The position numbers and the translations under genes were made by a program. DNA of 64,000 nt, taken from sequence record MN850631.1. One strand, given 5' to 3'. This DNA is from Escherichia phage mio. The notes beneath the pieces are model-generated. The model ran no database searches and had not been told where the DNA came from. It saw only the letters and a list, made by a program, of their open reading frames with translations. Position 1 is the first letter of the stretch; every line of letters begins with the position of its first letter. Shown piece by piece: positions 1 through 64,000 of this stretch.

Positions 1-19
1 CACTTTGCAGAAAGTTAAA

Positions 20-349
20 ATGTACTTTAAACAGAAGAACCGTAAAGTGGTCACTATGGTATCTCTTGGTGGTCAGAGTATGTCTGTGATGGAAGATATC
101 AACCCTAAGAGACCGAGTAAAGGTGTTTGTATAAAAATCACAGGGCATGAAGAGTACATCTCAGTGGATGACTTTAGTGCATTCTGTAATGGTTCTGCTG
201 TCTTTAATGGTTTTCACTATGATATCCGAGTGTACCCAATCAAGGGAGATGACATCATGATGCAGGTATTCGATAATAACAATGGATTTACTCATTTTTA
301 TCAGACAACCAAGTCATCATTAAAAACAGTTCTGGAAACACTGATTTAA
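20..349 (+). CDS. hypothetical protein; start uncertain (track start at 5 is TTG; frame is open to window edge so gene may be 5'-truncated)
   Basis: ORF ending TAA 347-349; first ATG at 20; followed by hairpin terminator. Confidence 0.4.
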   Translation: MYFKQKNRKVVTMVSLGGQSMSVMEDINPKRPSKGVCIKITGHEEYISVDDFSAFCNGSAVFNGFHYDIRVYPIKGDDIMMQVFDNNNGFTHFYQTTKSSLKTVLETLI

Positions 350-360
350 AATATCTTAAG

Positions 361-394
361 AGCCTCCTTAATTGGGGGCTTTTTAATTTTTATA
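361..394 (+). terminator. putative intrinsic terminator
   Basis: AGCCTCC-7nt loop-GGGGGCT stem (one G-U pair) followed by TTTTTAATTTTTAT. Confidence 0.45.
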
Positions 395-399
395 AAATT

Positions 400-1650
400 T
401 ATCGGTTGTCCCAACCTCTGGGTCACCATCATATGTGAATAAAATATCTACCCTTCTTAACAACCTTCTTAATCTTACTCTCTATATAGTTATATAGTAC
501 TATATAGTATCTTAGTATCTATCTAGTGGTCTTAATAGCCCATCTGTATAACCCTTCTAAACACTCTTCTAACAAGCCTTCTTAACAGCCTATACAATCA
601 CCTTAACCATCCCTCTACACCTTCTTAGAAGCTCCTATACACCTCTTAATCTCTATGTCAGCTATGACACTCTCTATAGGTGTTCACTAGGTATTACTAA
701 GCCTCTATATAGACTGTTTTAACAAACTTAACAGGAATATCTTTACAGACCTTATCTCACAAGGTCTAACACGGTACTAACAAGGTATCTTATAAGCCTG
801 TTTCTACCTGTATTTTTAAAAGACTGTCTAGGTAATTATTCAGAATTTTAAAATTTTTATAAAATAGGACTATCAAGTCATTTTTTAGGGTCTTTGAAGG
901 AACTCAAAAATATCTGTAGAAGATGTATATCTGCTTGGTAGCCCTTAACAGCTCCCTTACAAGTACTTTGCAAAATTTTAAAATATCCTTAACAATCTCT
1001 TAACGGCTACTACATCCTCTTAACATCTCTTCAGAGGTCTTAACAGATTCTTAACAGAACTAACAAGGCTGTAACAAGTTCTTAACAGATGATACATGGT
1101 CTTTATAGTCTCTTAACAGATGACTAACAAGAGCTAACAAGTTAATTTTTAAGAGTTATTTTGTTAAGATAATTAACAAGTTTCTAACAAGTCTTTAATC
1201 TTTTTAACAAGCTATTAACATGGTCACTATCTCTGGTCTTATCGTTCCCTTTCCCTCTTAGTGATTCTTTAAATAGCCCTCTTAAAAGCTCTCTATAGCT
1301 CTTTGTAAGCTCTTTTAAGCCTCTTCCTAGTAATTACACCCCAACTATGTAGAAAGCTCTTTATAAGGCTTTACAGAGGCTTTAAAGGCTATGTCAAAGA
1401 CTCTTACAAGGCTTTTACGTGGTCTTAACAGAGATTTAACAAGGGACTAACAAGTTGCTAACAAGTGTCTTAAAAGCATAACTATGTAGGGATTGTTAAG
1501 AAATTGTTAAGAAAATGTTAAGGGGGCTAGCATTTACGTAACTTTTAAGCTACTTCAAAGTAACTTTATAGCCCCTTTAACATACTTTTAAGACACTAAC
1601 AAGCCCTTTTTAGTTATTCACAAGAATACTAACGAGATGATAAAGCTTAC
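400..1650. repeat. ORF-free array of short direct repeats (YTAACAR(G) more than 25 copies; TATAGT/CTATAG clusters; AT-rich AATTTTAAAAT stretches)
   Basis: Motifs CTTAACAG, CTAACAAG, TTAACAAG recur on the plus strand, densest 990-1220 and 1425-1475; no ORF of 60 aa or more in any frame between 349 and 2007. Confidence 0.6.
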
Positions 1651-1916
1651 ACCCTTATAAGATTCTTTTAAGGCTCTGGGAAGCTTTATAAAGGACTTTT
1701 TAGGGTGAGTTAATGCAATCCCTTAAGTTAGGTTGATAAGGCCGTTATAGGGCTTTATAGAGCGTTTAAATGGTTGCCCTTCCCTTTCGGGTTATGGGCT
1801 TATATTTAAGTTGATTTGATAAAAGGCTATAGAGTAAGCTATAGAGTTATTGCTTTTTAAGGTCTGATAAGATTCTGGAAAGGAAAGGGAAAGGATTGTA
1901 TAAGGATTGGATAGAC

Positions 1917-1997
1917 GTAAAAAAGCCCCTATGAGATAGATTCTATCGAATCAATATGAAGGGGCTATATAAAGGTATCTGGGGCTAAATAGCCCCG
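1917..1997 (-). terminator. putative terminator region at end of leftward early gene array
   Basis: Hairpin GGGGCTA-AAT-TAGCCCC (1981-1997) and AGCCCCT...AGGGGCT (1924-1966) followed by T-run on the minus strand, just downstream of stop at 2007. Confidence 0.4.
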
Positions 1998-2006
1998 CTG
2001 CGTCGA

Positions 2007-2255
2007 TTAGTTAGTGCCTTCTTTGTCGTAGTACAGGGAGACAATTTTTTCACCCCAATAGTGAAAAGTGTAACCATCTTTAAGAACTTCCTGTTTTGTT
2101 TCTTTCCAGAACTCATCAGAAGGATTATAGTCTTTTATGGTCTGACTGATAAGACCTTTCACCATTTCAAAGGCGTTGTCAGTGCCTACAAGGTCAAATT
2201 TAACATCCAGAGAGGAAAAACCGAACTCGTTAACAGTAGCGCGGATAGTTGCCAT
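2007..2255 (-). CDS. hypothetical early protein (82 aa); track ORF 2007..2513 trimmed
   Basis: ATG at 2253-2255 preceded by AGGAGA RBS in conserved element; longer track ORF reads through the intercistronic element. Confidence 0.55.
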   Translation of the reverse strand: MATIRATVNEFGFSSLDVKFDLVGTDNAFEMVKGLISQTIKDYNPSDEFWKETKQEVLKDGYTFHYWGEKIVSLYYDKEGTN

Positions 2256-2322
2256 TTTTGAATCTCCTAGTTTAAGGGTTTTATTTAGTGGGGAGGTTAT
2301 CGCCTCCCCGTTGATTAGTAAT
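2256..2322 (-). promoter_or_regulatory. conserved intercistronic element, hairpin type A
   Basis: Core CATTTTTGAATCTCCTAGTTTAAGG..TTAGTGG plus perfect stem GGGGAGG-TTATCG-CCTCCCC (2290-2309) then GTTGATTAGTAATTTAC. Confidence 0.5.
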
Positions 2323-2586
2323 TTACTGCATGTTGGCGTATGTTGCAAGCCTTTTTTCGTTGTATTTTGTAAGAATCTCACAAGATAAAACATCGTAATT
2401 TGTAACAGCGTTGCCTTTGTCGAGGTCAAAGAATCCAAATGTTTTACCATCTTTGAATCCGACAACTTCGTAAGACTCTTTGATGATTTCACCATTGAAC
2501 AAATCGCTTTCAATGCGGTGTAATAATGCTACGTTTTCTTTGTCGGTTGCAATTTGTAAAAGTGTGGTTAATTCTACGTTTTTCAT
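2323..2586 (-). CDS. hypothetical early protein (87 aa)
   Basis: ATG at 2584-2586, RBS GGAG; flanked by conserved elements. Confidence 0.55.
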   Translation of the reverse strand: MKNVELTTLLQIATDKENVALLHRIESDLFNGEIIKESYEVVGFKDGKTFGFFDLDKGNAVTNYDVLSCEILTKYNEKRLATYANMQ

Positions 2587-2652
2587 CTTGATAACTCCAG
2601 TTTAGGACTTTATTTAGTGGGGAAGGTCATTCCCTCCCCGTTGATTGACAAT
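2587..2652 (-). promoter_or_regulatory. conserved intercistronic element, hairpin type A (imperfect stem)
   Basis: Core ..CTCCAGTTTAGGACTTTATTTAGTGG plus GGGGAAGG-TCAT-TCCCTCCCC then GTTGATTGACAATTTAC. Confidence 0.45.
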
Positions 2653-3183
2653 TTACAGATTTTTGATTGTCTCGTCAATATCTTTTTCAATATCTTTTAA
2701 AGTTTTTTCTAAGTTCTTGATATTGAACGTTAAACCTTCACCTAGAGTCTTAGAGTAACCGCTAGGGCGTAAATCATGCAGCTTGATTTCTTCCACATTG
2801 GATAAGTTTACCATCTCACCATTTGCAGCATAGGCTATAGATACAGTGTTTTCAGGCGAGTTGTAAAATTTGTTCAAGGACTTGATAGAACGTTCATAAG
2901 CCATTTTATAACCGTTTAAAAGGCTTTTAACGTGATTGTGAACGTTTTTACACTCATCTAGATAAATCTCTAAGAATAACGGTAATAATTCCGCTACAGC
3001 TTGCATAAAGTGAGAAACTACAACAGTAGAAACATTACGACGATGGACGTAATAAGCCCCGTTTTCTGATTTGGTGATTGTTGCAAAATGTACACCATTA
3101 CAACGGAATTCATAGGTATCTTTAACAGGCTTAGACATAACACTATTTGAACGAATGAAGTTGATAGCTTTAAACTTGTTCAT
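2653..3183 (-). CDS. hypothetical early protein (176 aa)
   Basis: ATG 3181-3183 with AGGAGA RBS in conserved element. Confidence 0.6.
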   Translation of the reverse strand: MNKFKAINFIRSNSVMSKPVKDTYEFRCNGVHFATITKSENGAYYVHRRNVSTVVVSHFMQAVAELLPLFLEIYLDECKNVHNHVKSLLNGYKMAYERSIKSLNKFYNSPENTVSIAYAANGEMVNLSNVEEIKLHDLRPSGYSKTLGEGLTFNIKNLEKTLKDIEKDIDETIKNL

Positions 3184-3404
3184 TTTTGAATCTCCTAGTT
3201 TAAGGACTTTACTTAGTGGGGAGGTTATCCCTCCCGTTGATTAGTAATTTACTTGTTTTGATATCTGATTGCAAGCAATTTTTTAAGCTTACCTATAAAG
3301 AATCTTTTAAGTTAATCCCTTTTAAATAAACCCCCCTCGAACAAAGTTACCAATGTCAATAGGGATTGTCAACACTTTTTTAAAAGTTTTTTGTAAGTTG
3401 TTGA
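3184..3404 (-). promoter_or_regulatory. extended intercistronic region: type A element plus additional promoter-like hexamers
   Basis: Type A core and GGGGAGG-TTAT-CCCTCCC hairpin at 3184-3250; minus-strand TTGACA hexamers at 3354-3359 and 3368-3373; 221 bp gap versus ~65-95 bp elsewhere. Confidence 0.4.
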
Positions 3405-3746
3405 TTAACTGATGAATATTTTTTCAGGTTTTACGTAGCTGATACGCTGATTTTTTAGTAGGCTATCCCATAACAAGGCGGCAATGTGCCCATATCCGGC
3501 CTCACGCAGCCCCTTCATCGTTTCAACTCGACTCTCAAAACGATTTGCGTAATACTCGCTATTAAGTGTCGTTTTGTTCCCTTCGTTATCTGTATGGATG
3601 ATTTGCATCACTTGAAAGGGGCTGACATCCTCGCCTTTGTTCCACTGCTCAAAGTATTTTAGGCACTGCATAGGTGACATCTTATCACTGACTTGAGTTG
3701 ACCAAGATGAATTTTCTTTATTGGTAATTACGGTTACATAAGCCAT
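3405..3746 (-). CDS. hypothetical early protein (113 aa)
   Basis: ATG 3744-3746 with RBS in conserved element. Confidence 0.6.
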   Translation of the reverse strand: MAYVTVITNKENSSWSTQVSDKMSPMQCLKYFEQWNKGEDVSPFQVMQIIHTDNEGNKTTLNSEYYANRFESRVETMKGLREAGYGHIAALLWDSLLKNQRISYVKPEKIFIS

Positions 3747-3835
3747 TTTTGAATCTCCAGTTTAGGACTTTACTTAGTGGGGAAGGTCATTCCCTCCCCG
3801 TTGATTGACAATTTACAGACTTTTATCAGGCTTGT
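3747..3835 (-). promoter_or_regulatory. conserved intercistronic element, hairpin type A
   Basis: Core CATTTTTGAATCTCCAGTTTAGGACTTTACTTAGTGG plus GGGGAAGG..TCCCTCCCC then GTTGATTGACAATTTAC. Confidence 0.45.
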
Positions 3836-4069
3836 CTAGTCTTTTTCAATGATAATTTCATATTGACCATCAACACTGTCAAAATAGATTCCATCGTCAT
3901 CTTCTGTCTTAAAGTAACATTGTATGTCATCACTGGCGGGGTAGTCTTGTCTTGCTATCTGACAAACTTGAATAGCATTTTCTTTACTTCCTGTGAACTC
4001 CTCAAGCCCTTTAAAATCGCATGAATGACCATTACAGATGGAAAGGATGAGGTAAACGGTTGTAAGCAT
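3836..4069 (-). CDS. hypothetical early protein (77 aa), Cys-containing, acidic
   Basis: ATG 4067-4069; upstream spacer 4070-4132 lacks the conserved core (divergent element). Confidence 0.5.
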   Translation of the reverse strand: MLTTVYLILSICNGHSCDFKGLEEFTGSKENAIQVCQIARQDYPASDDIQCYFKTEDDDGIYFDSVDGQYEIIIEKD

Positions 4070-4132
4070 GATTTAAGCCCTCTAAATGGCCCTGTATGGG
4101 CCTTAAGTTGGAAATTAGTGTCTTTGTACTGA

Positions 4133-4696
4133 TTAACCTAAAAGGTCTTTTAAATTGCGTTCTGTGATGTTTGCCGTGATTTTATCCAGCAGGTCACAAA
4201 ACACGGAACTATCACCGCTATTCTGTACAATTTTCGCCATACTTAACAAATCATCGTCAACATAGCCTAAATTGCGGTTAGTTGCATCTGGTACAAAGAA
4301 AGGCGCATACATCGCACTAAATTTCGTTGAGTGGATACTAACAATCCAATTTTTATCAAAGTATCCGGTAAAGCTGGCAATTTCGCTCATGTTGTCACAA
4401 GAATAATCGTCCTCAAGTTCTTCCTCTGGGATATCCATTTCGATAACAATCACTTCCTGCGTTTCCATTTGGAAAGCTGCTGTGATAAGCCCCGACTCTA
4501 AGGCGCTTTGAATGCAGCGTTCACGGATATAAGAATCTTCCTCATCTTCCAGACATTCCGTTTTGATAACCTTGTTCATTGGGTAAACGTAGAAACAATC
4601 GTCCATGTAGGAACAGTTCCAGATACCTTCAGGTTTATCGCCACCATTCAGCAGGTTTACAAAGTTTTTGAGTGTAGTTCCGTGATAGCATTTCAT
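4133..4696 (-). CDS. hypothetical early protein (187 aa), acidic
   Basis: ATG 4694-4696 with AGGAGA RBS in conserved element. Confidence 0.6.
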   Translation of the reverse strand: MKCYHGTTLKNFVNLLNGGDKPEGIWNCSYMDDCFYVYPMNKVIKTECLEDEEDSYIRERCIQSALESGLITAAFQMETQEVIVIEMDIPEEELEDDYSCDNMSEIASFTGYFDKNWIVSIHSTKFSAMYAPFFVPDATNRNLGYVDDDLLSMAKIVQNSGDSSVFCDLLDKITANITERNLKDLLG

Positions 4697-4788
4697 TTTT
4701 GAATCTCCTAGTTTAAGGACTTGATTTAGTGGTAAAGCTCTTTATCTGGGGCTTACTTTATCGAACTATAAGCCCCTTGTAAAGTACT
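4697..4788 (-). promoter_or_regulatory. conserved intercistronic element, hairpin type B
   Basis: Core CATTTTTGAATCTCCTAGTTTAAGGACTTGATTTAGTGG plus AAAGCTCTTTATCT-GGGGCTTA-N13-TAAGCCCC-TTGTAAAGTACTTT. Confidence 0.5.
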
Positions 4789-4992
4789 TTATCGGTTATT
4801 TTTGATAACTTTTAAAACTGCGCGGTATCCTAAGCAATAAGAATCACCGAAGAGCGACCGACCCATGAATGAATCCTCTTTGATATCCTTTGCAGTGACA
4901 GTCTTTTCTACGCCGTGAAAAAGAACTATATCGCCAACTTTGATATCTTTGATATGAGTAGTTTCAATGTTTAAACCGTTGATAATAGCCAT
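4789..4992 (-). CDS. hypothetical early protein (67 aa)
   Basis: ATG 4990-4992 with RBS in conserved element. Confidence 0.5.
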   Translation of the reverse strand: MAIINGLNIETTHIKDIKVGDIVLFHGVEKTVTAKDIKEDSFMGRSLFGDSYCLGYRAVLKVIKNNR

Positions 4993-5092
4993 TCTTGAAT
5001 CTCCTAGTTTAAGGACTTTACTTAGTGGGGAGGTTATCCCTCCCGTTGATTAGTAATTTACTTGTTTTAAAAATCAATGTCAACAAAATTTT
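4993..5092 (-). promoter_or_regulatory. conserved intercistronic element, hairpin type A, with sigma70-like hexamers upstream on minus strand
   Basis: Core plus GGGGAGG-TTAT-CCCTCCC; minus strand reads TTGACA-17nt-TAAATT just upstream of hairpin. Confidence 0.5.
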
Positions 5093-5497
5093 TTAGAGTT
5101 CTGCATAAATTGCATCGCAGATACCACGAAAATCATGATTTGTCAAATTACGTTGTAACCAAGTGGCGAAAAAGTCAGCGATTGCAAAGTTAGCGTCATA
5201 CTCGACAGATAGCCACACTTTAACAGCAAACCGAAACATTTTCAAATCAAGCTCTTTATTCATTATCTTAGATTTGCCTAACATGTCGGTCATTTCATAT
5301 TGTGCACCGTCTAGCGTGATACCTGCTGCAACGTCAGCCAATGAGTTTTTTACGTTTTCAACGTCTAAGATAACGCTTTGAATCTTCCCAATAATGTTGT
5401 GCAATGTTTCGTCCGGTGCTGATGACGTAATAACATTAATCCGGTTAACGGTCAAACGTGCTTTTAAGATTGATAACTCGCGATTATTAATAGCCAT
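5093..5497 (-). CDS. hypothetical early protein (134 aa)
   Basis: ATG 5495-5497; RBS in variant core CATTTTTTAGTTCTCCAATTTAGG. Confidence 0.6.
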   Translation of the reverse strand: MAINNRELSILKARLTVNRINVITSSAPDETLHNIIGKIQSVILDVENVKNSLADVAAGITLDGAQYEMTDMLGKSKIMNKELDLKMFRFAVKVWLSVEYDANFAIADFFATWLQRNLTNHDFRGICDAIYAEL

Positions 5498-5583
5498 TTT
5501 TTAGTTCTCCAATTTAGGATTTAGTAGTAAAGCTCTTTATCTGGGGCTTACTTTATCGAACTATAAGCCCCTTGTAAAGTACT
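5498..5583 (-). promoter_or_regulatory. conserved intercistronic element, hairpin type B
   Basis: Variant core plus GGGGCTTA-CTTTATCGAACTA-TAAGCCCC then TTGTAAAGTACTTT. Confidence 0.5.
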
Positions 5584-5856
5584 TTATACTAAATGCAGCT
5601 TTTTGCCTTTTACCATGATGTAACTTGTTGCGCTATTGCTATGCACATCTTGATAAATTCTGCGCAAACGGCCTTCGTAGTATACTTTCCAACTGGTTGG
5701 AATCTTTTTCCCGTATCCTGTAGCAGTTTTTTGGAGTCCTGCAAGTTGCCAATCTAAGATATGTTGTTCGGCTTGTAAATCCTCGAAGTGCATTACACCG
5801 TTCACATAGTGGCGCAAAGTTACATTTAGAGTACGACCGTTGTTAGTAGTATACAT
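5584..5856 (-). CDS. hypothetical early protein (90 aa)
   Basis: ATG 5854-5856 with RBS in conserved element. Confidence 0.55.
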   Translation of the reverse strand: MYTTNNGRTLNVTLRHYVNGVMHFEDLQAEQHILDWQLAGLQKTATGYGKKIPTSWKVYYEGRLRRIYQDVHSNSATSYIMVKGKKLHLV

Positions 5857-5943
5857 TTTCTAATCTCCTAGTTTAAGGACTTTACTTAGTGGGGAGGTCA
5901 TCCCTCCCGTTGATTAGTAATTTACTTGTTTTAAAAACCAAAA
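5857..5943 (-). promoter_or_regulatory. conserved intercistronic element, hairpin type A
   Basis: Core CATTTTCTAATCTCCTAGTTTAAGGACTTTACTTAGTGG plus GGGGAGG-TCAT-CCCTCCC; minus strand TTGATT-17nt-TAAATT upstream. Confidence 0.5.
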
Positions 5944-6276
5944 TCAAGAGAAATTTTTTCGTTTGCTCAATTCTTGAACAATTACAGCGTAGTAGTCTTT
6001 TAAGTCACTGATATTTAAAGCATTTATCAGTGAATTATAATCATCGACTAACTGAAAATCATCTTTGAAGATATCACTTATCTGATAGGTTTTCGCTTTG
6101 AATCTGAAGCTCATTTCTAGCCGCTTTATTTGCTCATCACTTAAACGCTCCAGAAAGCTCATTACAAGGCTACTATTGACCTGTTGCGTGATTGCCTTAC
6201 TTGCCAGATTGTAGGCGCTGTAAGCCTTATAAAGTGCTATAATGGCGATGATTGCAGTGATGCCCATCATTAGCAT
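5944..6276 (-). CDS. hypothetical early protein (110 aa) with N-terminal hydrophobic helix
   Basis: ATG 6274-6276; N-terminus MLMMGITAIIAIIALYKAY; overlaps next ORF by 7 nt. Confidence 0.55.
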   Translation of the reverse strand: MLMMGITAIIAIIALYKAYSAYNLASKAITQQVNSSLVMSFLERLSDEQIKRLEMSFRFKAKTYQISDIFKDDFQLVDDYNSLINALNISDLKDYYAVIVQELSKRKNFS

Positions 6277-6566
6277 GGTGTTACCTCTCTGCGTGATACT
6301 TTACCATTTACAGTTATCTCATAAGCTTCTAATAAATCACTTTCAGATTTAACAGGGCTTTTAAAAGTATCATCATAAACATTAATTTGCAATACAGGCT
6401 TTTTATACTCCCTGCAACTATTCCATAAGCAAATTACTACGCGACGGCCTTTTATTTTGCCGTGTAACCATTCCATAACATCATGACTATTTCTTGATGT
6501 CTCGATAAAATCGATTTTATTGAGTAATTTGCTTAGATTTTCACGCACTTGATTTGATAATTTCAT
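6270..6566 (-). CDS. hypothetical early protein (98 aa)
   Basis: ATG 6564-6566 with RBS in conserved element. Confidence 0.55.
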   Translation of the reverse strand: MKLSNQVRENLSKLLNKIDFIETSRNSHDVMEWLHGKIKGRRVVICLWNSCREYKKPVLQINVYDDTFKSPVKSESDLLEAYEITVNGKVSRREVTPC

Positions 6567-6658
6567 TTTTGAATCTCCTAGTTTAAGGGCTTTATTTGAT
6601 AAATCTCTTTATCTGGGGCTATCCTACCAGCTTGTTAGCCCCGTGTAAAGAAATCTAT
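6567..6658 (-). promoter_or_regulatory. conserved intercistronic element, hairpin type B variant
   Basis: Core CATTTTTGAATCTCCTAGTTTAAGGGCTTTATTTG plus GGGGCTA-N14-TAGCCCC then GTGTAAAGAAATC. Confidence 0.45.
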
Positions 6659-7171
6659 TTAGTTCTTAAAGATATTCATCACTGAATCTTTCAACGATTC
6701 CAAACGTTCTAATACTTCAGATTCTGCGTCTGCGTTGTTCACCTCTTCTTTTAGTCTATCCTCTAAATCATCGCCGTCACGATAGCACCAATCGAAAGCG
6801 TATCCAAGATAAAAACTTTCTAAAACCGTGCTACCGTTTGCATCCACAACTTTCGCGGCAAGGCTATACTCTGAAGCCTCTAAATCTCTTTCTAGTTCTT
6901 TCTGTAAGCTTGTGTAAGCCTCTTTCGATGGATTCTCACGGCCTTGTTTTGCATAGTCACTTGAAAGCTGCTTAAGGCTGTAATGCAAAGGGATTGCATA
7001 TTTAAACTCATTACGCTGACAGTTGGTGTTTTTAATAGTTACACCGCCTTGATGGTCATCTGTAAACTCCCAATTATCCATATTATGGCTTGCTTCGTAG
7101 CAATTAACAGCCTCATAAATGATGGAAAATTTTTCTTTTACAACTTCAAAGGTAGCGTCTACAGTTTTCAT
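6659..7171 (-). CDS. hypothetical early protein (170 aa), acidic C-terminal half
   Basis: ATG 7169-7171 with RBS in conserved element. Confidence 0.6.
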   Translation of the reverse strand: MKTVDATFEVVKEKFSIIYEAVNCYEASHNMDNWEFTDDHQGGVTIKNTNCQRNEFKYAIPLHYSLKQLSSDYAKQGRENPSKEAYTSLQKELERDLEASEYSLAAKVVDANGSTVLESFYLGYAFDWCYRDGDDLEDRLKEEVNNADAESEVLERLESLKDSVMNIFKN

Positions 7172-7266
7172 TTTTGAATCTCCTAGTTTAAGGACTTGAT
7201 TTAGTGGTAAAGCTCTTTATCTGGGGCTTAAGATATCAACTTTTAAGCCCCTTGTAAAGTACTTTA
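7172..7266 (-). promoter_or_regulatory. conserved intercistronic element, hairpin type B
   Basis: Core plus GGGGCTTAA-N13-TTAAGCCCC then TTGTAAAGTACTTT. Confidence 0.5.
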
Positions 7267-7524
7267 TCAGATTAAATTGCCAGTTAATGATAAGTGCATT
7301 TTATAGCCTTTTTTGGTAAAAACGTTCACTTTACCGAGTGATTTTACACCTTTAAAAAGGTTGTTTGAACTGCGTTTTAAGGTTAGTTGCTTATCAGCTT
7401 TCACGCCCCACCTTACAGCAGTTTGTTTTCCGTTGTCAACCACTTTTCCGCATAACTTTTTAGCCATAACGCGAGCGTCATCACGAGTCTTTGCAGTAAT
7501 TACAACGTTTTTGATAATAGCCAT
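7267..7524 (-). CDS. hypothetical early protein (85 aa), lysine-rich; start moved from TTG (7539) to ATG (7524)
   Basis: ATG 7522-7524 with GGAGA RBS inside conserved core; track start codon is TTG. Confidence 0.5.
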   Translation of the reverse strand: MAIIKNVVITAKTRDDARVMAKKLCGKVVDNGKQTAVRWGVKADKQLTLKRSSNNLFKGVKSLGKVNVFTKKGYKMHLSLTGNLI

Positions 7525-7613
7525 TTTTAAGTTCTCCAATTTAGGATTTAGTGGTAAAGCTCTTTATCTGGGGCTTACTTTATCGAACTATAAGCCCCTT
7601 GTAAAGTACTTTA
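7525..7613 (-). promoter_or_regulatory. conserved intercistronic element, hairpin type B
   Basis: Variant core CATTTTTAAGTTCTCCAATTTAGG plus GGGGCTTA-CTTTATCGAACTA-TAAGCCCC. Confidence 0.5.
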
Positions 7614-7994
7614 TTAGTTAATTTTGAAAATTGTCACATAACCATCGCTCCCGATGATTTGTGATACCCCAGCTTTTTCTACTTGATAGCCCATATTTTC
7701 AAGATGGTAAACAGCATCATCGTAACCATATGCGCCACCCTGATAACGTCGCTTATCACATTTTATCAGGTTTTTACCGCGTCCAGCAAGTGCATTCAGT
7801 ACGGCTTTTTCACTTGATAGTGTACCATCTATCATGGTTGCCGTGTAATGGTTGATTTTATTCCCATTAATATCATACTTAAAATTGAATGCGTGAACAA
7901 TAATCAATTTACCGTTAAATTTTTCATCAAGTGACTTCTCCAGTGCGTTGCGGAAGTTGTCTTTATTGATGAATTTCGGTGCACGATAAGCCAT
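7614..7994 (-). CDS. hypothetical early protein (126 aa)
   Basis: ATG 7992-7994 with RBS in conserved element. Confidence 0.6.
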   Translation of the reverse strand: MAYRAPKFINKDNFRNALEKSLDEKFNGKLIIVHAFNFKYDINGNKINHYTATMIDGTLSSEKAVLNALAGRGKNLIKCDKRRYQGGAYGYDDAVYHLENMGYQVEKAGVSQIIGSDGYVTIFKIN

Positions 7995-8082
7995 TTTAGA
8001 ATCTCCTAGTTTAAGGTAAGTTAGTAAAGCTCTTTATCTGGGGCTTAAGATATCAGCTTTTAAGCCCCTTGTAAAGTACTTT
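7995..8082 (-). promoter_or_regulatory. conserved intercistronic element, hairpin type B
   Basis: Core CATTTTAGAATCTCCTAGTTTAAGG plus GGGGCTTAA-N13-TTAAGCCCC then TTGTAAAGTACTTT. Confidence 0.5.
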
Positions 8083-8289
8083 TTATATATCGTAATAGTA
8101 AACCGCTGTCTGTTTTATATGTCGCTTTGTATTCTTTGTTAGGTAGCAATTAGAGTTAATTGCCGTTTCTACATAGTTGCAATAATCAGCTTCTGATATT
8201 CTACGCCATGCGCCGCACACTTGCATATAAAAACGTTTTGCCTTTGTGTTAACGTTGGTTGTAACCATCAATTCGCGACTGTACATCAT
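8083..8289 (-). CDS. hypothetical early protein (68 aa); first gene of the leftward array
   Basis: ATG 8287-8289; upstream partial core CATTTTGGATTCTCCAGTTTAGGAAG. Confidence 0.5.
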   Translation of the reverse strand: MMYSRELMVTTNVNTKAKRFYMQVCGAWRRISEADYCNYVETAINSNCYLTKNTKRHIKQTAVYYYDI

Positions 8290-8539
8290 TTTGGATTCTC
8301 CAGTTTAGGAAGTGGGCTTGCTTGCCCGTCTGATGCAAATATTAGATAACCATACTCAAAGAGTCAATAGGAATTTTAAAAATATTTTTGCAAGAATTGT
8401 AATGAAACGGGTGCGCGCGACTACCACAAAACAGAACTACAATCAAGAATTATTTTTCAATCCGCTACAAATTTTTCTGTTGACTTTTATTTCCAGATGT
8501 GGTAGCCTTGTGAGAAATGGCGACATTCCCACCTGCACC

Positions 8540-8725
8540 CACCTACCTGCACAATTCTAAAATGATTTTTCTTGCCCGACCTGAGTGGGTTCTGCACGTT
8601 TTGAAAATGAAAAAGCTCTTTGGAGATTACCTGCACAGTTTGAAAATGAATTTTCTCTTTGGAGTTCAAAATTCTCTCTACAGATTTCTCTACAGAACTC
8701 TACCTGCACAATTCTAAAATGAAAA
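8540..8725. repeat. direct repeats in ORF-free gap (CTACCTGCACAATTCTAAAATGA twice; two tandem ~38 bp CTGCACNTTTTGAAAATGA...CTCTTTGGAG units)
   Basis: Identical 23-mer at 8543-8565 and 8700-8722; related units at about 8590-8627 and 8628-8665. Confidence 0.55.
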
Positions 8726-8795
8726 AGCCCTCCTTACCTGAAAAATTTACCAGATAAGAAAGGCTTAGTCTATTGTGAATATTCTACAGAGTTTC

Positions 8796-9581
8796 TTAGT
8801 TCTTTGCGTCTAAGAAGGTAACTTCCGGTGAAGAGAAAATTCCCTCAACATCCTCATCAGTTCTTGCATAGATATATGTATCTGCATCACTGCCAAATGT
8901 TACTGCAATTCTGTGATTGCTCTTCGACAGGTGGGTAACTAGAGCGTTACTTAGAGACATCTTTTCAACCGGAGGGTTACTTTGATGTACCTTACCTTTT
9001 CTTCGTCTGAAGAGGGTAACTGCATCGTCAGTGAACACTACTACACCTGCAAAGTATTCTGGTTCACAGTAGTTCTTCCAACCTGAGCGTAACTTGTGGT
9101 ACATCTCTCCTTCGTAGACATATAGATAGACATCTACACTCTTCATCACCTGATTAATGATAACGGTGACGGCTTGAGGGTCAAGTCCACCGATACCTGC
9201 ACCAATCATAGGTAAACCAACTTTCTTCAACTGATTAACTTCACAGTATCTGTTAAGTTGCTTCAAAGATGACTCTAAAGCACTGTATCGGGCATCTTTA
9301 CCAGTCTTAAGCTGAGTGTAAAGATTGGCTATACGGCCTTGTTTTAAACGTGCTACAGAGAAATTGCCTAGCAAATTTTCACAGGGTTTGTGACCTATAC
9401 CACCTGCATACAGATAAACTTCTGTATCGGTCTCATATGCTTTTGGGTAAAGTTTAGAAATCTTATCAGCGATACCTGCACCCATTAAGTTCATACAGTT
9501 GCAACCGTGACCAATGATATCAAACTTACCTTTATCAAATGCGGAGAAGATATCCCCATTGATGATTTTTACAATACCCAT
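8796..9581 (-). CDS. macrodomain protein (TARG1/DarG-like ADP-ribose binding/hydrolase fold) with ~100 aa C-terminal extension
   Basis: N-terminal GDIFSAFDKGKFDIIGHGCNCMNLMGAGIA...GLPMIGAGIGGL matches the macrodomain pattern; ATG 9579-9581 overlaps upstream stop. Confidence 0.65.
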   Translation of the reverse strand: MGIVKIINGDIFSAFDKGKFDIIGHGCNCMNLMGAGIADKISKLYPKAYETDTEVYLYAGGIGHKPCENLLGNFSVARLKQGRIANLYTQLKTGKDARYSALESSLKQLNRYCEVNQLKKVGLPMIGAGIGGLDPQAVTVIINQVMKSVDVYLYVYEGEMYHKLRSGWKNYCEPEYFAGVVVFTDDAVTLFRRRKGKVHQSNPPVEKMSLSNALVTHLSKSNHRIAVTFGSDADTYIYARTDEDVEGIFSSPEVTFLDAKN

Positions 9582-9782
9582 CTAGCATCTCTCCCAAGAT
9601 TCTTTATCTTCTGAAGGTTTTACACGTTGTCCTTCGTGGTCTACCCAGATACATCCACAACCTTCACAGATTACTGGCATTGCATAGCCAGCTTTAAAGT
9701 CATCTTCAGTGATAAGACCTTTTAAGTCACCTGTATCACGTCCAAACATTTCGATAGCACAATCTTTGCAGAAGTCAGCCAT
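9582..9782 (-). CDS. small Cys-rich protein (66 aa), putative zinc ribbon; track start (GTG 9860) replaced by ATG 9782
   Basis: CKDC...CEGCGC motifs; ATG 9780-9782 overlaps upstream stop by 8 nt. Confidence 0.45.
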   Translation of the reverse strand: MADFCKDCAIEMFGRDTGDLKGLITEDDFKAGYAMPVICEGCGCIWVDHEGQRVKPSEDKESWERC

Positions 9783-10002
9783 TGATAATTGCCTCTTGAA
9801 TGATGATACCTTTACCACAACGACTTTTAAAGTCTTCCAATGGCTGGGAGATAAAGCCACGTAAGCAATAACTGAATGCTAATTTTTTCCTGTAGACTAT
9901 CACATCATTTGCTGTAAAAGGAATCACTTCATTCCTTCCAATAAATACTGCTGAACGTACAATCTTGCAGGTCTTTTTATCTCTGGCTAGTATTACTTTC
10001 AT
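9775..10002 (-). CDS. hypothetical protein (75 aa)
   Basis: ATG 10000-10002; part of tightly overlapping leftward operon. Confidence 0.45.
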   Translation of the reverse strand: MKVILARDKKTCKIVRSAVFIGRNEVIPFTANDVIVYRKKLAFSYCLRGFISQPLEDFKSRCGKGIIIQEAIING

Positions 10003-10303
10003 AGTTTACCTTCTCAGTTAGCTCATACAAGTCAACATGCTCAATACTATCAATGTTGATACCAATCTTTTTGAAGCGTTCTATCACTTCGTTGTCAGTC
10101 ATCCATATCAGACACCAATGATTATGGATGGATTCTTCAAGAAGGTCAACACAGTCTTTAAAAGTTTTTGTATCACTTCTTGTTCCGACTACTGCGATTG
10201 TCCCATACAACCACTTACCATTACCATAAGATACTTGTGCTACGCCAACTTCTTTATCTTTCTCGTAGTAAACGGCTACAAAATCTCTTCCGTTAATCTG
10301 CAT
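9977..10303 (-). CDS. hypothetical protein (108 aa); start moved to ATG 10303 (track start TTG 10342)
   Basis: ATG 10301-10303 preceded by AGAGGAA RBS; alternative ATG at 10333. Confidence 0.45.
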   Translation of the reverse strand: MQINGRDFVAVYYEKDKEVGVAQVSYGNGKWLYGTIAVVGTRSDTKTFKDCVDLLEESIHNHWCLIWMTDNEVIERFKKIGINIDSIEHVDLYELTEKVNYESNTSQR

Positions 10304-10607
10304 TTGTAAGTTCCTCTGTTGGTAATTCACCATTCTCAGCAAAGTATTGAAGGTACGGCAACAGTTCTTTTACCTGTTCTTGATTGAGCTTCATTCTTTG
10401 ATTACCTACAAAATCTTTGCCTACTAACGCTGGGATATCAAGTGTTTTCCAGCCACCATCTAGGTACTGAATAGAGACCTCTTTAGCACCTAACCAGATA
10501 CATGGTTCATATGATGAACTTTCTTGTAAAGTACAAATCTCTCCTTTAGCATCTTTAAATTCTGCATAAGAAAATCCACGATTTGTTGGCTGGAATTGCA
10601 TAATCAT
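10293..10607 (-). CDS. hypothetical protein (104 aa)
   Basis: ATG 10605-10607; overlaps neighbours. Confidence 0.5.
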   Translation of the reverse strand: MIMQFQPTNRGFSYAEFKDAKGEICTLQESSSYEPCIWLGAKEVSIQYLDGGWKTLDIPALVGKDFVGNQRMKLNQEQVKELLPYLQYFAENGELPTEELTNAD

Positions 10608-10873
10608 TTCCTCGTTTTAAGAACTGCTAAGATTTCTTTAGAGTCTGGTAAGAACCATGTGTAGTGATTCTCTTTGATTTCTGGATGAGTGTCAACCTTT
10701 ATTTTGCACTCTTTACCAACATGCTTCAGTTGTGCTGTGATGCCTTGCATAAAAATATGACACATCACGTTATCCATAATGGTCGGTGAGAAATCAATTC
10801 GCATATAAGTTTCTTTTGGTCGTGGTAGCAGTAAGTACCCTTCTACATAGAAAGTGTCTTCATTCTCTGTCAT
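10604..10873 (-). CDS. hypothetical protein (89 aa)
   Basis: ATG 10871-10873; ATGA-type overlap with upstream gene. Confidence 0.5.
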   Translation of the reverse strand: MTENEDTFYVEGYLLLPRPKETYMRIDFSPTIMDNVMCHIFMQGITAQLKHVGKECKIKVDTHPEIKENHYTWFLPDSKEILAVLKTRK

Positions 10874-11139
10874 TGCTGTTTGTTCCCTAATAAAAGCATA
10901 TCAATAAGGTTATTAGCTTTGATTGTGCACTGGTAAAAACCATCACGATAAAACTCAAGGGCTGCTGCCACATCACTACCAGTATTACCTTTGACAGTGA
11001 ATCTTGACTCTTCTTGAGTGTACTTGTCACCCTCACTCACTTGGGAGTTTTTGAATGTACTGTTCACTTTGTTCGTTGAACACCCTGACATAATTATCAG
11101 TAACACAAACATTATAAAACTCTGGCTTAGTTTTTTCAT
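10870..11139 (-). CDS. putative lipoprotein (89 aa), o-spanin-like; gene starts inside the upstream TM-protein gene in another frame
   Basis: Signal MKKLSQSFIMFVLLIIMSGC with lipobox-like MSGC; AGAGGT RBS 8 nt upstream of ATG 11137-11139. Confidence 0.45.
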   Translation of the reverse strand: MKKLSQSFIMFVLLIIMSGCSTNKVNSTFKNSQVSEGDKYTQEESRFTVKGNTGSDVAAALEFYRDGFYQCTIKANNLIDMLLLGNKQQ

Positions 11140-11380
11140 ATGTTAGTACCTCTTTTGTATGCTTATTCTTAGCAAGCACATCTTTCAAATCGTTTTTGTA
11201 ATTGGCGCTTAGTGTGGCTAAACCTTCCTGATAAGCATCTTTAGCAACACTTATTAGTTTCTCATTATTTAGCTCAGCTTCAGCAACTTGATAGTCTCGG
11301 TAAGAGTATCCTCCCCAGACACCCGCTCCAACTAAGAAAACAATTATGAAAGTAGCTTGACAGAACTCTTTAAATGTCAT
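11033..11380 (-). CDS. membrane protein with N-terminal TM helix and coiled-coil-like periplasmic part (115 aa), i-spanin-like
   Basis: N-terminus FIIVFLVGAGVWGGYSY hydrophobic; AGGAGA RBS 7 nt upstream of ATG 11378-11380; overlaps lipoprotein ORF by 107 nt. Confidence 0.5.
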   Translation of the reverse strand: MTFKEFCQATFIIVFLVGAGVWGGYSYRDYQVAEAELNNEKLISVAKDAYQEGLATLSANYKNDLKDVLAKNKHTKEVLTYEKTKPEFYNVCVTDNYVRVFNEQSEQYIQKLPSE

Positions 11381-11394
11381 TTAACAATCTCCTG

Positions 11395-11420
11395 AAATGA
11401 AAAAGGCTCCCGAAGGAGCC
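11395..11420 (-). terminator. putative intrinsic terminator
   Basis: GGCTCC-CGAA-GGAGCC hairpin with T-run on the minus strand. Confidence 0.45.
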
Positions 11421-11432
11421 TGTATCTTAACC

Positions 11433-11897
11433 TTAACCGAGGACTTTAGCAAGGACATTTGCAGCCATCGAAGAAGCTTTTGCAGCAGCAGCTACCCCAG
11501 CTTTGACGGTGCTATCCTTGATAGCAGATACCGTTGCAGCATCAGTAAAGAGATAAGTAGTTGTTTTAGAACCACTTGTAAAGGAAAGCATAAGAGCAGT
11601 TTCCAGATTGAAAGAGCGATACGGAGCACCTTCTTTAACAATACCTTCAGCACCTAATTCTGAAGCCATCCCCATATCATAGATAGTCATCAGGTTTTCT
11701 TTGTGTGCTGTCGTTGAGCCAGAACCTTTTACGTGTTTCTTAACATTCAAAAGAGCGCGATACTCTCGAATGTTACCATCTGCTTTTACGTTGACAGCAC
11801 GGAAGATTTTACCCTCAAAGTTGTTCTTGATAATGTTACGAACTACTTCAGATTTGTTTGCCGTAACGTCCAGTGCTACCGTAATGATATTGTTCAT
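11433..11897 (-). CDS. hypothetical protein (154 aa), Ala-rich C-terminus
   Basis: ATG 11895-11897; no recognisable motif. Confidence 0.55.
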   Translation of the reverse strand: MNNIITVALDVTANKSEVVRNIIKNNFEGKIFRAVNVKADGNIREYRALLNVKKHVKGSGSTTAHKENLMTIYDMGMASELGAEGIVKEGAPYRSFNLETALMLSFTSGSKTTTYLFTDAATVSAIKDSTVKAGVAAAAKASSMAANVLAKVLG

Positions 11898-11907
11898 AAG
11901 TTTTCTC

Positions 11908-12603
11908 TCAATGTTTAACTAACATGGTTTTGATGTGTGGAAGGATTCTGTTCACCTTCTGCACATTCTTCTCTGTATCTTCTATAAAACATACTATATT
12001 AAAGTAAGGCAGAATGCAAGACTGAATCATCCTCACTTTCAAACTTTCTGCACTTATAGAGTTAGTCCCAAAACCACGCATAAAAAGCATGTAGTCATGC
12101 TCTGTGTTATGCCTTAAAAACATCTCAGTAGGTATTCTCTGAGATTCACCTCTCGCTGTCAAGAGTCCAACAGCAGCATGATTAGCAATTGCATCAATGA
12201 TATTGAAAACATACGTTGGTTTTGCTCTTACAGAGTCAAGAAGATTAGTGTACTGTAAAAATGAACCATCAGTCAATTCCGTTGAACAATCTTCGTGATT
12301 AAAATTTGTAAGAACACCATCAATATCTGCTAAGATAAGGTTACCTTTCTCTACAAGGTCTTTATTGACTATGACTAAGCTATCACGACTTACACCTATA
12401 GTCTGTCCAGTCTCTTTATCTTCAACATTCACAATTGGCTCTGATGTGTGGAACTCTTCAAGTGAACATACAACTTCTCTCGCAGTGTCTTCAAAATCCC
12501 TGCACTGTTCTGGAGTCCATACACAGGAATCAAGACCTAACTCATGAGGATGTAAGTCATAAGCATGACACAGTACTTCATCAGACTTTCTTAATTTTTT
12601 CAT
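11908..12603 (-). CDS. HAD-superfamily phosphatase-like protein (231 aa) with N-terminal domain of unknown function
   Basis: LADIDGVLTNF (DxDG motif I) and GLLTARGE (motif II-like) in the C-terminal half. Confidence 0.45.
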   Translation of the reverse strand: MKKLRKSDEVLCHAYDLHPHELGLDSCVWTPEQCRDFEDTAREVVCSLEEFHTSEPIVNVEDKETGQTIGVSRDSLVIVNKDLVEKGNLILADIDGVLTNFNHEDCSTELTDGSFLQYTNLLDSVRAKPTYVFNIIDAIANHAAVGLLTARGESQRIPTEMFLRHNTEHDYMLFMRGFGTNSISAESLKVRMIQSCILPYFNIVCFIEDTEKNVQKVNRILPHIKTMLVKH

Positions 12604-13129
12604 GGTTTACCTTAGAAATGTTTGTTGCAAATTCACATTGAGCGATGACTTTCATGTTGTTATAGACATCTTGAGAATATTTCTTAGCTTTAGGGATTCT
12701 GTACGAATACCCAGCATTATATGATGCTAAAACTTTTTGTAAAGTCTTCTTTGACTTTGGCTGACCATGCACCTTTGTCCAAAACTCAAGTTCTTTGTGC
12801 GTTTCCTTTGCAGCATAGTCAAAGTCTTTTAAGAGTTTCTTTTTAGCCACATTAGGACTGATTTTGTTACGCTTTACAACAGTCTTCAAGTGATTCTGGA
12901 AAATACCATAATCATGTGTCTTTTTATTCTCTACCTTCAGACCTAACTCTGACTCTTGTAAGGCTATAGCAGCTAGAGTGATACCCCAACCTTTACCCAT
13001 GTTATTCTCACCATACTGGTAAGCTTTTAACATGTTTACTTTTTGGCTAATTGATAGCTCTGGGCAGTCAACTGCATAAGATAAGTGTGCTGTAAACATT
13101 AAGCACAAACCTAGAATCAATTTCTTCAT
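12581..13129 (-). CDS. secreted lytic transglycosylase (SLT domain) with N-terminal signal peptide
   Basis: Signal MKKLILGLCLMFTAHLSYA; SLT motifs ALQESELG, DYGIFQ, ASYNAGYSY. Confidence 0.7.
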   Translation of the reverse strand: MKKLILGLCLMFTAHLSYAVDCPELSISQKVNMLKAYQYGENNMGKGWGITLAAIALQESELGLKVENKKTHDYGIFQNHLKTVVKRNKISPNVAKKKLLKDFDYAAKETHKELEFWTKVHGQPKSKKTLQKVLASYNAGYSYRIPKAKKYSQDVYNNMKVIAQCEFATNISKVNHEKIKKV

Positions 13130-13184
13130 TGGTTCTCCTGTTTAGTTTATCGTGACAACAATTATACAGCACTCTGCACAAAAT

Positions 13185-13212
13185 ACAAATAAAAAAGGCC
13201 GCCGAAGCAGCC
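13185..13212 (-). terminator. putative intrinsic terminator downstream of rIIB
   Basis: GGCTGC-TTCG-GCGGCC hairpin (minus strand, one G-U pair) followed by TTTTTT. Confidence 0.4.
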
Positions 13213-13229
13213 TTTTAAGAAATTACTTA

Positions 13230-14339
13230 TTAGATTTCACGTTTACGTTGTGAGATAAGTTCTCCAGCAGTGCCAACGATGACATGCAAAGCTTCAGTCT
13301 TGCCATCCCATTCTTTCAGCACTTTACGTTGGTTATCAACGATTGCTGCAACTTCATAACGAGACGAACGCATCTTCATATCGTTGTAATCAGTTGGAAC
13401 AGATACAACATCTCGTGGATGGACACGAACCTTCAGGATTGTATCACCTGAGAAGCAACGAACATAATCCCAAGCACCAACATGAAGACCTTGAGAGCAA
13501 GTTACGTTACGGTTATTATCAACCATCCAACGTGGCATCTCTACAATGTTACCCAAATCATTAGGTACTCTGTAGGTGTGGGAGTCAACCAGCTTGCCTT
13601 CACGAGTAGACACTTTCTTCCAACCAATGATGTAGCCTTCTTCATCAATTTCAACATCAAGGTGAGATACGAATCCCCAAAGTTGTTCTACAGAATCTTT
13701 AGATGGGTTTTCCATCAGTTTTTCGAAGAACATCACAAGGCGTTCAAAACCCTTATCTCCAGTCTTCATCATGTGAAGAATACGGTCAACAAGAGTAGAA
13801 CGCATCTCAACAGCACCGTAGAATAACTTGTCACCTTTGATTGTGATAGCACCTTGAGTGAAGTTTTCGATAGACTTACGAATATTCATCAGTTCAAAGG
13901 CTTTCTTGAACTCACCTTTCACAACATGAACTACAATCTCTTGATAGTTCGGATGAGTAGATTCAACAATTTCAGACTCTGAACCGTAAGTCATAATTAC
14001 AGAGTCACCAGTAATCATGTACTCAATCTTGTCATCTTTCTGCATAGCTTCGTGCAGTTTATTTACTGGAGCTTTCTCTACAGATTCTTTAACAACCTTT
14101 TTAACTGGCTTGTCAGCTTTCTTTTTAAAGGTCTTAGCAACTTGCTTTAAAGTCTTTGTAGCTGGTGTAGAAGTTGCCTTTTTATTCCCTTTTAAGGTTG
14201 CTTCATGACGCTCTACAGCACGACCGACTGAACGGGTTGAGGTGTTAAATTTCTGTGCAATAGCTGTTTTAGTCAGCTTGCCCTCTTTAACCAGTTTGTA
14301 AATTTCTGCGTCAATCTGTGCTTTAGTTTTAGTAGTCAT
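13230..14339 (-). CDS. rIIB: rIIB-like protein
   Basis: 369 aa with N-terminal helix-turn-helix-like region, immediately downstream of the rIIA-like gene (conserved rIIA-rIIB order). Confidence 0.6.
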   Translation of the reverse strand: MTTKTKAQIDAEIYKLVKEGKLTKTAIAQKFNTSTRSVGRAVERHEATLKGNKKATSTPATKTLKQVAKTFKKKADKPVKKVVKESVEKAPVNKLHEAMQKDDKIEYMITGDSVIMTYGSESEIVESTHPNYQEIVVHVVKGEFKKAFELMNIRKSIENFTQGAITIKGDKLFYGAVEMRSTLVDRILHMMKTGDKGFERLVMFFEKLMENPSKDSVEQLWGFVSHLDVEIDEEGYIIGWKKVSTREGKLVDSHTYRVPNDLGNIVEMPRWMVDNNRNVTCSQGLHVGAWDYVRCFSGDTILKVRVHPRDVVSVPTDYNDMKMRSSRYEVAAIVDNQRKVLKEWDGKTEALHVIVGTAGELISQRKREI

Positions 14340-14418
14340 CTTATTACTCTCTCTTGTTAGTTAATAAATCATTTTGTGAGACTATTCTAAGGGGCTTCAA
14401 AGCCCCTTGTCAAGCACT

Positions 14419-16785
14419 TTAATCGTAAACTGTTGTACCTTCTGGAACACATTTCACATTAAAGCCTAAAAACTTACTCACTTCAATAGGTGACACTTTA
14501 TTCCAATCTAAATGGGAAAGCAAGAAGTTTTCTTGTTTTCTTTTTGAAAGGTAGTTTGTCACCTTAATGACCATGCGGTCACCAGCTTTCTTAATTTTCT
14601 TGTACAGCTTTGTATCATTGTCAAGGCATTCTTTCAAAGTTTGCAATCTACTAATGGTGTAAGTGTATGCAAACGGTGCAGCAACATACTGGATTTTACC
14701 GAATATTGCCTCTACAGCCTCTTCGTTACCTTCTAGGAAGATAGTTTTGCTAGTATCTCGTGAATAGCAATAGCCACGAGAAATCTTCTTGTTATTGAAT
14801 GTAAAGTTTCTGGCAATAATCCAACTGCTTGTAAGGTCAAGAACACCATTCATGTAGATGCGTGTCATATACCTGTTATGATTAATCCAGTGAACATCAG
14901 TTAAGCTGTCGTTCAAGAGCTTCTCATCTACTTCAATCCAGTCTTCTGGTATCTTTTTCCAATTTGCTTTTCGGAAAACATAGACTGTCTTCCCTATAAC
15001 ATTAGCAACTGACTTAGCTACATCTTCTGGAGATGAGCAAAAGCATTCACCATCAACTGTGTCACCTACTGCCTTAATGTAAAGCTGAGGTTCTTCAATT
15101 GTGTCTAAGTCTTCTGATACCTCTGTGTATGAGGCTACACCTTCTGCTGGAACAGCTTTCCAGAGTTTTACAACACCCCTTACAGCTTCTTTACGCTGAT
15201 AGTGGTGTTCCTTATCAGACATCTTCACAATCTTTAACAAGCTTTTATCAAGTTTATGCAGATTGATTAAATCATCTAACTCTTTCTCAGTCGAGAATAC
15301 AAACACAATACCATTGTATCTGTGAAACAGACTTGATTCGTTGGCATAGTCTCGACATGCACCACGCAGAATCTGATTGCGGCCTACAGTCTTCTCAGTG
15401 CCATTTTTATTACGACGGTCATTAATCACGAACAAAAACTGTTCAATTTGGCTTTTACGCATTGCACCAAAGATATTGAACATACTCGCCTCTTGAGTGT
15501 AGGAAAGTGCTGTTGCACGAATCTTACTCTCTAAAGAGTTGAACTTAACATAAGCAACTGGATTGTATAGGTAGTCCACTTTAGGAATGTTGTTTCCTTT
15601 ACTGTCAACCTTAATATTACCTTTGCCGTCACGTTCATAGATGACTGAGCCATCTTCTGCGTAGATAATTCCACGACGAATGTTTAGCAATTCTTCTTCC
15701 AGAGAGTCAAGCTTAACACCTCCCCACTCTAGCTTTGGACACACAGCATTAAACATTTCTCGTGAGTTCAAACGTAACTCTGCATAAGCCTGTGCAGCAT
15801 CCATGAGTGTAGGTTGGTTATTAACTCCCTTAATAACGTCCCTTGTAATTGCTTCAGTTATCTTTTTAGTAGCCTCAATGATAACATTTTTTGTCGTATC
15901 ATTCATCTGCAATGCTTCACGAGAAGCTGCAATAGCAACTGAACCAATAGGCATGTAAATGTTTACAAGGTCTACGCTCCTACGGAAAAACTCTGGCAAG
16001 ACTTTGAAGAAATCATCACCAAGTAATGCTTCCATGTTAACAGGGTATGCAATGTTACCCATCACCACATTAAACTCTGTCCTGTTACCACTAGAACGCC
16101 AACTTTGCTTATGAATCATAGCATCATAAACACCCTCTTCACGGGCAATGACGTTCATATCTGCTAACACATCATCATATACAATATTGCTTTCTGGTTT
16201 TACAGCAAAGTATGAATATACGTGACCAGCCTCTTCAAAGAACTTTGAGATACGGTGGTCAGCAACTGCCACACGTACAGCTAAGCCATTAGGTTCATTC
16301 GTTTGGTTAGTAGTAAGCTTAGTTACTTGAGGGATACCATTCTCAAGGTAAACAGAGTACTTATTAACAACACCATCAACATAGCTAGATACTGTGAATG
16401 ACTGAGCAATTGCAAATGGGGATTTTGAGCCGATACCCATTGCACCAATGTAGTCATTAGAGTCATTCTTCGTAGAAGCCCCGTAGTTCAGATACAAACT
16501 CATTACCTTGTCGTGGGTTAAACCAGTTCCAAAATCACGGACTTCAAAGTAAGGCTCAAATCGAGTAGGTAAATGCACATGGAATGGGATGTTCTCTTTT
16601 CCAGCTTCTTTCTGAGCATCCACTGCATTACATGACAGTTCACGAATCACTGCTCGCTCTTTAAATGTGTATACACCAGAACTCAAAAGGCTGAACATTT
16701 CAGGTGTCATTGTAATCTGTGCTTGAGATGTCTCCAAAGAAGTTGAACTCTTAATCACTTCTGCGTGGTCGTTTACCATGCGCAT
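14419..16785 (-). CDS. rIIA: rIIA-like protein (GHKL ATPase-like N-terminus)
   Basis: 788 aa; N-terminal RAVIRELSCNAVDAQKEAG matches the ATPase-like box of rIIA family; AGAGGA RBS before ATG 16783-16785. Confidence 0.75.
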   Translation of the reverse strand: MRMVNDHAEVIKSSTSLETSQAQITMTPEMFSLLSSGVYTFKERAVIRELSCNAVDAQKEAGKENIPFHVHLPTRFEPYFEVRDFGTGLTHDKVMSLYLNYGASTKNDSNDYIGAMGIGSKSPFAIAQSFTVSSYVDGVVNKYSVYLENGIPQVTKLTTNQTNEPNGLAVRVAVADHRISKFFEEAGHVYSYFAVKPESNIVYDDVLADMNVIAREEGVYDAMIHKQSWRSSGNRTEFNVVMGNIAYPVNMEALLGDDFFKVLPEFFRRSVDLVNIYMPIGSVAIAASREALQMNDTTKNVIIEATKKITEAITRDVIKGVNNQPTLMDAAQAYAELRLNSREMFNAVCPKLEWGGVKLDSLEEELLNIRRGIIYAEDGSVIYERDGKGNIKVDSKGNNIPKVDYLYNPVAYVKFNSLESKIRATALSYTQEASMFNIFGAMRKSQIEQFLFVINDRRNKNGTEKTVGRNQILRGACRDYANESSLFHRYNGIVFVFSTEKELDDLINLHKLDKSLLKIVKMSDKEHHYQRKEAVRGVVKLWKAVPAEGVASYTEVSEDLDTIEEPQLYIKAVGDTVDGECFCSSPEDVAKSVANVIGKTVYVFRKANWKKIPEDWIEVDEKLLNDSLTDVHWINHNRYMTRIYMNGVLDLTSSWIIARNFTFNNKKISRGYCYSRDTSKTIFLEGNEEAVEAIFGKIQYVAAPFAYTYTISRLQTLKECLDNDTKLYKKIKKAGDRMVIKVTNYLSKRKQENFLLSHLDWNKVSPIEVSKFLGFNVKCVPEGTTVYD

Positions 16786-16814
16786 AATACTTTCCTCTTA
16801 GTTTACTGTTAAAA

Positions 16815-16991
16815 TTACTTATTAAACATTTTACCAGAACCGCCACACATAGGGCAACAACCTGCTCTTGTATAGCCTTCTCCATTACAGTAGTCACATT
16901 TTTTGTGCTCTGCAAAGTACTTGCAAAGAAGGTAAACAAATACTGCTATGCTACCAAGCGACAGTAAAATTTCTATCCAATATGCTTGCAT
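16815..16991 (-). CDS. small membrane-anchored zinc-finger protein (58 aa), not in ORF track
   Basis: Hand translation MQAYWIEILLSLGSIAVFVYLLCKYFAEHKKCDYCNGEGYTRAGCCPMCGGSGKMFNK; TM helix plus CxxC..CCPMCGG; replaces out-of-frame track ORF 16751..16939. Confidence 0.3.
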   Translation of the reverse strand: MQAYWIEILLSLGSIAVFVYLLCKYFAEHKKCDYCNGEGYTRAGCCPMCGGSGKMFNK

Positions 16992-17308
16992 GACTCACCC
17001 CTCATATTTTTGTAAAGGATAAAACTTCTGTCATGGACGATACTTGTAGACACTGCAAAGTTACTTTCAAGCATCTGTTTGTTTGGATTGTAGAAGCTTT
17101 CTTTAAACTCGTCAAGTGCAAATTGGTGATGTTGTGGAAGACCTTTTACACAGACTTTTATTGTGATTGCTGCTGCAATCTTGCCAGTCAGTTCTTCTTT
17201 AGCTGCTACTAAAATTTTGTTAAGGAACTTTTTACCATCTTCAGGTTTCTTAATGTTCTCCCAACGTTCTTCTAGGACAACGTTAATGTTCATTTCTTTG
17301 ATTTTCAT
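16973..17308 (-). CDS. hypothetical protein (111 aa)
   Basis: ATG 17306-17308 with GGAGAAGA RBS. Confidence 0.5.
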   Translation of the reverse strand: MKIKEMNINVVLEERWENIKKPEDGKKFLNKILVAAKEELTGKIAAAITIKVCVKGLPQHHQFALDEFKESFYNPNKQMLESNFAVSTSIVHDRSFILYKNMRGESCKHIG

Positions 17309-17320
17309 AATCTTCTCCAG

Positions 17321-17346
17321 AAATTAAAAAGGCTCCCGTAGGAGCC
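17321..17346 (-). terminator. putative intrinsic terminator downstream of NAMPT-like gene
   Basis: GGCTCC-CGTA-GGAGCC hairpin with T-run on the minus strand. Confidence 0.45.
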
Positions 17347-17361
17347 TCTTATCATATACTT

Positions 17362-19143
17362 TTAAAGCTGCTTGTCAATATTATTTCGAATATCACCAAG
17401 AGATGTGTAACCGTACTGCTCAGAGTCACTAAAGACTAAACGTAAAGCACAAGCTGGATGTTCAAGTGCATCTGCAAAGCTCTGGAATCCATAGCCATCT
17501 ACAGCTTTCAACTTATCACCATCCCACATAGGTGCTACACCACCAAAAGCAGACTTCTTAACACCACTATCTGTTTTAGGGTCTTTTGCAAGCATAATCT
17601 CTTTACCACCAATGCTTGCAAGAGTTGCTTTAACAGCAAATGCAAAGGTGTCACGAGTCATGTACTGGTAAGTGTAAGAGCCTACGCCAAACACTACGTT
17701 AGAGCTTGCAAAACCCATTTCATACAGACGCTTCAGGATTTCGTTTGCACGTTCCAGCGTGATAGAGTCACCATAGATAAGGCCGATATGCTCATCAAGT
17801 ACCTTAAACCCTTTAGAGTTAATAGTTCCTCCAAAGATGTTGTACAGTGTCTTAATAGCTCCATCAATTTCAGCTACAGGACGTGTTACAACGTTTGCAG
17901 AACCAACCATATAAGCATTTTTCAACATCACTGTATCAGCAACTTCAAAGTCTTCTCTGTCAACAACCATTTCGTAGCCTTCTGACAGTAGCCATCCAGC
18001 AATACCATAGTTGATGTTTTCAAGCTTCATGTTCAGAACAGCATTCAACATTGTGTCACTAGCTTCCAGCTTGCTTAGGTGCTCGTAATAAGCCTTCTTA
18101 GCACACTCTAAGTGGATTGCTTTATAACCTGTGACAATATGTACAGGGTCTCCAGAGTCAGGGCGAATTACCAGCTTACCATCCCGTTCCATAATTTCTT
18201 TACGAAGTGCTGGTAAGATTTCTGACACAGTTCTCCAGAAGTTATAAGTATCTGAAACAATACTTGCAATACCAGTTGGGTAAGTTTCTGTTAAGAAACG
18301 ACGGAAGGTTTGCAACTCACCTTTAAAGCGTCTTTCTTCTTCAATCAACTCATTACCACCTTCCCAAGCAATGTTTGCACACATTACAGAGTGCTCAGTG
18401 GCTGGTACAGAACTACCAATATCAGAGATTGGGTAAGACTGTCCATAGATTCGTTTAGCCGTATACACAGCAGGGAAGCTATCAGTTCCTTTAAAGCTGG
18501 TTAAGTGGCCTACAGCGTTAAATGCGTCATCAGTAAAGCCTGACATACCACGCATAGCAAAGTCATGGCACTGATAAGGTAAATGCAAGTCATTGTCACA
18601 AGTAAGGTCAGCCCACTTCTTACAGGTACGCTTGTAGTGTAATGCAATAGTAGCAATGGTGCAAGCTTTCCAAATCTCAGCAGAGAAAGCATCCTCCAGA
18701 TACCCTGCTACCCAATGGAAACCTGAAACAGTGTTCTGGAAGACAATCATTGGGACACGCATTGGAACAACTGTGCCTTCTTCTACAGCGTATACTTCAA
18801 CTGGTAGATAACCTAAGTCGTGAAGTGCTTCCCAATGCTCTCGACCGATAGCATCTTTACCCAGAACACCATTCATGACTTCTAAGATTTCATCAATTGC
18901 TTCTTTTTTATCACGTTCAAAGAAGGTGGCGTTCCAGTGGTCTATCAAGTAATCTTTAACAAAACGTTGAATACCGAAAGCCACTACACCATCAATTGCT
19001 AAGGGGCTGTTAAACCATTTATCACTACGTGGTGTCAGGTTGAACATCAAGTATTCTGTTGCACTAGGATACTGGTAAACATGACCAGATTTGTAAGCAT
19101 CTGCGTTTAAACCTGCTGGTACTGCATAAAGTGATTTAGTCAT
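17362..19143 (-). CDS. nadV: nicotinamide phosphoribosyltransferase family protein (NAMPT/NadV-like; possibly a Namat-type nicotinamide ADP-ribose transferase)
   Basis: 593 aa, N-terminus ...AYKSGHVYQYP... typical of NAMPT family; adjacent to Prs-like gene. Confidence 0.8.
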   Translation of the reverse strand: MTKSLYAVPAGLNADAYKSGHVYQYPSATEYLMFNLTPRSDKWFNSPLAIDGVVAFGIQRFVKDYLIDHWNATFFERDKKEAIDEILEVMNGVLGKDAIGREHWEALHDLGYLPVEVYAVEEGTVVPMRVPMIVFQNTVSGFHWVAGYLEDAFSAEIWKACTIATIALHYKRTCKKWADLTCDNDLHLPYQCHDFAMRGMSGFTDDAFNAVGHLTSFKGTDSFPAVYTAKRIYGQSYPISDIGSSVPATEHSVMCANIAWEGGNELIEEERRFKGELQTFRRFLTETYPTGIASIVSDTYNFWRTVSEILPALRKEIMERDGKLVIRPDSGDPVHIVTGYKAIHLECAKKAYYEHLSKLEASDTMLNAVLNMKLENINYGIAGWLLSEGYEMVVDREDFEVADTVMLKNAYMVGSANVVTRPVAEIDGAIKTLYNIFGGTINSKGFKVLDEHIGLIYGDSITLERANEILKRLYEMGFASSNVVFGVGSYTYQYMTRDTFAFAVKATLASIGGKEIMLAKDPKTDSGVKKSAFGGVAPMWDGDKLKAVDGYGFQSFADALEHPACALRLVFSDSEQYGYTSLGDIRNNIDKQL

Positions 19144-19188
19144 CTTTTAATCTCTCTCAAAATGGGGCTTTCAAGCCCCTATAAACTT

Positions 19189-20070
19189 TCAATCAAGGTT
19201 TGCTACAGTAACTTGACCATAATGTGTTAAGCCACGGTCTTTAGCTTCGCCTAAAGAGTTTGTAGTGTAAACATGGTCGATACCATTGTCAAGAAGGTTT
19301 TCAACACCTTTAGAGAAGATACCATGTGTTACATAGAGTTCCACACGTTTTGCACCTGCTTCACGTAGGTGTTTTGCTGCTTCTATGAAGGTTCGACCAC
19401 CATCACAGATATCATCCAAAATCATGACGGTTTTATCTGTCAAGTCAACATCATCAAGGATTCGCATACCAGTGATTTCACCAGTCTTAAGGTTGCGTAC
19501 TTTAGACATTGTGATGTATGGTTTATCCACCTCTTTAGCGGTCTCTGCAATCTTCTTAGCAGCACCTGCATCTGGGGCGACTAAGTAATCAACCAGTGGG
19601 TCATTTGCATAGTGGACTGCAATTTCCTTTTGAGGAATACTCTGGAAGCAGTTAAACAGGTTATCTGGTACATAACTGTGAGGGTCAACTGCACAGACTG
19701 CATCAAAACCCATTGCATTAACCTGTTGTGCAAACACTTTCAAAGCTGCTGCATCACCTTTAAACATGTGACGGTCGTAACGTGCATTTGGCAAATAGTA
19801 AAAGATAGCAGTCTTCATAGCAAACTTATGAGGTACTAAATCATCAATTGCTTCTTTAGCAAGTGCCACAGCAAATAATGTGTCTTTGTCATAACCCTTT
19901 ACAATCATAATCACGTTGTTGATGGATGATGCAGCATAAGCAGTAAAATCAACAAACTCTGGTGAAAAATGTCCACCAATCTCACCAGAAGGAAATTGGA
20001 CGATGTTAAACTCTTCTTCATGAGTCCCTTTAGTTGGTGAATGAACTGTAACACGGATAGATGTTTTCAT
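19189..20070 (-). CDS. ribose-phosphate pyrophosphokinase family protein (Prs-like; possibly an ADP-ribose pyrophosphokinase)
   Basis: 293 aa; PRPP-binding loop VMILDDICDGGRT; C-terminus YVTHGIFSKG. Confidence 0.8.
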   Translation of the reverse strand: MKTSIRVTVHSPTKGTHEEEFNIVQFPSGEIGGHFSPEFVDFTAYAASSINNVIMIVKGYDKDTLFAVALAKEAIDDLVPHKFAMKTAIFYYLPNARYDRHMFKGDAAALKVFAQQVNAMGFDAVCAVDPHSYVPDNLFNCFQSIPQKEIAVHYANDPLVDYLVAPDAGAAKKIAETAKEVDKPYITMSKVRNLKTGEITGMRILDDVDLTDKTVMILDDICDGGRTFIEAAKHLREAGAKRVELYVTHGIFSKGVENLLDNGIDHVYTTNSLGEAKDRGLTHYGQVTVANLD

Positions 20071-20085
20071 AGTTTTCTCTCTCTC

Positions 20086-20364
20086 TCAATCAAAAGTTAC
20101 GTTTGTTACTGCCATTGCAGATTTGCATTTTACAGGGTCTACAACGTGGTAAAGTACACTACAGTTACCTGTGCTGTCTGGTACAGGTTTTACCCATTGA
20201 TGCTTTATAGTTGGCTCTCCTAAGTCTTTGTAAGAACCATCCGTAAAGTTGTTTACCATCTCAAGTGCAATTGGTTCTGGAACATGACCACGTATCATGT
20301 ACATCTCACAACCATTACCACCTTCACTGACTAATGGTAAAATCTCCCACTTTTCTTTAGCCAT
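20086..20364 (-). CDS. hypothetical protein (92 aa)
   Basis: ATG 20362-20364. Confidence 0.5.
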   Translation of the reverse strand: MAKEKWEILPLVSEGGNGCEMYMIRGHVPEPIALEMVNNFTDGSYKDLGEPTIKHQWVKPVPDSTGNCSVLYHVVDPVKCKSAMAVTNVTFD

Positions 20365-20872
20365 TGTAAGTTGCCCTATAAACTATCTCGAACTTCAACA
20401 GGAGAGATATTGCCAAATCTGTATAGTTGTTGTCAAGCACATCTGGCATATTATTTTTGATATATTTCTCTTGTTCTTCGTAGGTCATCTTAGGGGTACT
20501 TAGGAGGCTATCTCCTTGCTTCTGGTTATCAGCTTTAGTTTGGATAAACCAGTTTGCACAGTGATGCTCACCACCCTTTGTAACAGGTTTGTGGTGGCCT
20601 AATGTAAATGTTTGCTTACCTGTATACCTGCAAAGATTGTTCAGTGTTGCAATAGTGTTCTTCACAACACACCATTCATACAGGTTATCTATTGTGTAGT
20701 GTGGGTAATAACGGACAAGTGCTCTTTCACGGTAGTTATCACGATTCCAAAGAACCATATGATTAGAATTTGAAGGGTCGTATTGGTGGGAGTCAATGAA
20801 CTCTTGACGTTCCTCAAAGCTGAGTCTTAGAACTGACATTGCAGCCGAACGTTTCAGGTTTGACAGATACAT
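20357..20872 (-). CDS. putative HNH endonuclease
   Basis: LGHHKPVTKGGEHHCANW resembles the HNH core (HH..P..KGG...N). Confidence 0.45.
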   Translation of the reverse strand: MYLSNLKRSAAMSVLRLSFEERQEFIDSHQYDPSNSNHMVLWNRDNYRERALVRYYPHYTIDNLYEWCVVKNTIATLNNLCRYTGKQTFTLGHHKPVTKGGEHHCANWFIQTKADNQKQGDSLLSTPKMTYEEQEKYIKNNMPDVLDNNYTDLAISLLLKFEIVYRATYNG

Positions 20873-20881
20873 TTTATCTCC

Positions 20882-20910
20882 AAAATAAAAAGGGAACCTT
20901 TACAGTTCCC
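20882..20910 (-). terminator. putative intrinsic terminator
   Basis: GGGAAC-N7-GTTCCC hairpin with T-run on the minus strand. Confidence 0.45.
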
Positions 20911-20923
20911 TTATAGTATCTGT

Positions 20924-21244
20924 TTACTGAGCTACTTTCAAGATGCTTGTGAATGAAATCTCACTCTCATCCATAAACTCTTTTGCTTCTCCAGTAACTT
21001 TCACAAAGTTATCTAGGCAGATAATCTTCTTATCCTTCTTGCTGTAGGTTAGCTTAACCTTTTCAATATCTTTCTTAGAGTTTTTCTCTTCATTAAAGAG
21101 CTTCACAGCTTCTTTAAATGGTAGATATGAACCGTCATCATCGCTGATAAAACCTGTGCCACAATAGTAGAAGTTGTATTCTTTAGCCATAAACTGGCAC
21201 AGTACGAAAATCTGTAATTTGCGAGTGTTATAAACTTTGCTCAT
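20924..21244 (-). CDS. hypothetical protein (106 aa)
   Basis: ATG 21242-21244. Confidence 0.5.
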   Translation of the reverse strand: MSKVYNTRKLQIFVLCQFMAKEYNFYYCGTGFISDDDGSYLPFKEAVKLFNEEKNSKKDIEKVKLTYSKKDKKIICLDNFVKVTGEAKEFMDESEISFTSILKVAQ

Positions 21245-21246
21245 GA

Positions 21247-21504
21247 TTATTTAGCCTTCTTGTTACGTTTACGGTTACGAGCTTTCTTAGCTGCTCGTTT
21301 AATAGCTGCTGCACCAGACGGACGGTGGGCTTGTTTCTTACCACCTTTGCCACGGCCTACATAGATACTCTTCATAATCTCATTAGCCAGCTTCTCATCC
21401 ATCTTAAAGTTCTGCATAAGATGAGTCACATCAACACCAGTGAGCATACCTAATGAAGCTAGTGCTGCTTTTACTTTTGATTTAAAGCTATTCCAGATTC
21501 CCAT
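21247..21504 (-). CDS. small protein with highly basic C-terminal tail (85 aa)
   Basis: C-terminus AAIKRAAKKARNRKRNKKAK; ATG 21502-21504 preceded by TTGAGAGAGA motif. Confidence 0.5.
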   Translation of the reverse strand: MGIWNSFKSKVKAALASLGMLTGVDVTHLMQNFKMDEKLANEIMKSIYVGRGKGGKKQAHRPSGAAAIKRAAKKARNRKRNKKAK

Positions 21505-21627
21505 TTCGTATCTCTCTCAATCTTTTCAAAAATGTTTTAAGTCCTTCTTCAGTGACACCAACGGCTAAGTTTGTTCTGTAGAGCATTGTAAAGTGGCCTT
21601 TACCGATAACCTACTTTACAACGAGGT

Positions 21628-22113
21628 TTATTCTGCTCTCCACTGACAATCACCTTGCCACCCATACTCTTTTCTCCAGAGGTTTTGATTATCAGAACCA
21701 CGATACGGTTTAACTGTTGGTTTAGATGAATCATACTTACCATCAATCACCACGTCAACATATTTCATCACATCTAGGTGAATTTTTTCGTGTAACTGAA
21801 AACCTGTCCATAGCCAGATAGACTTCTCTGGGTAAACAGTTTTAATACGTTTGCATATGTTGGTAACCTCTTGAATATTTCTATCATCCAGAGGTTCTCC
21901 ACCAAGTATCGACAACCCACTGACAGCATTATCACCCATTAGCTGGATGATTCCGTAGAGGTTTGCATAAGTAAATACTTTACCAGCATTAAACTTCCAA
22001 GACTCCCTGTTAAAGCAGCCTTCACAGTGATGCTTACAACCAGCTACGAAGAGGCTTACACGAACCCCTTCACCATTAGCTGTATCAAATGGTCGAATCT
22101 CCATGTAATTCAT
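21628..22113 (-). CDS. nrdG: anaerobic ribonucleotide reductase activating protein (radical SAM)
   Basis: CKHHCEGCFN cysteine cluster; lies downstream of nrdD. Confidence 0.8.
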   Translation of the reverse strand: MNYMEIRPFDTANGEGVRVSLFVAGCKHHCEGCFNRESWKFNAGKVFTYANLYGIIQLMGDNAVSGLSILGGEPLDDRNIQEVTNICKRIKTVYPEKSIWLWTGFQLHEKIHLDVMKYVDVVIDGKYDSSKPTVKPYRGSDNQNLWRKEYGWQGDCQWRAE

Positions 22114-22172
22114 CTAGTTACCTCGCCAATACATATAAACGCTCTTTAAACCTTTTCTTCGAATTGTTTTAC

Positions 22173-22568
22173 TCATTCAAACACCACCTGACAGGGAACC
22201 TGTTTAGTAATAAACTCTTCGCAGTGCTCTTTAATGAAGTTTTGTAATGGCACACAGTCTTGTGCACAAGTCATTAGCATAATGTACTCTGGATTCATAA
22301 TGTTTTCAAGACTGTAGAAGACAATATCGTTAGATAGTTCATGACCGTCTTCTTCAGACCAAGTTCCAGTGACTACAGCTAATTTGTCAAGCAATTCATT
22401 AGGCAATGCTACGCCATCTTCTACAGAATCACTTAGAACATTGTCGCCGATATACAATGTGAAGGTTGTGTGGAATGTTGAGTACCTTACGTGATTCTTT
22501 TCGCAAGAGCCACACTCTGAGGCATAATCCTTAATCCACTCTAACTGTTTTTGGCTCAACTTAATCAT
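22173..22568 (-). CDS. hypothetical protein (131 aa), Cys-rich
   Basis: ATG 22566-22568; between nrdD and nrdG. Confidence 0.5.
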   Translation of the reverse strand: MIKLSQKQLEWIKDYASECGSCEKNHVRYSTFHTTFTLYIGDNVLSDSVEDGVALPNELLDKLAVVTGTWSEEDGHELSNDIVFYSLENIMNPEYIMLMTCAQDCVPLQNFIKEHCEEFITKQVPCQVVFE

Positions 22569-22765
22569 AATTTCACCTTAGTCGGTAATGCACTGAATGC
22601 TATAGATAACCCTAAAAATGGTTTGAAGCATGACCATAAATCCATCTGACCATTATATGATAAATTCCATTGTGGGTCTGAAAAACCCCATACCATAGCA
22701 CTAACCCCAAAGAAGAAGATTATAGTGCGGAGTATGTATATCATCGTTTTTGATATCTTAAACAT
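22565..22765 (-). CDS. small hydrophobic membrane protein (66 aa)
   Basis: Two predicted hydrophobic segments; ATG 22763-22765. Confidence 0.4.
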   Translation of the reverse strand: MFKISKTMIYILRTIIFFFGVSAMVWGFSDPQWNLSYNGQMDLWSCFKPFLGLSIAFSALPTKVKL

Positions 22766-22918
22766 TTTAACTTATCTCTCAATTCACAATAAGAGAGTCC
22801 TAAAAAGAACCCTAGTAAGACAGAACCTATGAACAACCCAATAATACTCTCTGCCATATCTAACATCCAATAAAAAGGTGATGTAAGCCTACCAAGACCC
22901 ACATCACCTTGTCAAGTT

Positions 22919-25063
22919 TTACATAGAGACTCTATCACGAATCTCAGCAATTTTTGCATCGTTCATTCGGGATTCGCCTTTAATCTTAGTCCATCCAAGA
23001 TACCCGCACACCCTGTTAATCACAGAGATATCGTGTGAATGACAAACCTCACATTCTTCAACATCAGCCTTTGGCCTGTTACCACAATGTTCACAGATTG
23101 CTAAGTCAAAGTTAAGTCCCTGATAGAAACCTTTCAACATCCCTCTTGTAATACAACTTTTAAGTGCTGTTAAGTTTTCTGGGTTAGCTACCCTGACATA
23201 CTGGATTCTCCCACCTCTACAGATATGGAAGAATGGCTCTTCTAAGTCCTGCTTCTCAAATGGTGAGATGTCTGCTGCAACATTCATATGGAAACTGTTT
23301 GTAAAGTATTCCTTATCAGAAACACCTTTGATAACACCAAACATATCTCTGAACTGTTTTAGCTGAGTTCCGCAAAGTGATTCTGCTGGAGTACCATAGA
23401 CGGCGTATAAGAAGCCATCTTCATTTTTAAACTCTTCAGTTTTCATGTTGATGTATGCCAGAACATCGTATGCAAAACTACAGCTTCCAACTTCATGAAG
23501 TCGTTTACCTTCAGCAAGAACAGATAGCTCATCGAGCGCAGTAACACCAAAAGAAGCTGTGAAGGACTTCACGATATCCCAGCCAACCTTGTCAGTAGGT
23601 TTCTTAGTTCCTTTGTACAGACCACCTTGTGTGAATGCAAGAGGGTTAGAACTTGCTGGCATATTAGCAATCATTTCGTAGCGTTTCTTGTGGAAGCTGC
23701 GAATCATCTCTAGGTACTTATCAAGCTCTTTCCAGAAATCTAAACCATTCTCTTTAGAATACTGGTAAATCATCGGTAAGTTCAAAGATACAGCACCAAT
23801 ATTAGCACGACCAACGTAGAACTCTTCTCCATTCTCGTTAAGATATGGGGATAAGAAAGCTCTGCAACCCATCGGTGAAATTACCTTGCCAGAACGCTCA
23901 AAAGCCTCTGCTACAGCACCATGACCAGATACGCTTAAGAAATCTGGATACATTGCTTTAGAGCAACACTCAATAGCTTTACTGTACAGGTGACCTTGAC
24001 AGATATTTTCATCATGTCTCTTCTGGTCGTAGATATAAACAAGTTTAGGGAATACAACAGGTTTTTTGCTCTTACCTTGTCCATTCATACGAACATCTAG
24101 GAGAGTACTTGCAATCATGTATTGTAGTCGGTTGTCTTCATTAGACATATCTGAGTCAAGTAAACCAAATGTTAAAGTTGTGAATGCAAAATCACCACGG
24201 CTGCAAGGTACAGTATTTAGCTTCATCTCTAGTGACTGGAAGCCTTGAGTTAATTCAATCTGTAGCTGCTCCATGACATAGTTATGGTAATGTTCTTTAG
24301 GAATACCATAAGATGCTGCTTTCTCAGCATGATAGCGTAGAGACTTCTTAGCATACGGTACGAGTACCTTGTCAATCTCTGCTAAAGTAAAGCCACCAAA
24401 TTGCTGTGCAGTTGCTGAAAGAACTACGTCACCAATAACCTGTAAGGCCGACAGTACAGATTTTGGTTCACAATATTCGATGCCAGACATTTCAAAGCCA
24501 CCTTTCAGGACTTTACCAATGTCAAACAGGCAACAGTTGATACCACCAAAAATTAGGTCTCTTAAGTCATGGATGTAGATAAACCCTTTTTCAATGTCTT
24601 CAAGTTCCTCTGGTGTTAAATGGTACTGTTTAAAGATTTCTTTAGTCAGATAACCACGAATAATTGAACCTTTTGTAGAAATTAAACTGCTGTCAAAGTT
24701 AGCATTTTCACGGTCACCTAAGAAGAGTGTGTCTTTAGTCTTTTGGTAAAGCTCATCCCAATTTTGAGCAACCTCTTTACGGTAATTTCTGTATGTTGAG
24801 TAAGACTCATAAATCTCGTGATTAACTTCTGCCAAAGCACCCTCAACAATACTGTGAATATCATTTACTGAAATGAGTAAATTATTCTGCTTAGTGGATT
24901 TTACCAGAATCCTCATAAATGCTGACTCAAGAGCTTGGGTAACATCTGGTGGAAGTTCTTTATATCCAACCCTGTTAGCTGATTTAGTTACTGCTGCTAA
25001 AACTTTTTTGATATCAGGTTCTTCAAGTGAGCCGTTCTTTTTAATAATCTGTACTTTGTTCAT
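22919..25063 (-). CDS. nrdD: anaerobic ribonucleoside-triphosphate reductase
   Basis: 714 aa; C-terminal glycyl-radical motif RVCGYLG and zinc-site cysteines. Confidence 0.9.
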   Translation of the reverse strand: MNKVQIIKKNGSLEEPDIKKVLAAVTKSANRVGYKELPPDVTQALESAFMRILVKSTKQNNLLISVNDIHSIVEGALAEVNHEIYESYSTYRNYRKEVAQNWDELYQKTKDTLFLGDRENANFDSSLISTKGSIIRGYLTKEIFKQYHLTPEELEDIEKGFIYIHDLRDLIFGGINCCLFDIGKVLKGGFEMSGIEYCEPKSVLSALQVIGDVVLSATAQQFGGFTLAEIDKVLVPYAKKSLRYHAEKAASYGIPKEHYHNYVMEQLQIELTQGFQSLEMKLNTVPCSRGDFAFTTLTFGLLDSDMSNEDNRLQYMIASTLLDVRMNGQGKSKKPVVFPKLVYIYDQKRHDENICQGHLYSKAIECCSKAMYPDFLSVSGHGAVAEAFERSGKVISPMGCRAFLSPYLNENGEEFYVGRANIGAVSLNLPMIYQYSKENGLDFWKELDKYLEMIRSFHKKRYEMIANMPASSNPLAFTQGGLYKGTKKPTDKVGWDIVKSFTASFGVTALDELSVLAEGKRLHEVGSCSFAYDVLAYINMKTEEFKNEDGFLYAVYGTPAESLCGTQLKQFRDMFGVIKGVSDKEYFTNSFHMNVAADISPFEKQDLEEPFFHICRGGRIQYVRVANPENLTALKSCITRGMLKGFYQGLNFDLAICEHCGNRPKADVEECEVCHSHDISVINRVCGYLGWTKIKGESRMNDAKIAEIRDRVSM

Positions 25064-25082
25064 TATTGCCTCTTTACATGCT

Positions 25083-25103
25083 AAAAAGGTCTCCGAAGAG
25101 ACC
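25083..25103 (-). terminator. putative intrinsic terminator
   Basis: GGTCTC-CGAA-GAGACC hairpin with T-run on the minus strand. Confidence 0.45.
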
Positions 25104-25111
25104 CTTTCATT

Positions 25112-25318
25112 TTAAATCTTTTTAGAAAACTTTGAAAAGAGTTTTCTTAGTTTTTCAGTGATGCCTAACTGTATCTCTAAGATTTCAAAGATAACCCATA
25201 GTAACATGACTCCAAACAACAAACCTTGTTTAAAGTCAGTAAATAGGTTAGCAATAAGCATACCAATTACAATAACTGGTGCATCAATAACCAAACCTTC
25301 CCAAAGGCGTTTAAGCAT
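25112..25318 (-). CDS. small hydrophobic membrane protein (68 aa)
   Basis: Two hydrophobic segments; ATG 25316-25318. Confidence 0.4.
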   Translation of the reverse strand: MLKRLWEGLVIDAPVIVIGMLIANLFTDFKQGLLFGVMLLWVIFEILEIQLGITEKLRKLFSKFSKKI

Positions 25319-25553
25319 TATTCACCTCTGCCATAAAATTCTGTAGTGTCCCAACAGGTTTTAGGTTTTGTCCATCAGTTTTCATGATGAATGGCATCTG
25401 ACGAACTGGCATCTGTGCAATGTCCATTAGTTCCGATAGCTCATAGTCCTGCCCTAACATTCTCACAACATGGTCAATACCACGAGCTTTTGCAAAATTC
25501 TTTGCAGTCTCACACTGAGGGCATCCAGTTTTGGAGTAAATTACATAAGTCAT
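25311..25553 (-). CDS. glutaredoxin-like protein (NrdH/Grx-type redoxin)
   Basis: CPQC active site near N-terminus; adjacent to nrdB. Confidence 0.7.
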   Translation of the reverse strand: MTYVIYSKTGCPQCETAKNFAKARGIDHVVRMLGQDYELSELMDIAQMPVRQMPFIMKTDGQNLKPVGTLQNFMAEVNNA

Positions 25554-26626
25554 TAAGGAACCTCTAAAAATCCACTATTCAAATCATCTACAACAGTATT
25601 CAACAGGTACGCACCGTTCTGTTGCTCCTGATTAGCATTCTGCTCTTTATCAATTTCCATCTTCTTAATCATGTACTTCAAAGGTGGTTCTTTAGGAGCT
25701 ACAAAGTCTCTTTGAATGCCAAACATGTCATACAGTGGGGCAGCATTATAGTAAACCCACTCATGAAGAAGCTTTGTATTTAAGCCAACTACAGCACGTC
25801 CTTCGGAGAAGATATAATACGACCATTTCTCTTCACTTTCAACTACTTCATCTAGGATTACTTTAATCTCTGGAAGAATTTGTTGAAAAGCTTTCTGCCA
25901 CTCATCATCTCTTAAAGTTTCTTTTAAAACTTCAATATCAATTTTAGTGTGAAGGATTTCGTCAAGCATAATCTTCTGGACAGCTTGAGCAATACCCTGA
26001 AATTTATCTTGAGCATCAAGTGCAAAGGTACATGCAAAGGATGCCATAAAAGATATACCTTCCAGTGCAGTCACTGCAAATAGACCTTTCAGAATCACTT
26101 TATGGAAGTGTAAAGGGTCTTTGTCCAGAAGTGAGTCACGCACATAACTCAGTCGGTAGTTTATACCTTCATCCAGTAATTCTTCAAGAACACGATTCAC
26201 AGTTTTTAATCGGTCTTGCACAGCAACATTCTGGTTAATCTCATCTAAGATTGTTTCAGGGTTTTTAATACATTGCCTTACAATCTCTGAGTAAGTAAGA
26301 GCATGTAGGTTTTCAATCTCAGACTGCTTCATAATTGCAGTTGCATAAATGTCATCAGAGATAAAGGGTGCAAAGGCAAATGCCAAGCTCTTAGCAACTT
26401 GAGTATCTGCTTCCCATTGCCACTTAAGAATCTCAAGCATTACACCTGACATTGATGCTGGGACACTCTCAAAATCAAGACGTGATTGTTCAAAAGGGAA
26501 CTCATCTTCTGACCAGTCTTGTGCTTTTTGTTGTTTATAAAGTTCAAAGATTTTCGGGTAGTGCTTATTAAGAGAGTCAAAAGTTTTTCTCTCACCACCT
26601 AAAAAGATTGGGTGCTGGTTAATCAT
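25553..26626 (-). CDS. nrdB: ribonucleotide reductase small (beta) subunit; start moved to ATG 26626 (track start is TTG)
   Basis: Diiron-site region ...EILHTKIDIE...; ATG 26624-26626 overlaps upstream stop (ATGA). Confidence 0.85.
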   Translation of the reverse strand: MINQHPIFLGGERKTFDSLNKHYPKIFELYKQQKAQDWSEDEFPFEQSRLDFESVPASMSGVMLEILKWQWEADTQVAKSLAFAFAPFISDDIYATAIMKQSEIENLHALTYSEIVRQCIKNPETILDEINQNVAVQDRLKTVNRVLEELLDEGINYRLSYVRDSLLDKDPLHFHKVILKGLFAVTALEGISFMASFACTFALDAQDKFQGIAQAVQKIMLDEILHTKIDIEVLKETLRDDEWQKAFQQILPEIKVILDEVVESEEKWSYYIFSEGRAVVGLNTKLLHEWVYYNAAPLYDMFGIQRDFVAPKEPPLKYMIKKMEIDKEQNANQEQQNGAYLLNTVVDDLNSGFLEVP

Positions 26627-26880
26627 AGCGTGATTTCTCCTTTCTTTATCATTTCTGAGGCTTGTTTTCTGTCTAAAACTTCCCAATTTTCTTTGTTAAA
26701 CATCTCATAAGGTCTTGCGTAGATTTTACCATCTGCTGTAGAGATGTAAGAGATACCAGCAACCCATGAGTCATCCTTTTGTTTTATCATCATATCTGTG
26801 CTACTCACATAGTACATCGTTTTCCGAGGCTTGTGGAGCAAGTATATAGGTCGCTCATGTTCTTCTATTAAGTCTTTCAT
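26623..26880 (-). CDS. hypothetical protein between nrdA and nrdB (85 aa); start moved to ATG 26880 (track start GTG 26946)
   Basis: ATG 26878-26880 with GGAGAG RBS. Confidence 0.4.
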   Translation of the reverse strand: MKDLIEEHERPIYLLHKPRKTMYYVSSTDMMIKQKDDSWVAGISYISTADGKIYARPYEMFNKENWEVLDRKQASEMIKKGEITL

Positions 26881-26935
26881 GGTCTCTCCAAAGTTATTTT
26901 TAGAGGGTCTTTTACGACCCTCGTAGTTATTAAAA

Positions 26936-29170
26936 CTAAACACCACAACCCTCGCAATAAGCGTCTTGCAGTGCAGATTTACCTACACCAATGCGACTGT
27001 TAAGGTAGTACATGGTTTTCATACCTACTGAGTTGGCATAAATCATGTACTTCAAAGCTTGAGCCAATGATACCTTCTTAGACTTTGCATAGTCAACATA
27101 GAAGTCTGAAGAGATAGCTTGACCAGTGAACTTTTGAACAATTGCATAGCAATCAATCAGGTCAAAGGTGTCAATATCCCAAGCAATTTCATAGACATAC
27201 TTTAACTCTTCGTAATCTGGAACAATAAACAGTACGTTACCAGTTGCAGACTTTTTAGTTAAAATAAAGTCACGAATTGGGTACAAGCCATTTGTTGTAT
27301 TGGTTGCCAGTGAAGAACTCTCATTAGGCATGTAGGCTTCTAATACAGAGTTACGGATTCCGCCATTCTCTTTGATACGTTGTGCTAAGTCATCCCAATC
27401 ATAACGAAGTTTTGCATCATGCTTCTCATCAATCTTCCTGTTAGCTGTCTTCGGAGGAACCCAACCTTCAGGATACTTAGTGAACTGCATATACTCAGGT
27501 ACACCACGTTCTTTAGCAAGTCTTAAAGAGGCTTCGTGTAAGTAGTAAGAGTGCATTTCAGCAAGCTCATGAAGCTTAGTCTTACCTGCTCTTGAAGAGT
27601 AGTTCACGTAGTTTTTTGCAAGGTAATGAGCCACATTTGTAAGGCCAATCCCAACAGAACGACGCTTCTGAACATGGTTACGCATCGACGGATACGGATA
27701 ATCCATAAGGTCAATAACGGAGTCAACCATTGCAAGAGCATAATAAGCAACGTCAGCGTATTCATCTTCTGAAATTCTCCCTGCAACCAAACTAGCTAGG
27801 AAGCAAAGAGCTACCTCACCATCCTCTTTTACAGCATCATCTCTGTAAAGGTCTGTTTCTTTCTCAAAGCCGTACACTGGCAACACAATTTCCATACAAA
27901 GGTTTGACATCTTCAAAGGTTCTTTAAATGGTGTATGTGTGTTTGCATTATTTGTGAAGAATGGATACACACGGCCTGTTGCATAACGCTGCTGGATAAA
28001 CAGTTTAGCAATTTCACGAGCCTTTACTCGTCTGTGCTTAACACCTGAATGTACTGCATGACCAACTGCCATAGCAAACTCATCAGCAGATGCTGTGTAG
28101 AACATGTCATAGAGCTTTGGTGCATCCTTGTAAGAGAATAACAACCAGTCTGTATCATATTGAACACACTGCCAGAAGTAATCATTTGTACCAAATGAGT
28201 AGTCCATCTCGTTAATACGTTTCGAAGGAACCGTTGTAGGGTGCTTCAAACGCAGTAAATCTTCAATCTGTGGGTCTAGAGCAGTGTAGAAGTTGTTAGC
28301 TGAACCACCACGACTCTTCTGTTTGTTTGCCTCTACAGATGAACGTACAAGCTTGTAATAAGGTAGTTTACCCATGTGCTCAATAGTATTTTGACGGATA
28401 CCATCACCGATAGTGCGAGTCTCCATCAGCATACCAATACCAGCTTGCTTTGTAGTCATATCATAAGCTACCTTTGCAGCAATACCAAGTGACTCAGCAG
28501 TATCATTCGCCTTAATCAAGCAGCATGACGCATAACCTGATTTAGTGGCTCTTAAACCATTCAGATAAGGCGTAGGAGCGTTAATCTTCAGGTCAGATAG
28601 ATAAGTGTACAGCTTGATAACATCTTGCAGTCTACGGTGCTTTGGTTGCTTCTCAAAGGCTTTCATAGCCATACCCATAAACATAAATTGTGGTGACTCA
28701 AAAAGTCTTCCAGTTTTAATATCACGGATACCATACTTGTCTCTGAACTGTTTCAATACTGCATAGCCGTAAGAGATATCTTTTGAGTGTACGATGTAAC
28801 CTTGCAGATATTCAAGCTCTTCCTGTGAATAGTCCATCTTCTCCCAAAGTCCCGCTCTCTCCATATTTTTAACGAAGGTAACCAGCGTAGGAACCTTAGT
28901 AAAGCCTCCAAAGGCTTCTTTGTAGATAATCCCTAGAAGTAGCCGTCCAGCCATAGCTGAGTGCTCTTGAGTTTGTTTATCAACACAAACATCAATCATG
29001 GCTTGGTGCATCTCTTTTGTAGTGCAACCCTCATAGACACGTTTCAAGGCTTCCATAGTGACTTCTGACCAGATAATACCATGCTTATCTGCCCATGATG
29101 CCCACTTATTCGGTCTTTCTGGGTCAAAGCTTACTACTGTACCGTTTGATTTTTTAATTGTCTTAATCAT
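26936..29170 (-). CDS. nrdA: ribonucleotide reductase large (alpha) subunit
   Basis: 744 aa; N-terminal ATP-cone-like region; Cys pair near C-terminus (CEGCGV). Confidence 0.9.
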   Translation of the reverse strand: MIKTIKKSNGTVVSFDPERPNKWASWADKHGIIWSEVTMEALKRVYEGCTTKEMHQAMIDVCVDKQTQEHSAMAGRLLLGIIYKEAFGGFTKVPTLVTFVKNMERAGLWEKMDYSQEELEYLQGYIVHSKDISYGYAVLKQFRDKYGIRDIKTGRLFESPQFMFMGMAMKAFEKQPKHRRLQDVIKLYTYLSDLKINAPTPYLNGLRATKSGYASCCLIKANDTAESLGIAAKVAYDMTTKQAGIGMLMETRTIGDGIRQNTIEHMGKLPYYKLVRSSVEANKQKSRGGSANNFYTALDPQIEDLLRLKHPTTVPSKRINEMDYSFGTNDYFWQCVQYDTDWLLFSYKDAPKLYDMFYTASADEFAMAVGHAVHSGVKHRRVKAREIAKLFIQQRYATGRVYPFFTNNANTHTPFKEPLKMSNLCMEIVLPVYGFEKETDLYRDDAVKEDGEVALCFLASLVAGRISEDEYADVAYYALAMVDSVIDLMDYPYPSMRNHVQKRRSVGIGLTNVAHYLAKNYVNYSSRAGKTKLHELAEMHSYYLHEASLRLAKERGVPEYMQFTKYPEGWVPPKTANRKIDEKHDAKLRYDWDDLAQRIKENGGIRNSVLEAYMPNESSSLATNTTNGLYPIRDFILTKKSATGNVLFIVPDYEELKYVYEIAWDIDTFDLIDCYAIVQKFTGQAISSDFYVDYAKSKKVSLAQALKYMIYANSVGMKTMYYLNSRIGVGKSALQDAYCEGCGV

Positions 29171-29187
29171 TTTCGAATCCTACAGAT

Positions 29188-29210
29188 GAAAAGAGCCTCC
29201 GAAGAGGCTC
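29188..29210 (-). terminator. putative intrinsic terminator
   Basis: GAGCCTC-CGAA-GAGGCTC hairpin with T-run on the minus strand. Confidence 0.45.
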
Positions 29211-29216
29211 CCTAGT

Positions 29217-29555
29217 TTAAATCTTGAAAATTTGCTCATTCTGCCACATATCGTAAAACTTATCACTTACTTTTGTGACTGAAGAAGTGTGCATACAATT
29301 CAGGGAGAACCATGATGATGTATTATCATCCATAAGTGTTTCAAGTTTTTGTGTGATATTCACATCCATGTCTGCAACAACGTAATTACCTCGCATCTTG
29401 CAAACAATTCTTCCAAACAAGATTGCACTTCTACCTCTTCGGTCATCACAGTACATAACTGTGTCCCCGTGCTTAACATCTTGTCCGATACTATCAACAC
29501 CTAATTTAGCACCTGAGATAATGTCATCATAAGATAGCTTTTTTGCTTTAGACAC
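29217..29555 (-). CDS. hypothetical protein (112 aa), probable GTG start
   Basis: GTG 29553-29555 preceded by GGAGA RBS. Confidence 0.45.
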   Translation of the reverse strand: MSKAKKLSYDDIISGAKLGVDSIGQDVKHGDTVMYCDDRRGRSAILFGRIVCKMRGNYVVADMDVNITQKLETLMDDNTSSWFSLNCMHTSSVTKVSDKFYDMWQNEQIFKI

Positions 29556-29871
29556 GGTATTTCTCCAAGTTTCTTTTTAGATATAACCAACCATAGTCAG
29601 TCCTTTCTACACCCATAAAGAGCGGAGCCATCACAACTTTACCGAAAGTATTCCTGTGTTGGCAGATTTCAAAAGAATACTCTTTCTCAATGTCAATCCC
29701 GTATTTGTACAGGACTGCTTTTAAAACTTGTTCATTATCCAGAAGTGTATCTGGAGTCTCACCATATTTTTCTAGTAACGGGTCATTCATAAACACCGTC
29801 ATAGAAATATTGTAGTTTGAGAAGTGGCTCTTCTGAGCCACACCCTCTTTATTAATGTTCTGTGAATCCAT
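29548..29871 (-). CDS. hypothetical protein (107 aa); start moved to ATG 29871
   Basis: Track start 29880 is TTG; ATG 29869-29871. Confidence 0.45.
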   Translation of the reverse strand: MDSQNINKEGVAQKSHFSNYNISMTVFMNDPLLEKYGETPDTLLDNEQVLKAVLYKYGIDIEKEYSFEICQHRNTFGKVVMAPLFMGVERTDYGWLYLKRNLEKYRV

Positions 29872-30607
29872 TATAACCAACCCCTTTTAACCAGCACTTC
29901 AGGTTATTAGCATCATAATTCAGTTTCGGGTATGAGGTTACATGGAACTGCTCACCATCATAGTAGACAATATCTGCAATCCATAGTCCATTCTCTTTAC
30001 AGAAGTCTTTATCTGCTTTAGAGGTAATTGGATTAACTTCTACAAAACCATCTACACCCAAATCCTTTAAGCTACCTACAATACCTTTGCAGATAACGCA
30101 TGTCTCAGATACTACCACAAAAAGTTCTTGGCTTTCAAGTTCTACAATGTATTCACCAAGCTGTACTTTAGGGAGATTTGATTGCTTCATAATCTTCCCA
30201 TCGGCTGCACGAACAATCGCATACCACTCTTTACCATCAACTACTGACATTCTGATAATACACTCTTGACCAGTACGCTTTTCAATGTCTGCAAGACGTT
30301 TTAAAGCTTCTTCATAGTCATCTGTGTACTTCAGGTCATTATTATGGCAAACAGCTTTCATAGCACCGTTATGGTCATGTTGTGACAGATAAATTAGACC
30401 GTCAAGAACATATTGCAAATCTGCCTGAGCATCCAGTGTCTCAATGGGGTCTTTCTCTTCAATTGCTTTTACAAGCTCTTTTGCTTCTTCAAGCATACAC
30501 AGAGACTGGGATTTCAAAGACTCCCAATACTCATCACTGTAAGGTTGCTTTTGGGTGTTTCCGCAACGAAGATTCCAGTTTTTTACTGATTCTCTTGAGT
30601 TAAACAT
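29852..30607 (-). CDS. hypothetical protein (251 aa)
   Basis: ATG 30605-30607 with AAGGAG RBS. Confidence 0.55.
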   Translation of the reverse strand: MFNSRESVKNWNLRCGNTQKQPYSDEYWESLKSQSLCMLEEAKELVKAIEEKDPIETLDAQADLQYVLDGLIYLSQHDHNGAMKAVCHNNDLKYTDDYEEALKRLADIEKRTGQECIIRMSVVDGKEWYAIVRAADGKIMKQSNLPKVQLGEYIVELESQELFVVVSETCVICKGIVGSLKDLGVDGFVEVNPITSKADKDFCKENGLWIADIVYYDGEQFHVTSYPKLNYDANNLKCWLKGVGYNGFTEH

Positions 30608-30831
30608 TTGGACTCCTTAAAAAATCTGTTAACTTTTAGCTCTCGTGTTTCAATATATTCCAGATGCTCACGTAGCTCTTGACGTTTAAGCATTAGGTGC
30701 TGCATTTGTGATTCAACAGCTTCAACTTCTTTAATTATTGACTCTCTGGCATTTGCAAGAATGCGCTCAAGTTCTTCAATCTTGCTGTCAACTTTTGCTA
30801 CATGACTCACAGCTTTACTTTTGTTAAACAT
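30583..30831 (-). CDS. coiled-coil protein (82 aa); start moved to ATG 30831
   Basis: Track start is TTG; ATG 30829-30831 preceded by TTGAGAGAGA. Confidence 0.45.
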   Translation of the reverse strand: MFNKSKAVSHVAKVDSKIEELERILANARESIIKEVEAVESQMQHLMLKRQELREHLEYIETRELKVNRFFKESKCLTQENQ

Positions 30832-30852
30832 TTTATTCTCTCTCAATAGTTA

Positions 30853-31350
30853 TCAAGCACAGTTTGCTTTCATTACCTTATGGATTCTTTTTTCAGCATC
30901 TTCATAAGTTTCTTTAGTGATAAACTTAATTGCTGCAATGTTGGCATTGTAGAAGAGTCTGAGCTTCGAGTCAATCCTTTTTGTCATTACATCGAACTTA
31001 TGTTGAAGGTTTGCTTCACCATAAACTAGACCACCTTTTGTGTAGTAGGTCTGAATAATGTAAAAGTCAAAAGACTCCTTTCCAAAGCTTTCAATATCTT
31101 TTTTAATATACTCAGAAGAAGTCTCATAAGTCAGCCAATCACTTTCCTTAGTGACTATCTTCTTCCGAGTCTTACCAGCAACTTTTCTTTTGGTCACACT
31201 GTTAAGCTGTTTCTTTCCGATATAGTATTGTCCAGTCTTCTTACAGTGTACTAAATAGACAAAGCCAAAATGTTTAGTGGGGTCAACTTCCCCACATAAA
31301 GATACCCAATGACCATAGGTGGGGCAATTGCCAAATCCTTTAATCTTCAT
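30853..31350 (-). CDS. putative GIY-YIG homing endonuclease
   Basis: N-terminal FGFVYLVHCKKTGQYYIGKK resembles the GIY-(10-11)-YIG motif. Confidence 0.5.
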   Translation of the reverse strand: MKIKGFGNCPTYGHWVSLCGEVDPTKHFGFVYLVHCKKTGQYYIGKKQLNSVTKRKVAGKTRKKIVTKESDWLTYETSSEYIKKDIESFGKESFDFYIIQTYYTKGGLVYGEANLQHKFDVMTKRIDSKLRLFYNANIAAIKFITKETYEDAEKRIHKVMKANCA

Positions 31351-32380
31351 TCATACACGGCTCCCAATTATATTTCTTGAAAGAGAAATTGTCTTTTGGA
31401 TTTCTCTCTTGATAAGCTAGGAAGAAATGCTGTTCCATTAACTCTAATGGTGTTTTGGTAACAGTCTGTCCATCCCATGACACATAGGTATAAGAGTCTT
31501 TTTTAGCATAGAGTTCATAGATAGCGTCAAGGCAATCTTTGTAGGTCTCTTTACCCTCTAAAGCATTCATCACAGCTACTTTACCAGCACCTTTTAGGCC
31601 GAAGTAGTTGTCTGCGTTATCTCCAGCAACAGCCTGATAACACAAGAATTTAAAACCTACACCAACTGTTTTTGCAGATTTTGGTTTTGATTTGATAGGA
31701 CAATCCCAGATATCACCAACATTATTGTCAGCGATAAAGATTAGTGGTGACTTTTCATAAGTCATATCAATACAATAAGTCCCTTCAGCTTGTCGAAGGT
31801 CTTTGTCAATACTCATAAGAGCAGCTTTCTTACCCATCTTCTCAGCTTTAGCAATTACGATTGAATCGGCTTCGAAGCCCCCCTTTAAGAGTTTGAACTC
31901 TGGTCTTGACAGAAGATACTCACGACAAGCAACTAAGTGTGTTGGTGTGACAGCATCTTTACGGTTACCTTGATATTGGTGCTCAAGACCTTTAATGTCT
32001 TTATGTTTATGCACACCTTTCTCTGTTAAATAACCTACCCAAGTTCTTTCTTTACCAACAACCTTAAGCCATTCCTGAAGCACCTGTTGAGTCGCCATGA
32101 TAGCTTCTTTTTCACTCTTAGCTTCTTTCCAAGTCTGTCTTTCCCATTCATCTTCATCAAATGTCAGGCCAAGTTCTTCCACAAGGATTCTCTGGTCTGC
32201 TAACCATCTTGCAGCATCTTTCGCATTATCAAATGGTTCAGATTCTTCTGCTGTGAGTTTATTGACATATTTATATTTTGCTTTCTCAACTACACAAGCA
32301 CCTTTATAGGCAATACTGTCAGAGTCAATAAAAACATGTGTAACTGAATCGGGAAGTTTTGTTAATGTGTACTTCTCCAT
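31340..32380 (-). CDS. RNase H / 5'-3' flap endonuclease (FEN family)
   Basis: N-terminal VFIDSDSIAYKG and central ...FEADSIVIA...SIDKDLRQ acidic clusters as in phage FEN/RNase H. Confidence 0.6.
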   Translation of the reverse strand: MEKYTLTKLPDSVTHVFIDSDSIAYKGACVVEKAKYKYVNKLTAEESEPFDNAKDAARWLADQRILVEELGLTFDEDEWERQTWKEAKSEKEAIMATQQVLQEWLKVVGKERTWVGYLTEKGVHKHKDIKGLEHQYQGNRKDAVTPTHLVACREYLLSRPEFKLLKGGFEADSIVIAKAEKMGKKAALMSIDKDLRQAEGTYCIDMTYEKSPLIFIADNNVGDIWDCPIKSKPKSAKTVGVGFKFLCYQAVAGDNADNYFGLKGAGKVAVMNALEGKETYKDCLDAIYELYAKKDSYTYVSWDGQTVTKTPLELMEQHFFLAYQERNPKDNFSFKKYNWEPCMNED

Positions 32381-32395
32381 TATGGCTCTCCATAT

Positions 32396-32423
32396 GAAAA
32401 AGCCCCATACTGAGTACAGGGCT
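32396..32423 (-). terminator. putative intrinsic terminator downstream of SSB-like gene
   Basis: AGCCC-N13-GGGCT hairpin with T-run on the minus strand. Confidence 0.4.
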
Positions 32424-32442
32424 TTAAAGTAACTTTTAGAGA

Positions 32443-33300
32443 TTAGTCTTCTGTATCGAAGTCTTCATCTTCTTCGTCATCTGGGTCTGGCAAATCTTCA
32501 TCATCACCATCATCAGAAGCATTCGAAGGTTTATGGTCTGTTGCATCTTCTTCAGTGATTTCACCGTTATCTTCAACACCATCAAGACCAAGCATAGCCA
32601 GTTCATCTTCATCCAGTTCAGGTTCACCATTAGCACCGTTACCACCAGTGTAAGGTACAAGGGTATCAATGATAAACTGTTCCTGAATAGGTTTTGTCAG
32701 AACATTGTTCTCAAAAGTGTAGAAGTGAGTAGAAAGAATCACACTACCAAAAGAACCGTTACCAACTGCGATATCTGGATGAATTACGTCATAGTTCTTG
32801 TCATCTTCATGTTTATCAGATGCTTGAGCTTTGATTTTCTTCATCGGCTGCTTAACAGCTACACGCTTACCATTTACTTCTTCAATCAGCATTACAGGGA
32901 ATGACTGTTTAGCTGTCCATACAGCACCATCTTTATAAGCTGCTGCACGACTTACTTTCAAGATGTAGTAAGTGTCTGCTTCAAAAGGTGGTTTACAACC
33001 AAACTTCTCTTCGAAGTCATCTGCATCAACTGCTTCAGTAGTAACTTTATCCCAGCCTTCTGGATTTTTCTTAGACTTAGTAAACTCTTTAAACAGTTTG
33101 TTACCGTCTTCTGCCAGAATTGATACGCTGTAGTTACAATCTTTTCCTGGGAATTTCTTGTCAATGGATTTACCTTTTCCCGGACGTGGTGAAGTGTTCA
33201 GGTAATAAAACCACACATCTTTCAGAAGGTAACGCAGAGTTTGACGTTCAGTACCATTGTACTTCTCTACCGGAGCTTTCATTTTAACAACTTTAGACAT
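32443..33300 (-). CDS. putative single-stranded DNA-binding protein with acidic C-terminal tail
   Basis: 285 aa; C-terminus DDGDDEDLPDPDDEEDEDFDTED; sits between RNase H and primase-helicase. Confidence 0.45.
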   Translation of the reverse strand: MSKVVKMKAPVEKYNGTERQTLRYLLKDVWFYYLNTSPRPGKGKSIDKKFPGKDCNYSVSILAEDGNKLFKEFTKSKKNPEGWDKVTTEAVDADDFEEKFGCKPPFEADTYYILKVSRAAAYKDGAVWTAKQSFPVMLIEEVNGKRVAVKQPMKKIKAQASDKHEDDKNYDVIHPDIAVGNGSFGSVILSTHFYTFENNVLTKPIQEQFIIDTLVPYTGGNGANGEPELDEDELAMLGLDGVEDNGEITEEDATDHKPSNASDDGDDEDLPDPDDEEDEDFDTED

Positions 33301-33372
33301 TATTTAAACCTCTATCTCAATTTATGAAGAGTACCAATTCTAATTTGTTGATACTCTATTGTCAAACATTAA

Positions 33373-33522
33373 TTACTGGAAGTTGTGCTTATCTTTAGAA
33401 GCTGCTTTACGTGCAGTTTTTCCAGTTCTTACACGCTTCTCTTCATAGTATTTTGCTGGTTTTCCAGCAGTGGCTTTTAAGGAATCCCCAAAAACTTTTT
33501 CAAATGCTTTAGAGTGTTTCAT
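33373..33522 (-). CDS. small lysine-rich protein (49 aa), not in ORF track
   Basis: Hand translation MKHSKAFEKVFGDSLKATAGKPAKYYEEKRVRTGKTARKAASKDKHNFQ; ATG overlaps upstream stop (ATGA). Confidence 0.3.
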   Translation of the reverse strand: MKHSKAFEKVFGDSLKATAGKPAKYYEEKRVRTGKTARKAASKDKHNFQ

Positions 33523-33806
33523 GATATTCTCCGATATACTTGATATTCAAACACATTTTCTTTAATTATAAACAGCCAACTAATATTATGCTGAGGTAGT
33601 GCAATGATGACCGTAATCATGCTCTGATGGAAATCTTGTTTTGTCTCAACTTCCCCATCGCATTTCATGTGGAGCATTCTATAGAACCTATCAATCTTTG
33701 TCAAACACTCTTCCTGAAATTTATTTAAACTTTTTTCTTCAAAGAAGGGTGTGAACCCCTCTCTTTTATAACTATCACTCAGTTTCGAATGGGCAGTCAT
33801 CTGCAT
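33519..33806 (-). CDS. hypothetical protein (about 95 aa); start uncertain (ATG 33806 or 33800; track start is GTG)
   Basis: Overlaps the 3' end of the primase-helicase gene. Confidence 0.35.
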   Translation of the reverse strand: MQMTAHSKLSDSYKREGFTPFFEEKSLNKFQEECLTKIDRFYRMLHMKCDGEVETKQDFHQSMITVIIALPQHNISWLFIIKENVFEYQVYRRIS

Positions 33807-35760
33807 CCTCACTTAATACAGGTGGAATCGTTGAGCTTTGACGCTGCTCTTCAGTATAGACTTCACCAGTCTCACGGTCAAATACTTCATCCTCATAATG
33901 TGGCAAAGAGTCATCGTAATGGTCTTCAGTTTCACCAATACCAAACTGTTGGCGAATATTTTCTGCCGCACCATCAATGTCAACTCCACAACCAGAGGCT
34001 TTAATGAGACGTCCTGTATCTGGATTGTACCAAGTATGACCAGCAATACCCGTTGACTTACCGTGACGACGACACTTAGTTAACTTGATTTTTGTCAAGT
34101 TTTTCTTAACAGGGTCTGGGTCAACCTTGTTACGCATTAACAGAATGTTGTTCATAGAAATCTGGAAATACGCACCAGAGCCTTTAATATCCTCTTCAGA
34201 GATATCCCCACCTTCAGAGTTAGCCTTCTGACCACCTGCACTCTTACGAACGTGACAGACGTTCACCTGTGCATACTGGTAGCGTTTGCAACGACGCAAT
34301 AGCTCAGATAAAACTTCCTCTTCATCCGTATCTGAACGTGACAGAGCCAACGTAATAGGGTCAAGAATAATAATCTTGCAGTCTAGACTATTAACAAGAT
34401 AGTCAACAAACTCCAGCAAGTTATCTTGGTCAATTGCCCCTTGATGGTCTACGATGTGGATACGACGGCCTTTAGATAGCTCTGCGTGTGCTTCCTTCAA
34501 TTCATCCCAATCACGTTCGTCATAAGGAATCTCAGAAATCTGCTTGCTCAGGTGGATTGCACAGAGCATCTCCATCAACTCTTCATAGGTATCTTCAACA
34601 GGAATTACACCAATATTGTAATCGGTATCTTTCCAAGCGGTGTAAATCATTTCACGAGTGTATGCTGATTTACCCACTGAAGATGGTGCTGCCAGAGTTG
34701 TAATCTCACCTAAACCGTAACCACCATAAGTCAGTCTGTTCAAATCTCCGAAAGATTCTGGGAAAGGAATCAATGGAATCTGACCACGATTCTTCATTGC
34801 CTCAAAACCATCTGCGAAGTTCTTGATACCAGCAGGACAGTAACGAGGTGCATTGTAGATACGCTGCTTAAATCCTTCCAGAACTGTATCTTTCTCTTTA
34901 TAGAACTTTGTCCACCACTCGTTAAGGTCTTTTACACCCTCTGGGTACTGGAATAAACGAACCTTCTCAATAGGTAGGATACCAGCAGCCTCTTTAGTAG
35001 CTTTAGCACCTGCTTCATCATTATCAAAGCACAAGTAAATCTCATCAAATGATGTAATGTACTGATAGTTATCCTTGATAGACTTGATGTTTGCACCTGA
35101 TGGAACAGATACGTGACAGTAATTCTTACGACGAGACTTGTCCTTAATCGCAAGAGAAGTCATATAGATTGCTGTCGCACATTCCATCTCACCTTCCCAG
35201 ATGAATAGACGGTTACCACCTTCTGGAGCAATCCATGAACCGAACATCGCCAGTTCACCTTTAATGTCTCCAACACCACCTGAGAAGTCTTTTAGCTTAC
35301 CTCGTAGGTGTTCTTTTGGATGGTCTTCTGGATAGCGATGCCGTACACGGTAGCCAACATGTTCTAGCTTACCATCTTCATTACGTTTGTAAGTTGGGTA
35401 GAAATGTGCGTCAATTTCACCGTCACTGTCAATGTCAACCTTGATACCCAAACGCTCAAGGACTTTTGCAGGAATCTTCCTGTCTTTCAAGTCCATTGCT
35501 TCTAGGTTTTCTTTTACATCGTCTAAATCCATTCCACGGAAAGTACGGTTTTTATTGTCTGAACCAGTAGAATAAGTGCTCACGATTTGTCCTTTATCAA
35601 AATCCCACTCTGGGAAACCTTTGTTACAACTAAAGCAAGTCATCGAATAAGAATCATCGTCATGATGATAGATTGAACCAGCATCTGATGAACCACAACG
35701 TGGACATGCACAATGACCAATAAACTGACCAGCCTCTTTCAACTTACGACCTTTAGACAT
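33775..35760 (-). CDS. DNA primase-helicase (T7 gp4-like); start moved to ATG 35760
   Basis: N-terminal zinc ribbon CACPRCG...CFSCNKG; C-terminal DnaB-like helicase with Walker A ...APSSVGKS; track start is GTG. Confidence 0.85.
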   Translation of the reverse strand: MSKGRKLKEAGQFIGHCACPRCGSSDAGSIYHHDDDSYSMTCFSCNKGFPEWDFDKGQIVSTYSTGSDNKNRTFRGMDLDDVKENLEAMDLKDRKIPAKVLERLGIKVDIDSDGEIDAHFYPTYKRNEDGKLEHVGYRVRHRYPEDHPKEHLRGKLKDFSGGVGDIKGELAMFGSWIAPEGGNRLFIWEGEMECATAIYMTSLAIKDKSRRKNYCHVSVPSGANIKSIKDNYQYITSFDEIYLCFDNDEAGAKATKEAAGILPIEKVRLFQYPEGVKDLNEWWTKFYKEKDTVLEGFKQRIYNAPRYCPAGIKNFADGFEAMKNRGQIPLIPFPESFGDLNRLTYGGYGLGEITTLAAPSSVGKSAYTREMIYTAWKDTDYNIGVIPVEDTYEELMEMLCAIHLSKQISEIPYDERDWDELKEAHAELSKGRRIHIVDHQGAIDQDNLLEFVDYLVNSLDCKIIILDPITLALSRSDTDEEEVLSELLRRCKRYQYAQVNVCHVRKSAGGQKANSEGGDISEEDIKGSGAYFQISMNNILLMRNKVDPDPVKKNLTKIKLTKCRRHGKSTGIAGHTWYNPDTGRLIKASGCGVDIDGAAENIRQQFGIGETEDHYDDSLPHYEDEVFDRETGEVYTEEQRQSSTIPPVLSEDADDCPFETE

Positions 35761-35953
35761 TAGCACCTCTTCGTTGTAGTTCTGCTTTTAATCCATTTTC
35801 AATCTTGTCAAGTTCATGAATTTCATCTGCAATCTCTTTCCTTCGCGATTCAACTCTCTTAAGACGTTCAATCATTACCTCATTGGAAAGAGATGAGAGT
35901 TCCACTAAACGGTGGTCAATAACTTTAAAATTGTCTTTTACTCTCATCTTCAT
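35753..35953 (-). CDS. small coiled-coil protein (66 aa)
   Basis: ATG 35951-35953 preceded by AAGAGAGA. Confidence 0.45.
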   Translation of the reverse strand: MKMRVKDNFKVIDHRLVELSSLSNEVMIERLKRVESRRKEIADEIHELDKIENGLKAELQRRGANV

Positions 35954-35961
35954 TCTCTCTT

Positions 35962-36705
35962 TTAAATCTTCAGGATAGCTCTTAACTTGCTCTCAAGGTC
36001 TGCAAGAGTACCATTATTATGAATAATGTCACGCTCATATTTTGTAGAAATGCCATTTTCTGAAACATGTGATGAAACTTTGTTCACATTGTCTCTTTTT
36101 ACTTCAATGGTTTGGTGTGCAAATCTACTCAGCCACTCAGCTTCAGAGTCAAATCTCAAATCACTGATTAAAACAACACCTTCTTGATTTCTAAGTGAGC
36201 ACATTTCATGGAATCTAACCATTCTTTTTTCAAGGTCTTTAGACCAGAACTTGTCGCCCATTACTTTACGGACAACTTCAGTACCCCAAATCTGTTGAAT
36301 TTGTCTTGATGAGAATTTATACTTTTTGCTAAATCCCAGACGTGTCAATAGAGTCGGTTTAGCAACCTTCTTAAGCTCCATGATTAATCGTCCGGTTAAT
36401 TCTGACATAAGCTTGAAGTCCATATGGTAACGTTCATCTCTGAAGGTGAACTCCATAGCTTCCGTAACTTTAAGCATCAGCTCAGGATATGATAAGTCAA
36501 AAACCTGCGGAGCCTCTTTAGTTTCACCGTACAGGTCATTCCAAGTCAAGTCAAATATCTTTGATGCAGATAGTTTAAGGTTGTCTGCAAAGGCCATTAC
36601 TTCAACATTGTAGCCGTACTCATCCTCTAAGATGTTCTTCACAATAGAACATGAGGTGTCTTTTCCAGAACGTGCCTTTCCAGTAAATGCGATGATTTTA
36701 CTCAT
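35962..36705 (-). CDS. deoxynucleoside monophosphate kinase-like protein
   Basis: N-terminal P-loop FTGKARSGKDT as in phage dNMP kinases. Confidence 0.55.
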   Translation of the reverse strand: MSKIIAFTGKARSGKDTSCSIVKNILEDEYGYNVEVMAFADNLKLSASKIFDLTWNDLYGETKEAPQVFDLSYPELMLKVTEAMEFTFRDERYHMDFKLMSELTGRLIMELKKVAKPTLLTRLGFSKKYKFSSRQIQQIWGTEVVRKVMGDKFWSKDLEKRMVRFHEMCSLRNQEGVVLISDLRFDSEAEWLSRFAHQTIEVKRDNVNKVSSHVSENGISTKYERDIIHNNGTLADLESKLRAILKI

Positions 36706-36766
36706 TTTATCTCCATTAATTACTAAAAAGCCCCCAACTAAGGAGGCTTGTAAGATTTATAAAGAC

Positions 36767-37567
36767 TTAGTGCAGTTGGTCAGCAGACTCTTTTTCAGCC
36801 ATAGTTGAGAGTTGCTTCACAAAATCATCACCGAAGTTAATGCGCAGTTTCTCTTCAATGATTGAAGCACCAATATTCACCAAAACATCATTGATTGCTT
36901 GCATACTAACACCACCAGTCATCTCCTCGATGAACTCCATACTCACACCCATCATCTGTGACAGTTGGATTAGTGCAACGATATTCATCATTGTAGAGAT
37001 AGCTGGAATCATCAGTGCAACTTTCACCTGAAGTGGTTCGATGTCAGCAACAGAGTCATTCTCAACAGCTTCTTCCAAAGACTCTTTAGTTTGCTGGATA
37101 ATCTCTTTGATTCGTGGGTTTAGCTCTTCTACACCCCAATCAAGTTTTTCATATCGTGAAAGCTTTTCTTCCATGCGCTTCTCAAGAACAGCCATAACAG
37201 CACTCGTTGATGAGATAAGCATATCAATAATGAAATCAGTGTCCTTAGTCAGCAACAGCTCCTTATCTTCATCTGACATCCTGATATAGTCATTCTTTTG
37301 CATTTCATAAAAAATGAACTCAGCAAGAGCATCAACACCAACTGCAATAGATGCTAGAGCAAGTGTAGTGTCTGTCAACATCATGTTAACCTGTTCTGCA
37401 AAAGCACCGTTATCAGACTTATCTTCAGGCAAGTTATAGCTTGCAGGCATAAACTGTTTTGTGTAGTTGTTCCCACGAAGAATCATAGCCATGCTTTCTA
37501 CGGCATTGATTAAAAATGCCTCGTCAATACCCTTTTCTTCAAGCATCTTTTCTACATCAATATTCAT
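36767..37567 (-). CDS. hypothetical protein (266 aa), acidic
   Basis: ATG 37565-37567 preceded by CTGAGAGAGA. Confidence 0.55.
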   Translation of the reverse strand: MNIDVEKMLEEKGIDEAFLINAVESMAMILRGNNYTKQFMPASYNLPEDKSDNGAFAEQVNMMLTDTTLALASIAVGVDALAEFIFYEMQKNDYIRMSDEDKELLLTKDTDFIIDMLISSTSAVMAVLEKRMEEKLSRYEKLDWGVEELNPRIKEIIQQTKESLEEAVENDSVADIEPLQVKVALMIPAISTMMNIVALIQLSQMMGVSMEFIEEMTGGVSMQAINDVLVNIGASIIEEKLRINFGDDFVKQLSTMAEKESADQLH

Positions 37568-37568
37568 A

Positions 37569-37991
37569 TTATTTCTCTCTCAGTTGGTTAAGTTTCTTTC
37601 TAGAACATTTTAAGTTTTCAGATGAAGAAAAGTCAAGTGTCTTTTCAGAACGTGGATAGTAGTGCCTATCCCAAGAAGTTTCAACATCGTTAATCAGTGA
37701 CGCTAGATTACACAGGTCTGTACCACTTTGCAACTTCTTTTTAAGAGAATCTAGTAAAGCAACTGTGTCTTTAGCTTTACGTCTAGCTGTAGCAACATCT
37801 TTCATATGCTCAAATACAGAGCATTTCAAGTCATCTTCATAGTTTTCAGACAACTCTATTTCATGTTGTATATCAACCATTCTCCTGTGATGGTGAGCAT
37901 ATTCCCGTTGAGCAGCAATGTCAAGTTCTTCCAACTTCTGCAAAGCTCTAACAAAGTCAGCTATGTCTGGGTGAACAAACATTTTCTGCAT
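37569..37991 (-). CDS. hypothetical protein (140 aa)
   Basis: ATG 37989-37991; first gene of leftward block, divergent from DNA polymerase. Confidence 0.5.
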   Translation of the reverse strand: MQKMFVHPDIADFVRALQKLEELDIAAQREYAHHHRRMVDIQHEIELSENYEDDLKCSVFEHMKDVATARRKAKDTVALLDSLKKKLQSGTDLCNLASLINDVETSWDRHYYPRSEKTLDFSSSENLKCSRKKLNQLREK

Positions 37992-38248
37992 GTAAGCCTC
38001 TTTTAAGTAACTATTAAGTTTTAATCTTTTATCTTAACGTATTCTATACGTTATACTTTAAAGCTTTTTAAAAGCTATTAAATAATCTTTTAAGAGTTTT
38101 AAAGTATCTGTATAGTTAAACTGTTAAGTAACCTTTTAAGTAGAAACCCACTTCGCAAAGATTAACACCTTGTCAAGTACATTGTCAACTTGCTTTTTAT
38201 AATTTTTTGCAGTAATGTATGAGGTTAATGATTTTAGAGGGAGTAAAA

Positions 38249-40948
38249 ATGGAAAACGTAGATTTTAAAAACTTACATTTGGTTGGTGATACAGAAACTG
38301 ATGGTTTACTCCTTGAGTTCACTAAAGTTCACGTAATGGCCTTTGCAGACTATAAATCTGACGATGAAGAGCCACCTGTATGGGTCTTTACAGATGAGCC
38401 TATCCTCGGTCACAAGTACACTAAGTACATTAAGGGTGGCTTACGAGAAGGTATTGAGTTTGCGTTAAAGGCAAAACGTCTTTGCATCCATAATGGTCTC
38501 GGTTATGACTGGTGGGTTTTCAATCACATTGCACCTGATTTATGGAACTTTGATAATCCAAAGTGTAAACCGTGGAGTAATTTCTTTCAGGACTCTCTTA
38601 TCCAGTCTCGTGTTCAGTGGATGGATAGACCAACTCCAAAGGGTTATAAAGGTGCTCATGGCTTGGCTGCATGGGGTGCTCGTGTTGGTGTTCGTAAGCC
38701 AGAGATTGAGCATTGGGGTGTGTGGAATGCAGAAATCTTCACTCGTGTTGTAGAGGATATCCGTATTAACGCCAAAACTAAACGGGCACTTGATAATGAG
38801 TATCTCAAGCTTAAGAAGTGTGGCATAGACACTTATGAAACCTATATGCGAGCCAAAGAGACATCTTTCTGGATGAGCCAGCAAGCTATTAATGGTTGGA
38901 AAGCTGATAAAGAGCTTATGGAGTTCCATGTAAAGGAACTTGACAAGTTGACTAATGAGCTTGCTTCAGAGGTTGAACCACATCTGCCTCCAACTATTAA
39001 GACTAAAGGTAAAGTTACTGGAGAAGAGTTTGCAAAAGCTTGGAATGAGTATGTTGAAACATTTGGTCATGCAGATGGACTGAAGAGAATTACCAAGTAC
39101 CCTAAGACAAAGTACCGTCAGCAGGTACGTAATGGTGAGATGCAGACATATGAAATCAAACCATTTGGTAAGCCAACTACAAAGATTTTTAACATTGAAA
39201 AGAGAAATTGCTATACACCAACCAACACTGTAACTGGTGAAGAGTACAAGGAAGGCTTTGTAGCAATGAAGGATGCTCGTGCAATTTGCAATGAGTTGAA
39301 CGCAAAGATTGGTAAGAAATGCAAAGACTGGAAGCCAGTAAAAACAGTCAAAACTGTGAAGTACTATAACAGTCATGTTGTTAACCACTTTGAACTTGAG
39401 TCAAGTCGCTACACAGGTTTGATTGATGCACCATATACACCAATTGAGTTCGAAGTTTCTCGTATGACTCAGGTAGCAGTTGTTAAAGACTACTTGAAAT
39501 CAGTTGGTTGGATTCCAGATGACTGGAACTATAAGAAAGACTCTGATGGTCGCCCTGTCAAAGTTTGTCGTTTCAAAGACAATAAAAAGATGATTACAAA
39601 ACATCCTAAGTGGCAGGAAATGGTTGAGCGGTGTGGTTTGAGCTATGTTGAACATGAAGGTGTCCAGTACATTGAGCATAACTGGTCTGTGAAGAAATAC
39701 ACAGATTTGCTTGAGCCTTGCTTAATCCGTACTTCACCAAAACTTACTGAATCATCTTATGATACGATTGAAGGTGAACTTGGACAGAAGATTGCTAAGT
39801 ACTACACTTTGATGCACCGACGCAGAACTATTGAGAACTCAAAGGATGATGAAAAAGGTTGGTTGAACCAGATTCGCCCTGATGGTCGCCTTAGTGCTGG
39901 CGCAATGGTGTTTGGTACTTCAACTGGACGTATGACACAATATGGTATTGTAAACGTACCGTCTGGTGCTGCTGTCTATGGAGAACCAATGAGGGCAGTG
40001 TGGATTTGTGAGGAAGGTACTAACGTTGTCTCTGTAGATATGAACTCAGCCCAGCTAGTTCTTCTTTGTAACTTTATGGGTGATAAAGACTTCACCAAAG
40101 CGGTAACGCAAGGTAAAGAAGAGATTGAGTTTATTCGTCAAGAAGATGGACGCTATTACTGCAAACATTTTGATGAGTACCTAAACCCAGAGATTGATAA
40201 GTACCTTCGCTATGACTCTGAGAATGACCTGTACGTTGTCTATTCAGGGACTGATGCACATACACTTAACAGTGTTTACTTTAGCTTGAATGATGAGCAG
40301 GATATCTTGACTTGTCGAGCTACTCAGGATGAGAATCTTCTTCATGAGATTAGCAAAGGTCGTAAGAAAGCTAAGAATGGTATCTATGCACTACTGTTCG
40401 GTGCAGGTGATGAGAAGTTTGCTAAGACGATTAAAGCTGCGACTACTCAGGAAGGTGCGCTGACTAAACAGACTTACTTTATACGTTTGCCTAAAATTAA
40501 GAAGCTGTTAGATGACTTGGAAGCTGACTACAAAGCAACTAAAAAGGCGCTTGAAGAGGTGTTTGGTAAGACTGCTGCAATCTCTAAAGGGGGTTTTGTA
40601 AAGGTTGCTGGAGCTTGGTTGTGGTGTAAATCTCCACATAAGTTATTGAATTATTTGCTCATGGGTTCGGAAAGTCAGATTCAGAACGAGGCAATTAACC
40701 TTGCTTGCCGTCGTATGATTGACGAAGGTTTGATGAAGTTGAATGGTCGCAAACCAGCTATAGGTGCTCGTTTATTGTGCTCCTATCACGACGAGACGAG
40801 TTGGGAATGCCCAGAAAGTATGACGGCAGAGGTGAAGGCTGTCACTGATTGGTATTACGGGCAAGCTTCTAAGAACTTAGGTCTTAAGAAAGAAACACTT
40901 GTTACAGGTACTGGTAAGGTTGGCAAAAGCTGGTATGAGGTACACTAA
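38249..40948 (+). CDS. DNA polymerase, family A, with 3'-5' exonuclease domain; start set to ATG 38249
   Basis: Exo motif LVGDTETDGL; Pol motifs DMNSAQL (A), KGRKKAKNGIYALLFGAG (B), YHDETSWECP (C); AGAGGGAG RBS before 38249. Confidence 0.9.
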   Translation: MENVDFKNLHLVGDTETDGLLLEFTKVHVMAFADYKSDDEEPPVWVFTDEPILGHKYTKYIKGGLREGIEFALKAKRLCIHNGLGYDWWVFNHIAPDLWNFDNPKCKPWSNFFQDSLIQSRVQWMDRPTPKGYKGAHGLAAWGARVGVRKPEIEHWGVWNAEIFTRVVEDIRINAKTKRALDNEYLKLKKCGIDTYETYMRAKETSFWMSQQAINGWKADKELMEFHVKELDKLTNELASEVEPHLPPTIKTKGKVTGEEFAKAWNEYVETFGHADGLKRITKYPKTKYRQQVRNGEMQTYEIKPFGKPTTKIFNIEKRNCYTPTNTVTGEEYKEGFVAMKDARAICNELNAKIGKKCKDWKPVKTVKTVKYYNSHVVNHFELESSRYTGLIDAPYTPIEFEVSRMTQVAVVKDYLKSVGWIPDDWNYKKDSDGRPVKVCRFKDNKKMITKHPKWQEMVERCGLSYVEHEGVQYIEHNWSVKKYTDLLEPCLIRTSPKLTESSYDTIEGELGQKIAKYYTLMHRRRTIENSKDDEKGWLNQIRPDGRLSAGAMVFGTSTGRMTQYGIVNVPSGAAVYGEPMRAVWICEEGTNVVSVDMNSAQLVLLCNFMGDKDFTKAVTQGKEEIEFIRQEDGRYYCKHFDEYLNPEIDKYLRYDSENDLYVVYSGTDAHTLNSVYFSLNDEQDILTCRATQDENLLHEISKGRKKAKNGIYALLFGAGDEKFAKTIKAATTQEGALTKQTYFIRLPKIKKLLDDLEADYKATKKALEEVFGKTAAISKGGFVKVAGAWLWCKSPHKLLNYLLMGSESQIQNEAINLACRRMIDEGLMKLNGRKPAIGARLLCSYHDETSWECPESMTAEVKAVTDWYYGQASKNLGLKKETLVTGTGKVGKSWYEVH

Positions 40949-41009
40949 TTAGTATTGACAAGGTGCTCAGGGAAGAGTACCTTATACTATATCTTGTATA
41001 GGAGGTCAC

Positions 41010-41219
41010 ATGACGCTTTCGGAGATTGAAGTTCAGTTGCAATGTGCAGGTTATTCTCAAAAGGAGATTGAAGACATGCTTATTGTTATTTGCAGTGGTT
41101 ATAGAGTAAACCCTGAAGCTCTGCGTATAGCAGATATCTTTATTGCTGGAGGGAAAATCGCAAAAGATAAGACAGGATATTTGAAAGGTGAGCGTGTAGA
41201 CATCGAGAATTTGCTATGA
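41010..41219 (+). CDS. small protein (69 aa), paralog of 41422..41640
   Basis: GGAGG RBS; shares MTL...GGKIAKDKTGYLKGERVDIENLL with the downstream paralog. Confidence 0.5.
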   Translation: MTLSEIEVQLQCAGYSQKEIEDMLIVICSGYRVNPEALRIADIFIAGGKIAKDKTGYLKGERVDIENLL

Positions 41220-41425
41220 GCCACCGTGGAAGAACCCATGCAGCGATGATGAAAGGTGCTTCAAAGGAAACTATCAAGAACCGTAAGCAGAAGTTGTTTG
41301 AGAGAATGAACAGGTTAATTGACAATTCATCTCTTTCAGGTTCTGAGAAGGTTTTCTTGAAAGGTAATCTAAAAAGCATTGCACAAGAACTTGTAGATAT
41401 TGAATATTGGAGACATCAAAAATGA
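41216..41425 (+). CDS. hypothetical basic protein (69 aa)
   Basis: ATGA overlap with upstream gene. Confidence 0.5.
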   Translation: MSHRGRTHAAMMKGASKETIKNRKQKLFERMNRLIDNSSLSGSEKVFLKGNLKSIAQELVDIEYWRHQK

Positions 41426-41640
41426 CACTTGCAGACGTTATTCAGCAACTTCATGATAACTGCTACACTCCAGAGTTAATTCAGGAGATGTCCATTGTAG
41501 TCATGCCTAGCAAGTTCTTAAAAGGTTTTAATCGTGAGGCTTTAAAGGTCGCGCATATCCTTATCGTTGACGGTAAGATTGCAAGAGACCATACAGGTGT
41601 TCTTAAGGGTGAACGTATTGATATCTTGGAATTGCTATGA
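41422..41640 (+). CDS. small protein (72 aa), paralog of 41010..41219; start moved to ATG 41422
   Basis: MTLADVIQQL...DGKIARDHTGVLKGERIDILELL; track start 41407 is TTG. Confidence 0.5.
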   Translation: MTLADVIQQLHDNCYTPELIQEMSIVVMPSKFLKGFNREALKVAHILIVDGKIARDHTGVLKGERIDILELL

Positions 41641-41813
41641 ATAAGTTATATAGTCTCTGGGGAAGGATGGGTAAAGACTCTGACTGGAATCTGCTCAAAA
41701 CAAATGTAAAAAGTAATGAGATAGCGTACTACAAAATTCATTACTACAAAACTTTCAGAGAGCTTGAGTATCGTGAACAACAGACAGGAGAAGTATTATG
41801 TGGAAATCAGTAA
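41637..41813 (+). CDS. small protein (58 aa), not in ORF track
   Basis: ATG 41637 overlaps upstream stop (ATGA); hand-translated open frame to TAA 41811-41813. Confidence 0.3.
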   Translation: MNKLYSLWGRMGKDSDWNLLKTNVKSNEIAYYKIHYYKTFRELEYREQQTGEVLCGNQ

Positions 41814-42034
41814 TTGTGCTTGGTGTTATTTTTCTATCTGGCTGCAACCCTTCTTATGAAGATAAAAATGCTTCTTACAGCCTCCCACCAGAGATGCAAG
41901 ATTGCAGAGTATACAAGTTACATGGTGATGCTATAAGTAGGGATATTGTTGTGGTCAGATGTCCAAACTCTCAAACAACGACATCTTACAGCTATGGCAA
42001 AAATGGACAATCACATACTACGGTTATTGAGTGA
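41798..42034 (+). CDS. putative lipoprotein (78 aa)
   Basis: Signal MWKSVIVLGVIFLSGC with lipobox LSGC. Confidence 0.5.
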   Translation: MWKSVIVLGVIFLSGCNPSYEDKNASYSLPPEMQDCRVYKLHGDAISRDIVVVRCPNSQTTTSYSYGKNGQSHTTVIE

Positions 42035-42044
42035 GGTTTTCACG

Positions 42045-42251
42045 ATGGAAGTCCTAGTAAACTATATCTACTGTTATGATGTTATTCACTCCACTACAAC
42101 CGTAGCTCAACGTAACCCAATCGTCCCACGAGAAGGTGAGTTTGTTCGCATTGATGGTTGTACTTACACTGTGGAAAGCATCATTCATAAGTTTGATGTT
42201 GCTGGCGATGTTCAAGTTATCGACGTAGAGATTGGTGGTAAGAGAAAATGA
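42045..42251 (+). CDS. hypothetical protein (68 aa); trimmed from track ORF 41946..42251
   Basis: ATG 42045 preceded by GAGG; the longer ORF overlaps the lipoprotein gene. Confidence 0.45.
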   Translation: MEVLVNYIYCYDVIHSTTTVAQRNPIVPREGEFVRIDGCTYTVESIIHKFDVAGDVQVIDVEIGGKRK

Positions 42252-42466
42252 CTGTAGAAGATAAATTTAAGAACGCAGTTCTTACAGAAGATGGTGAGCT
42301 TGAAACATTCATTCTTCGTGTTGATGGTAAGCTATTCCGGTGTCGTTGTGGGTCAAACTGTTTTCATAAACCAGATAAAAATGATTTAGAGCTTTACGCA
42401 TGTAATGCTTGCAATACTTGGTATCACTCAGAGGTGAAAAATGACAACACTATACAAACAAAATAA
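42248..42466 (+). CDS. small zinc-finger protein (72 aa)
   Basis: CRCGSNC...CNACN four-cysteine motif. Confidence 0.5.
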   Translation: MTVEDKFKNAVLTEDGELETFILRVDGKLFRCRCGSNCFHKPDKNDLELYACNACNTWYHSEVKNDNTIQTK

Positions 42467-43541
42467 AGATGGCTCTTTCAACGTCTGGTCATGTGTTGCT
42501 GTAGGTGACAAAGTTATTACAACCTACGGTAAAGAAAATGGCAAGATGATGTTTGAAGAGTATACAGCAGAACCTAAAAACATCGGTAAAAAGAATGAGC
42601 GTAACGCTGAACAGCAAGCTCTCTTTGAAGTTGCTGCTAAGTATAAAAAGCAAGTCGACCGTAAGGGTTACGCTTACACAAAAGAGTCTGCACAGAATAC
42701 TGAGAAGGTAGGTGTACAGCTTGCTCATGATGCTGCAAAGGTTAGCCATGCAAAGTATCTGAAGTTCCCTGCTGATGCTCAACCAAAACTTGATGGTGTC
42801 CGTTGTAGAATTTCAAGAGATGCTGATTCAGTCAGTTTCACAGCTTATTCTCGTGAGAATACTGTTTACAACGTTCCAACAGAACTAATCCCAGATTTGC
42901 TTTTGTTGCTTAAATTACATCCACAAGTTGAAGACTTTGACGGAGAGATTTATGCTCATGGTTGGGACTTAGAAGATATTGTATCTATGATTAAGAATGC
43001 TGACAATCCAGACCGTCACCTTCTTAAATTCTACTGGTATGATATCTGTGACAATTCAAAATCTTGGCCTGAGCGTCGTGAAGTTATTGATAACTCACCT
43101 ATTGTCGAGCTTGGTGATACCTGTAGGGTGGTTCCTGTACAGACTATCCGTGTTAACTCTTGGGGAGAGTTTGATGAAGCTCATGATAAGTGGGTTGAAG
43201 CTAAGTTTGAAGGTGCAATGTACCGCTCAATCTCTGAAGAATCTTTCTACGAGTGTGGTCACCGTTCATACTTCTTGATTAAGCACAAGAAGATGCACAC
43301 TGAAGAGTTTAAAGTAACTGGTGTAAAGACTGATAAACGTGGTCATGGTAAGTTCGTCGTAGAGACTCTTCCTAACGTCTTTGTAGATGTCTCATGGAAG
43401 ACTACTCATGAGAAGAAACAGTATCTTGCTGAACACCCTGAAGAGTTTATCGGTAAACCTTTAACGGTTCAGTTCCAGAAGATGACTCGCAAGGGGTCTT
43501 TACAGTTCCCTGTCGGGCTAGTTATTAGGGATTATGAGTAA
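42441..43541 (+). CDS. ATP-dependent DNA ligase
   Basis: Adenylation motif KLDGVRC (KxDG) with downstream nucleotidyltransferase-like region; 366 aa. Confidence 0.8.
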   Translation: MTTLYKQNKDGSFNVWSCVAVGDKVITTYGKENGKMMFEEYTAEPKNIGKKNERNAEQQALFEVAAKYKKQVDRKGYAYTKESAQNTEKVGVQLAHDAAKVSHAKYLKFPADAQPKLDGVRCRISRDADSVSFTAYSRENTVYNVPTELIPDLLLLLKLHPQVEDFDGEIYAHGWDLEDIVSMIKNADNPDRHLLKFYWYDICDNSKSWPERREVIDNSPIVELGDTCRVVPVQTIRVNSWGEFDEAHDKWVEAKFEGAMYRSISEESFYECGHRSYFLIKHKKMHTEEFKVTGVKTDKRGHGKFVVETLPNVFVDVSWKTTHEKKQYLAEHPEEFIGKPLTVQFQKMTRKGSLQFPVGLVIRDYE

Positions 43542-43544
43542 ACT

Positions 43545-43691
43545 ATGTTAAGTACAACCATTCTGTTTGCATTAGTTGTCTTTGTGTTGTCTTACATCAC
43601 AAGTAAACTTTTGAACACATCCTTTGCAATGGGTGTTTTGTTCACAATCTTTTGTTTTGTAACACATATAGCTATCAGGACTTTTATATAA
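43545..43691 (+). CDS. small hydrophobic membrane protein (48 aa), not in ORF track
   Basis: Hand translation MLSTTILFALVVFVLSYITSKLLNTSFAMGVLFTIFCFVTHIAIRTFI; two hydrophobic segments. Confidence 0.35.
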   Translation: MLSTTILFALVVFVLSYITSKLLNTSFAMGVLFTIFCFVTHIAIRTFI

Positions 43692-43698
43692 AAAGTTG

Positions 43699-43726
43699 TT
43701 GACATAGAAAATTTGGTGAGTATACT
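43699..43726 (+). promoter_or_regulatory. sigma70-like promoter
   Basis: TTGACA (43699-43704), 16 nt spacer, TATACT (43721-43726). Confidence 0.4.
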
Positions 43727-43974
43727 GAGCAGCATAAACCAACGGATACTCACCAGCATCACTTAAGAGGCTTCTAAGAGGGTTTTTAAGTAATGTATCG
43801 CACAGTAAGGTGATGTGAAGTCTGGCCTTGCATGGTGTAGTCTGGTATGGAAGGATGGCAGTAGCCTTATAAAAAATCTGCCAAATAAGCTATAAAATCT
43901 GTTGACAAGTCAGGTGTTATAGCTTATTTTTATACTCAATGTAATACAAAATTTAATATAACTTTGAGGTCATT

Positions 43975-44358
43975 ATGAAAAAGATTTTATTAGCTACTGC
44001 AATGGTTATGGCAATGAACTTACCAGTCAATGCAACAGAACTCCCAAATGTGGACTTATCAGGTGTTCCAGAAGACACTTGCCAGATTGTGAAAGGTGTT
44101 GCTTTATCTAATGGTGAGTTACTTAAACCAATCTCTGAAGAGTCTTTGACAGAGATGACTGATAAGGTGACTGACTACCAGTATCGTGTTCTTGCAGAGT
44201 ATTTCCTACAATCTGCAAATATTAAAGAGAAACACCATGATGATATTGATGTACAGGCTATGCTCAATCATCGTATCCAGTTTAAAGAAGATTTGATGCA
44301 AAAAGCTATGTATGGTGTTGAGTATTTCTTAGAAAACAGAAGCTGCACAGGTATTTGA
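43975..44358 (+). CDS. secreted protein (127 aa) with signal peptide
   Basis: MKKILLATAMVMAMNLPVNA signal; GAGG RBS. Confidence 0.55.
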   Translation: MKKILLATAMVMAMNLPVNATELPNVDLSGVPEDTCQIVKGVALSNGELLKPISEESLTEMTDKVTDYQYRVLAEYFLQSANIKEKHHDDIDVQAMLNHRIQFKEDLMQKAMYGVEYFLENRSCTGI

Positions 44359-44359
44359 T

Positions 44360-44572
44360 ATGGCTCTTAAAAAGTTACATCCCAGAAGCGGTTATGGTAA
44401 GATAATTGACGATACAGACGGCTTTACAGTCTTTACAGTTATCTGTCAAGATGATTCACAGATTGAAAAGGCTCTTGATGATTATCTTAATGATGAACGT
44501 GAAAAGGTTAGAGCTACAAACATAGACTCATTGATTGATACTCCACGCAAACGGAAGAAGAAAGATGAATGA
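44360..44572 (+). CDS. hypothetical protein (70 aa)
   Basis: ATG 44360; basic C-terminus. Confidence 0.5.
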   Translation: MALKKLHPRSGYGKIIDDTDGFTVFTVICQDDSQIEKALDDYLNDEREKVRATNIDSLIDTPRKRKKKDE

Positions 44573-44864
44573 GGTTTTTGACCCTTATGCTCCACAAGAT
44601 GATTGGGAGGCTGACAGAGAGGCTGAAATGGAGAGTTATATTTGTCCAATGGATGTAGACGAAATGAGAGACTTCGTTTCACATCGTTTTAAGAGAGAGA
44701 TTAAAACCAGAGGTCTTTCTCAAGAACAAGTTGCTAAAATTTGTGGTATCTCTCAGGCTCGTGTATCTAACATAATCCACCTCACTGGTAATGTCTCTCT
44801 TGAGTATATGTTGGAAGTATGCGAAAAATTTGGTGTTAATTTTAATTTAAGGCTGGCAGATTAA
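44565..44864 (+). CDS. putative helix-turn-helix DNA-binding protein; start set to ATG 44565 (alternative 44535)
   Basis: LSQEQVAKICGISQARVSNIIH resembles XRE-type HTH. Confidence 0.5.
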   Translation: MNEVFDPYAPQDDWEADREAEMESYICPMDVDEMRDFVSHRFKREIKTRGLSQEQVAKICGISQARVSNIIHLTGNVSLEYMLEVCEKFGVNFNLRLAD

Positions 44865-44865
44865 T

Positions 44866-45225
44866 ATGAAACGTGAAAACATTATCCACTCTGAAAACTT
44901 TGCATTAGGCTTTTATGGTGTACCTACTCACCTTGAAAAGTATTATGGTGTGAAGATTCTTTCCAATCTCATTATGGCTTACAAAGATGGTAAGATTAAG
45001 CATACTGAGAAGAAACGTGTCATGGGCTATATGGCTGTAGGCTCAGCAATCTCGAACATCAAGCTGGAAACAACTAGTAGCCAGAGTGTGAAAGACCACT
45101 TCATCAAAGAGCTTTACCATAACCTTGATGGTGTAGATGTTCAGGCTGTTTGGTTGGATGTTGATGGTCACAACTACACAAGCTTTGTTTTCAAAAACGA
45201 TGACATTAAGTGCTTGTTCCCATAA
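44866..45225 (+). CDS. hypothetical protein (119 aa)
   Basis: ATG 44866. Confidence 0.5.
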   Translation: MKRENIIHSENFALGFYGVPTHLEKYYGVKILSNLIMAYKDGKIKHTEKKRVMGYMAVGSAISNIKLETTSSQSVKDHFIKELYHNLDGVDVQAVWLDVDGHNYTSFVFKNDDIKCLFP

Positions 45226-45238
45226 TAGGTGATTAACT

Positions 45239-45754
45239 ATGATTGATGTCTACTTACAAGATGCTCATGCAGATTTCCTTAAAGAGATGCTTAAAAAGTT
45301 TATGGCTTCACAGTATGAAAATGAAGCATCTTTTAAAATAGTTACGTGTGGTGATGAAGCTGGTTTTGTTGAGATTGAGCATGAAGGTACTGGAAAAACT
45401 GTTTGTAAGTTACCTGATAGTATGTTCTCTAAAACGTTCTTAACAAAGACTAGTATAAATGTTAAGCTTGTACCACAGATTGAAACATACTCTGGTACAG
45501 ATTACCCTAAAGGTTTCAAGTCACTGATGAAGTACTTCTTAGATGACTTTGTGAGTAATCTTCTGAGGGAGGTAAAAGAAAGTCGTACAGTGTTAACTGT
45601 AGAGAACATGGGAGGAACTATCAGGGTCACTTCTGACTGTTTTGTTATGAGCCTCTTCGACTTCGTTCCTAAGAACTTTGATGGTATTCTGGATGAAGAA
45701 GATGACTGTGTAGACTTTATATTGGTTCTTGAGCCAGTTTTTGAGGTTAAATAA
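45239..45754 (+). CDS. hypothetical protein (171 aa)
   Basis: ATG 45239. Confidence 0.5.
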   Translation: MIDVYLQDAHADFLKEMLKKFMASQYENEASFKIVTCGDEAGFVEIEHEGTGKTVCKLPDSMFSKTFLTKTSINVKLVPQIETYSGTDYPKGFKSLMKYFLDDFVSNLLREVKESRTVLTVENMGGTIRVTSDCFVMSLFDFVPKNFDGILDEEDDCVDFILVLEPVFEVK

Positions 45755-46015
45755 ATGAAAATTGAACACTGCTATGAGTCTGATGGAACACCTATCCGTT
45801 GTCCACATTGTGGGTGTACAGACTTACAAGGTGAGGTAAGTGAAATAGTCAACGGTCATATTGCTGAAGAAAGTACCCGATGCACAGGGTGTAATGAAAT
45901 TATCGCTTTCTGGGCTTATGGTTCATACCAACCCTCTCCACATTTTATCTACCATCGTAGTAAAGTTGTGAAGAGTGTCATCAACTGGTTCATTAAGAAA
46001 GGGTTTACAAAATGA
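45755..46015 (+). CDS. small zinc-ribbon protein (86 aa)
   Basis: CPHCGC...CTGCN motifs. Confidence 0.5.
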   Translation: MKIEHCYESDGTPIRCPHCGCTDLQGEVSEIVNGHIAEESTRCTGCNEIIAFWAYGSYQPSPHFIYHRSKVVKSVINWFIKKGFTK

Positions 46016-46557
46016 TTAAGCTAATATTTGCAAGTGGTGAAAATGGTGAATTTGGTACACCGACTGGTATGCCGTGGCCTCGACATAAACAGGACATGCA
46101 AGAGTTTAAGAGACTCACTAAAGATAACTTAGTAGTAATGGGTAATGAGACTTTTAAGACTCTGGGGAGTAAACCTTTACCAGAACGTGCAAACCTAATC
46201 TTAACAAATTCTGTACCATATTTAGGTATAGACTTTGGCAAAGATGATGTAATGTATGCTAAGGCCAGTAAAGAATCCTTTGGAGCATTTTTGAAATATC
46301 TTGATAGCTCTATTGATGAAGATGTCTTTGTAATTGGTGGTGCAGGTGTTCTTGTCAATGCTTTGCCGTATGCTGGTGTAGTTTTCCATACAGTTTTCCA
46401 TAAAGTTACTGAAGAGGCCACTGTGCATTTACCTTTTGAAAACTTCTTCGATAAACTGTATGATAGCCGTGTATTTGCAAAGGTGCAGTCAAGACCCTCC
46501 GATGATGGTAAAGCAACCTTTGAGATTTATGTTCCACAAGTAAAAGGACACTTTTGA
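46012..46557 (+). CDS. frd: dihydrofolate reductase
   Basis: N-terminus IKLIFASGENGEFGTPTGMPW and ...VVMGNETFKTLG...LILT; immediately upstream of thymidylate synthase. Confidence 0.85.
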   Translation: MIKLIFASGENGEFGTPTGMPWPRHKQDMQEFKRLTKDNLVVMGNETFKTLGSKPLPERANLILTNSVPYLGIDFGKDDVMYAKASKESFGAFLKYLDSSIDEDVFVIGGAGVLVNALPYAGVVFHTVFHKVTEEATVHLPFENFFDKLYDSRVFAKVQSRPSDDGKATFEIYVPQVKGHF

Positions 46558-46558
46558 T

Positions 46559-47458
46559 ATGTCACAAGCTGATTTGAGTTACAAAAATATCCTGAACCAT
46601 GTTTTATCCGTTGGTGAACTGCGTACTACACGAACTGGAGATGTTATCTCTGCTTTTGCTCCACCTCAGTTTCGTTTTGATATGCGAACTGGTTTCCCAC
46701 TCTTAACATCTAAACAGGTGTTTACACGGCAAGTTATTGGGGAAGCTTTATGGTTCCTGAATGGTGAGAATAAACTTGGTGAACTCCGTTACCGTACTTG
46801 GGATGAAAATGACGGAGAACGCTGGACTATCTGGTCAGATGATTTTAAACGCTGGTTAAGCTCTAATTATTCTTCTGAACAAGACTGGTTAGATGACGCA
46901 GGTGGGAGAATCTACGGGGTTCAGTGGAGAAACTTTGAAGGTCATAATGGTTGTGTTGTAGACCAGTTAGAGACCTTAGTAACGAAGATGAAGGGTGATA
47001 TTACAGACCGCTACATGCTTGTTAATGCTTGGAATGCAGCAGATATTGCATCCAACTCGATGGCTTTAGCACCTTGTCATGTTCTGTTTCAGATTTATAT
47101 CACTAACGAAGGTGAAGTTGACTTACAATGGTATCAGCGTTCTGTGGACACCTTTTTAGGACTTCCGTTTAACATTGCATCCTATGGTTTTATTCTGGAA
47201 GTTCTTTGCAAGATGACTGGATACACTCCACGATATTTGATAGGTGTCTTTGGAGATACTCAGATTTATCAGAACCATATGAAGCAGGTTTATGAACTGA
47301 TGAATAATGAAGAGTTTCATGCACCTACTTTTGAGATTGGTGTACCACTTAACACCCTCAGTGATTTAAAGCATCTTACTGCAAGTGATTTTGTTGGTGG
47401 CATTAACAACTACCAACATGCAGGGAAGATTGAAGCACCTTTGTCAGTAGGTAAGTAA
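46559..47458 (+). CDS. thyA: thymidylate synthase
   Basis: Active-site region ALAPCHVLFQ and overall ThyA-like sequence. Confidence 0.9.
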   Translation: MSQADLSYKNILNHVLSVGELRTTRTGDVISAFAPPQFRFDMRTGFPLLTSKQVFTRQVIGEALWFLNGENKLGELRYRTWDENDGERWTIWSDDFKRWLSSNYSSEQDWLDDAGGRIYGVQWRNFEGHNGCVVDQLETLVTKMKGDITDRYMLVNAWNAADIASNSMALAPCHVLFQIYITNEGEVDLQWYQRSVDTFLGLPFNIASYGFILEVLCKMTGYTPRYLIGVFGDTQIYQNHMKQVYELMNNEEFHAPTFEIGVPLNTLSDLKHLTASDFVGGINNYQHAGKIEAPLSVGK

Positions 47459-47462
47459 AAAC

Positions 47463-47505
47463 AAAAAAAGGCTCCTTTTTACGGGAGCCTTAAAATTTTA
47501 TTTTT
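47463..47505. terminator. putative bidirectional intrinsic terminator between convergent thyA and tail operon
   Basis: AGGCTCC-N8-GGAGCCT hairpin flanked by an A-run upstream and T-rich run downstream. Confidence 0.5.
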
Positions 47506-47869
47506 CAGTATTCTTTGTGTTCTTCTCAGTAATAGCTTGGAGGGCTGATACTGATTGAGCCAGATTGTTCACACTGTCAGAGAATTTATCAAGAGTTTTC
47601 GTCAGTTTTGCATTCTCACCCTTAACATTCTCTAACTGAACTTTCTGGTTCTCCATCCCTAACTGAATAAGTCTCATGTCAGACTGTAAATCACGAATAG
47701 CTGAATAGTTACTACTTGTGTAATTATCTAGCTGCTGTAACTTTGTTTTGACAGACACTTCTTGCTTACCACTTGAAACTTGCATAGTGGTATACATCCC
47801 AATAACACTAAAAATACCAACAACAATTGCACCAATATTATTTTTAAAAGCTTCCTCTAGCCACTTCAT
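47498..47869 (-). CDS. membrane-anchored coiled-coil protein (123 aa)
   Basis: N-terminal hydrophobic helix IGAIVVGIFSVIGMY followed by heptad-like region. Confidence 0.5.
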   Translation of the reverse strand: MKWLEEAFKNNIGAIVVGIFSVIGMYTTMQVSSGKQEVSVKTKLQQLDNYTSSNYSAIRDLQSDMRLIQLGMENQKVQLENVKGENAKLTKTLDKFSDSVNNLAQSVSALQAITEKNTKNTEK

Positions 47870-48064
47870 TTATTTCTCCCCCTTAAAAGCTTTTTCTAAG
47901 TTATCTACGAACTCATCATCAATAGGTGTGTCTGTCTTACCCGCAAGGTATCTTGCAAGCTTAAAGAACACTTTCTCAATCATGTATTCACTCAGAAGGG
48001 ATAAAATGAGTTTCCAGAAGAAGCTACCTAGATTTTTTAGAAGAATTGCTAGGATTGTAGGCAT
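47870..48064 (-). CDS. small membrane protein (64 aa), holin-like size
   Basis: One hydrophobic segment ILAILLKNLGSFFWKLILSLL and charged C-terminus. Confidence 0.4.
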   Translation of the reverse strand: MPTILAILLKNLGSFFWKLILSLLSEYMIEKVFFKLARYLAGKTDTPIDDEFVDNLEKAFKGEK

Positions 48065-48143
48065 TTAATCACCTCATCAGCCAAGATGGTGAGAATACCC
48101 ATAGAGAATATTAACACCATCTTAACAATCAGTCAACAAGGGA

Positions 48144-50492
48144 TTAAGCAGTTCTCACCCAAGCCATTAACTTATAGAACTGGTTAGTTACACTAAATGC
48201 TGAACCAGAACCTGTACTTCCAGTGTTACCACTCACTGTATGGCTGTGAGCACCAATACCAACACTGTGAGCATGGTTACCATTTGATGCAGCAGTACCA
48301 CTTACTGAGTGTGAGTGATTCCCAGCACTACCCGTTTGTACGGTATTCCTGTTACCATCAGAATCCCAATCACCCCTTGTACCACTTGGTTGCGCACCAG
48401 TAGTATAACCATGTGTATGGGCACCTGTTGTGTTCGTTGAACCACTCACTGAGTGGGTGTGAGCACCAGTAGTGTTAGTGGTTTTTGTTCCGTAGTCAAA
48501 AGATGAAGTAGTAGCAGAAAAACTGTGTGTGTGTGATGGTAAGTTACCAACAGCTAACGTCACAGAATCTGAACCACCAGTTGTAGCAACATCTGAACCA
48601 TTTGCTGCTGCAATTCTGATAGTTCTACCAACACCATTATTCAGGTACGTCCAAGTTAGACCAGGCAGTGCTGTATTAGGGTTAACATTACTGTTAAACC
48701 ACGTTACAATACCTACTGGATAGATTTTATTAAGGTCTGTAGAGTCACTTACTGCCTGTGCAATCTTCTGGTCAGTCTCAGTTTTAGTGTATGCACCGAT
48801 GTCTGAAGGGGATGGTTTATCTTGGTCTGTATAGATTTTAGCCCAAGTATTCTCAAATCCATACCCATCTCTCGCTGACCTATACCAAAAACCACCATTC
48901 CTATAGTTAAATTTTAATTGAGCAGATGGTGTAGAGCTACCACCCTGATACATATGGTAGACTAGTTGTGTTGAACCACCAGATTCCCCTGTAACATTAT
49001 ACAGACCAGTTCTAGCAGTCCAAGCGATACCATCACCATCACCTACCTCTGTACCAGTGCCAGAAGAGTAAGCAAACATATACCTAGAGTTTGCGTCAGA
49101 TTTCGTATAATATCTAGCATCTAAGTTAGACCAATCTGAAGGTTGAACCTGTCCAGTGATTGCTAAAGTTGCATTCATTTCAAATGCTGAACCGATGGTA
49201 AGACCTTTACCTGTTTTGTAGTTAAACAGCCTTAAGTTGTTATTGTTATCAGCATCACCATTACCAACATACCACTTAGCTGTCCCATCAGCAGATAACC
49301 CTCTAATGAACAATGTCGTTGCAGTTTTTGCTTTTAACGCAAGAGCTTCACCATCAGAGTTGATAACTTGTCGTACAGAAAATGTATTGACAACATTAGT
49401 TCTTGCAATCGTACTTAATGTTGCTGCCGGAATATATCTAGAGTCAATGTTAGTCCAATCTGAAGGTTGAACTTGACCAGTTACAGTTAGTGTTTTATTG
49501 ATATTAACACTTGTCCCTACAGTAATTTTGCCACCAGTTTTGTAGTTTTCTAGAGCTACGTTATCACCTTCATTACTATTACCAATGTACCATCTGTTGA
49601 CACCTGCGCTATCAATCGCTTTAATGTACAATGGCTGTGCAGCATTGGCATTCTGTAGCCTAATTGCCTCACCATCTTTTTTGAAAATACTTAGTTGGTT
49701 AAACGTGTTAGTGCCAGTGAAATTATTATTAGCAGCTAACTGTGCAAATCTCTGATTAGCTACTGTCTGAGTAAAGTATCTAGCATCTAAGTTGGAGAAG
49801 TCAGAAGGTTGAACTTGACCAGTAATAGCAAGGGTTTTATTAATAGCAACACTTGTGCCTAGAGTAATGGTTGAACCTTGTTCACTCTCAATTTGAACAT
49901 CTCGGCTGCCTTTAATTAGGTTCCCGATAGCCCAAACTTTTTCACTACTAGCATCCCTAGCTACAACAGCAGTGTATGCCTCACTAGCACTTGCAGGGTT
50001 TCTTAGTGTTAGAATCTCCCCATTTGCTGTAATAGTCTGCTTGACGTTAAACGTGTTTGAGTTAGCCAACCTTGCATACCTTGCATCATTCTCTTCATTA
50101 GTTCTCATCCCAAGTTCATTAGGGCTTGGCTTATTCAAAGTATGGTAAACAGTTGCTGACCTTGAAGCATCTGCAATAGTTAGTTTAAGGCCATTTGCGT
50201 TGATTTTAAAAGCCTTTAAAACATCCCCCATAGTAATCTCAGAAGAGCCTGTAGGGTCAAACACTGCCTTACCACCATAAAGTAACTTGACAATTCCTAA
50301 GTCACCAGTCATAGTGCTGCCAGCAATCTGAACAAATCTTTCAAGCTTAAAAGATGCTAAGAAGTCTTGATAGGTCATTCGACGGTCTTCATCACCCAGC
50401 ATTTCAGGTCTCTTTTTAACTCTGACATGGAGAAGGTCGTCTGAACGAATTGTGTCGATTGAGTTTAACTGACTCAATTTGTAATCTGCCAT
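48144..50492 (-). CDS. tail fiber protein with three internal repeat domains and HxH-rich C-terminal tip
   Basis: 782 aa; repeated TGQVQPSDW/F.N.D.RY units; C-terminal TNTTGAHTHSVSGS...GNHSHSVSGTAASNGNHAH. Confidence 0.7.
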   Translation of the reverse strand: MADYKLSQLNSIDTIRSDDLLHVRVKKRPEMLGDEDRRMTYQDFLASFKLERFVQIAGSTMTGDLGIVKLLYGGKAVFDPTGSSEITMGDVLKAFKINANGLKLTIADASRSATVYHTLNKPSPNELGMRTNEENDARYARLANSNTFNVKQTITANGEILTLRNPASASEAYTAVVARDASSEKVWAIGNLIKGSRDVQIESEQGSTITLGTSVAINKTLAITGQVQPSDFSNLDARYFTQTVANQRFAQLAANNNFTGTNTFNQLSIFKKDGEAIRLQNANAAQPLYIKAIDSAGVNRWYIGNSNEGDNVALENYKTGGKITVGTSVNINKTLTVTGQVQPSDWTNIDSRYIPAATLSTIARTNVVNTFSVRQVINSDGEALALKAKTATTLFIRGLSADGTAKWYVGNGDADNNNNLRLFNYKTGKGLTIGSAFEMNATLAITGQVQPSDWSNLDARYYTKSDANSRYMFAYSSGTGTEVGDGDGIAWTARTGLYNVTGESGGSTQLVYHMYQGGSSTPSAQLKFNYRNGGFWYRSARDGYGFENTWAKIYTDQDKPSPSDIGAYTKTETDQKIAQAVSDSTDLNKIYPVGIVTWFNSNVNPNTALPGLTWTYLNNGVGRTIRIAAANGSDVATTGGSDSVTLAVGNLPSHTHSFSATTSSFDYGTKTTNTTGAHTHSVSGSTNTTGAHTHGYTTGAQPSGTRGDWDSDGNRNTVQTGSAGNHSHSVSGTAASNGNHAHSVGIGAHSHTVSGNTGSTGSGSAFSVTNQFYKLMAWVRTA

Positions 50493-50507
50493 TATAAGTT
50501 TTCCTCT

Positions 50508-50528
50508 TAAAAGGGGCTATAAAGCCCC
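50508..50528 (-). terminator. putative intrinsic terminator between the two fiber genes
   Basis: GGGGCT-ATAA-AGCCCC hairpin with T-run on the minus strand. Confidence 0.4.
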
Positions 50529-50538
50529 TGTAAAGAAA

Positions 50539-51705
50539 TTAAGCTGTTCTCTGCCATACATACAGAACAAAGGATGGTTGTTCAACACTGAATGCTTGTC
50601 CAGAACCTGTAGAACCAGTTGTACCAGAATGTGAGTGCTCTGTTGTTGAAATACTCACACTACCACTGTGAGTGTGTGAACCAATATTAGTTACATGGGT
50701 GTGTGAACCAATATTTAAAGTGTGAGCATGGTTACCATTTGATGCAGCAGTACCACTTACTGAGTGTGAGTGATTCCCAGCACTATCCGTTTGTACGGTA
50801 TTTCTGTGACCATCTCTGTCCCAATCTCCAGATGCACCTGTTGATTGATAACCAGTAATATAACCATGCGTATGAGCACCAGTAGTGTTCGTTGAGCCAC
50901 TCACTGAGTGGGTGTGAGCACCAGTAGTGTTAGTGGTTTTAGTTCCGTAGTCAAAGCTAGAGGTTGTCTTAGTCCCATAATCAAAGGAACTAATAGACAT
51001 TGTTGCTCCATGTGTGTGACCACCACCAGTGACGTATACTGAGTGAGTATGTGCAGGGATGTTGTTAACTGTCAGTGCAGTAGTTTGCGAACCAAACGTT
51101 GAACCAACTGGCCTAGAAGCACTATCATAACCCACGAGTGCTCTTCCTTTTGAAACTAACTCCCAAGTACCTCCACAAATTAAATATGTAGAGGGGTTTG
51201 CAGGATTCATAGAGAGATGGATAGTACCTACTGGATAAGAAGCCTGAACAGCCTTGTACAAGTTATTTACTGCTCTTGCTGTAGCGTACTTATCTGCATC
51301 TTCATTATAAAGATTAGATGTTGTCCAGTTCTGGACATTACTCAAACCAACCTGTGCTTTAGTTGTATTGTGTGGGTTACTCTTATCATTAATATGTTGT
51401 TGAACAAGGTTATTAACCTCTTCTGAAGACATAATCTGTAGATTTGCTCTTGCCTCAGCTACATTAGTAACGTCTGATAAGTTGTTTTCAGCAACTAACT
51501 GGAGAGCATTAATAACATTATCTAAACCAATTTGTGTCTTAGTAACACCATGAGGGTTATTTCTCAGGCTTGAGTGTGGAGCAAGTAGTTGCTCAAGAGT
51601 GCATCTCTTATCCTCAATACCCTGCTTAAGATGGAAGATATCACTAAGGTCAATTGGTAAGGCTGCTTGAGGCAAGGCACTAATTTGAATTTCACCTACT
51701 GCCAT
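50539..51705 (-). CDS. tail fiber protein (second, shorter) sharing the HxH-rich C-terminal tip
   Basis: 388 aa; C-terminal TNTTGAHTHSVSGSTNTTGAHTHGY...GNHSHSVSGTAASNGNHAH near-identical to the larger fiber. Confidence 0.65.
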   Translation of the reverse strand: MAVGEIQISALPQAALPIDLSDIFHLKQGIEDKRCTLEQLLAPHSSLRNNPHGVTKTQIGLDNVINALQLVAENNLSDVTNVAEARANLQIMSSEEVNNLVQQHINDKSNPHNTTKAQVGLSNVQNWTTSNLYNEDADKYATARAVNNLYKAVQASYPVGTIHLSMNPANPSTYLICGGTWELVSKGRALVGYDSASRPVGSTFGSQTTALTVNNIPAHTHSVYVTGGGHTHGATMSISSFDYGTKTTSSFDYGTKTTNTTGAHTHSVSGSTNTTGAHTHGYITGYQSTGASGDWDRDGHRNTVQTDSAGNHSHSVSGTAASNGNHAHTLNIGSHTHVTNIGSHTHSGSVSISTTEHSHSGTTGSTGSGQAFSVEQPSFVLYVWQRTA

Positions 51706-51707
51706 TA

Positions 51708-59726
<8,019 letters not shown>

Positions 59727-59727
<1 letters not shown>

Positions 59728-59966
59728 TACATTTTTCCTGCTCTTCTAAGTTCGTTGTAAGCAATTTCCTCTTTATACGACCTCTGAATTTCAAGAAATT
59801 GTCTCAATGATAATAAATCAGAGAATGTCATAGCAAAGAGTTGGTCAAGTGTTTCTTTACACCCTTCCATACCATAAATAGCAAGCACAAATTTCATCTC
59901 GTCTGCTTCTTCATAGGTTGCCTCTACAGCAGCATCAGTTAGTGGTGTCTGTAGAGTGTTACCCAT
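59727..59966 (-). CDS. -1 frame extension ORF of tail assembly chaperone (C-terminal part of the predicted frameshift fusion)
   Basis: Frame is open from slippery site TTTTTTC (60005-60011) through to stop at 59727. Confidence 0.5.
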
Positions 59967-59968
59967 GT

Positions 59969-60367
59969 TTACTGAGAAGTTAGGCTTTTGAAAATGCTTG
60001 CTTCGAAAAAACTTCCGAAGTTTGCCTCCAGCGCAAATGCTAAGTAATCAATAAATTCACCGTAGTTTGCTTGGAAGTACGTATCAATATTAAGTGGGAA
60101 GTCGTCAACAGTTGCCCCTTGAAATAACAGGGTTGCCATCTCTTCAAGGTTAATTTCTTCAATTCTGTCAAAACAAGCTTCAACAAGTTCTTTAAATGGA
60201 ACCGTCGGAGCTTCCTTCTTACTCTTGTCAGTCAGACTTGATAGCATCTGTGCAAAGGTTGGAACAACAATTTTACCCAACTTCATAGACATCTTAATAC
60301 CGTCTCTTGCCCCAAGCAGAACGATATTTACTTTCTTACCATTAATTACTCTAAATTCTGTTTTCAT
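59969..60367 (-). CDS. tail assembly chaperone (132 aa)
   Basis: Directly upstream of tape measure gene; contains slippery heptamer near its 3' end. Confidence 0.55.
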   Translation of the reverse strand: MKTEFRVINGKKVNIVLLGARDGIKMSMKLGKIVVPTFAQMLSSLTDKSKKEAPTVPFKELVEACFDRIEEINLEEMATLLFQGATVDDFPLNIDTYFQANYGEFIDYLAFALEANFGSFFEASIFKSLTSQ

Positions 60368-60392
60368 TGTGATTCCTTAATACTTTTAAAAG

Positions 60393-60428
60393 AAACAAAA
60401 AAGGGGAAGACCTTTTAAAGTCTCCCCC
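60393..60428 (-). terminator. putative intrinsic terminator downstream of tail tube gene
   Basis: GTCTCCCC/GGGGAAGAC hairpin (one bulge) followed by a long T-run on the minus strand. Confidence 0.45.
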
Positions 60429-60440
60429 TTATAGGATTTA

Positions 60441-60887
60441 TTAAACACTTGACGCTGGAATTGTAGAAGTGTAGTCTAACTTCTCACAACCAAAAATCCA
60501 AGTTTTAGAGTTCTGGTCACGACCAAGTTCAATCTGTGGTAACTCCTGCAACCAAGCGTTAATACCAGTTGCCAGAACAGAGCCTGATGGGTCGTAGATT
60601 ACGAAGTTAGAAGAGATATCTTCTTCAAGTTCCATATTGTCTTGTTTAGCTTGAATTGCAGAAAGCATCTGGTTAGAGAGAGAAGTCTGCATTAACTCAA
60701 TCTCAATAGTACCTGTCTTGTCTGCATTTCTTGTCAGAGCAACCTGACCACCTGCACCAACAACTGGTGTCACAAGTGGTGATGTTCTCTGTAGACGCAA
60801 GAATGAGTCTGGGGCAAAGCCTTCAATGGCAATACCATTCCAGCTACATACAACGTCTTTAGGGGAATATTGCTGATACATAGCCAT
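60441..60887 (-). CDS. putative tail tube protein (148 aa)
   Basis: Size and position between sheath and chaperones; followed by terminator. Confidence 0.5.
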   Translation of the reverse strand: MAMYQQYSPKDVVCSWNGIAIEGFAPDSFLRLQRTSPLVTPVVGAGGQVALTRNADKTGTIEIELMQTSLSNQMLSAIQAKQDNMELEEDISSNFVIYDPSGSVLATGINAWLQELPQIELGRDQNSKTWIFGCEKLDYTSTIPASSV

Positions 60888-60902
60888 TCCAATTTACCTC
60901 TA

Positions 60903-62255
60903 TTATTCGTAAGCCACTGTACCTTTCAAGTCAACATCCAAGATAGCCCCTGCTAAGATACCTGCGAAGGTAACATCTTTCAGGATACGTGCTTTCTTGT
61001 CTGCTAAAGCAACTTGAGAGGCTTTAGGAACATTAACTGTGTAAGATGACAGGAAGTTTCTGTTGACTGCTCTTTGCAGAGAGGTTTCAATGACTTGACG
61101 AATACGGGTAATACCAGTATCATCATAAGTAATCTTACCACCCTTCTGGTTAATTAGCAAGTCTCTCAGAGAAGTTTTCAGGTCTGATTCTAACCAGTCA
61201 ACACCACGGACGATATCAATCCATTCCCCACCAGAAGTAATCCCTCTACGAACCACTGGAACACCACCATCAAGGTCAATAAAGTTACAGTGACGTACAT
61301 CTAAAGCAGACTTCTGAATACTTGTCAGAGGTCTCTGATTAGATGGTTGCAGAGAAGCTGCTACACCAGTTAGCTGAGCATTACCCCAAGCAATTGAACC
61401 TGCATCATATGGAGCACCATAAGCAATGTATGCCATCTCTGGATAATCTGCTGCTGCTGCGTGATGCCACAAGCAAACTGTACGAGTGTACATATTCTTA
61501 GCAAGCTGTGCTGGAACATCATTCGCACTGGCTAATTCTGTACCTTGCAGGGCTGTTACATCGGAGTTAGCCGTAAAGAAGATTTTCTTGCGAGCCTGAA
61601 TCTCAGAAGCCATTGCTAAGACAAACTGTTGAGTTCTATCTTCTGCTGCAATGAAATACCAGTCGGTAGAATAAGCTTCGATAGCTGCCAGAGCAGTTGC
61701 TGCTGTATCGGCAGTTGTACTTGCAATATATACAGTCTGTGCTGTGGTTGTTACTTTCACAAAGTCATTATCACCAGCTTTGGTAATAATCATTGTTGCA
61801 GAGCCATTGCTACCAGTTACGTTCACAGAAACCTTATCTTTGATTGTTGGGTCAGCTTCAATCTGTGTTTTAAACTGTTGCAACACGTTTTCAGCAGTGT
61901 CTTCAGCTTGCGCTGTATACTGATATGGTTGAGAAATTCCACCGCCAGCAGCTACAGTAATTGAGTAGTCTGTACTTTCAGCAACGGCATTAGGAATTGA
62001 TACAGTGTACTGCATAGCACGTCTACCAATATAAAGCTGAGTTACTTTAGGAGTCTGACTCCAAAGTTGTTTAGCAGCCTTATATGCAGCAGTATTCTCA
62101 TCGAAATCTTCAGCAACTTCAGTTAAGGAAGTGTAACCACGTACTCTTTCTTCAAAATTATCTGTTGAAGCTAAGAATAGTGGCAAACCAAAACCTTCTC
62201 TTGTAGTTCCTGCGGTGTTCAATGTAATATCTACATTAACAATTGGATTCCACAT
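60903..62255 (-). CDS. putative tail sheath protein (450 aa)
   Basis: Size and position immediately upstream of tube gene. Confidence 0.55.
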   Translation of the reverse strand: MWNPIVNVDITLNTAGTTREGFGLPLFLASTDNFEERVRGYTSLTEVAEDFDENTAAYKAAKQLWSQTPKVTQLYIGRRAMQYTVSIPNAVAESTDYSITVAAGGGISQPYQYTAQAEDTAENVLQQFKTQIEADPTIKDKVSVNVTGSNGSATMIITKAGDNDFVKVTTTAQTVYIASTTADTAATALAAIEAYSTDWYFIAAEDRTQQFVLAMASEIQARKKIFFTANSDVTALQGTELASANDVPAQLAKNMYTRTVCLWHHAAAADYPEMAYIAYGAPYDAGSIAWGNAQLTGVAASLQPSNQRPLTSIQKSALDVRHCNFIDLDGGVPVVRRGITSGGEWIDIVRGVDWLESDLKTSLRDLLINQKGGKITYDDTGITRIRQVIETSLQRAVNRNFLSSYTVNVPKASQVALADKKARILKDVTFAGILAGAILDVDLKGTVAYE

Positions 62256-62855
62256 TTATTTTACCCCTTTGGAGTCTACATCTAGATGGATAGTATATTC
62301 TGGTGGCTCTTGTCCTTCTTCATAAACCAACTCACCATCAACAATGACACGCTCAATAATACTTCCACGTTCATCCTTCAGGACTGAGTTTTTTACAAGA
62401 GTTACAACAAGAGGCGCAGAATTTTCGAAATCTGTATTGAGATAAGTATAGTCATTCGGGATAGCTCCAGTGTCTAGTACTGTAGCCCCTGTTTCTTCAA
62501 GGATTAAATCTCTGACTGAACTCATCTCTAATCGTTGTTTAAGCTCAAGCATAATACTGTGAGCACCTTTACCATTTACCGTAATCAATACAGGAATCTG
62601 AAAAGCAATTCTGTAGCAAACTACATCATCCTCAACAAACTTATCAAGAACCCAACCATAAGGTGTTGCAGCATCTTGACAATATACGGTGATAAATGGC
62701 TGGTCAGGTTTTAAACCTTTGTCATTTGAGTTATCAGAAGGGTAAGCTCTAATTACGTTTGGTCTATTATTTTTATCACGAGCTAATCTGTGACCAATAA
62801 CATCCACTAAGGTTCTAACTAGACCTTTTTCAAGTTCTGCTGTTTCTAACTGCAT
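62256..62855 (-). CDS. hypothetical structural protein (199 aa)
   Basis: Upstream of sheath gene. Confidence 0.4.
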   Translation of the reverse strand: MQLETAELEKGLVRTLVDVIGHRLARDKNNRPNVIRAYPSDNSNDKGLKPDQPFITVYCQDAATPYGWVLDKFVEDDVVCYRIAFQIPVLITVNGKGAHSIMLELKQRLEMSSVRDLILEETGATVLDTGAIPNDYTYLNTDFENSAPLVVTLVKNSVLKDERGSIIERVIVDGELVYEEGQEPPEYTIHLDVDSKGVK

Positions 62856-63231
62856 TCATTTTATCCCTTCTAATAATGATATATTCATAATGGGACGTAT
62901 GGGCTAATTGCTGTGACCAATCCATCGTCATAAATACTTCATACTCATGACCATCAATCATAACAATATCAGACTCATTCCACTCTACATCATCTGAAGT
63001 TCTAAGTTTATATGTGGTATACAGGATTCTTGTATCGGTAAGCCTGATACCTTCCGGTAAAGCAATCTGTGTACCATTCTTTACAGAACCTTTGATATAT
63101 GGCTGGATATTACCTTTGCAGTTAACCTCTACAATATCTTGTGAAGCTACCCAATCACCATCATCATTATAATAACCGTCTTCAGAGACTTTACGCTTTA
63201 CTACAAAGCTGTGTCTGTTTAAGAGTCTCAT
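62830..63231 (-). CDS. hypothetical structural protein (133 aa)
   Basis: Overlapping neighbours in late operon. Confidence 0.4.
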   Translation of the reverse strand: MRLLNRHSFVVKRKVSEDGYYNDDGDWVASQDIVEVNCKGNIQPYIKGSVKNGTQIALPEGIRLTDTRILYTTYKLRTSDDVEWNESDIVMIDGHEYEVFMTMDWSQQLAHTSHYEYIIIRRDKMNAVRNSRT

Positions 63232-63710
63232 TTCTTAATACCCTTCTTAGTAGAAATTTTATAAGCAAGGTTATCTCTTAAGTCACCTGTCTCAACAAGA
63301 GGTGCGTTAAAGCCTTTTTTCTTGACTGTGGAAGGTGCGTTAGGAGGGAGGATAGCAGAATTACCAAAGCCCCTTTTAATTGCCTTTTGAGCATTCTTTG
63401 CAAATGCTTCTAAGGTATCTGAAGGGTCTGTGTTGAGACTGCTAAGTTGCTTATATAGATTCTTCTTAGTCTGCTCTAACAAGGTCTGTTTGGTTAGCAT
63501 CATAGTGATTTCAAACAACCTACGATATACTTTACCAGAAGCTGAAGGAACCCCAATAACTTCTTGTAAATACATTAAAGCAGGATAAGAAAAACCAGAG
63601 CTATGTTGACCTTGTTCTTGAAAATACCCAACTTGAGCATTAGCCGTTTGCAAGTTCTTCATAGCCCCGACTAATTTTGCTCTAGCGGGGTGAATAACCC
63701 TTTTAACCAT
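63228..63710 (-). CDS. hypothetical structural protein (160 aa)
   Basis: ATGA overlap with upstream gene. Confidence 0.4.
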   Translation of the reverse strand: MVKRVIHPARAKLVGAMKNLQTANAQVGYFQEQGQHSSGFSYPALMYLQEVIGVPSASGKVYRRLFEITMMLTKQTLLEQTKKNLYKQLSSLNTDPSDTLEAFAKNAQKAIKRGFGNSAILPPNAPSTVKKKGFNAPLVETGDLRDNLAYKISTKKGIKK

Positions 63711-63973
63711 TATTCATCTCGCTCGATAATAAATACGCCATTAACACGGTTGCAGTAATCTCTACCTTCGTATTTGGCAGCATCACCATATTCTGTGTAT
63801 TTCTTGACAGAGCAAGGATTCTGACGACGCATATCAATATCGCACTGATTAATACCACCTGCATAGGGTAGTCCTGAAACAGAGCTTTTAACAAGGTCGT
63901 CATAAACAGCTTTCAGAGATTTGAATCTGGAAGAGTTACGTAAATAAACACCACCAACCTTCTCATCTCCCAT
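63710..63973 (-). CDS. hypothetical structural protein (87 aa)
   Basis: ATG 63971-63973; near window edge. Confidence 0.4.
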   Translation of the reverse strand: MGDEKVGGVYLRNSSRFKSLKAVYDDLVKSSVSGLPYAGGINQCDIDMRRQNPCSVKKYTEYGDAAKYEGRDYCNRVNGVFIIERDE

Positions 63974-64000
63974 CTTGGCTACTTGAAAGAGTAAATATTT

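What the first reader, a model, noticed from the sequence alone, without database searches (positions are those of the whole stretch)
9582..11380. Translationally coupled operon of seven small ORFs feeding into the macrodomain gene
Between the terminator at about 11395-11420 and the macrodomain gene there are seven short ORFs with 4-26 nt overlaps at most junctions (one gene pair overlaps by 107 nt): a TM protein, an embedded lipoprotein, three unknowns of 89-108 aa, a 75 aa protein and a 66 aa Cys-rich zinc-ribbon protein. Such compact co-transcribed sets of unknowns next to a putative anti-defence enzyme are where novel host-interaction factors tend to lie.
Basis: seen in the sequence. Interest (0 to 1): 0.55.

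Follow-up and report, generated by a model that had tools for sequence, protein, structure and literature searches.

The report
Felix O1 spanin-to-macrodomain gene block
The seven small genes are real and tightly packed, but they are an already annotated block of a Felix O1-like phage: the first two are its lysis spanins, and the other five are conserved small proteins of unknown function that sit before a T4 Tk.4-like macrodomain gene.

Summary
Window 9582-11380 (minus strand) carries seven gapless ORFs, bounded with the macrodomain gene by two intrinsic terminators. All seven evolve under purifying selection.

The window is a Felixounavirus, and the block equals Felix O1 ORF6-ORF13. It is annotated in about 250 GenBank genomes, and both terminators (t5, t13) were published in 2010.

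- **TM protein and "embedded" lipoprotein:** these are the phage's two-component spanin pair. The architecture is overlapped, not embedded, and the pair is already catalogued in the spanin literature.
- **ORF3, ORF5 and ORF6:** soluble proteins restricted to Felixounavirus, Suspvirus and Mooglevirus. ORF6 evolves fast.
- **ORF4:** a cassette present in only about 72 of 257 relatives, and also found in Pseudomonas and Caulobacter jumbo phages.
- **ORF7:** belongs to a very large, almost wholly viral 4-Cys family (MADFC...CEGCG, over 1000 clusters at 50% identity). Its homologue in phage Bas54 is non-essential.
- **Origin of ORF3-7:** in Kolesnikvirus and in phage Bas90 the spanins directly abut the macrodomain gene, so ORF3-7 look like a lineage-specific insertion.
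- **Macrodomain:** it is homologous to T4 Tk.4/AdfM, a reported anti-DarTG2 factor.

No function could be assigned to ORF3-7. The finding is ordinary and of low novelty.

The parts
11394..11421 (-). Intrinsic terminator (Felix O1 't5'): 7-bp GC stem with UUCG loop followed by UUUUUCAUUU. It lies about 14 nt upstream of the i-spanin AGGAG Shine-Dalgarno.
   Evidence: centroid -13 kcal/mol. Published as t5 in Whichard 2010. A hairpin in the same place, with a different stem sequence, occurs in Kolesnikvirus and Bas90.
11033..11380 (-). i-spanin (115 aa; Felix O1 ORF6): N-terminal transmembrane segment at residues 6-24 and a periplasmic domain with the conserved YEKTKPxFYNVC motif.
   Evidence: phrog_1152 'Rz-like spanin' at E 4.8e-41. 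Hydrophobic segment. Annotated as i-spanin in relatives. dN/dS 0.06-0.24.
10870..11139 (-). o-spanin (89 aa; Felix O1 ORF7): signal peptide MKKLSQSFIMFVLLIIMSG|C with a lipobox. It is in the +1 frame, overlaps the i-spanin gene by 107 nt and extends 163 nt beyond it (overlapped architecture).
   Evidence: phrog_4180 at 1.6e-49 and a weak hit to phrog_456 'Rz-like spanin'. Full-length homologues with lipoboxes occur in L011 and L012. Felix O1 is listed under 'Overlapped' in Kongari 2018.
10604..10873 (-). ORF3 (89 aa; Felix O1 ORF8): soluble protein of unknown function. Its start overlaps the o-spanin stop (ATGA), and its own SD is weak.
   Evidence: phrog_4391 (unknown function) at 3e-60. tblastn hits only in the same 257 Ounavirinae records. 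dN/dS 0.04-0.18. No Pfam, NCBIfam, PADLOC or PDB match.
10293..10601 (-). ORF4 (102 aa from ATG 10601; Felix O1 ORF9): acidic, soluble, variable cassette bracketed by GAGGAA SD repeats at 10613-10608 and 10316-10311.
   Evidence: phrog_25740/3849. Absent in L004, L005 and L007, and replaced by a 57-aa ORF in L006. Found in 72 Ounavirinae plus Pseudomonas and Caulobacter phages. Diverse homologues. AF2 pLDDT 75, with no convincing fold match.
9977..10303 (-). ORF5 (108 aa; Felix O1 ORF10): acidic, soluble, restricted to this lineage. The label 'tail assembly protein' in some records has no support.
   Evidence: phrog_4453 (unknown function). Only 7 clusters. Found only in the 257 Ounavirinae records. 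Not among the Felix O1 virion proteins. dN/dS up to 0.31.
9775..10002 (-). ORF6 (75 aa; Felix O1 ORF11): basic (pI 9.9) and fast-evolving, with a conserved N-terminus (MK.I...K.T....VF....V.PF) and a variable centre.
   Evidence: phrog_6082. 33-99% identity among relatives, detectable in 167 of 257 records. Alignment of all alleles at this position. dN/dS 0.12-0.26 in the informative comparisons.
9582..9782 (-). ORF7 (66 aa; Felix O1 ORF12, 'phage conserved protein'): acidic 4-Cys zinc-ribbon-like protein (C5, C8, C39, C42) of a very large viral family.
   Evidence: phrog_2210. A profile search finds 1056 clusters at E<=1e-3. Homologues stand alone in T5-like and rV5-like phages. The Cys residues are invariant. 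The Bas54 homologue is non-essential.
8796..9581 (-). Macrodomain protein (261 aa; Felix O1 ORF13). The N-terminal macro domain is Tk.4/AdfM- and DarG-like. The C-terminal part of about 100 aa is unassigned.
   Evidence: Pfam Macro at 1.1e-7 (32.3 bits against a cut-off of 22). DarG models at 1e-12 and 4e-13. About 34% identity to T4-like Tk.4 next to vs. T4 Tk.4 = AdfM, anti-DarTG2.
8715..8766 (-). Strong intrinsic terminator (Felix O1 't13'): 17-bp stem followed by a T-tract. It closes the block.
   Evidence: -26 kcal/mol, z = -5.2. Published as t13. Conserved in Suspvirus and Mooglevirus.

Best explanation
The region is the gapless block ORF6-ORF13 of a Felix O1-like myophage (Felixounavirus). 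It lies between a short upstream terminator (t5) and a strong downstream terminator (t13). It groups genes that are unrelated in function.

**Shown**
- The last gene is a Tk.4/AdfM-type macrodomain.
- The five genes in between are real, selected, soluble small proteins with no recognisable family.
- ORF3-7 are a lineage-specific insertion between the spanins and the macrodomain gene. ORF4 is a presence/absence cassette, and ORF7 is a widely travelling viral 4-Cys protein.

**Inferred**
- Host RNA polymerase enters the block by reading through t5 from promoters upstream, in the rIIB / vs.1-like / PNK / 154-aa units. A weak promoter overlapping the end of the 154-aa gene is an alternative. Transcription stops at t13.
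- Each cistron is translated from its own Shine-Dalgarno. Stop/start overlaps allow re-initiation, and this matters most for ORF3, whose SD is weak.
- The products then act independently. The spanins fuse the inner and outer membranes at the last step of lysis. The macrodomain removes DarT-type ADP-ribose from phage DNA.
- ORF3-7 are dispensable accessory proteins, acting in host takeover or counter-defence, that accumulated in a permissive slot.
For: - **Identity of the window:** 257 phage records match, at 97.9% identity to phage HK3 and 93.5% to Felix O1.
- **Spanins:** phrog_1152 at E 5e-41, an N-terminal TM segment, a lipobox IMSG|C, and a +1-frame overlap of 107 nt. Conserved periplasmic Cys motifs are shared with the Kolesnikvirus and Bas90 pairs.
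- **Coding status:** dN/dS 0.02-0.31 in the informative comparisons and an excess of third-position changes for all ORFs.
- **Boundaries and packing:** terminators. No terminator-like site lies on the minus strand between 11404 and 8766. The junction pattern 4 / 26 / 8 is kept in Suspvirus and Mooglevirus. Flanking genes have spacers of 44-507 nt.
- **Mosaic nature:** ORF4 is absent or replaced in relatives. ORF7 stands alone in T5-like and rV5-like phages and in replication modules of diverse viral contigs. The spanins directly abut the macrodomain gene in L011 and L012.
- **Macrodomain:**, with the T4 AdfM result.
- **Transcription:** transcripts of Felix O1 ORF6, 9, 10, 12 and 13 were detected by RT-PCR.
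- **Dispensability:** the ORF7 homologue bas54_0042 is non-essential, with 9 of 9 sites hit.
Against: - No promoter for the block was identified. There are only about 24 nt between the t5 stem and the ATG, and sigma-70-like hits in the region are not above shuffled expectation (24 found against 18.8 +/- 5.1).
- RT-PCR maxima differ across the block: ORF13 at 5 min, ORF9 and ORF12 at 10 min, ORF6 and ORF10 at 25 min. Whichard et al. also predicted an internal promoter, P11, before ORF11. Internal initiation therefore cannot be excluded.
- Six of the seven ORFs have good SDs of their own, so translational coupling is not needed.
- The mature o-spanin has no proline, unlike lambda Rz1.
- Independence of ORF3-7 from the spanins and the macrodomain rests on gene distribution only.
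- No experiment or homology says what ORF3-7 do.
Confidence: 0.72

Rival explanations
1. ORF3-7 together with the macrodomain form a small anti-defence or host-takeover islet. Each small acidic or basic protein would inhibit a host immunity or housekeeping target early in infection.
For: - The proteins are small and soluble. Three are acidic (pI 4.4-5.0) and one is basic and fast-evolving.
- ORF4 shows cassette-like presence/absence and occurs in unrelated jumbo phages.
- The ORF7 homologue is dispensable in the laboratory.
- The block is adjacent to a Tk.4/AdfM-type gene.
- Expression in Felix O1 is early to middle.
Against: - There is no hit to any known family, and PADLOC, Pfam and NCBIfam are all empty.
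- bas54_0042 was not among the anti-defence hits of the HIDEN-SEQ screens.
- ORF6 is under purifying rather than diversifying selection overall.
- The linkage to the macrodomain is not conserved: ORF7 occurs without it, and the macrodomain occurs without ORF3-7.
Confidence: 0.3
2. The block is not one operon. It consists of several transcription units with internal promoters, for example Whichard's P11 before ORF6/ORF11, and the tight packing only reflects genome economy.
For: - RT-PCR maxima differ along the block.
- P11 was predicted in Felix O1.
- Several sigma-70-like hits lie inside the block, at 11139-11111, 10695-10667 and 10149-10121.
Against: - Promoter-like hits are not enriched over shuffled sequence.
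- By my reading, the P11 sequence is not kept in this window: TTGACT is followed by about 21 nt before TAAACT.
- There are no internal terminators and no intergenic space.
- Downstream genes that do have their own promoters carry obvious spacer cassettes of about 90 nt, and this block lacks them.
Confidence: 0.25
3. ORF3-7 are accessory lysis factors, such as lysis timing regulators or spanin or endolysin modulators, co-expressed with the spanins.
For: They lie immediately downstream of the spanins, and ORF3 is coupled to the o-spanin stop by an ATGA overlap. The lysis genes of Felix O1-like phages are scattered and the holin is still uncertain.
Against: - None of ORF3-7 has a transmembrane or signal sequence (maximum KD19 of 1.09 or less), so none can be a holin, antiholin or periplasmic factor.
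- Kolesnikvirus and Bas90 carry homologous spanins without them.
- ORF7 sits in replication or early modules elsewhere.
Confidence: 0.06

Closest known systems
Two-component spanins in the overlapped architecture (P2 LysB/LysC type; compare lambda Rz/Rz1 embedded and T4 PseT.3/PseT.2 separated)
   Same: The pair has an N-terminal-TMD i-spanin and a lipoprotein o-spanin encoded in the +1 frame. The o-spanin gene starts inside the i-spanin gene and extends beyond it. Both periplasmic domains carry conserved Cys residues. Felix O1 itself is listed in the 'overlapped' class.
   Different: The mature o-spanin is 70 aa with no proline, whereas lambda Rz1 is 40 aa with 10 Pro. The pair is not in a lysis cassette: the endolysin (Felix O1 ORF35) and the holin lie elsewhere. 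Function was not tested in this lineage, as far as I could find.
T4 Tk.4 / AdfM (anti-DarT factor, macrodomain) and DarG antitoxin macrodomains
   Same: The N-terminal 160 aa is a macro domain with about 34% identity to T4-like Tk.4 proteins. It also gives E 1e-12 to 4e-13 against DarG models. T4 Tk.4 protects against DarTG2.
   Different: It carries an extra C-terminal domain of about 100 aa, and it is placed after the spanins instead of between tk and vs. Activity was not tested. It lies outside the coordinates of the finding.
Hyperplastic regions of T4-type phages: small accessory ORFs shuffled as cassettes (PeSL model; Arbiol 2010, Comeau 2014)
   Same: The region holds small non-essential ORFs of unknown function with presence/absence variation between close relatives, in the rIIA / rIIB / pseT-like early arm. 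Neighbouring genes at 7166-8085 carry repeated promoter-plus-stem-loop cassettes.
   Different: Inside this block the ORFs are not separated by PeSL-like cassettes. They are fused stop-to-start. The only repeats bracketing the variable ORF4 are 6-nt GAGGAA Shine-Dalgarno sequences.
PHROG 2210 / pVOG VOG1507 'phage conserved protein' (ORF7 family)
   Same: ORF7 matches over its full length at E 1e-40. The same 66-aa protein is found in T5-like and rV5-like coliphages.
   Different: The family has no assigned function, no Pfam model and no solved structure.

Membership tests
Two-component spanin: i-spanin | Single N-terminal transmembrane domain (type II inner-membrane protein) | tested here: met
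   Residues 6-24 (FCQATFIIVFLVGAGVWGG) have a mean KD of 1.75, and the rest of the protein is hydrophilic. phrog_1152 'Rz-like spanin' matches at E 4.8e-41 over residues 1-114.
Two-component spanin: i-spanin | Helical or coiled-coil periplasmic domain | not tested
   No coiled-coil or secondary-structure prediction was run. Kongari 2018 reports that this feature varies widely.
Two-component spanin: o-spanin | Signal peptidase II signal with a lipobox and Cys (outer-membrane lipoprotein) | tested here: met
   The signal is MKKLSQSFIMFVLLIIMSG|C. Homologues in L011 (..TTAS|C) and L012 (..SMSA|C) keep it. A weak hit to lipoprotein models occurs in NCBIfam.
Two-component spanin: o-spanin | Gene embedded in, overlapping or adjacent to the i-spanin gene, out of frame | tested here: met
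   The start at 11139 is 241 nt after the i-spanin start (+1 frame). The overlap is 107 nt and the gene ends 163 nt after the i-spanin stop. The same arrangement is seen in L011 and L012.
Two-component spanin: o-spanin | Proline-rich, unstructured mature domain (typical of Rz1, not strictly defining) | tested here: not met
   The mature 70-aa domain has 0 Pro. Kongari 2018 notes structured o-spanins in other families.
Two-component spanin | Required for outer-membrane disruption at lysis | not testable with these tools
   This needs lambda Rz/Rz1 complementation or a phage knockout.
Single operon (one transcription unit) | Bounded by terminators, with no internal terminator and no intergenic gaps | tested here: met
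Single operon (one transcription unit) | A promoter directly upstream and one continuous transcript | tested here: inconclusive
   There is no room for a promoter between t5 and the SD. Promoter-like hits are not above chance. The Felix O1 RT-PCR maxima differ between cistrons.
Translational coupling | Stop codon of the upstream cistron overlaps or abuts the start of the next | tested here: met
   Junctions after the spanin pair are 4-nt overlap, 2-nt gap (or 4-nt overlap), 11, 26 and 8-nt overlaps, and 0 nt. The pattern is conserved in L003, L006 and L007. Actual coupling cannot be tested here. Six of seven cistrons have their own SD.
Macro domain / Tk.4-AdfM | Pfam Macro above the gathering score and homology to T4 Tk.4 | tested here: met
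   32.3 bits against a cut-off of 22. tblastn E about 1e-17 to T4-like genes next to vs, some of them named Tk.4.
Macro domain / Tk.4-AdfM | Protects the phage from DarTG2 (ADP-ribosyl-DNA glycohydrolase) | not testable with these tools
   This is shown only for T4 Tk.4, in a preprint.
Zinc ribbon (ORF7) | Two CxxC knuckles, invariant across the family | tested here: met
   C5, C8, C39 and C42 are invariant in 9 close and 22 distant members.
Zinc ribbon (ORF7) | Ribbon fold with both knuckles packed together | tested here: inconclusive
Known anti-defence proteins (ORF3-7) | Similarity to a characterised anti-defence family | not tested
   No anti-defence library (dbAPIS or AntiDefenseFinder) was available. 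Pfam, NCBIfam, PADLOC and PDB gave nothing.

The most novel reading that the evidence does not exclude
At least one of ORF3-7 is a new counter-defence or host-takeover factor. ORF7 is the best candidate for wider interest. It is the Felix O1 representative of a very large, almost wholly viral, uncharacterised 4-Cys family (MADFCxxC...CEGCG). The family has more than 1000 clusters at 50% identity, no Pfam model and no solved structure. It sits in the early or replication modules of many unrelated phages, including T5-like and rV5-like coliphages.
Probability: 0.25. Interest if true: 0.5.

Novelty: already known. Interest (0 to 1): 0.2.

Why it matters
Little here is new. The block, its ORFs and its terminators have been in the Felix O1 literature and in GenBank since 2003-2010. 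The spanin pair is catalogued.

The practical value is in corrections and pointers:
- Two of the seven "unknowns" can be struck off as lysis genes.
- Several GenBank records mis-start the o-spanin, which removes its lipobox, or label ORF5 a "tail assembly protein" without basis.
- The macrodomain next door can now be read as a Tk.4/AdfM homologue, so it is a testable anti-DarTG2 candidate in a therapeutic phage genus.
- ORF7 marks a big uncharacterised viral zinc-ribbon family that is dispensable in at least one model phage.

For anyone screening Felixounavirus accessory genes, ORF4, ORF6 and ORF7 are the sensible first targets.

Tried and rejected
**Family and structure searches on ORF3-7 that found nothing useful**
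- Pfam at E<=1, NCBIfam and PADLOC gave only noise.
- PDB sequence searches at E<=10 gave nothing.
- Domain-fusion search on 22 long ORF7-family members found no informative Pfam domain.

**Context and distribution searches**
- Neighbours of ORF7 homologues in 20 diverse viral contigs were methylases, an exonuclease, a polymerase and a helicase. No constant partner emerged.
- A scan of bacterial genomes gave only 5 loci, mostly phage-like MAG contigs.
- ORF5 homologues form only 7 clusters, too shallow for structure prediction.

**RNA and repeat scans**
- Rfam on the whole window found no family.
- tRNA and tandem-repeat scans found nothing.

**Literature**
- No Felixounavirus RNA-seq study was found.
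- Nothing links Felixounavirus to macrodomains.

**Ideas considered and rejected**
- Some ORFs are spurious or gene fragments. This is rejected by dN/dS and by conserved lengths and SDs.
- The antisense ORF 10037-10309(+) is a gene. It is broken by stops in relatives.
- ORF3-7 include a holin. None has a hydrophobic segment.
Full report
**What the window is.** The stretch 8700-12000 matches 257 phage records. The best is Escherichia phage HK3 at 97.9% identity, and Felix O1 itself matches at 93.5%. All close hits are Ounavirinae, genus Felixounavirus. The finding corresponds gene for gene to Felix O1 ORF6-ORF12, followed by ORF13, the macrodomain "phosphatase".

**Checking the observation.** The seven minus-strand ORFs are at the stated coordinates, and the overlaps are 107, 4, 4, 11, 26, 8 and 0 nt. 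A terminator-like hairpin lies at 11421-11404 with a T-tract. A much stronger one (17-bp stem, -26 kcal/mol, z -5.2) lies at 8766-8725, after the macrodomain gene. No terminator-like site lies between them on the minus strand. Both terminators were published as t5 and t13 of Felix O1.

The ORFs are genuine genes:
- Nei-Gojobori dN/dS against seven relatives is 0.02-0.31 for nearly every informative comparison. The relatives include Suspvirus and Mooglevirus at about 76-78% DNA identity. Two near-identical HK3 pairs with 3-5 substitutions give 0.5-1.0.
- Variable sites pile up at third codon positions.
- The 90-aa antisense ORF is interrupted by stops in four relatives.

In genomes that lack ORF4, the ORF3 stop sits 2 nt before the ATG equivalent to 10303. 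Homologues of ORF7 begin MADFC, in the great majority at residue 1.

Two corrections apply. The lipoprotein gene is overlapped rather than embedded. ORF4 probably starts at ATG 10601, because GAGGA lies 7 nt upstream, homologues start MQFQ, and Felix O1 ORF9 is annotated that way. That makes the ORF3/ORF4 junction a 2-nt gap.

The gapless run is a true local feature. In Felix O1 all seven junctions of ORF6-13 are overlaps or gaps of 2 nt or less, whereas 11 of the other 14 same-strand junctions in ORF1-23 have gaps of 44-507 nt.

**Genes 1 and 2 are the spanins.**
- The 115-aa protein matches PHROG 1152 "Rz-like spanin" at E 4.8e-41 and has one N-terminal hydrophobic segment.
- The 89-aa protein has a textbook lipoprotein signal, MKKLSQSFIMFVLLIIMSG|C. 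Its gene starts 241 nt into the first gene, in the +1 frame, overlaps it by 107 nt and runs 163 nt beyond it.
- Homologous pairs with the same layout, a lipobox and conserved periplasmic Cys motifs occur in Erwinia phage Pistou (Kolesnikvirus) and in phage Bas90.
- GenBank records already call them i-spanin and o-spanin. A genome announcement notes that Felix O1-like lysis genes are scattered. Kongari et al. 2018 list Felix O1 among overlapped two-component spanins.
- The only atypical trait is a proline-free mature o-spanin.
- Some records, HK3 among them, start the o-spanin at an internal GTG equivalent to window 11067. That removes the signal peptide, which is a known annotation problem.

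**Genes 3-7.** None has a hydrophobic segment. None matches Pfam, NCBIfam, PADLOC or any PDB sequence.
- **ORF3 and ORF5** occur only in the same 257 Ounavirinae records. ORF5 has just seven 90%-identity clusters in the large protein collection. The "tail assembly protein" label on ORF5 in some records has no support. PHROG 4453 is of unknown function, and gp10 was not among the Felix O1 virion proteins.
- **ORF6** is basic and fast-evolving. Identity among relatives is 33-99%, and it is detectable in 167 of 257 records. It still aligns at its N-terminus with every allele at that position, and it is under purifying selection overall.
- **ORF4** is a cassette.
  - It is missing in HMD-P10, SP2 and a Mooglevirus, and it is replaced by an unrelated 57-aa ORF in a Suspvirus.
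  - It is fused to that 57-aa module in phage Michonne.
  - It is present in 72 Ounavirinae plus Pseudomonas and Caulobacter jumbo phages and a cyanobacterial MAG.
  - It is bracketed by GAGGAA Shine-Dalgarno repeats.
  - Its AF2 model (pLDDT 75) has six strands and a C-terminal helix. No convincing structural neighbour was found.
- **ORF7** has four invariant Cys residues (C5, C8, C39, C42).
  - A profile search finds 1056 representative clusters at E<=1e-3.
  - Proteins 67-75% identical stand alone among the tRNA genes of T5-like phages and at the end of an operon in rV5-like phages.
  - In diverse viral contigs its neighbours are methylases, exonuclease, polymerase and helicase genes, with no constant partner.
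  - It is almost absent from bacterial genomes.
  - Long family members carry no informative fused domain.
  - Its homologue in phage MaxBurger (Bas54) is bas54_0042, at the same coordinates 47698-47898. That gene tolerated insertions at 9 of 9 sites in the HIDEN-SEQ study and was not among its anti-defence hits.

[quoted passage not shown] Bas90 is a 77.5-kb phage with its own sigma factor, so it is probably phiEco32-like; that is my inference. A terminator hairpin just before the i-spanin SD is present in all these lineages, with different stem sequences. The simplest reading is an ancestral terminator / spanin pair / macrodomain arrangement. Small genes were then inserted into it in the common ancestor of Felixounavirus, Suspvirus and Mooglevirus, and ORF4 still comes and goes.

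**The macrodomain gene.** It passes the Pfam Macro threshold and resembles DarG macrodomains. Its N-terminal 165 aa are about 34% identical (E about 1e-17) to T4-like proteins encoded next to vs, some of which are named Tk.4. The Felix O1 RefSeq note says the same. A 2025 preprint shows that T4 Tk.4 (AdfM) is needed to resist DarTG2. It is untested here and lies outside the finding.

**Expression.**
- There is no space for a promoter between t5 and the i-spanin SD. Sigma-70-like hits in the area are no more frequent than in shuffled sequence.
- The upstream units (vs.1-like, PNK and the 154-aa gene) are co-directional. t5 is a short 7-bp UUCG hairpin. Read-through is therefore the most economical explanation, but this is an inference.
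- In Felix O1, end-point RT-PCR detected transcripts of ORF6, 9, 10, 12 and 13. Their maxima differed (25, 10, 25, 10 and 5 min). An internal promoter, P11, was predicted there, but it is not well conserved in this window.
- By contrast, genes downstream of the block are each preceded by a repeated cassette of about 90 nt. The cassette holds a -35-like TTTACA and a stem-loop, reminiscent of T4 PeSL elements. This block lacks such cassettes.
- Six of the seven cistrons have good SDs at 6-9 nt. Only ORF3 has a weak one and an ATGA overlap with the o-spanin stop, so it is the cistron most likely to depend on coupling.

**Verdict.** It is a compact block of a well-sequenced phage genus, made of a known lysis pair, five conserved hypothetical proteins and a Tk.4-like macrodomain. 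The interpretation as one operon "feeding into" the macrodomain is only partly supported. The idea that ORF3-7 are host-interaction factors is neither supported nor excluded. The most interesting residue is ORF7's large uncharacterised viral family.

Noticed in passing
window 8544-8722 (minus strand), inside the roughly 500-nt gene-free stretch 8290-8795: Three copies of TCATTTT[AC][AG]AA[CT][TG]GTGCAGGTA match the pattern exactly, against 0.02 expected by chance. A fourth, degenerate copy lies at about 8592-8625. The first copy abuts the T-tract of terminator t13. The motif is conserved in Suspvirus and Mooglevirus. Its function is unknown; it could be a regulator-binding or promoter array.
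   Followed up: partly
window 7985-8085, 7515-7612 and 7166-7264 (minus strand): Three near-identical intergenic cassettes of about 90 nt read AAGTACTTTACAAGGGGCTTAAAAGYTGATATCTTAAGCCCCAGATAAAGAGCTTTACC...AGGAGA..ATG. Each has a -35-like TTTACA and an 8-bp hairpin that contains a -10-like hexamer. They resemble the PeSL promoter/stem-loop cassettes of T4-type hyperplastic regions.
   Followed up: partly
L011 4124-4613 and L012 2307-2802, compared with window 8796-11380: The arrangement terminator hairpin, i-spanin, overlapped o-spanin, macrodomain gene is conserved in Kolesnikvirus (Erwinia phage Pistou) and in the 77.5-kb phage Bas90, at only 25-34% protein identity. The o-spanin is unannotated in Pistou and mis-started in Bas90.
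   Followed up: partly
window 10870-11139; GenBank PP526765 (HK3), PV469800, MW362867: Several deposited genomes start the o-spanin at an internal GTG equivalent to window 11067. This deletes the signal peptide and lipobox. The 89-aa MKK... start is the conserved one.
   Followed up: yes
window 9977-10303: ORF5 homologues are labelled 'tail assembly protein' in several records. Its PHROG is of unknown function, and the protein was not found in Felix O1 virions, so the label looks like propagated error.
   Followed up: yes
window 8796-9086: The macrodomain protein carries a C-terminal extension of about 100 aa that is absent from T4 Tk.4-type proteins. Similarity to the Kolesnikvirus homologue was detected only over the macro domain (residues 3-153), although that gene is about 260 aa. 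No family was assigned.
   Followed up: no
window 12581-13129, 11908-12603 and 11433-11897 (minus strand): The upstream unit encodes a 182-aa secreted protein (signal peptide; T4 vs.1-like according to the Felix O1 note), a polynucleotide kinase-like protein and a conserved 154-aa unknown. The 154-aa protein is 55% identical in Kolesnikvirus. The neighbourhood resembles the T4 rII / pseT / spanin early arm.
   Followed up: no
L006 1689-1862; P0023 and P0025: The 57-aa ORF that replaces ORF4 in Suspvirus EcSzw-2 is homologous to the C-terminal extension fused to ORF4 in 150-155-aa proteins, P0025 from Citrobacter phage Michonne and P0023 from an unnamed metagenomic contig. The slot therefore holds a two-module, shuffling locus.
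   Followed up: partly

What the first reader, a model, noticed from the sequence alone, without database searches (positions are those of the whole stretch)
10870..11380. Overlapped TM-protein / lipoprotein gene pair with spanin-like architecture
ORF 11033..11380 encodes a 115 aa protein with one N-terminal TM helix and a coiled-coil-like periplasmic part. ORF 10870..11139 starts inside it in another frame with its own AGAGGT RBS and encodes an 89 aa lipoprotein (signal plus MSGC lipobox). That overlapped arrangement is what inner/outer-membrane spanin pairs look like, yet the pair is not next to an obvious holin and is two genes from the secreted lytic transglycosylase. Alternatively it is an envelope-targeting superinfection-exclusion or host-takeover pair.
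Basis: partly seen in the sequence, partly recalled or inferred. Interest (0 to 1): 0.5.

Follow-up and report, generated by a model that had tools for sequence, protein, structure and literature searches.

The report
Felix O1-type phage spanin gene pair
The two overlapping genes are the already catalogued inner- and outer-membrane spanin pair of a Felix O1-like phage, the proteins thought to break the host outer membrane in the last step of lysis. The finding is correct but ordinary.

Summary
On the minus strand, 11033..11380 encodes a 115-aa protein with one N-terminal transmembrane helix. 10870..11139 encodes an 89-aa lipoprotein (lipobox MSGC, Ser at +2) that starts inside the first gene in the +1 frame, with a 107-nt overlap, and each gene has its own ribosome-binding site.

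The window is a Felixounavirus genome, 95-96.5% identical to phages skuden and Felix O1. Many GenBank records annotate this pair as i-spanin/o-spanin. It is also listed in the SpaninDataBase of Kongari et al. 2018: Felix01, 'overlapped', 107-nt overlap, 'JH2' family.

My checks agree:
- The lipobox Cys and one periplasmic Cys in each protein are invariant across seven other phages from three unrelated phage groups.
- Substitutions concentrate at third codon positions in each gene's own frame and are depleted in the overlap.
- In Salmonella phage Sasha the homologous pair closes a holin-endolysin-spanin cassette.

The missing holin and endolysin are explained. Felix O1-like phages scatter their lysis genes as T4 does, and both lie outside this window.

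Spanin function for this family remains a bioinformatic inference; I found no experimental test. Verdict: already known, low interest.

The parts
11033..11380 (-). i-spanin gene: 115 aa, a type II inner-membrane protein with an N-terminal TM helix and an ~88-aa periplasmic domain
   Evidence: The ORF is. It matches phrog_1152 'Rz-like spanin' at E 4.8e-41. It is 96% identical to Felix O1 p014, which the SpaninDataBase lists as an overlapped i-spanin. GenBank records annotate it as i-spanin or Rz-like spanin.
10870..11139 (-). o-spanin gene: 89-aa prolipoprotein giving a 70-aa mature outer-membrane lipoprotein
   Evidence: The ORF is. It is 93% identical to Felix O1 ORF7 (5571..5841), listed as an overlapped o-spanin. 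It matches phrog_4180 (unnamed family) at E 1.6e-49 and phrog_456 'Rz-like spanin' weakly at 6e-4. Variable sites fall mostly at third codon positions in this frame, 14/7/41.
11033..11139 (-). 107-nt dual-coding overlap: the i-spanin C-terminus in frame 0 and the o-spanin signal peptide and lipobox in frame +1
   Evidence: Only 19 of 107 sites vary among 7 genomes, against 75 of 241 and 62 of 163 in the single-coding parts. The published entry for Felix O1 and wV8 gives the same 107-nt overlap.
11309..11365 (-). Codons for the i-spanin transmembrane helix (residues 6-24, FCQATFIIVFLVGAGVWGG)
   Evidence: This is the only 19-residue window with mean Kyte-Doolittle hydropathy above 1.6. The coordinates were checked.
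11080..11091 (-). Lipobox M-S-G-C; Cys20 (11080..11082) is the predicted lipidation site, followed by Ser at +2 (no inner-membrane retention signal)
   Evidence: Sequence. Cys20 is invariant in 8 of 8 aligned homologues.
11105..11107 (-). i-spanin Cys92, the only periplasmic cysteine, inside the conserved motif EK-T..F.N.C...Y...N
   Evidence: Invariant in 8 of 8 homologues.
10927..10929 (-). o-spanin Cys71, the only cysteine of the mature protein other than the lipidated one
   Evidence: Invariant in 8 of 8 homologues.
11389..11393 (-). Ribosome-binding site AGGAG of the i-spanin gene, 8 nt before the ATG
   Evidence: The same site is recorded for Felix O1 in Table S1 of PMC6139136.
11148..11154 (-). 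Ribosome-binding site AAGAGGT of the o-spanin gene, inside the i-spanin coding sequence and 8 nt before the ATG
   Evidence: RBS features are annotated at the equivalent place in Moogle and Mushroom.
11396..11421 (-). Intrinsic-terminator-like hairpin (AGGCTCC-TTCG-GGAGCCT plus a T run) directly upstream of the i-spanin RBS
   Evidence: The spanins are therefore probably transcribed by read-through from the upstream rIIA-rIIB-PNK transcription unit. A terminator is annotated at the same position before the homologous i-spanin of phage Paul.

Best explanation
This is the two-component spanin of a Felix O1-like myophage (genus Felixounavirus), in the overlapped gene architecture.

**Shown**
- Two conserved, translatable genes are under purifying selection in their own frames.
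- The first gene encodes an N-in/C-out inner-membrane protein with a mostly helical periplasmic domain.
- The second encodes a lipoprotein with a signal-peptidase-II signal and no Asp at +2.
- Each protein has exactly one conserved periplasmic cysteine in its C-terminal third.
- Both are homologous to catalogued spanin families.

**Inferred from the lambda Rz/Rz1 and T4 PseT.3/PseT.2 model (PMC6139136)**
- The i-spanin stays anchored in the inner membrane.
- The o-spanin is lipidated at Cys20 and carried to the inner leaflet of the outer membrane by the Lol system.
- The two C-termini bind across the periplasm.
- Host Dsb enzymes link the single cysteines into homodimers.
- The complexes accumulate harmlessly inside the peptidoglycan mesh from mid-infection.
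- The holin and the soluble lysozyme are encoded elsewhere in the genome. Once they have destroyed the peptidoglycan, the complexes are free to move sideways and change shape, and they fuse the inner and outer membranes to release progeny.
For: - **Identity of the genome:** the window is 95-96.5% identical over 4 kb to skuden, Felix O1 and about 220 other Felixounavirus records.
- **Published cataloguing:** Table 3/4 and Tables S1-S5 of PMC6139136 list Felix01, FO1a, wV8, Moogle and Mushroom in the overlapped 'JH2' i- and o-spanin families. The Felix O1 coordinates are 5330..5678 and 5571..5841, with a 107-nt overlap.
- **Family match:** the i-spanin hits phrog_1152 'Rz-like spanin' at E 4.8e-41.
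- **Annotation in other records:** the pair is annotated i-spanin/o-spanin in CRP22, SME50, Moogle, Mushroom, SUSP1 and others.
- **Conserved residues:** the overlapped arrangement, the lipobox Cys and one periplasmic Cys per protein are invariant in Felixounavirus, Mooglevirus, Suspvirus, Hafnia phage SarahDanielle, Kolesnikvirus (Erwinia), Kuravirus (podovirus Paul) and Sashavirus (siphovirus).
- **Lysis-cassette context:** in Sasha the homologous pair follows holin, endolysin and a membrane protein in a classic lysis cassette. Pairwise BLASTP gives E 5e-9 for the i-spanins and 1e-11 for the o-spanins.
- **Selection:** the codon-position pattern shows selection on both frames.
- **Transcription:** RT-PCR in Felix O1 found the ORF6 (i-spanin) transcript maximal at 25 min, in the same class as the lysin ORF35 (PMC3185647; ORF numbering).
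- **Scattered lysis genes:** this is the reported norm for this phage group.
Against: - No member of this spanin family has been tested experimentally in anything I could find. The assignment rests on topology, architecture and context.
- The o-spanin has no proline and appears partly structured, unlike lambda Rz1. Published Jpred figures are 20% helix and 16% strand.
- The i-spanin has no predicted coiled coil.
- There is no detectable sequence similarity to T4 PseT.3/PseT.2 beyond the signal peptide.
- The genes sit in an early/middle-looking unit behind a terminator, next to rIIA/rIIB, rather than with late genes. T4 spanins are likewise not located near its holin and endolysin.
- PHROGs leaves the o-spanin family (phrog_4180) unnamed.
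Confidence: 0.9

Rival explanations
1. The pair is an envelope-targeting superinfection-exclusion or host-takeover module, comparable to the T5 Llp lipoprotein or T4 Imm/Sp. It would be made from early or middle transcripts to block entry of competing phages, not to lyse the cell.
For: - The genes lie in the rIIA-rIIB-PNK transcription unit rather than among the structural or late genes.
- The holin and endolysin are 14-22 kb away.
- No experimental spanin test was found for this family.
Against: - Both proteins are homologous to the last two genes of a holin-endolysin-spanin cassette in phage Sasha.
- The TM-protein-plus-lipoprotein pair is co-inherited in overlapped form in three unrelated phage morphotypes.
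- T4 spanins, which are experimentally validated, are likewise not located near its holin and endolysin (PMC6139136).
- The conserved single cysteines near the C-termini fit the spanin disulfide rule.
Confidence: 0.04
2. Only the 115-aa membrane protein is real. The 89-aa out-of-frame ORF is a chance open frame that happens to resemble a lipoprotein signal.
For: - Several GenBank records do not call it, or call a truncated version. CRP22 has a 65-aa version, Rouille has none, and Felix O1 RefSeq labels it 'hypothetical'.
- Two papers report only one of the two spanins.
Against: - The ORF with its lipobox Cys and Cys71 is preserved down to 27-33% identity in 8 of 8 genomes examined, including those where it is unannotated.
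- In its unique part, 41 of 62 variable sites are third codon positions of its own frame.
- It has its own strong RBS.
- Lipoprotein-like signals are rare in the window, 4 of 1285.
- Under-annotation of embedded and overlapped o-spanins is a known annotation bias (PMC6139136).
Confidence: 0.01
3. The pair is a periplasm-spanning complex with another role tied to its rII neighbours, for example sensing or signalling envelope state for lysis timing, rather than membrane fusion.
For: - The pair is close to rIIA/rIIB (14419..16785 and 13230..14339) and to a secreted SLT-like protein.
- The o-spanin looks folded and has no proline, unlike Rz1.
Against: - There is no positive evidence for this role.
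- In Kuravirus and Sashavirus the homologous pairs occur without rII genes.
- The T4 o-spanin is also structured and is a validated spanin.
Confidence: 0.03

Closest known systems
Felix O1 p014/ORF7 spanin pair; 'JH2' overlapped i-spanin and o-spanin families of the SpaninDataBase (Kongari et al. 2018, PMC6139136)
   Same: These are direct orthologues, 96% (i) and 93% (o) identical. They share the lengths 115/89 aa, the 107-nt overlap, the RBS, the lipobox position and the cysteine positions.
   Different: Only a few point substitutions. For example, the lipobox region reads IIMSGC here and ITMSGC in Felix O1.
Lambda Rz/Rz1 (prototype two-component spanin)
   Same: - Both consist of a type II inner-membrane protein plus an outer-membrane lipoprotein encoded in the +1 frame of the same DNA.
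- Both have periplasmic cysteines available for homodimer disulfides.
- The presumed mechanism, membrane fusion after peptidoglycan removal, is the same.
   Different: - Rz1 is fully embedded in Rz; this pair is overlapped.
- Rz1 is proline-rich and unstructured. This o-spanin has no proline and has predicted helix and strand.
- Rz has two coiled-coil helices, whereas none is predicted here.
- Lambda's genes sit in a lysis cassette, and these do not.
- I did not test sequence similarity directly; the PHROG families differ.
T4 PseT.3/PseT.2 spanins
   Same: [quoted passage not shown]
- In both they lie near the polynucleotide kinase gene.
- Both o-spanins are structured.
   Different: - T4 has the separated architecture.
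- The T4 i-spanin has no periplasmic Cys and its o-spanin has two, whereas here there is one in each.
- There is no detectable sequence similarity.
Spanin pairs of Sashavirus (phage Sasha gp55/gp56) and Kuravirus (phiEco32, Paul)
   Same: - These are distant homologues of both proteins with the same overlapped layout.
- The motifs EK-T..F.N.C...Y...N (i) and G....Y.D.Y..C...N.L (o) are conserved.
   Different: - Identity is only 25-33%.
- Sasha's pair lies in a canonical lysis cassette.
- At the 40% identity threshold, Kongari et al. put the phiEco32-type o-spanins outside the JH2 o-spanin family.

Membership tests
Two-component phage spanin (i-spanin + o-spanin) | The i-spanin is an integral inner-membrane protein with a single N-terminal TM helix and a periplasmic C-terminal domain | tested here: met
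   There is one hydrophobic 19-mer, residues 6-24, and the remaining ~88 residues are hydrophilic. Topology is inferred from sequence only.
Two-component phage spanin (i-spanin + o-spanin) | The o-spanin is a lipoprotein with a signal-peptidase-II signal and lipobox Cys, and no inner-membrane retention residue (Asp) at +2 | tested here: met
   MKK + hydrophobic core + MSGC; the +2 residue is Ser. The Cys is invariant in 8 of 8 homologues. No dedicated predictor such as LipoP was available; LipoP calls are recorded for the Paul and Sasha homologues in their GenBank notes.
Two-component phage spanin (i-spanin + o-spanin) | The genes are adjacent in embedded, overlapped or separated architecture, with the o-spanin downstream of or within the i-spanin gene in another frame | tested here: met
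   Overlapped, 107 nt, +1 frame. This is identical to the published Felix O1 and wV8 entries.
Two-component phage spanin (i-spanin + o-spanin) | At least one periplasmic cysteine is available for intermolecular disulfide bonds, located near the C-terminal interaction site | tested here: met
   i-spanin Cys92 of 115 and o-spanin Cys71 of 89, both invariant. The rule comes from PMC6139136. Disulfide formation itself was not tested.
Two-component phage spanin (i-spanin + o-spanin) | The i- and o-spanin C-termini interact physically to form a periplasm-spanning complex | not testable with these tools
   Only single-chain, single-sequence AlphaFold models could be run, and they were low confidence (pLDDT 51.5 and 54.7).
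Two-component phage spanin (i-spanin + o-spanin) | The pair is required for outer-membrane disruption, or complements lambda Rz-am/Rz1-am | not testable with these tools
   This needs an experiment. I found no published test for this family in the library searches.
SpaninDataBase 'JH2' overlapped family (Felix O1-like) | At least 40% identity over at least 40% of the length to family members (the threshold used in PMC6139136) | tested here: met
   96%/93% identity to the Felix O1 proteins and 77%/81% to Moogle, over the full length.
T4 PseT.3/PseT.2 spanin family | [quoted passage not shown] | tested here: not met
   BLASTP gives E 17 for the i-spanins, and only the signal peptide aligns for the o-spanins. 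The cysteine pattern is 1+1, not 0+2.

The most novel reading that the evidence does not exclude
Besides, or instead of, acting at lysis, the pair might act earlier at the envelope. It is transcribed with the rII/PNK middle-class genes by read-through of a terminator, and its o-spanin is proline-free and apparently folded. One possibility is exclusion of superinfecting phage; that would make this widespread 'spanin' family bifunctional or misassigned.
Probability: 0.04. Interest if true: 0.5.

Novelty: already known. Interest (0 to 1): 0.07.

Why it matters
It matters little as a discovery, because the pair is already in the spanin catalogue and in many GenBank annotations. It is useful as a confirmation that sequence reading alone recovered a real overlapped spanin pair.

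It also shows how uneven the annotation is. The o-spanin is 'hypothetical', truncated or missing in many records, and its PHROG family is unnamed. As far as I could find, the family remains experimentally untested. A simple lambda Rz/Rz1 complementation would turn a widely copied annotation into a fact for phages used in Salmonella and E. coli biocontrol.

Tried and rejected
- **Pfam scan of both proteins:** it gave only sub-threshold chance hits (SH3b_T, NAGLU_N) and was uninformative.
- **Comparison with T4 PseT.3/PseT.2**, prompted by the shared PNK neighbourhood: no homology. I dropped the idea that this is a diverged T4-type spanin.
- **Search of the window for the holin and endolysin**, using the phage Mushroom proteins: only chance tblastn hits (E 0.39 or higher). 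Mapping shows both genes lie outside the window.
- **Single-sequence AlphaFold2 of both proteins:** mean pLDDT was 51.5 and 54.7, too low to use for fold searches, so none were run.
- **Crude heptad-register count on the i-spanin periplasmic helix region:** no register stood out, which agrees with the published Pepcoil result of no coiled coil.
- **Large protein-database searches not run:** I left out search for homologous proteins and the search of protein representatives because identity and classification were already settled by the phage-record and literature evidence.
- **Promoter scan of 10400..13400:** as many sigma-70-like sites as in shuffled sequence (8 against 8.0), so no promoter is claimed for the pair.

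Full report
**1. The observation**

Reading the minus strand of 10700..11600 and listing ORFs confirms both genes at exactly the stated coordinates.
- 11033..11380 encodes a 115-aa protein, MTFKEFCQATFIIVFLVGAGVWGGYSY... Its only strongly hydrophobic 19-residue window is residues 6-24.
- 10870..11139 encodes an 89-aa protein, MKKLSQSFIMFVLLIIMSGC|STNK... It has a basic n-region, a hydrophobic core, the lipobox MSGC and Ser at +2.
- The second gene starts inside the first in the +1 frame, with a 107-nt overlap.
- Each gene has a Shine-Dalgarno sequence 8 nt before its ATG: AGGAG at 11389..11393 and AAGAGGT at 11148..11154.
- The o-spanin stop overlaps the start of the next gene (ATGA).

**2. 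Is it more than chance?**

Three lines of evidence say yes.
- Lipoprotein-like signals are rare here. Only 4 of 1285 start-codon/ORF combinations of at least 40 aa in the window have one, and two of those are weak TTG starts.
- I compared seven genomes over the 511-nt locus: the window, CRP22, Felix O1, SME50, Mushroom, Moogle and SUSP1. The table shows variable sites by codon position.

| Part of the locus | Length (nt) | Variable sites at positions 1/2/3 |
|---|---|---|
| i-spanin only, own frame | 241 | 17/12/46 |
| o-spanin only, own frame | 163 | 14/7/41 |
| Dual-coding overlap, i-spanin frame | 107 | 9/5/5 (19 in total, no third-position bias) |

  This is the pattern expected if both frames encode proteins under selection.
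- Homologues down to 25-33% identity keep the overlapped layout, the lipobox Cys, a second Cys in the o-spanin (Cys71) and one periplasmic Cys in the i-spanin (Cys92). Short C-terminal motifs are conserved around these cysteines.

**3. What the window is**

- A 4-kb stretch around the finding is 95-96.5% identical to Escherichia phage skuden, Salmonella phage Felix O1 and more than 200 other Felixounavirus records.
- The neighbourhood is that of Felix O1. In order of transcription it runs: rIIA (14419..16785), rIIB (13230..14339), a secreted SLT-like protein (12581..13129), a polynucleotide kinase (11908..12603), a 154-aa protein of unknown function, the two spanin genes, several small unknowns, and a macro-domain protein (8796..9581).

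**4. What is already known**

- Many GenBank records annotate the two genes as i-spanin and o-spanin. Examples are CRP22, SME50, Moogle, Mushroom, SUSP1, skuden and garuso.
- Kongari et al. 2018 (PMC6139136) list Felix01, FO1a, wV8, Moogle, Mushroom and others in the overlapped 'JH2' i-spanin family (15 members) and o-spanin family (11 members).
- Their supplementary tables give the Felix O1 coordinates as 5330..5678 and 5571..5841, architecture 'ovl', overlap 107 nt, and the same RBS.
- The same tables give Jpred values of 66% helix and 10% strand for the 88-residue periplasmic part of the i-spanin, and 20% helix and 16% strand for the 70-residue mature o-spanin. Pepcoil predicts no coiled coil in either.
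The domain is helical, but it is not a predicted coiled coil, and my heptad count found no register.

**5. The 'no holin nearby' problem**

- Scattered lysis genes are the known condition of this phage group. Whichard et al. 2010 noted that Felix O1 has no holin-lysin cassette (PMC3185647).
- The Moogle announcement states that the lysis genes of Felix O1-like phages 'are scattered around the genome' (PMC4319497).
- In the Mushroom record the holin is at 61949..62506, the endolysin at 70117..70581 and the spanins at 84161..84671.
- Mapping shows that the window corresponds to Mushroom 74469..87709 followed by 1..53161. The holin and endolysin therefore lie outside it, and tblastn with those proteins finds only chance hits.
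- The experimentally validated T4 spanins are likewise not located near T4's holin and endolysin. They also lie close to the polynucleotide kinase gene.

**6. Evidence bearing on function**

- The strongest contextual evidence comes from distant homologues. In Salmonella siphophage Sasha the homologous pair follows holin, endolysin and a small membrane protein in a classical lysis cassette. Pairwise BLASTP gives E 5e-9 for the i-spanins and 1e-11 for the o-spanins.
- In the podophage Paul (Kuravirus, phiEco32-like) a homologous overlapped pair is annotated. It also lies directly behind a terminator.
- The pair is therefore inherited as a unit across myo-, sipho- and podoviruses.
- The i-spanin matches phrog_1152 'Rz-like spanin' at E 4.8e-41. 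The o-spanin matches an unnamed family (phrog_4180) strongly and a spanin family (phrog_456) only weakly. This explains the patchy annotation of the o-spanin in public records and in two papers that report only one of the two genes.
- In Felix O1, RT-PCR found the ORF6 (i-spanin) transcript maximal at 25 min, in the same class as the lysin ORF35 (ORF numbering).

**7. Mechanism**

What is shown:
- There are two genes under selection.
- The first product has inner-membrane anchor features and the second has outer-membrane lipoprotein features.
- Each has one conserved periplasmic cysteine near its C-terminus.
- Both are homologous to catalogued spanins.

What is inferred by analogy with lambda Rz/Rz1 and T4 PseT.3/PseT.2 (PMC6139136):
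- The o-spanin is lipidated at Cys20 and sorted by the Lol system to the outer membrane.
- The C-termini bind across the periplasm, and each single cysteine forms a homotypic disulfide.
- Complexes accumulate from mid-infection, held in the peptidoglycan mesh.
- They fuse the inner and outer membranes once the holin and lysozyme have removed the peptidoglycan.

A terminator-like hairpin at 11396..11421 sits directly before the i-spanin RBS. No promoter stands out above background. Expression by read-through from the upstream unit is therefore likely but unproven.

**8. Comparison and membership**

- The pair meets every sequence-testable criterion for a two-component spanin, and it meets the identity threshold of the JH2 family.
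- It is not a member of the T4 spanin family: there is no similarity and the cysteine pattern differs.
- It differs from lambda Rz/Rz1 in three ways. It is overlapped rather than embedded, its o-spanin has no proline and is partly structured, and it has no predicted coiled coils.
- The two defining functional features could not be tested here: physical interaction of the two proteins and the requirement for outer-membrane disruption. I found no publication testing them for this family.

**9. Dead ends**

- Pfam was uninformative.
- Single-sequence AlphaFold models were of low confidence, so no fold searches were run.

**10. Verdict**

The feature is an already described and catalogued spanin pair of a Felix O1-like phage. 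Novelty is 'already known' and interest is low. The only open point is that the whole family lacks an experimental test.

Noticed in passing
window 41798..42034 (+): This is a second small predicted lipoprotein of 78 aa (MWKSVIVLGVIFLSGC|NPSY...), with no adjacent TM partner, in the DNA-replication/ligase region. It matches phrog_902, of unknown function. It is a better candidate than the spanin pair for a superinfection-exclusion or receptor-masking lipoprotein.
   Followed up: partly
window 2584..8084 (intergenic segments at 2584-2664, 3169-3285, 3744-3824, 4693-4792, 4978-5094, 5488-5587, 5842-5958, 7168-7267, 7515-7614, 7985-8084): Three families of 80-117-nt direct repeats lie between small minus-strand genes. 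Each contains a GGGGCTTA...TAAGCCCC or similar hairpin and flanking AT-rich boxes. They look like reiterated terminator/promoter cassettes of the early region.
   Followed up: partly
window 12581..13129 (-): The 'secreted lytic transglycosylase' has a clear signal peptide, but its Pfam SLT hit is below threshold (19.2 bits against a cut-off of 21.3). Public records name it inconsistently: putative lysin, RegB-like endoribonuclease, hypothetical, lytic transglycosylase domain protein. The Felix O1 record links it to the T4 vs-regB intergenic 20.7-kDa ORF. It is not the phage's annotated endolysin.
   Followed up: partly
window 11396..11421 (-) and L008 2409..2430: An intrinsic terminator sits immediately upstream of the i-spanin RBS in this phage and also in the unrelated podophage Paul. 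This may be a conserved way of keeping spanin expression low.
   Followed up: no
L006 2501..2770 (Erwinia phage Rouille), L005 ~2480..2776 (Hafnia phage SarahDanielle), L001 4371..4640 (CRP22): The o-spanin gene is unannotated (Rouille) or annotated with a truncated start that removes the signal peptide (SarahDanielle, CRP22). In SarahDanielle the i-spanin is mislabelled o-spanin.
   Followed up: yes
window 8796..9581 (-) and L008 2939..3379: A macro-domain (Appr-1-p processing) protein lies a few genes downstream of the spanin pair here and directly downstream of it in Kuravirus Paul. This may be a remnant of a shared gene block.
   Followed up: no

What the first reader, a model, noticed from the sequence alone, without database searches (positions are those of the whole stretch)
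12581..13129. Secreted SLT-domain lytic transglycosylase next to rIIB
The protein has a cleavable-looking signal peptide and all three SLT signature motifs (E-S, GIFQ, AYNAG-like). A Sec-exported muralytic enzyme can be a signal-peptide endolysin that needs no canonical holin for export, or a cell-wall remodelling enzyme used during infection. Its position beside the rII genes, which modulate lysis timing in T4-like phages, is suggestive.
Basis: partly seen in the sequence, partly recalled or inferred. Interest (0 to 1): 0.45.

Follow-up and report, generated by a model that had tools for sequence, protein, structure and literature searches.

The report
Phage periplasmic wall-cutting enzyme (Vs.1 family)
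This gene is the Felix O1-type copy of phage T4's long-known Vs.1 protein, a small cell-wall-cutting enzyme exported to the periplasm before lysis; it is a real accessory enzyme whose role is untested, and it is not the phage's main lysis enzyme.

Summary

The window is a Felixounavirus. The gene is Felix O1 ORF3, an ortholog of T4 vs.1 (PHROG 600, 1e-57). The similarity of vs.1 to SLT was published by 2006, and databases already call homologs "putative lysin" or "SLT domain-containing protein".

The signal-peptide endolysin reading is not supported:
- Felix O1-type phages carry a separate, assayed GH24 endolysin (gp35), about 4.4 kb outside this window, plus spanins.
- ORF3 is transcribed in the middle phase and is absent from the virion proteome.
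- Knockdown of the SUSP1 ortholog gave no fitness defect; T4 vs.1 scored only "Semi-Fit".

My analysis adds two points. Across 166 family representatives the export signal is near-universal. A Cys22/Cys165 pair also co-varies (Fisher p = 9e-32), which argues for a periplasmic disulfide.

Adjacency to rIIB is conserved synteny in Ounavirinae and recurs in three distant lineages, but it is absent in T4-like phages.

Verdict: already known in kind; physiological role still untested.

The parts
12581..13129 (-). CDS, 182 aa: Felix O1 ORF3 / T4 Vs.1-family lytic transglycosylase precursor (PHROG 600).
   Evidence: ORF list; phrog_600 1e-57 over residues 1-170; 100% identical protein in Salmonella phage FSL SP-010 and 32% identity, E = 2e-16, to RB51 vs.1; Felix01p003 note 'protein in vs-regB intergenic region'.
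13073..13129 (-). Signal peptide, residues 1-19 (MKKLILGLCLMFTAHLSYA). Cleavage after Ala19 is predicted, not shown.
   Evidence: Read from the sequence. Family-wide, 153/166 have K/R before the core, 158/166 have a strongly hydrophobic 8-mer, and the median hydrophobic segment is 13 residues. No lipobox: Leu at -1 of Cys9.
12584..13072 (-). Mature domain, residues 20-182: single GH23 / SLT-type lysozyme-like domain (helices 27-44, 48-60, 81-88, 92-101, 103-121, 127-142, 146-167). Residues 172-182 form a disordered basic tail.
12950..12955 (-). Codons for Glu59-Ser60, SLT motif I with the predicted catalytic acid/base.
   Evidence: E59 in 166/166 and S60 in 160/166 representatives. The profile alignment places E59 on the Glu of the E-S motif of EtgA and of goose lysozyme; these are the published catalytic residues EtgA E42 and GEWL E73 (numbering from my own knowledge).
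12896..12907 (-). Codons for Gly75-Ile-Phe-Gln78, SLT motif II (G-L-M-Q type).
   Evidence: G75 in 157/166; position 78 is Q in 92 and H in 65.
12710..12724 (-). Codons for Ser136-Tyr-Asn-Ala-Gly140, SLT motif III (A-Y-N-x-G type).
   Evidence: Y137 166/166, N138 156/166, G140 166/166.
13064..13066 (-). Cys22 codon, three residues after the predicted cleavage site. Proposed disulfide partner of Cys165.
   Evidence: Co-occurrence across 166 representatives: both Cys 82, neither 70, N-terminal only 13, C-terminal only 1; Fisher p = 8.6e-32. The phylogeny was not corrected for.
12635..12637 (-). Cys165 codon in the last helix. Proposed disulfide partner of Cys22.
   Evidence: Same as for Cys22.
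13135..13139 (-). Ribosome-binding site AGGAG, 5 nt upstream of the ATG.
   Evidence: Sequence; invariant in 8 Ounavirinae intergenic regions.
13160..13180 (-). Conserved promoter-like block TGTGCAG-N5-TGTATAATT (TATAAT at 13166..13161). Candidate promoter of the ORF3 - PNK - ORF5 unit.
   Evidence: Invariant in Ounavirinae whose proteins are only 74-81% identical. Function as a promoter is inferred. The motif is not repeated elsewhere in the window.
13193..13216 (-). Intrinsic terminator after rIIB (10-bp stem, TTCG loop, T-run). It separates rIIB from this gene.
   Evidence: Terminator scan; conserved. Felix O1 RT-PCR gives different peak times for ORF2 (10 min) and ORF3 (25 min) (PMC3185647).
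11908..12603 (-). Downstream polynucleotide kinase (pseT-like) gene. It overlaps the 3' end of the SLT gene by 23 nt and is probably co-transcribed. Context only, not part of the enzyme.
   Evidence: phrog_3970 1e-133; ORF coordinates; the same overlap is present in finno, Felix O1 and SUSP1.

Best explanation
The gene encodes the Felix O1-type ortholog of T4 Vs.1. It is a single-domain family-1 (GH23, SLT-type) lytic transglycosylase that works in the host periplasm before lysis, as a non-essential accessory enzyme and not as the endolysin.

Proposed sequence of events:
1. The gene is transcribed from its own promoter-like element, just after the rIIB terminator, together with the overlapping polynucleotide kinase gene. 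Transcription peaks in the middle phase. (Timing is shown for Felix O1 by RT-PCR; the promoter is inferred.)
2. The precursor is exported through Sec, and signal peptidase I cuts after Ala19. (Inferred from the sequence and from near-universal conservation of the signal in the family.)
3. In the periplasm, Cys22 and Cys165 form a disulfide that ties the new N-terminus to the last helix. (Inferred from co-variation.)
4. Glu59 acts as the single acid/base and cleaves MurNAc-GlcNAc bonds, leaving 1,6-anhydroMurNAc ends. (Inferred from homology. The two Asp residues that make goose lysozyme a hydrolase have no conserved counterpart here.)
5. The result is limited, holin-independent nicking of the sacculus during the productive phase. 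This most plausibly conditions the wall, for example by loosening it for cell enlargement or by giving the cytoplasmic GH24 endolysin and the spanins a pre-weakened substrate. The final lysis event still depends on holin, gp35 and the spanins. (This physiological step is a hypothesis.)
For: Identity:
- phrog_600, 1e-57.
- BLASTP 2e-16 to RB51 vs.1.
- RefSeq note on Felix01p003.

Fold:
- pLDDT 84.7.
- BFVD top hits are phage 'Transglycosylase SLT domain-containing' proteins, E = 2e-9.

Active site:
- E59, Y137, G140 and Y151 are invariant; S60, G63, G75 and N138 are >=94% conserved in 166 representatives.
- E59 aligns to the E-S motif Glu of EtgA and goose lysozyme.
- Position 79, which aligns to goose-lysozyme D97, is I/N/A/V and never Asp among its six commonest residues.

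Export:
- Signal-peptide features in about 95% of representatives.
- Cys pair co-variation, p = 9e-32.
- All named hosts are Gram-negative.

Timing:
- Felix O1 ORF3 is maximal at 25 min (PMC3185647).
- T4 Vs.1 protein was detected and classed early RNA / middle protein (PMC9697503 supplement).

Not the endolysin:
- gp35 GH24 endolysin is conserved in the lineage and has been assayed (PMC9156722).
- gp3 is not in the Felix O1 virion proteome (PMC3185647).
- The SUSP1 ortholog is 'Not Fit'; T4 vs.1 is 'Semi-Fit'.

Slow action of exported LTs: pelB-MltA/MltB need hours to round and lyse E. coli (PMC10139938). A secreted LT is therefore compatible with a cell that stays intact for a 25-60 min infection.
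Against: - No enzymatic, localisation or knockout data exist for any family member that I could find.
- The Pfam SLT score of this sequence is under the gathering threshold.
- Foldseek E-values to PDB are modest (best 7e-3, TM about 0.5).
- The disulfide is inferred from co-occurrence only. I had no model coordinates, and related sequences inflate Fisher's test.
- T4-type Vs.1 has no cysteines, so the disulfide is not essential to the family.
- The physiological role (step 5) is untested.
- The weak knockdown phenotypes could also reflect polar effects or incomplete repression.
Confidence: 0.65

Rival explanations
1. It is a signal-peptide or SAR endolysin: the phage's real (or redundant) lysis enzyme, exported without a canonical holin and held in check until triggering.
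For: It has an N-terminal export signal and a muralytic fold. Some GenBank and UniRef records call it 'putative lysin'. Felix O1 has no holin-lysin cassette (PMC3185647).
Against: - A canonical GH24 endolysin, gp35, is conserved across the genus and lytic in vitro.
- The hydrophobic core is 11-13 residues with 27% Gly/Ala/Ser/Thr and a good S-Y-A cleavage site, unlike SAR domains.
- Expression is middle-phase in Felix O1, and early RNA / middle protein in T4.
- The gene lies in pre-late regions next to replication or RNA-metabolism genes in most lineages.
- Knockdown of the SUSP1 ortholog is neutral.
Confidence: 0.05
2. It is a dedicated 'space-maker', like the specialised transglycosylases of secretion systems (EtgA, VirB1, IpgF). 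On this view it locally enlarges peptidoglycan pores so that a phage envelope-spanning structure can assemble, most obviously the spanin complexes encoded 1.2 kb downstream.
For: - It has the same architecture as the specialised LTs: a Sec signal plus one roughly 150-aa SLT domain.
- In Ounavirinae the gene sits two genes upstream of the i-/o-spanin pair.
Against: - A terminator separates the unit from the spanin genes.
- Spanin linkage is not seen in the T4-type or other loci examined.
- No partner-binding element is evident.
- EtgA's second acidic residue has no conserved equivalent (D73 varies).
Confidence: 0.12
3. It is functionally coupled to rIIA/rIIB (membrane-integrity or lysis-timing control), for example as the periplasmic arm of an envelope-maintenance module.
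For: - The order rIIA-rIIB-SLT is fixed in all 31 Ounavirinae-type loci examined and in a 37%-identical relative.
- Bona fide rIIB genes lie 1.4-2.1 kb upstream, on the same strand, in three further distant lineages: L061, L066/L067 and L070/L072.
Against: - In T4-type genomes the gene is flanked by regB and vs (10 loci) and lies about 60 kb from rIIA.
- Other lineages place it next to primase, exonuclease or polymerase genes.
- A strong terminator and different RT-PCR timing separate it from rIIB in Felix O1.
- Both gene sets belong to pre-late regions, so proximity may be inherited synteny.
Confidence: 0.1
4. It acts against competitors or host responses rather than in lysis. Examples would be altering the sacculus to hinder superinfecting phages, or releasing muropeptides or outer-membrane vesicles.
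For: - It is made before late functions.
- It is periplasmic, the compartment where the T4 superinfection proteins Imm and Sp act (from my own knowledge).
- It is non-essential in the laboratory yet kept in 1898 phage genomes.
Against: There is no direct evidence. An active glycan-cleaving site is conserved, whereas known exclusion proteins are inhibitors or membrane blockers.
Confidence: 0.08

Closest known systems
Bacteriophage T4 Vs.1 (UniProt P13311; PHROG 600), 'conserved hypothetical protein' between vs and regB
   Same: - Homologous over the full length: 32% identity, E = 2e-16 to the RB51 copy, and the same PHROG.
- Same size (181-182 aa).
- Same N-terminal signal peptide (MRKALLAGLLAISMMAHS...) and same SLT motifs.
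- Pre-late expression.
- Its marginal SLT similarity was already noted by Nolan et al. 2006 (PMC1524935).
   Different: - T4-type copies lack the Cys22/Cys165 pair and carry a roughly 12-residue insertion after helix 1.
- Neighbours are regB and vs rather than rIIB and polynucleotide kinase.
- T4 vs.1 scored 'Semi-Fit' on knockdown, whereas the SUSP1 ortholog of the window gene scored 'Not Fit'.
Family-1 bacterial lytic transglycosylases (E. coli Slt70, MltC, MltE; P. aeruginosa MltF and Slt), GH23
   Same: - Same four motifs, with a single catalytic Glu in an E-S motif.
- Periplasmic location.
   Different: - Only 12-17% sequence identity.
- No lipid anchor, superhelical U/L domain or ABC-type module; it is a bare catalytic domain with an extra N-terminal helix.
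- Encoded by virulent phages and expressed during infection.
Specialised transglycosylases of secretion systems (EtgA of the EPEC T3SS; VirB1, IpgF and IagB types)
   Same: - Small Sec-exported single SLT domain.
- Presumed limited, local wall cleavage rather than bulk lysis.
   Different: - Not encoded in a secretion-system cluster.
- No known activating partner, unlike EtgA-EscI.
- EtgA's additional catalytic Asp has no conserved counterpart.
Signal-peptide and SAR endolysins (Oenococcus phage fOg44 Lys44; P1 Lyz; phage 21 R21)
   Same: A muralytic enzyme that reaches the wall by the Sec system, independently of holin holes.
   Different: - Those are the phage's principal endolysins, are expressed late, and (for SAR types) have an uncleaved Gly/Ala-rich membrane-releasable helix.
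- Here the phage has a separate GH24 endolysin, expression is middle-phase, and the N-terminal core is short and strongly hydrophobic with a cleavage site.
Goose-type lysozyme (GEWL) and GH23 chitinase of Ralstonia sp. A-471
   Same: Top Foldseek PDB hits. The catalytic Glu aligns.
   Different: The hydrolytic Asp residues of GEWL have no conserved counterpart: one falls in an insertion, the other aligns to position 79, which is I/N/A/V. A non-hydrolytic transglycosylase mechanism is therefore more likely.

Membership tests
GH23 / family-1 lytic transglycosylase (Pfam SLT, PF01464) | Lysozyme-like, mostly alpha-helical catalytic fold of Slt70 / goose lysozyme | tested here: met
   [not shown]
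GH23 / family-1 lytic transglycosylase (Pfam SLT, PF01464) | Motif I: catalytic Glu followed by Ser (E-S) at the end of a helix | tested here: met
   E59-S60. E in 166/166 and S in 160/166 representatives. Aligned to the E-S motif Glu of EtgA and GEWL.
GH23 / family-1 lytic transglycosylase (Pfam SLT, PF01464) | Motifs II (G-L-M-Q), III (A-Y-N-x-G) and IV (conserved Tyr) | tested here: met
   G75-I-F-Q78, S136-Y-N-A-G140 and Y151. Y137, G140 and Y151 are invariant; G75 157/166; N138 156/166.
GH23 / family-1 lytic transglycosylase (Pfam SLT, PF01464) | Score above Pfam's curated gathering threshold | tested here: inconclusive
   This sequence scores 19.2 bits against a cut-off of 21.3. 14 of 15 aligned relatives match SLT at E <= 0.01, best 8.2e-12.
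GH23 / family-1 lytic transglycosylase (Pfam SLT, PF01464) | Non-hydrolytic cleavage that yields 1,6-anhydroMurNAc products | not testable with these tools
   Needs purified protein, sacculi and LC-MS. The only indirect support is the lack of conserved counterparts to the GEWL hydrolytic Asp residues.
T4 Vs.1 family (PHROG 600) | Full-length sequence homology to T4-type Vs.1 | tested here: met
   phrog_600 1e-57, residues 1-170 on profile 1-176/178. BLASTP 2e-16 to RB51 vs.1. T4 vs.1 is itself assigned to phrog_600.
T4 Vs.1 family (PHROG 600) | N-terminal Sec-type signal peptide on a protein of about 165-195 aa | tested here: met
   Window protein and RB51 Vs.1. 153-158 of 166 representatives show the n-region and h-region features.
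T4 Vs.1 family (PHROG 600) | Pre-late expression in a non-structural gene region | not testable with these tools
   Literature only: Felix O1 ORF3 peaks at 25 min (PMC3185647); T4 vs.1 is early RNA / middle protein (PMC9697503). The genomic context agrees.
Signal-anchor-release (SAR) endolysin | Uncleaved, weakly hydrophobic, Gly/Ala/Ser-rich N-terminal transmembrane helix of about 18-20 residues | tested here: not met
   The hydrophobic core is 11 residues here (family median 13), with a Gly/Ala/Ser/Thr fraction of 0.27 and an S-Y-A cleavage motif.
Signal-peptide endolysin (principal lysis enzyme) | Is the phage's main or only peptidoglycan-degrading lysis enzyme | tested here: not met
   A separate GH24 endolysin, gp35, occurs at >=80% identity in about 251 records, including the closest relatives. 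It is assayed as lytic. The SUSP1 ortholog of this gene is 'Not Fit'.
Specialised secretion-system transglycosylases (EtgA / VirB1 / IpgF) | Encoded within, and working with, a secretion-machine gene cluster | tested here: not met
   Neighbours are rIIB, polynucleotide kinase, regB, vs and replication genes in phage genomes.
Virion-associated peptidoglycan hydrolase | Present in the virion, usually fused to a tail, tape-measure or internal-core protein | tested here: not met
   It is a stand-alone 182-aa protein with an export signal. The published Felix O1 virion proteome does not list gp3 (PMC3185647).

The most novel reading that the evidence does not exclude
Large virulent phages of Gram-negative bacteria (T4-like, Felix O1-like, ViI-like, some jumbo phages) may share a conserved, holin-independent 'pre-lysis wall-conditioning' step. 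In it, a Sec-exported Vs.1-family transglycosylase nicks the sacculus from mid-infection. This would be mechanistically tied to envelope-integrity or lysis-timing functions (rII, spanins), which would explain the recurrent rIIB linkage seen in four deep lineages. Vs.1 would then be a so-far-unrecognised component of the lysis programme.
Probability: 0.12. Interest if true: 0.6.

Novelty: already known. Interest (0 to 1): 0.25.

Why it matters
The gene itself is not new. It is Felix O1 ORF3, a member of the T4 Vs.1 family, and its SLT similarity has been in the literature since 2003-2006 and is in current database names.

Correcting the interpretation matters in practice. This protein should not be annotated or mined as the phage's endolysin or "lysin", as several GenBank and UniRef records do. 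Felixounaviruses are used for Salmonella and E. coli biocontrol, and their real endolysin is gp35.

A modest open question remains. An apparently active periplasmic transglycosylase is kept by about 1,900 sequenced large virulent phages. It is made well before lysis and gave a weak fitness signal in T4, yet nobody has tested what it does. The conserved signal peptide, the invariant active site and the co-varying cysteine pair reported here make that question directly testable.

Tried and rejected
- **PDB by single sequence.** phmmer against PDB gave no hit even at E = 10. Only the family profile reached EtgA and goose lysozyme.
- **Pfam alone.** The score is below threshold, so I relied on the fold and the family.
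- **Endolysin inside the window.** The window maps to Felix O1 positions about 14,276->1 and 86,155->37,608, so gp35 at 18,691-19,155 lies outside it.
- **Lipoprotein reading.** Rejected. Cys9 is preceded by Leu at -1, so there is no lipobox, and this Cys is absent in distant homologs.
- **Bacterial origin of the family.** The one hit labelled as bacterial (Campylobacter coli) sits on a 214-kb contig with a chimallin gene, which indicates a jumbo phage.
- **A repeated phage-specific promoter.** The conserved TGTGCAG-N5-TGTATAATT block upstream occurs only once in the window. My first search used the wrong spacing, N6.
- **The (-3,-1) rule script.** It was satisfied by 164/164 sequences, so it is too permissive to be informative on its own.
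- **AFDB50 fold search.** Not available.
- **Miller et al. 2003 T4 review.** Not held.
- **Literature on vs.1.** Searches found no functional study.
- **Disulfide geometry.** I could not inspect model coordinates, so the Cys22-Cys165 distance is unverified.
Full report
**What is there.** On the minus strand at 12581..13129 there is a 182-codon ORF. An AGGAG ribosome-binding site lies 5 nt upstream of the ATG. The product begins MKKLILGLCLMFTAHLSYA|VDCPE. It contains QE59S60ELG, YG75IFQ78N, S136YNAG140Y and K-Y151-SQDV. The neighbours upstream are true rIIB (13230..14339, phrog_609, 1e-88) and rIIA (14419..16785, phrog_612, 3e-187). Downstream, in order, are:
- a polynucleotide kinase gene (11908..12603) that overlaps the ORF by 23 nt;
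- a PHROG-2267 ORF (11433..11897);
- a terminator;
- an overlapped i-/o-spanin pair (11033..11380 and 10870..11139).

**Where the window comes from.** The region is 96% identical in DNA to Salmonella phage Felix O1 and to about 245 other Felixounavirus records. The ORF is Felix O1 ORF3 (Felix01p003). RefSeq annotates it "hypothetical 20.7 KD protein in vs-regB intergenic region", which means homolog of T4 vs.1. Other records call it "putative lysin" or "lysozyme domain-containing protein". It matches PHROG 600 ("unknown function") over its full length at 1e-57, and T4 vs.1 is in the same PHROG. It aligns with RB51 vs.1 at 32% identity, E = 2e-16. tblastn finds relatives in 1898 of 50,697 phage records, all with Gram-negative hosts. 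These include T4-like phages, Ackermannviridae, and Vibrio, Aeromonas, Acinetobacter, Colwellia and Shewanella phages. A profile search of 1.84 billion representative proteins finds 1265 at E <= 1e-3, mostly 160-200 aa. The one hit labelled as bacterial (Campylobacter coli) lies on a 214-kb contig next to a chimallin gene, so it is a jumbo phage.

**Is it really an SLT-type enzyme?** Pfam SLT scores 19.2 bits for this sequence, below the 21.3-bit cut-off. However, 14 of 15 aligned relatives hit SLT, best 8e-12.

- 11.9 to P. aeruginosa Slt;
- 11.6 to Slt70, MltC and goose-type lysozyme;
- 11.0 to MltE;
- 10.2 to EtgA.

Foldseek's top PDB hits are all GH23. Its top viral hits are phage proteins already named "Transglycosylase SLT domain-containing protein".

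In an alignment of 166 representatives, E59, Y137, G140 and Y151 are invariant. S60 (160), G63 (163), G75 (157) and N138 (156) are nearly so. The family profile aligns E59 to the Glu of the E-S motif in EtgA and goose lysozyme; from my own knowledge these are the published catalytic residues. The two Asp residues that make goose lysozyme a hydrolase have no conserved counterpart. One falls in an insertion; the other aligns to position 79, which is I/N/A/V. I therefore infer a non-hydrolytic transglycosylase mechanism, but activity itself is untested.

**Is it exported, and how?** The N-terminus has two Lys residues, an 11-residue core rich in Leu, Ile, Phe and Met, and an S-Y-A motif.

Across the family:
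- 153/166 have Lys or Arg before the core.
- 158/166 have a strongly hydrophobic 8-mer.
- The hydrophobic segment has a median length of 13 residues and a Gly/Ala/Ser/Thr fraction of 0.29.

That is the signature of a cleavable Sec signal peptide. It does not fit a transmembrane anchor or a SAR domain, which needs about 18-20 weakly hydrophobic residues. There is no lipobox.

A second, independent argument for a periplasmic location comes from two cysteines. Cys22 lies three residues past the predicted cleavage site, and Cys165 lies in the last helix. They co-occur: both present in 82 representatives, both absent in 70, one alone in 14 (Fisher p = 8.6e-32, not corrected for phylogeny). This pattern is what a structural disulfide would give. 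T4-type copies have neither cysteine, so the bond is a lineage feature and not a family requirement.

**Is it the endolysin?** No.
- Felix O1 encodes a canonical GH24 / cd00737 endolysin, gp35 (record 18,691-19,155).
- The window maps to Felix O1 positions about 14,276->1 and 86,155->37,608. gp35 therefore lies about 4.4 kb beyond the left edge, and tblastn finds no copy in the window.
- gp35 homologs at >=80% identity occur in about 251 records, including the phages closest to this window.
- The C600M2/CL1 ortholog was purified and shown to be lytic (PMC9156722).
- The Felix O1-like phage Moogle is described as having a soluble lysozyme endolysin, spanins and a putative holin scattered around the genome (PMC4319497).
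- In Felix O1, ORF3 transcription peaks at 25 min (middle class), and gp3 is not among the virion proteins (PMC3185647).
- In T4, Vs.1 protein is detected and classed early RNA / middle protein (PMC9697503 supplement).
- In transcriptome-wide CRISPRi-ART screens, T4 vs.1 was "Semi-Fit" (0.81, KS p = 0.10). The SUSP1 ortholog agp083, which the authors map to Felix01p003, was "Not Fit" (1.02, p = 0.28) (PMC11879866 supplements).

It is largely met for the endolysin reading.

**Does the rII neighbourhood mean anything?** The order rIIA-rIIB-SLT-PNK holds in all 31 Ounavirinae-type loci from IMG/VR and in a relative only 37% identical. Bona fide rIIB genes (phrog_609, 1e-39 to 1e-83) also lie 1.4-2.1 kb upstream, on the same strand, in three much more distant lineages, with different genes in between (L061, L066/L067, L070/L072).

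In contrast, ten T4-type loci have regB-vs.1-vs(-tk.4), and T4 vs.1 lies about 60 kb from rIIA. Other lineages place the gene beside primase, exonuclease, Sak4 or DNA polymerase genes.

In the window itself, a strong terminator (13216..13193) follows rIIB. Then comes an invariant TGTGCAG-N5-TGTATAATT block and the ribosome-binding site. All are conserved among Ounavirinae whose proteins are only 74-81% identical. Felix O1 RT-PCR also gives rIIB and ORF3 different peak times.

The common denominator is a pre-late gene region. A functional link to rII is possible, but it is not required by the data.

**Most likely mechanism.**
1. Middle-phase transcription from its own promoter, together with the kinase gene.
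2. Sec export and cleavage after Ala19.
3. Oxidative folding in the periplasm.
4. Glu59-catalysed cleavage of glycan strands.
5. Limited wall damage that conditions the sacculus, without causing lysis.

Step 5 is a hypothesis. It is compatible with published work in which soluble MltA or MltB, exported with a pelB signal, needed hours to round up and lyse E. coli (PMC10139938). That is far longer than an infection cycle.

In architecture the protein resembles the specialised secretion-system transglycosylases such as EtgA: a signal peptide plus a bare SLT domain. It is not encoded with any such machine.

**Novelty and score.** The gene, its family and its SLT similarity are already known (Nolan et al. 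2006, PMC1524935; current UniProt names). My analysis adds the family-wide export signal, the co-varying cysteine pair, the invariance of the active site and the context survey. The physiological role of this widespread protein is still an open, testable question, but nothing here is surprising to a specialist. Interest 0.25.

Noticed in passing
window 16815..16991 (-): A 58-aa ORF immediately upstream of rIIA. It has an N-terminal transmembrane helix followed by two CxxCxGxG motifs (DnaJ-type zinc-finger-like): ...CDYCNGEG...CPMCGGSG. It matches PHROG 3931 ('unknown', 7.7e-34), the same PHROG as SUSP1 agp080 / Felix01p243, which scored 'Not Fit' in CRISPRi-ART. By its position it may be one of the small membrane proteins Whichard et al. 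listed as holin candidates; I did not check this.
   Followed up: partly
window 10870..11380 (-) and 11908..12603 (-): An overlapped i-spanin / o-spanin pair (o-spanin lipobox ...IIMSGC) lies close to the pseT-like polynucleotide kinase. From memory, the T4 spanins (pseT.3 / pseT.2) also sit beside pseT. Together with the vs.1-like, tk.4-like and rIIA/rIIB genes, this Felix O1-type region looks like a reshuffled block of T4 early-region homologs.
   Followed up: no
window 8796..9581 (-): A 261-aa Macro-domain protein (Pfam Macro 1.1e-7; phrog_335 'phosphatase' 7.5e-113). It is homologous to T4 tk.4 (31-40% identity by tblastn in related loci) and has a C-terminal extension of about 100 aa with no match.
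   Followed up: partly
window 13160..13216 (-): The rIIB-to-ORF3 intergenic region is unusually conserved. The terminator hairpin, TGTGCAG-N5-TGTATAATT and AGGAG are invariant among Ounavirinae whose flanking proteins are only 74-81% identical. The -35 region is poor (TTTGTA), and the block occurs only once in the 64-kb window, so it is not a general phage promoter class.
   Followed up: partly
L008 (GCA_053226485.1, contig ACBEZJ010000004.1) 8001..8582 and 10019..11953: A 214-kb contig deposited as Campylobacter coli carries a Vs.1-family gene 1.4 kb from a chimallin (phiKZ-type phage nucleus shell) gene. It is probably a nucleus-forming jumbo phage genome inside a bacterial assembly.
   Followed up: no
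L005 (Salmonella phage Maynard, KF669654.1) 3402..4019: In several Ackermannviridae and Tequatrovirus records the Vs.1-family gene is mis-annotated as 'RegB site-specific RNA endonuclease' or 'endoribonuclease', apparently by transfer from the neighbouring T4 gene. In Maynard an annotated holin lies 1 kb upstream.
   Followed up: no
L061 1144..2523; L066 1562..2569; L072 485..1888: Distant uncultured phages (IMG/VR contigs of 19-77 kb) have rIIB homologs 1.4-2.1 kb upstream of their Vs.1-family gene, with unrelated genes between (for example a denV-like endonuclease V in L072). I did not test whether this recurrence exceeds what is expected for two pre-late genes.
   Followed up: partly

What the first reader, a model, noticed from the sequence alone, without database searches (positions are those of the whole stretch)
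17362..20070. Adjacent Prs-like and NAMPT-like genes: candidate two-enzyme NAD+ reconstitution (counter-defence) module
A PRPP-synthetase-family gene (19189-20070, VMILDDICDGGRT loop) sits directly upstream of a NAMPT-family gene (17362-19143) on the same strand, 45 bp apart, with a terminator after the pair. No NMN adenylyltransferase gene is visible in this window, which a classical PRPP -> NMN -> NAD+ route would need. A described phage pathway uses Prs and NAMPT homologs (ADP-ribose pyrophosphokinase plus nicotinamide ADP-ribose transferase) to rebuild NAD+ from ADP-ribose and nicotinamide, countering NAD+-depleting immunity such as Thoeris, DSR, SIR2 or SEFIR systems. Both genes share the TGAGAGAGA upstream motif class.
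Basis: partly seen in the sequence, partly recalled or inferred. Interest (0 to 1): 0.8.

Follow-up and report, generated by a model that had tools for sequence, protein, structure and literature searches.

The report
Known phage NAD+ rebuilding gene pair (NARP1)
These two adjacent genes are the already characterised phage pathway NARP1, which rebuilds NAD+ from the fragments left by bacterial NAD+-destroying immune systems; the pathway was discovered in a close relative of this phage, so the reading is correct but not new.

Summary
Two minus-strand ORFs lie exactly at 19189-20070 (293 aa, Prs family) and 17362-19143 (593 aa, Nampt family). They are 45 nt apart and are followed by a strong intrinsic terminator. 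The window is a Felix O1-like phage (Felixounavirus), colinear with phage Bas63 (JohannRWettstein, MZ501086). NARP1 (Adps + Namat) was discovered in Bas63, as genes 79-80. The window proteins are 98% (Namat) and 80% (Adps) identical to Bas63 gp80 and gp79, with the same gene lengths, spacer, hairpin and terminator. The Namat-like protein has the published Namat signature (GSYTYQYMTRD), the Bas63-type clamp loop (K42-W43) and every catalytic-core residue. The Adps-like protein keeps all Prs pyrophosphoryl-transfer motifs but fails every canonical Prs equivalog cut-off. No NMN adenylyltransferase is encoded in the window or in the complete Bas63 genome. TGAGAGAGA is a general ribosome-binding-site-like element, not specific to this pair. 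Two side observations are not covered in the papers I read. The Adps N-terminal region exists in two deeply diverged allele classes in this genus, and the window carries the class that has not been tested. Namat also carries a lineage-specific ~85-aa insertion.

The parts
19189..20070 (-). adps: ADP-ribose pyrophosphokinase (ADPR-PP synthetase), a Prs-family enzyme of 293 aa
   Evidence: ORF. Pfam PF14572/PF00156. 80% aa identity over the full length to Bas63 gp79. The motifs FPSGE, RYDR, DPH(131)S, APDAGA, flexible-loop K190 and DDICDGGRT are conserved with E. coli and Sulfolobus Prs and with FADO Adps. It passes only the TIGR01251 subfamily cut-off and fails every Prs equivalog cut-off, for example 105 vs 296 bits.
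17362..19143 (-). namat: nicotinamide ADP-ribose transferase, a Nampt-family enzyme of 593 aa
   Evidence: ORF. 98% identity (584/593) to Bas63 gp80. The best solved-structure match is SpbetaL1 Namat 9w5w/9w5x at 428 bits, against 177 bits for Xcc Nampt and about 140 bits for human NAMPT. The SCH signature G488-S-Y490-T-Y-Q-Y494-M-T-R-D498 is present. The SCL loop has K42-W43 as in Bas63. Core residues D15, Y17, F195, R198, D221, A248, H251, R327, D329 and G458-D459 are conserved.
17863..18126 (-). Lineage-specific ~88-aa insertion inside Namat (aa ~340-427), absent from SpbetaL1 and FADO Namat
   Evidence: The HMMER alignment to 9w5w splits into two stretches, query 5-343 and 428-554. There is a gap against FADO Namat in alignment A2. 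No Pfam domain matches. tblastn finds the segment only in 253 Felix O1-like records.
20076..20088 (-). Purine-rich RBS-like element (TGAGAGAGAGAGA) 5 nt upstream of the adps ATG. Its TGA is the stop codon of the upstream 92-aa gene.
   Evidence: Sequence, motif search, context.
19151..19159 (-). RBS-like element TGAGAGAGA 7 nt upstream of the namat ATG
19164..19179 (-). Intergenic hairpin GGGGCT-TGAA-AGCCCC followed by ATTTT, between adps and namat. Its role is unverified; it could be a weak attenuator or an RNA-stability element.
   Evidence: Sequence. It is identical in Bas63 and folds at -11.5 to -13.9 kcal/mol. The terminator scan did not call it because it has only 4 T.
17317..17350 (-). 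Intrinsic terminator closing the gene pair
   Evidence: 10-bp stem, 5 GC pairs, T-rich tail. It is identical in Bas63 at -17.2 kcal/mol.

Best explanation
The pair is NARP1 (NAD+ reconstitution pathway 1) of a Felix O1-like phage. NAD+-depleting defence systems with SIR2, TIR or SEFIR effectors (SIR2-HerA, type I Thoeris, DSR1/2, SEFIR) cleave NAD+ into ADP-ribose and nicotinamide. Adps (19189-20070) then uses ATP to pyrophosphorylate the terminal ribose C1'' of ADPR, giving ADPR-pyrophosphate. Namat (17362-19143) displaces that pyrophosphate with nicotinamide, using Nampt-type chemistry, and regenerates NAD+ directly. An adenine-binding selectivity clamp (SCL K42/W43 plus SCH Y490/Y494) favours ADPR-PP over PRPP. 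No NMN intermediate and no NMNAT are needed. What is shown elsewhere: genetics and metabolomics in Bas63, and biochemistry and structures with the SpbetaL1 enzymes. What is shown here: orthology, synteny, the signature motifs and the absence of an NMNAT. What is inferred: that the window's own enzymes, including its untested Adps N-terminal allele, have the same activities.
For: The genus and synteny match Bas63. Gene lengths (882 and 1782 nt) and the 45-nt spacer are identical. Identity to gp80 and gp79 is 98% and 80%. In Bas63, deleting genes 79-80 sensitises the phage to SIR2-HerA, abolishes NAD+ recovery and abolishes ADPR-PP (m/z 720.010). [quoted passage not shown] Independent single knockouts of g79 and g80 reduce plating efficiency 1e4-1e6-fold on Sir2-HerA, and complementation restores it. 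[quoted passage not shown] Xcc Nampt has GGALLQKVDRD instead. The SCL rule 'Lys followed by a stacking residue, e.g. Bas63' is met by K42-W43. The catalytic core is conserved, including the R306 equivalent R327. The Adps catalytic motifs are conserved, including the flexible-loop lysine K190. No NMNAT is encoded.
Against: No enzyme from this exact phage has been assayed. Bas63 Adps itself could not be purified, so the in vitro chemistry comes from the SpbetaL1 homologues. The window's Adps differs from the tested Bas63 allele by 20% overall and by 43% in aa 1-60. Namat can also make NMN from PRPP in vitro when ADPR-PP is absent, so some classical activity is not excluded.
Confidence: 0.93

Rival explanations
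1. Classical salvage, as the GenBank annotations say. The Prs-like enzyme makes PRPP from ribose-5-phosphate, the Nampt-like enzyme makes NMN, and host NadR or PncC/NadD finishes NAD+ synthesis. This would serve general metabolic boosting rather than counter-defence.
For: Pfam and NCBIfam assign Prs and Nampt/NAPRTase families, and the 593-aa protein passes the NF006629 equivalog cut-off. Hundreds of records annotate the genes this way. Namat retains NMN-forming activity on PRPP in vitro.
Against: [quoted passage not shown] The SpbetaL1 Adps gave no measurable product in the Prs-type control reaction but made ADPR-PP from ADPR + ATP. With both substrates offered, Namat made only NAD+. The window protein carries the adenine clamp motif that Nampt lacks. 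The Prs-like protein scores far below every Prs equivalog cut-off.
Confidence: 0.04
2. The window's divergent Adps allele (N-terminal ~110 aa at 57-80% identity to Bas63) has changed or lost function. It might use a different ADPR-related substrate or be regulated differently, so the pair would not behave as Bas63 NARP1 does.
For: There is a sharp mosaic drop to 57-70% nt identity starting at the adps start codon. The allele distribution in the genus is bimodal. Only the other allele class (Bas63) has been tested.
Against: All catalytic and substrate-loop motifs are invariant between the two alleles, and also in FADO Adps at 27% identity, which works in vivo. The window-type allele is the commoner one (152 of ~250 records) and is an intact ORF in all of them. 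The C-terminal catalytic half is 96% identical.
Confidence: 0.03

Closest known systems
NARP1 of Escherichia phage Bas63 / JohannRWettstein (genes 79-80; Osterman et al., bioRxiv 10.1101/2024.02.11.579819, published in Nature 2024 to my knowledge)
   Same: Same genus, gene order, gene lengths, 45-nt spacer, intergenic hairpin and terminator. Namat is 98% identical and Adps 80% identical. The flanking genes match too (gp76-78, gp82-85 at 82-99%).
   Different: The Adps N-terminal region belongs to the other allele class (aa 1-60 at 57% identity). The 114-aa gene bas63_0081 just downstream of Namat is absent from the window.
NARP1 of Bacillus phages SpbetaL1 (biochemistry; Namat crystal structures 9w5w/9w5x, PMC12774641) and FADO (deletion phenotype)
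   Same: A two-gene adps-namat operon. The Namat catalytic core and SCH motif are shared (GSFTYQYNTRD vs GSYTYQYMTRD), as are the Adps Prs-type motifs.
   Different: The window Namat is about 100 aa longer, with an ~88-aa insertion at aa 340-427 and a ~15-aa insertion at aa 257-275. Its SCL loop is 4 residues longer and uses K42/W43 in place of R40. Identity to FADO is 27% for Adps and 49% for Namat.
NARP2 of Vibrio phage KVP40 (Nampt NadV plus bifunctional NMNAT)
   Same: It uses a Nampt-family enzyme to restore NAD+ during infection.
   Different: NARP2 needs an NMNAT and uses PRPP. No NMNAT homologue exists in the window or in the Bas63 genome, and a Prs-family Adps is present instead.
NARP1-AP (Adps, Macro-domain phosphatase Adpp and Namat; Vibrio phage Gary) and RyDEP-extended NARP1 (mycobacteriophage DyoEdafos)
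   Same: The core Adps and Namat genes.
   Different: No third gene lies between or beside the pair. The neighbouring ORFs have no Macro or RyR-type Pfam match. By inference, this phage should remain sensitive to aRES, which produces ADPR-1''-phosphate.
Cellular Prs (class I ribose-phosphate diphosphokinase) plus Nampt salvage
   Same: The fold families and the catalytic motifs for pyrophosphoryl transfer and for nicotinamide-ribosyl coupling.
   Different: The substrates are ADPR and ADPR-PP rather than R5P and PRPP (literature). Adps is only 27% identical to E. coli Prs and falls below the equivalog cut-offs. Namat has the adenine clamp.

Membership tests
NARP1 (Adps + Namat) | An Adps-clade Prs homologue with a Namat homologue in the immediate vicinity (97% of Adps-clade genes), typically as a two-gene operon | tested here: met
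   The genes are on the same strand, 45 nt apart, and end in a shared terminator.
NARP1 (Adps + Namat) | Orthology to the genetically validated Bas63 gp79/gp80 | tested here: met
   80% and 98% full-length identity with no gaps, in a syntenic context.
NARP1 (Adps + Namat) | [quoted passage not shown] | tested here: met
   GSYTYQYMTRD at aa 488-498, with Y490 and Y494. Xcc Nampt has GGALLQKVDRD at the aligned position.
NARP1 (Adps + Namat) | Namat SCL loop supplying an adenine-stacking residue: Arg, or Lys/Tyr followed by the stacking residue | tested here: met
   TPRSDK42W43F, identical to Bas63 Namat, which the paper cites as the Lys-type example. Stacking itself was not modelled here.
NARP1 (Adps + Namat) | Intact Nampt-like catalytic core in Namat (SpbetaL1 F189, R192, D215, catalytic His, R306, D308) | tested here: met
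   F195, R198, D221, H251, R327 and D329 align with them.
NARP1 (Adps + Namat) | Adps active site of Prs type, including the lysine whose mutation (K162A in SpbetaL1) abolishes activity | tested here: inconclusive
   K190 aligns with the Prs flexible-loop lysine in 4twb and with a Lys in FADO Adps. All other Prs motifs are conserved. I did not have the SpbetaL1 Adps sequence to confirm that K162 is this position.
NARP1 (Adps + Namat) | Enzymatic activities: ADPR + ATP gives ADPR-PP, and ADPR-PP + nicotinamide gives NAD+ | not testable with these tools
   Shown for the SpbetaL1 enzymes and, by metabolomics, in Bas63-infected cells.
NARP1 (Adps + Namat) | Counter-defence phenotype against NAD+-depleting systems | not testable with these tools
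   Shown for Bas63 by operon deletion and by single-gene knockouts with complementation.
NARP2 (Nampt + NMNAT) | A phage-encoded NMN adenylyltransferase | tested here: not met
   phmmer with NadR, NadD and the KVP40 NMNAT seeds gives a best E of about 1-2 in the window and the full Bas63 genome. The control gives 4e-15.
NARP1-AP | A Macro-domain ADPR-1''-phosphate phosphatase (Adpp) in the operon | tested here: not met
   No ORF lies between the genes. The flanking ORFs 20086-20364, 20357-20872 and 16973-17308 have no Macro match in Pfam.
Canonical ribose-phosphate diphosphokinase (Prs) | Score above the NCBIfam Prs equivalog cut-offs | tested here: not met
   The best equivalog, NF002095, scores 105 bits against a cut-off of 296. 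Only the broad TIGR01251 subfamily model is passed, at 123 vs 113 bits.
Canonical Nampt/NadV | Nampt-family fold and core, with the PRPP-specific (non-adenine-binding) SCH-equivalent region | tested here: not met
   The family models are passed, but the SCH region is of Namat type and not of Nampt type.

The most novel reading that the evidence does not exclude
The Adps N-terminal ~110 residues occur as two deeply diverged allele classes in Felix O1-like phages that are otherwise about 92-98% identical. The recombination breakpoint lies at the adps start codon. This dimorphism might reflect an arms race, for example escape from a host factor that recognises or inhibits Adps, or a difference in regulation or oligomerisation. 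The window carries the class that has never been tested. Similarly, the fast-evolving, lineage-specific ~88-aa insertion that follows the active-site strand of Namat might add a function, such as a lid, Adps docking or regulation, that the characterised SpbetaL1 enzyme lacks.
Probability: 0.08. Interest if true: 0.45.

Novelty: already known. Interest (0 to 1): 0.12.

Why it matters
NARP1 lets a phage defeat many unrelated NAD+-depleting immune systems at once, including SIR2-HerA, type I Thoeris, DSR1/2 and SEFIR. That bears on the host range and therapeutic use of Felix O1-like phages. For this window, the practical value is annotation. The genes labelled 'ribose-phosphate pyrophosphokinase' and 'nicotinamide/nicotinate phosphoribosyltransferase' in hundreds of Felixounavirus records, and by current NCBIfam models, should read Adps and Namat. 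Nothing new about the mechanism follows from this window.

Tried and rejected
1. I looked for an NMNAT, which would indicate NARP2 or a classical route. Three seeds against all six-frame segments of the window and the whole Bas63 genome found nothing.
2. I looked for extended NARP1 variants with a Macro/Adpp phosphatase or RyDEP. Pfam matches none in the adjacent ORFs, and no third gene lies in the operon.
3. I considered TGAGAGAGA as a regulatory motif specific to the pair and rejected it. All five exact copies lie 5-9 nt upstream of start codons of unrelated genes, so it is RBS-like.
4. I looked for dedicated Adps or Namat models in NCBIfam release 20. There are none, only generic Prs and NAPRTase names.
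5. I tried to identify PDB entry 9ke8, the second-best structural relative, whose motif is GAQTYQRNTRD. A literature search found nothing, so its nature (Namat or Nampt) is unresolved.
6. I ran Pfam on the Namat insertion alone. The only hit was a non-significant DUF4528 match at E=0.054.
7. I did not run structure prediction or the large homologue searches. With 98% and 80% identity to the validated proteins the question was already settled, and the tool returns no coordinates for judging how close the insertion is to the ligand.
Full report
OBSERVATION. The ORF list shows two minus-strand ORFs at exactly the reported coordinates: 19189-20070 (293 aa) and 17362-19143 (593 aa). They are separated by 45 nt. 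Pfam assigns the first to the phosphoribosyl-synthetase/PRT families (PF14572, PF00156) and the second to NAPRTase/NAMPT_N (PF04095, PF18127). The quoted loop VMILDDICDGGRT is present. A strong terminator-like hairpin lies at 17350-17327, 12 nt after the second stop codon. TGAGAGAGA lies 5-7 nt upstream of both start codons.

WHAT THE WINDOW IS. Megablast of 17000-20400 finds 258 phage records. Of these, 230 cover at least 80% of the query, and nearly all are Felix O1-like E. coli, Salmonella, Shigella or Citrobacter phages. The best match is 96.5% identical. The whole window is colinear, in reverse orientation, with positions 72503-7207 of Escherichia phage JohannRWettstein (Bas63, MZ501086, genus Felixounavirus) at 89-97% nucleotide identity.

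WHAT IS ALREADY KNOWN. Osterman et al. (bioRxiv 10.1101/2024.02.11.579819) discovered NARP1 by noticing this two-gene operon in four BASEL phages and deleting genes 79-80 of Bas63.
- The deletion mutant lost the ability to plate on SIR2-HerA cells and to restore NAD+.
- ADPR-pyrophosphate (m/z 720.010) appeared only when both the operon and the defence system were present.
- The effect did not depend on host pncC or nadR, which rules out an NMN route.
- The purified SpbetaL1 homologues showed Adps activity (ADPR + ATP gives ADPR-PP) and Namat activity (ADPR-PP + nicotinamide gives NAD+, preferred over PRPP).
- NARP1 also cancelled type I Thoeris, DSR1, DSR2 and SEFIR. It was found in 859 phage genomes (4.3%).
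An independent knockout screen in Bas63 (10.1101/2024.10.10.617714) found that deleting g79 or g80 alone reduces plating efficiency on Sir2-HerA by 1e4-1e6-fold, and complementation rescues it. [quoted passage not shown]

DIRECT COMPARISON. Bas63 genes 79 and 80 are 882 and 1782 nt long and 45 nt apart, which is identical to the window.
- The 593-aa protein is 98% identical (584/593) to gp80.
- The 293-aa protein is 80% identical (233/293) to gp79, with no gaps.
- The intergenic hairpin GGGGCTTGAAAGCCCC and the terminator are identical in both phages.

NAMAT RESIDUES. Against solved structures, the 593-aa protein matches SpbetaL1 Namat (9w5w/9w5x) at 428 bits. It matches Xcc Nampt at 177 bits and human NAMPT at about 140 bits. 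The residue mapping from SpbetaL1 to the window, taken from those alignments, is:
- D13 to D15
- Y15 to Y17
- F189 to F195
- R192 to R198
- D215 to D221
- A242 to A248
- catalytic His to H251
- R306 to R327
- D308 to D329
- G360-D361 to G458-D459
- F392 to Y490
- Y396 to Y494
- T398-R399-D400 to T496-R497-D498
The SCH motif reads GSYTYQYMTRD in the window and GSFTYQYNTRD in SpbetaL1. Xcc Nampt has GGALLQKVDRD at the same position. SpbetaL1 R40 aligns with K42, which is followed by W43. The paper states that when Lys occupies this position the next residue does the stacking, and gives Bas63 as the example. The window is identical to Bas63 in this region.

ADPS RESIDUES. Alignment with Bas63 gp79, FADO Adps (validated by deletion) and E. 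coli Prs shows invariant FxxGE, RxDR, H131, PDxG, DD and G-T motif positions. HMMER aligns K190 with the Prs flexible-loop lysine. NCBIfam has no Adps or Namat models. The Prs-like protein passes only the broad TIGR01251 subfamily model and fails every Prs equivalog cut-off, for example 105 vs 296 bits. The Namat protein passes a generic 'nicotinate phosphoribosyltransferase' equivalog. This explains the misleading names in public records.

NMNAT AND ACCESSORY GENES. phmmer with E. coli NadR, NadD and the KVP40 NMNAT found nothing better than E of about 1. The search covered all stop-to-stop segments of at least 40 aa in the window and in the complete 87.1-kb Bas63 genome. The positive control scored 4e-15. 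No Macro-domain (Adpp, NARP1-AP) or RyDEP gene accompanies the pair. This is the two-gene core pathway, and by inference it should not rescue the phage from aRES.

MECHANISM. Shown elsewhere and inferred here by orthology: defence NADases produce ADPR and nicotinamide. Adps transfers pyrophosphate from ATP to ADPR. Namat couples ADPR-PP with nicotinamide to give NAD+. Confidence is 0.93. The residual doubt is that no protein from this phage, and none from its Adps allele class, has been assayed.

TGAGAGAGA is enriched (5 exact copies vs 0.96 expected). All five copies lie 5-9 nt upstream of ATG codons of different genes on the coding strand. It is a ribosome-binding-site-like element and not a motif that links the two genes.

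SIDE OBSERVATIONS.
1. Adps mosaic. Nucleotide identity to Bas63 drops from ~97% to 57-70% at the adps start codon (window ~20070-19750). It recovers to 87-92% by ~19600 and to 93-100% across most of namat.
2. Adps allele classes. Across phage records the N-terminal 110 aa are bimodal: 152 records at 90% identity or above, 2 at 80-90%, and 97 at 60-80%, the last group including Felix O1 and Bas63. The C-terminal 113 aa are unimodal and conserved. The window carries the commoner allele class, which has not been tested.
3. Namat insertion. Felixounavirus Namat has an ~88-aa insertion (aa 340-427) right after the RPDSGDP active-site strand. It is absent from SpbetaL1 and FADO Namat and has no Pfam match. 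It is detectable only in Felix O1-like phages. It is 41-49% identical in Sf13-type phages; a related phage, SUSP2, has a whole Namat ~75% identical. The structural paper's text does not mention an insertion.
4. Counter-defence neighbourhood. The Bas63 homologues of the window's neighbours gp77 (20357-20872, 91% identical) and rIIA/rIIB (14419-16785 and 13230-14339) were reported as counter-defence genes against the Ec67 retron and QatABCD.

VERDICT. The system is already known, since this genus is where it was discovered. Interest is therefore low.

Noticed in passing
window 19741-20070 (-), first ~110 codons of adps: There is a sharp mosaic. Nucleotide identity to Bas63 falls from ~97% to 57-70% starting at the adps start codon. 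Across ~250 Felix O1-like phages this region is bimodal (152 records at >=90%, 2 at 80-90%, 97 at 60-80%), while the C-terminal catalytic half is uniformly conserved. The window carries the allele class not tested in Bas63.
   Followed up: partly
window 17863-18126 (-), Namat aa ~340-427; also aa ~257-275: A lineage-specific ~88-aa insertion, plus a ~15-aa one, is present in Felixounavirus Namat relative to the crystallised SpbetaL1 enzyme and to FADO. It has no Pfam domain and is found only in Felix O1-like phages. It is only 41-49% identical in Sf13-type phages. The text of the structural paper does not mention an insertion.
   Followed up: partly
window 13230-20872 (-): This is a counter-defence neighbourhood. 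Homologues of Bas63 gp77 (20357-20872, 91% identical; reported counter to the Ec67 retron), NARP1, and rIIA/rIIB (14419-16785 at 98%, 13230-14339 at 82%; reported counters to QatABCD) lie in one co-oriented block. The PhageMaP preprint calls gp77 GIY-YIG. Here Pfam gave only a sub-threshold DUF7167 hit, and PHROGs gave a weak HNH-endonuclease similarity (E=1.8e-6).
   Followed up: partly
window 17378-17327, 20941-20890, 25138-25087 (all -): Sigma-70-like promoter hexamers (TTGACA-16-TATGAT, 11/12, at 17378-17351) end 0-4 nt before a terminator hairpin. A transcript from such a promoter would therefore start inside the hairpin's 5' arm. There are three such junctions, against 0-1 in 20 shuffles. 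This may be a terminate-and-reinitiate arrangement between gene blocks.
   Followed up: partly
window 19164-19179 (-): A conserved GC hairpin (GGGGCT-TGAA-AGCCCC followed by ATTTT) lies between adps and namat. A promoter-like site (TTGACA-17-TACACT) lies at 19292-19264 inside the adps 3' end. Together they could allow differential expression of the two genes.
   Followed up: no
window 22919-25063 (-), NrdD; L002 631-3517 in Bas63: The window's anaerobic ribonucleotide reductase gene is one intact 714-aa ORF. In Bas63 the nrdD gene is annotated as two joined pieces interrupted by a homing-endonuclease gene (bas63_0068). The ~740-bp Bas63 segment 47827-48569 has no counterpart in the window.
   Followed up: partly
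window ~17306-17309 junction; Bas63 55508-55852: The 114-aa hypothetical gene bas63_0081, immediately downstream of Namat in Bas63, is absent from the window. This is a presence/absence polymorphism next to NARP1.
   Followed up: no
window 19151, 20080, 21511, 30837, 37574 (-): TGAGAGAGA is a recurrent RBS-like element: 5 exact copies vs 0.96 expected, all 5-9 nt upstream of an ATG. It differs from the canonical AGGAGG Shine-Dalgarno sequence.
   Followed up: yes
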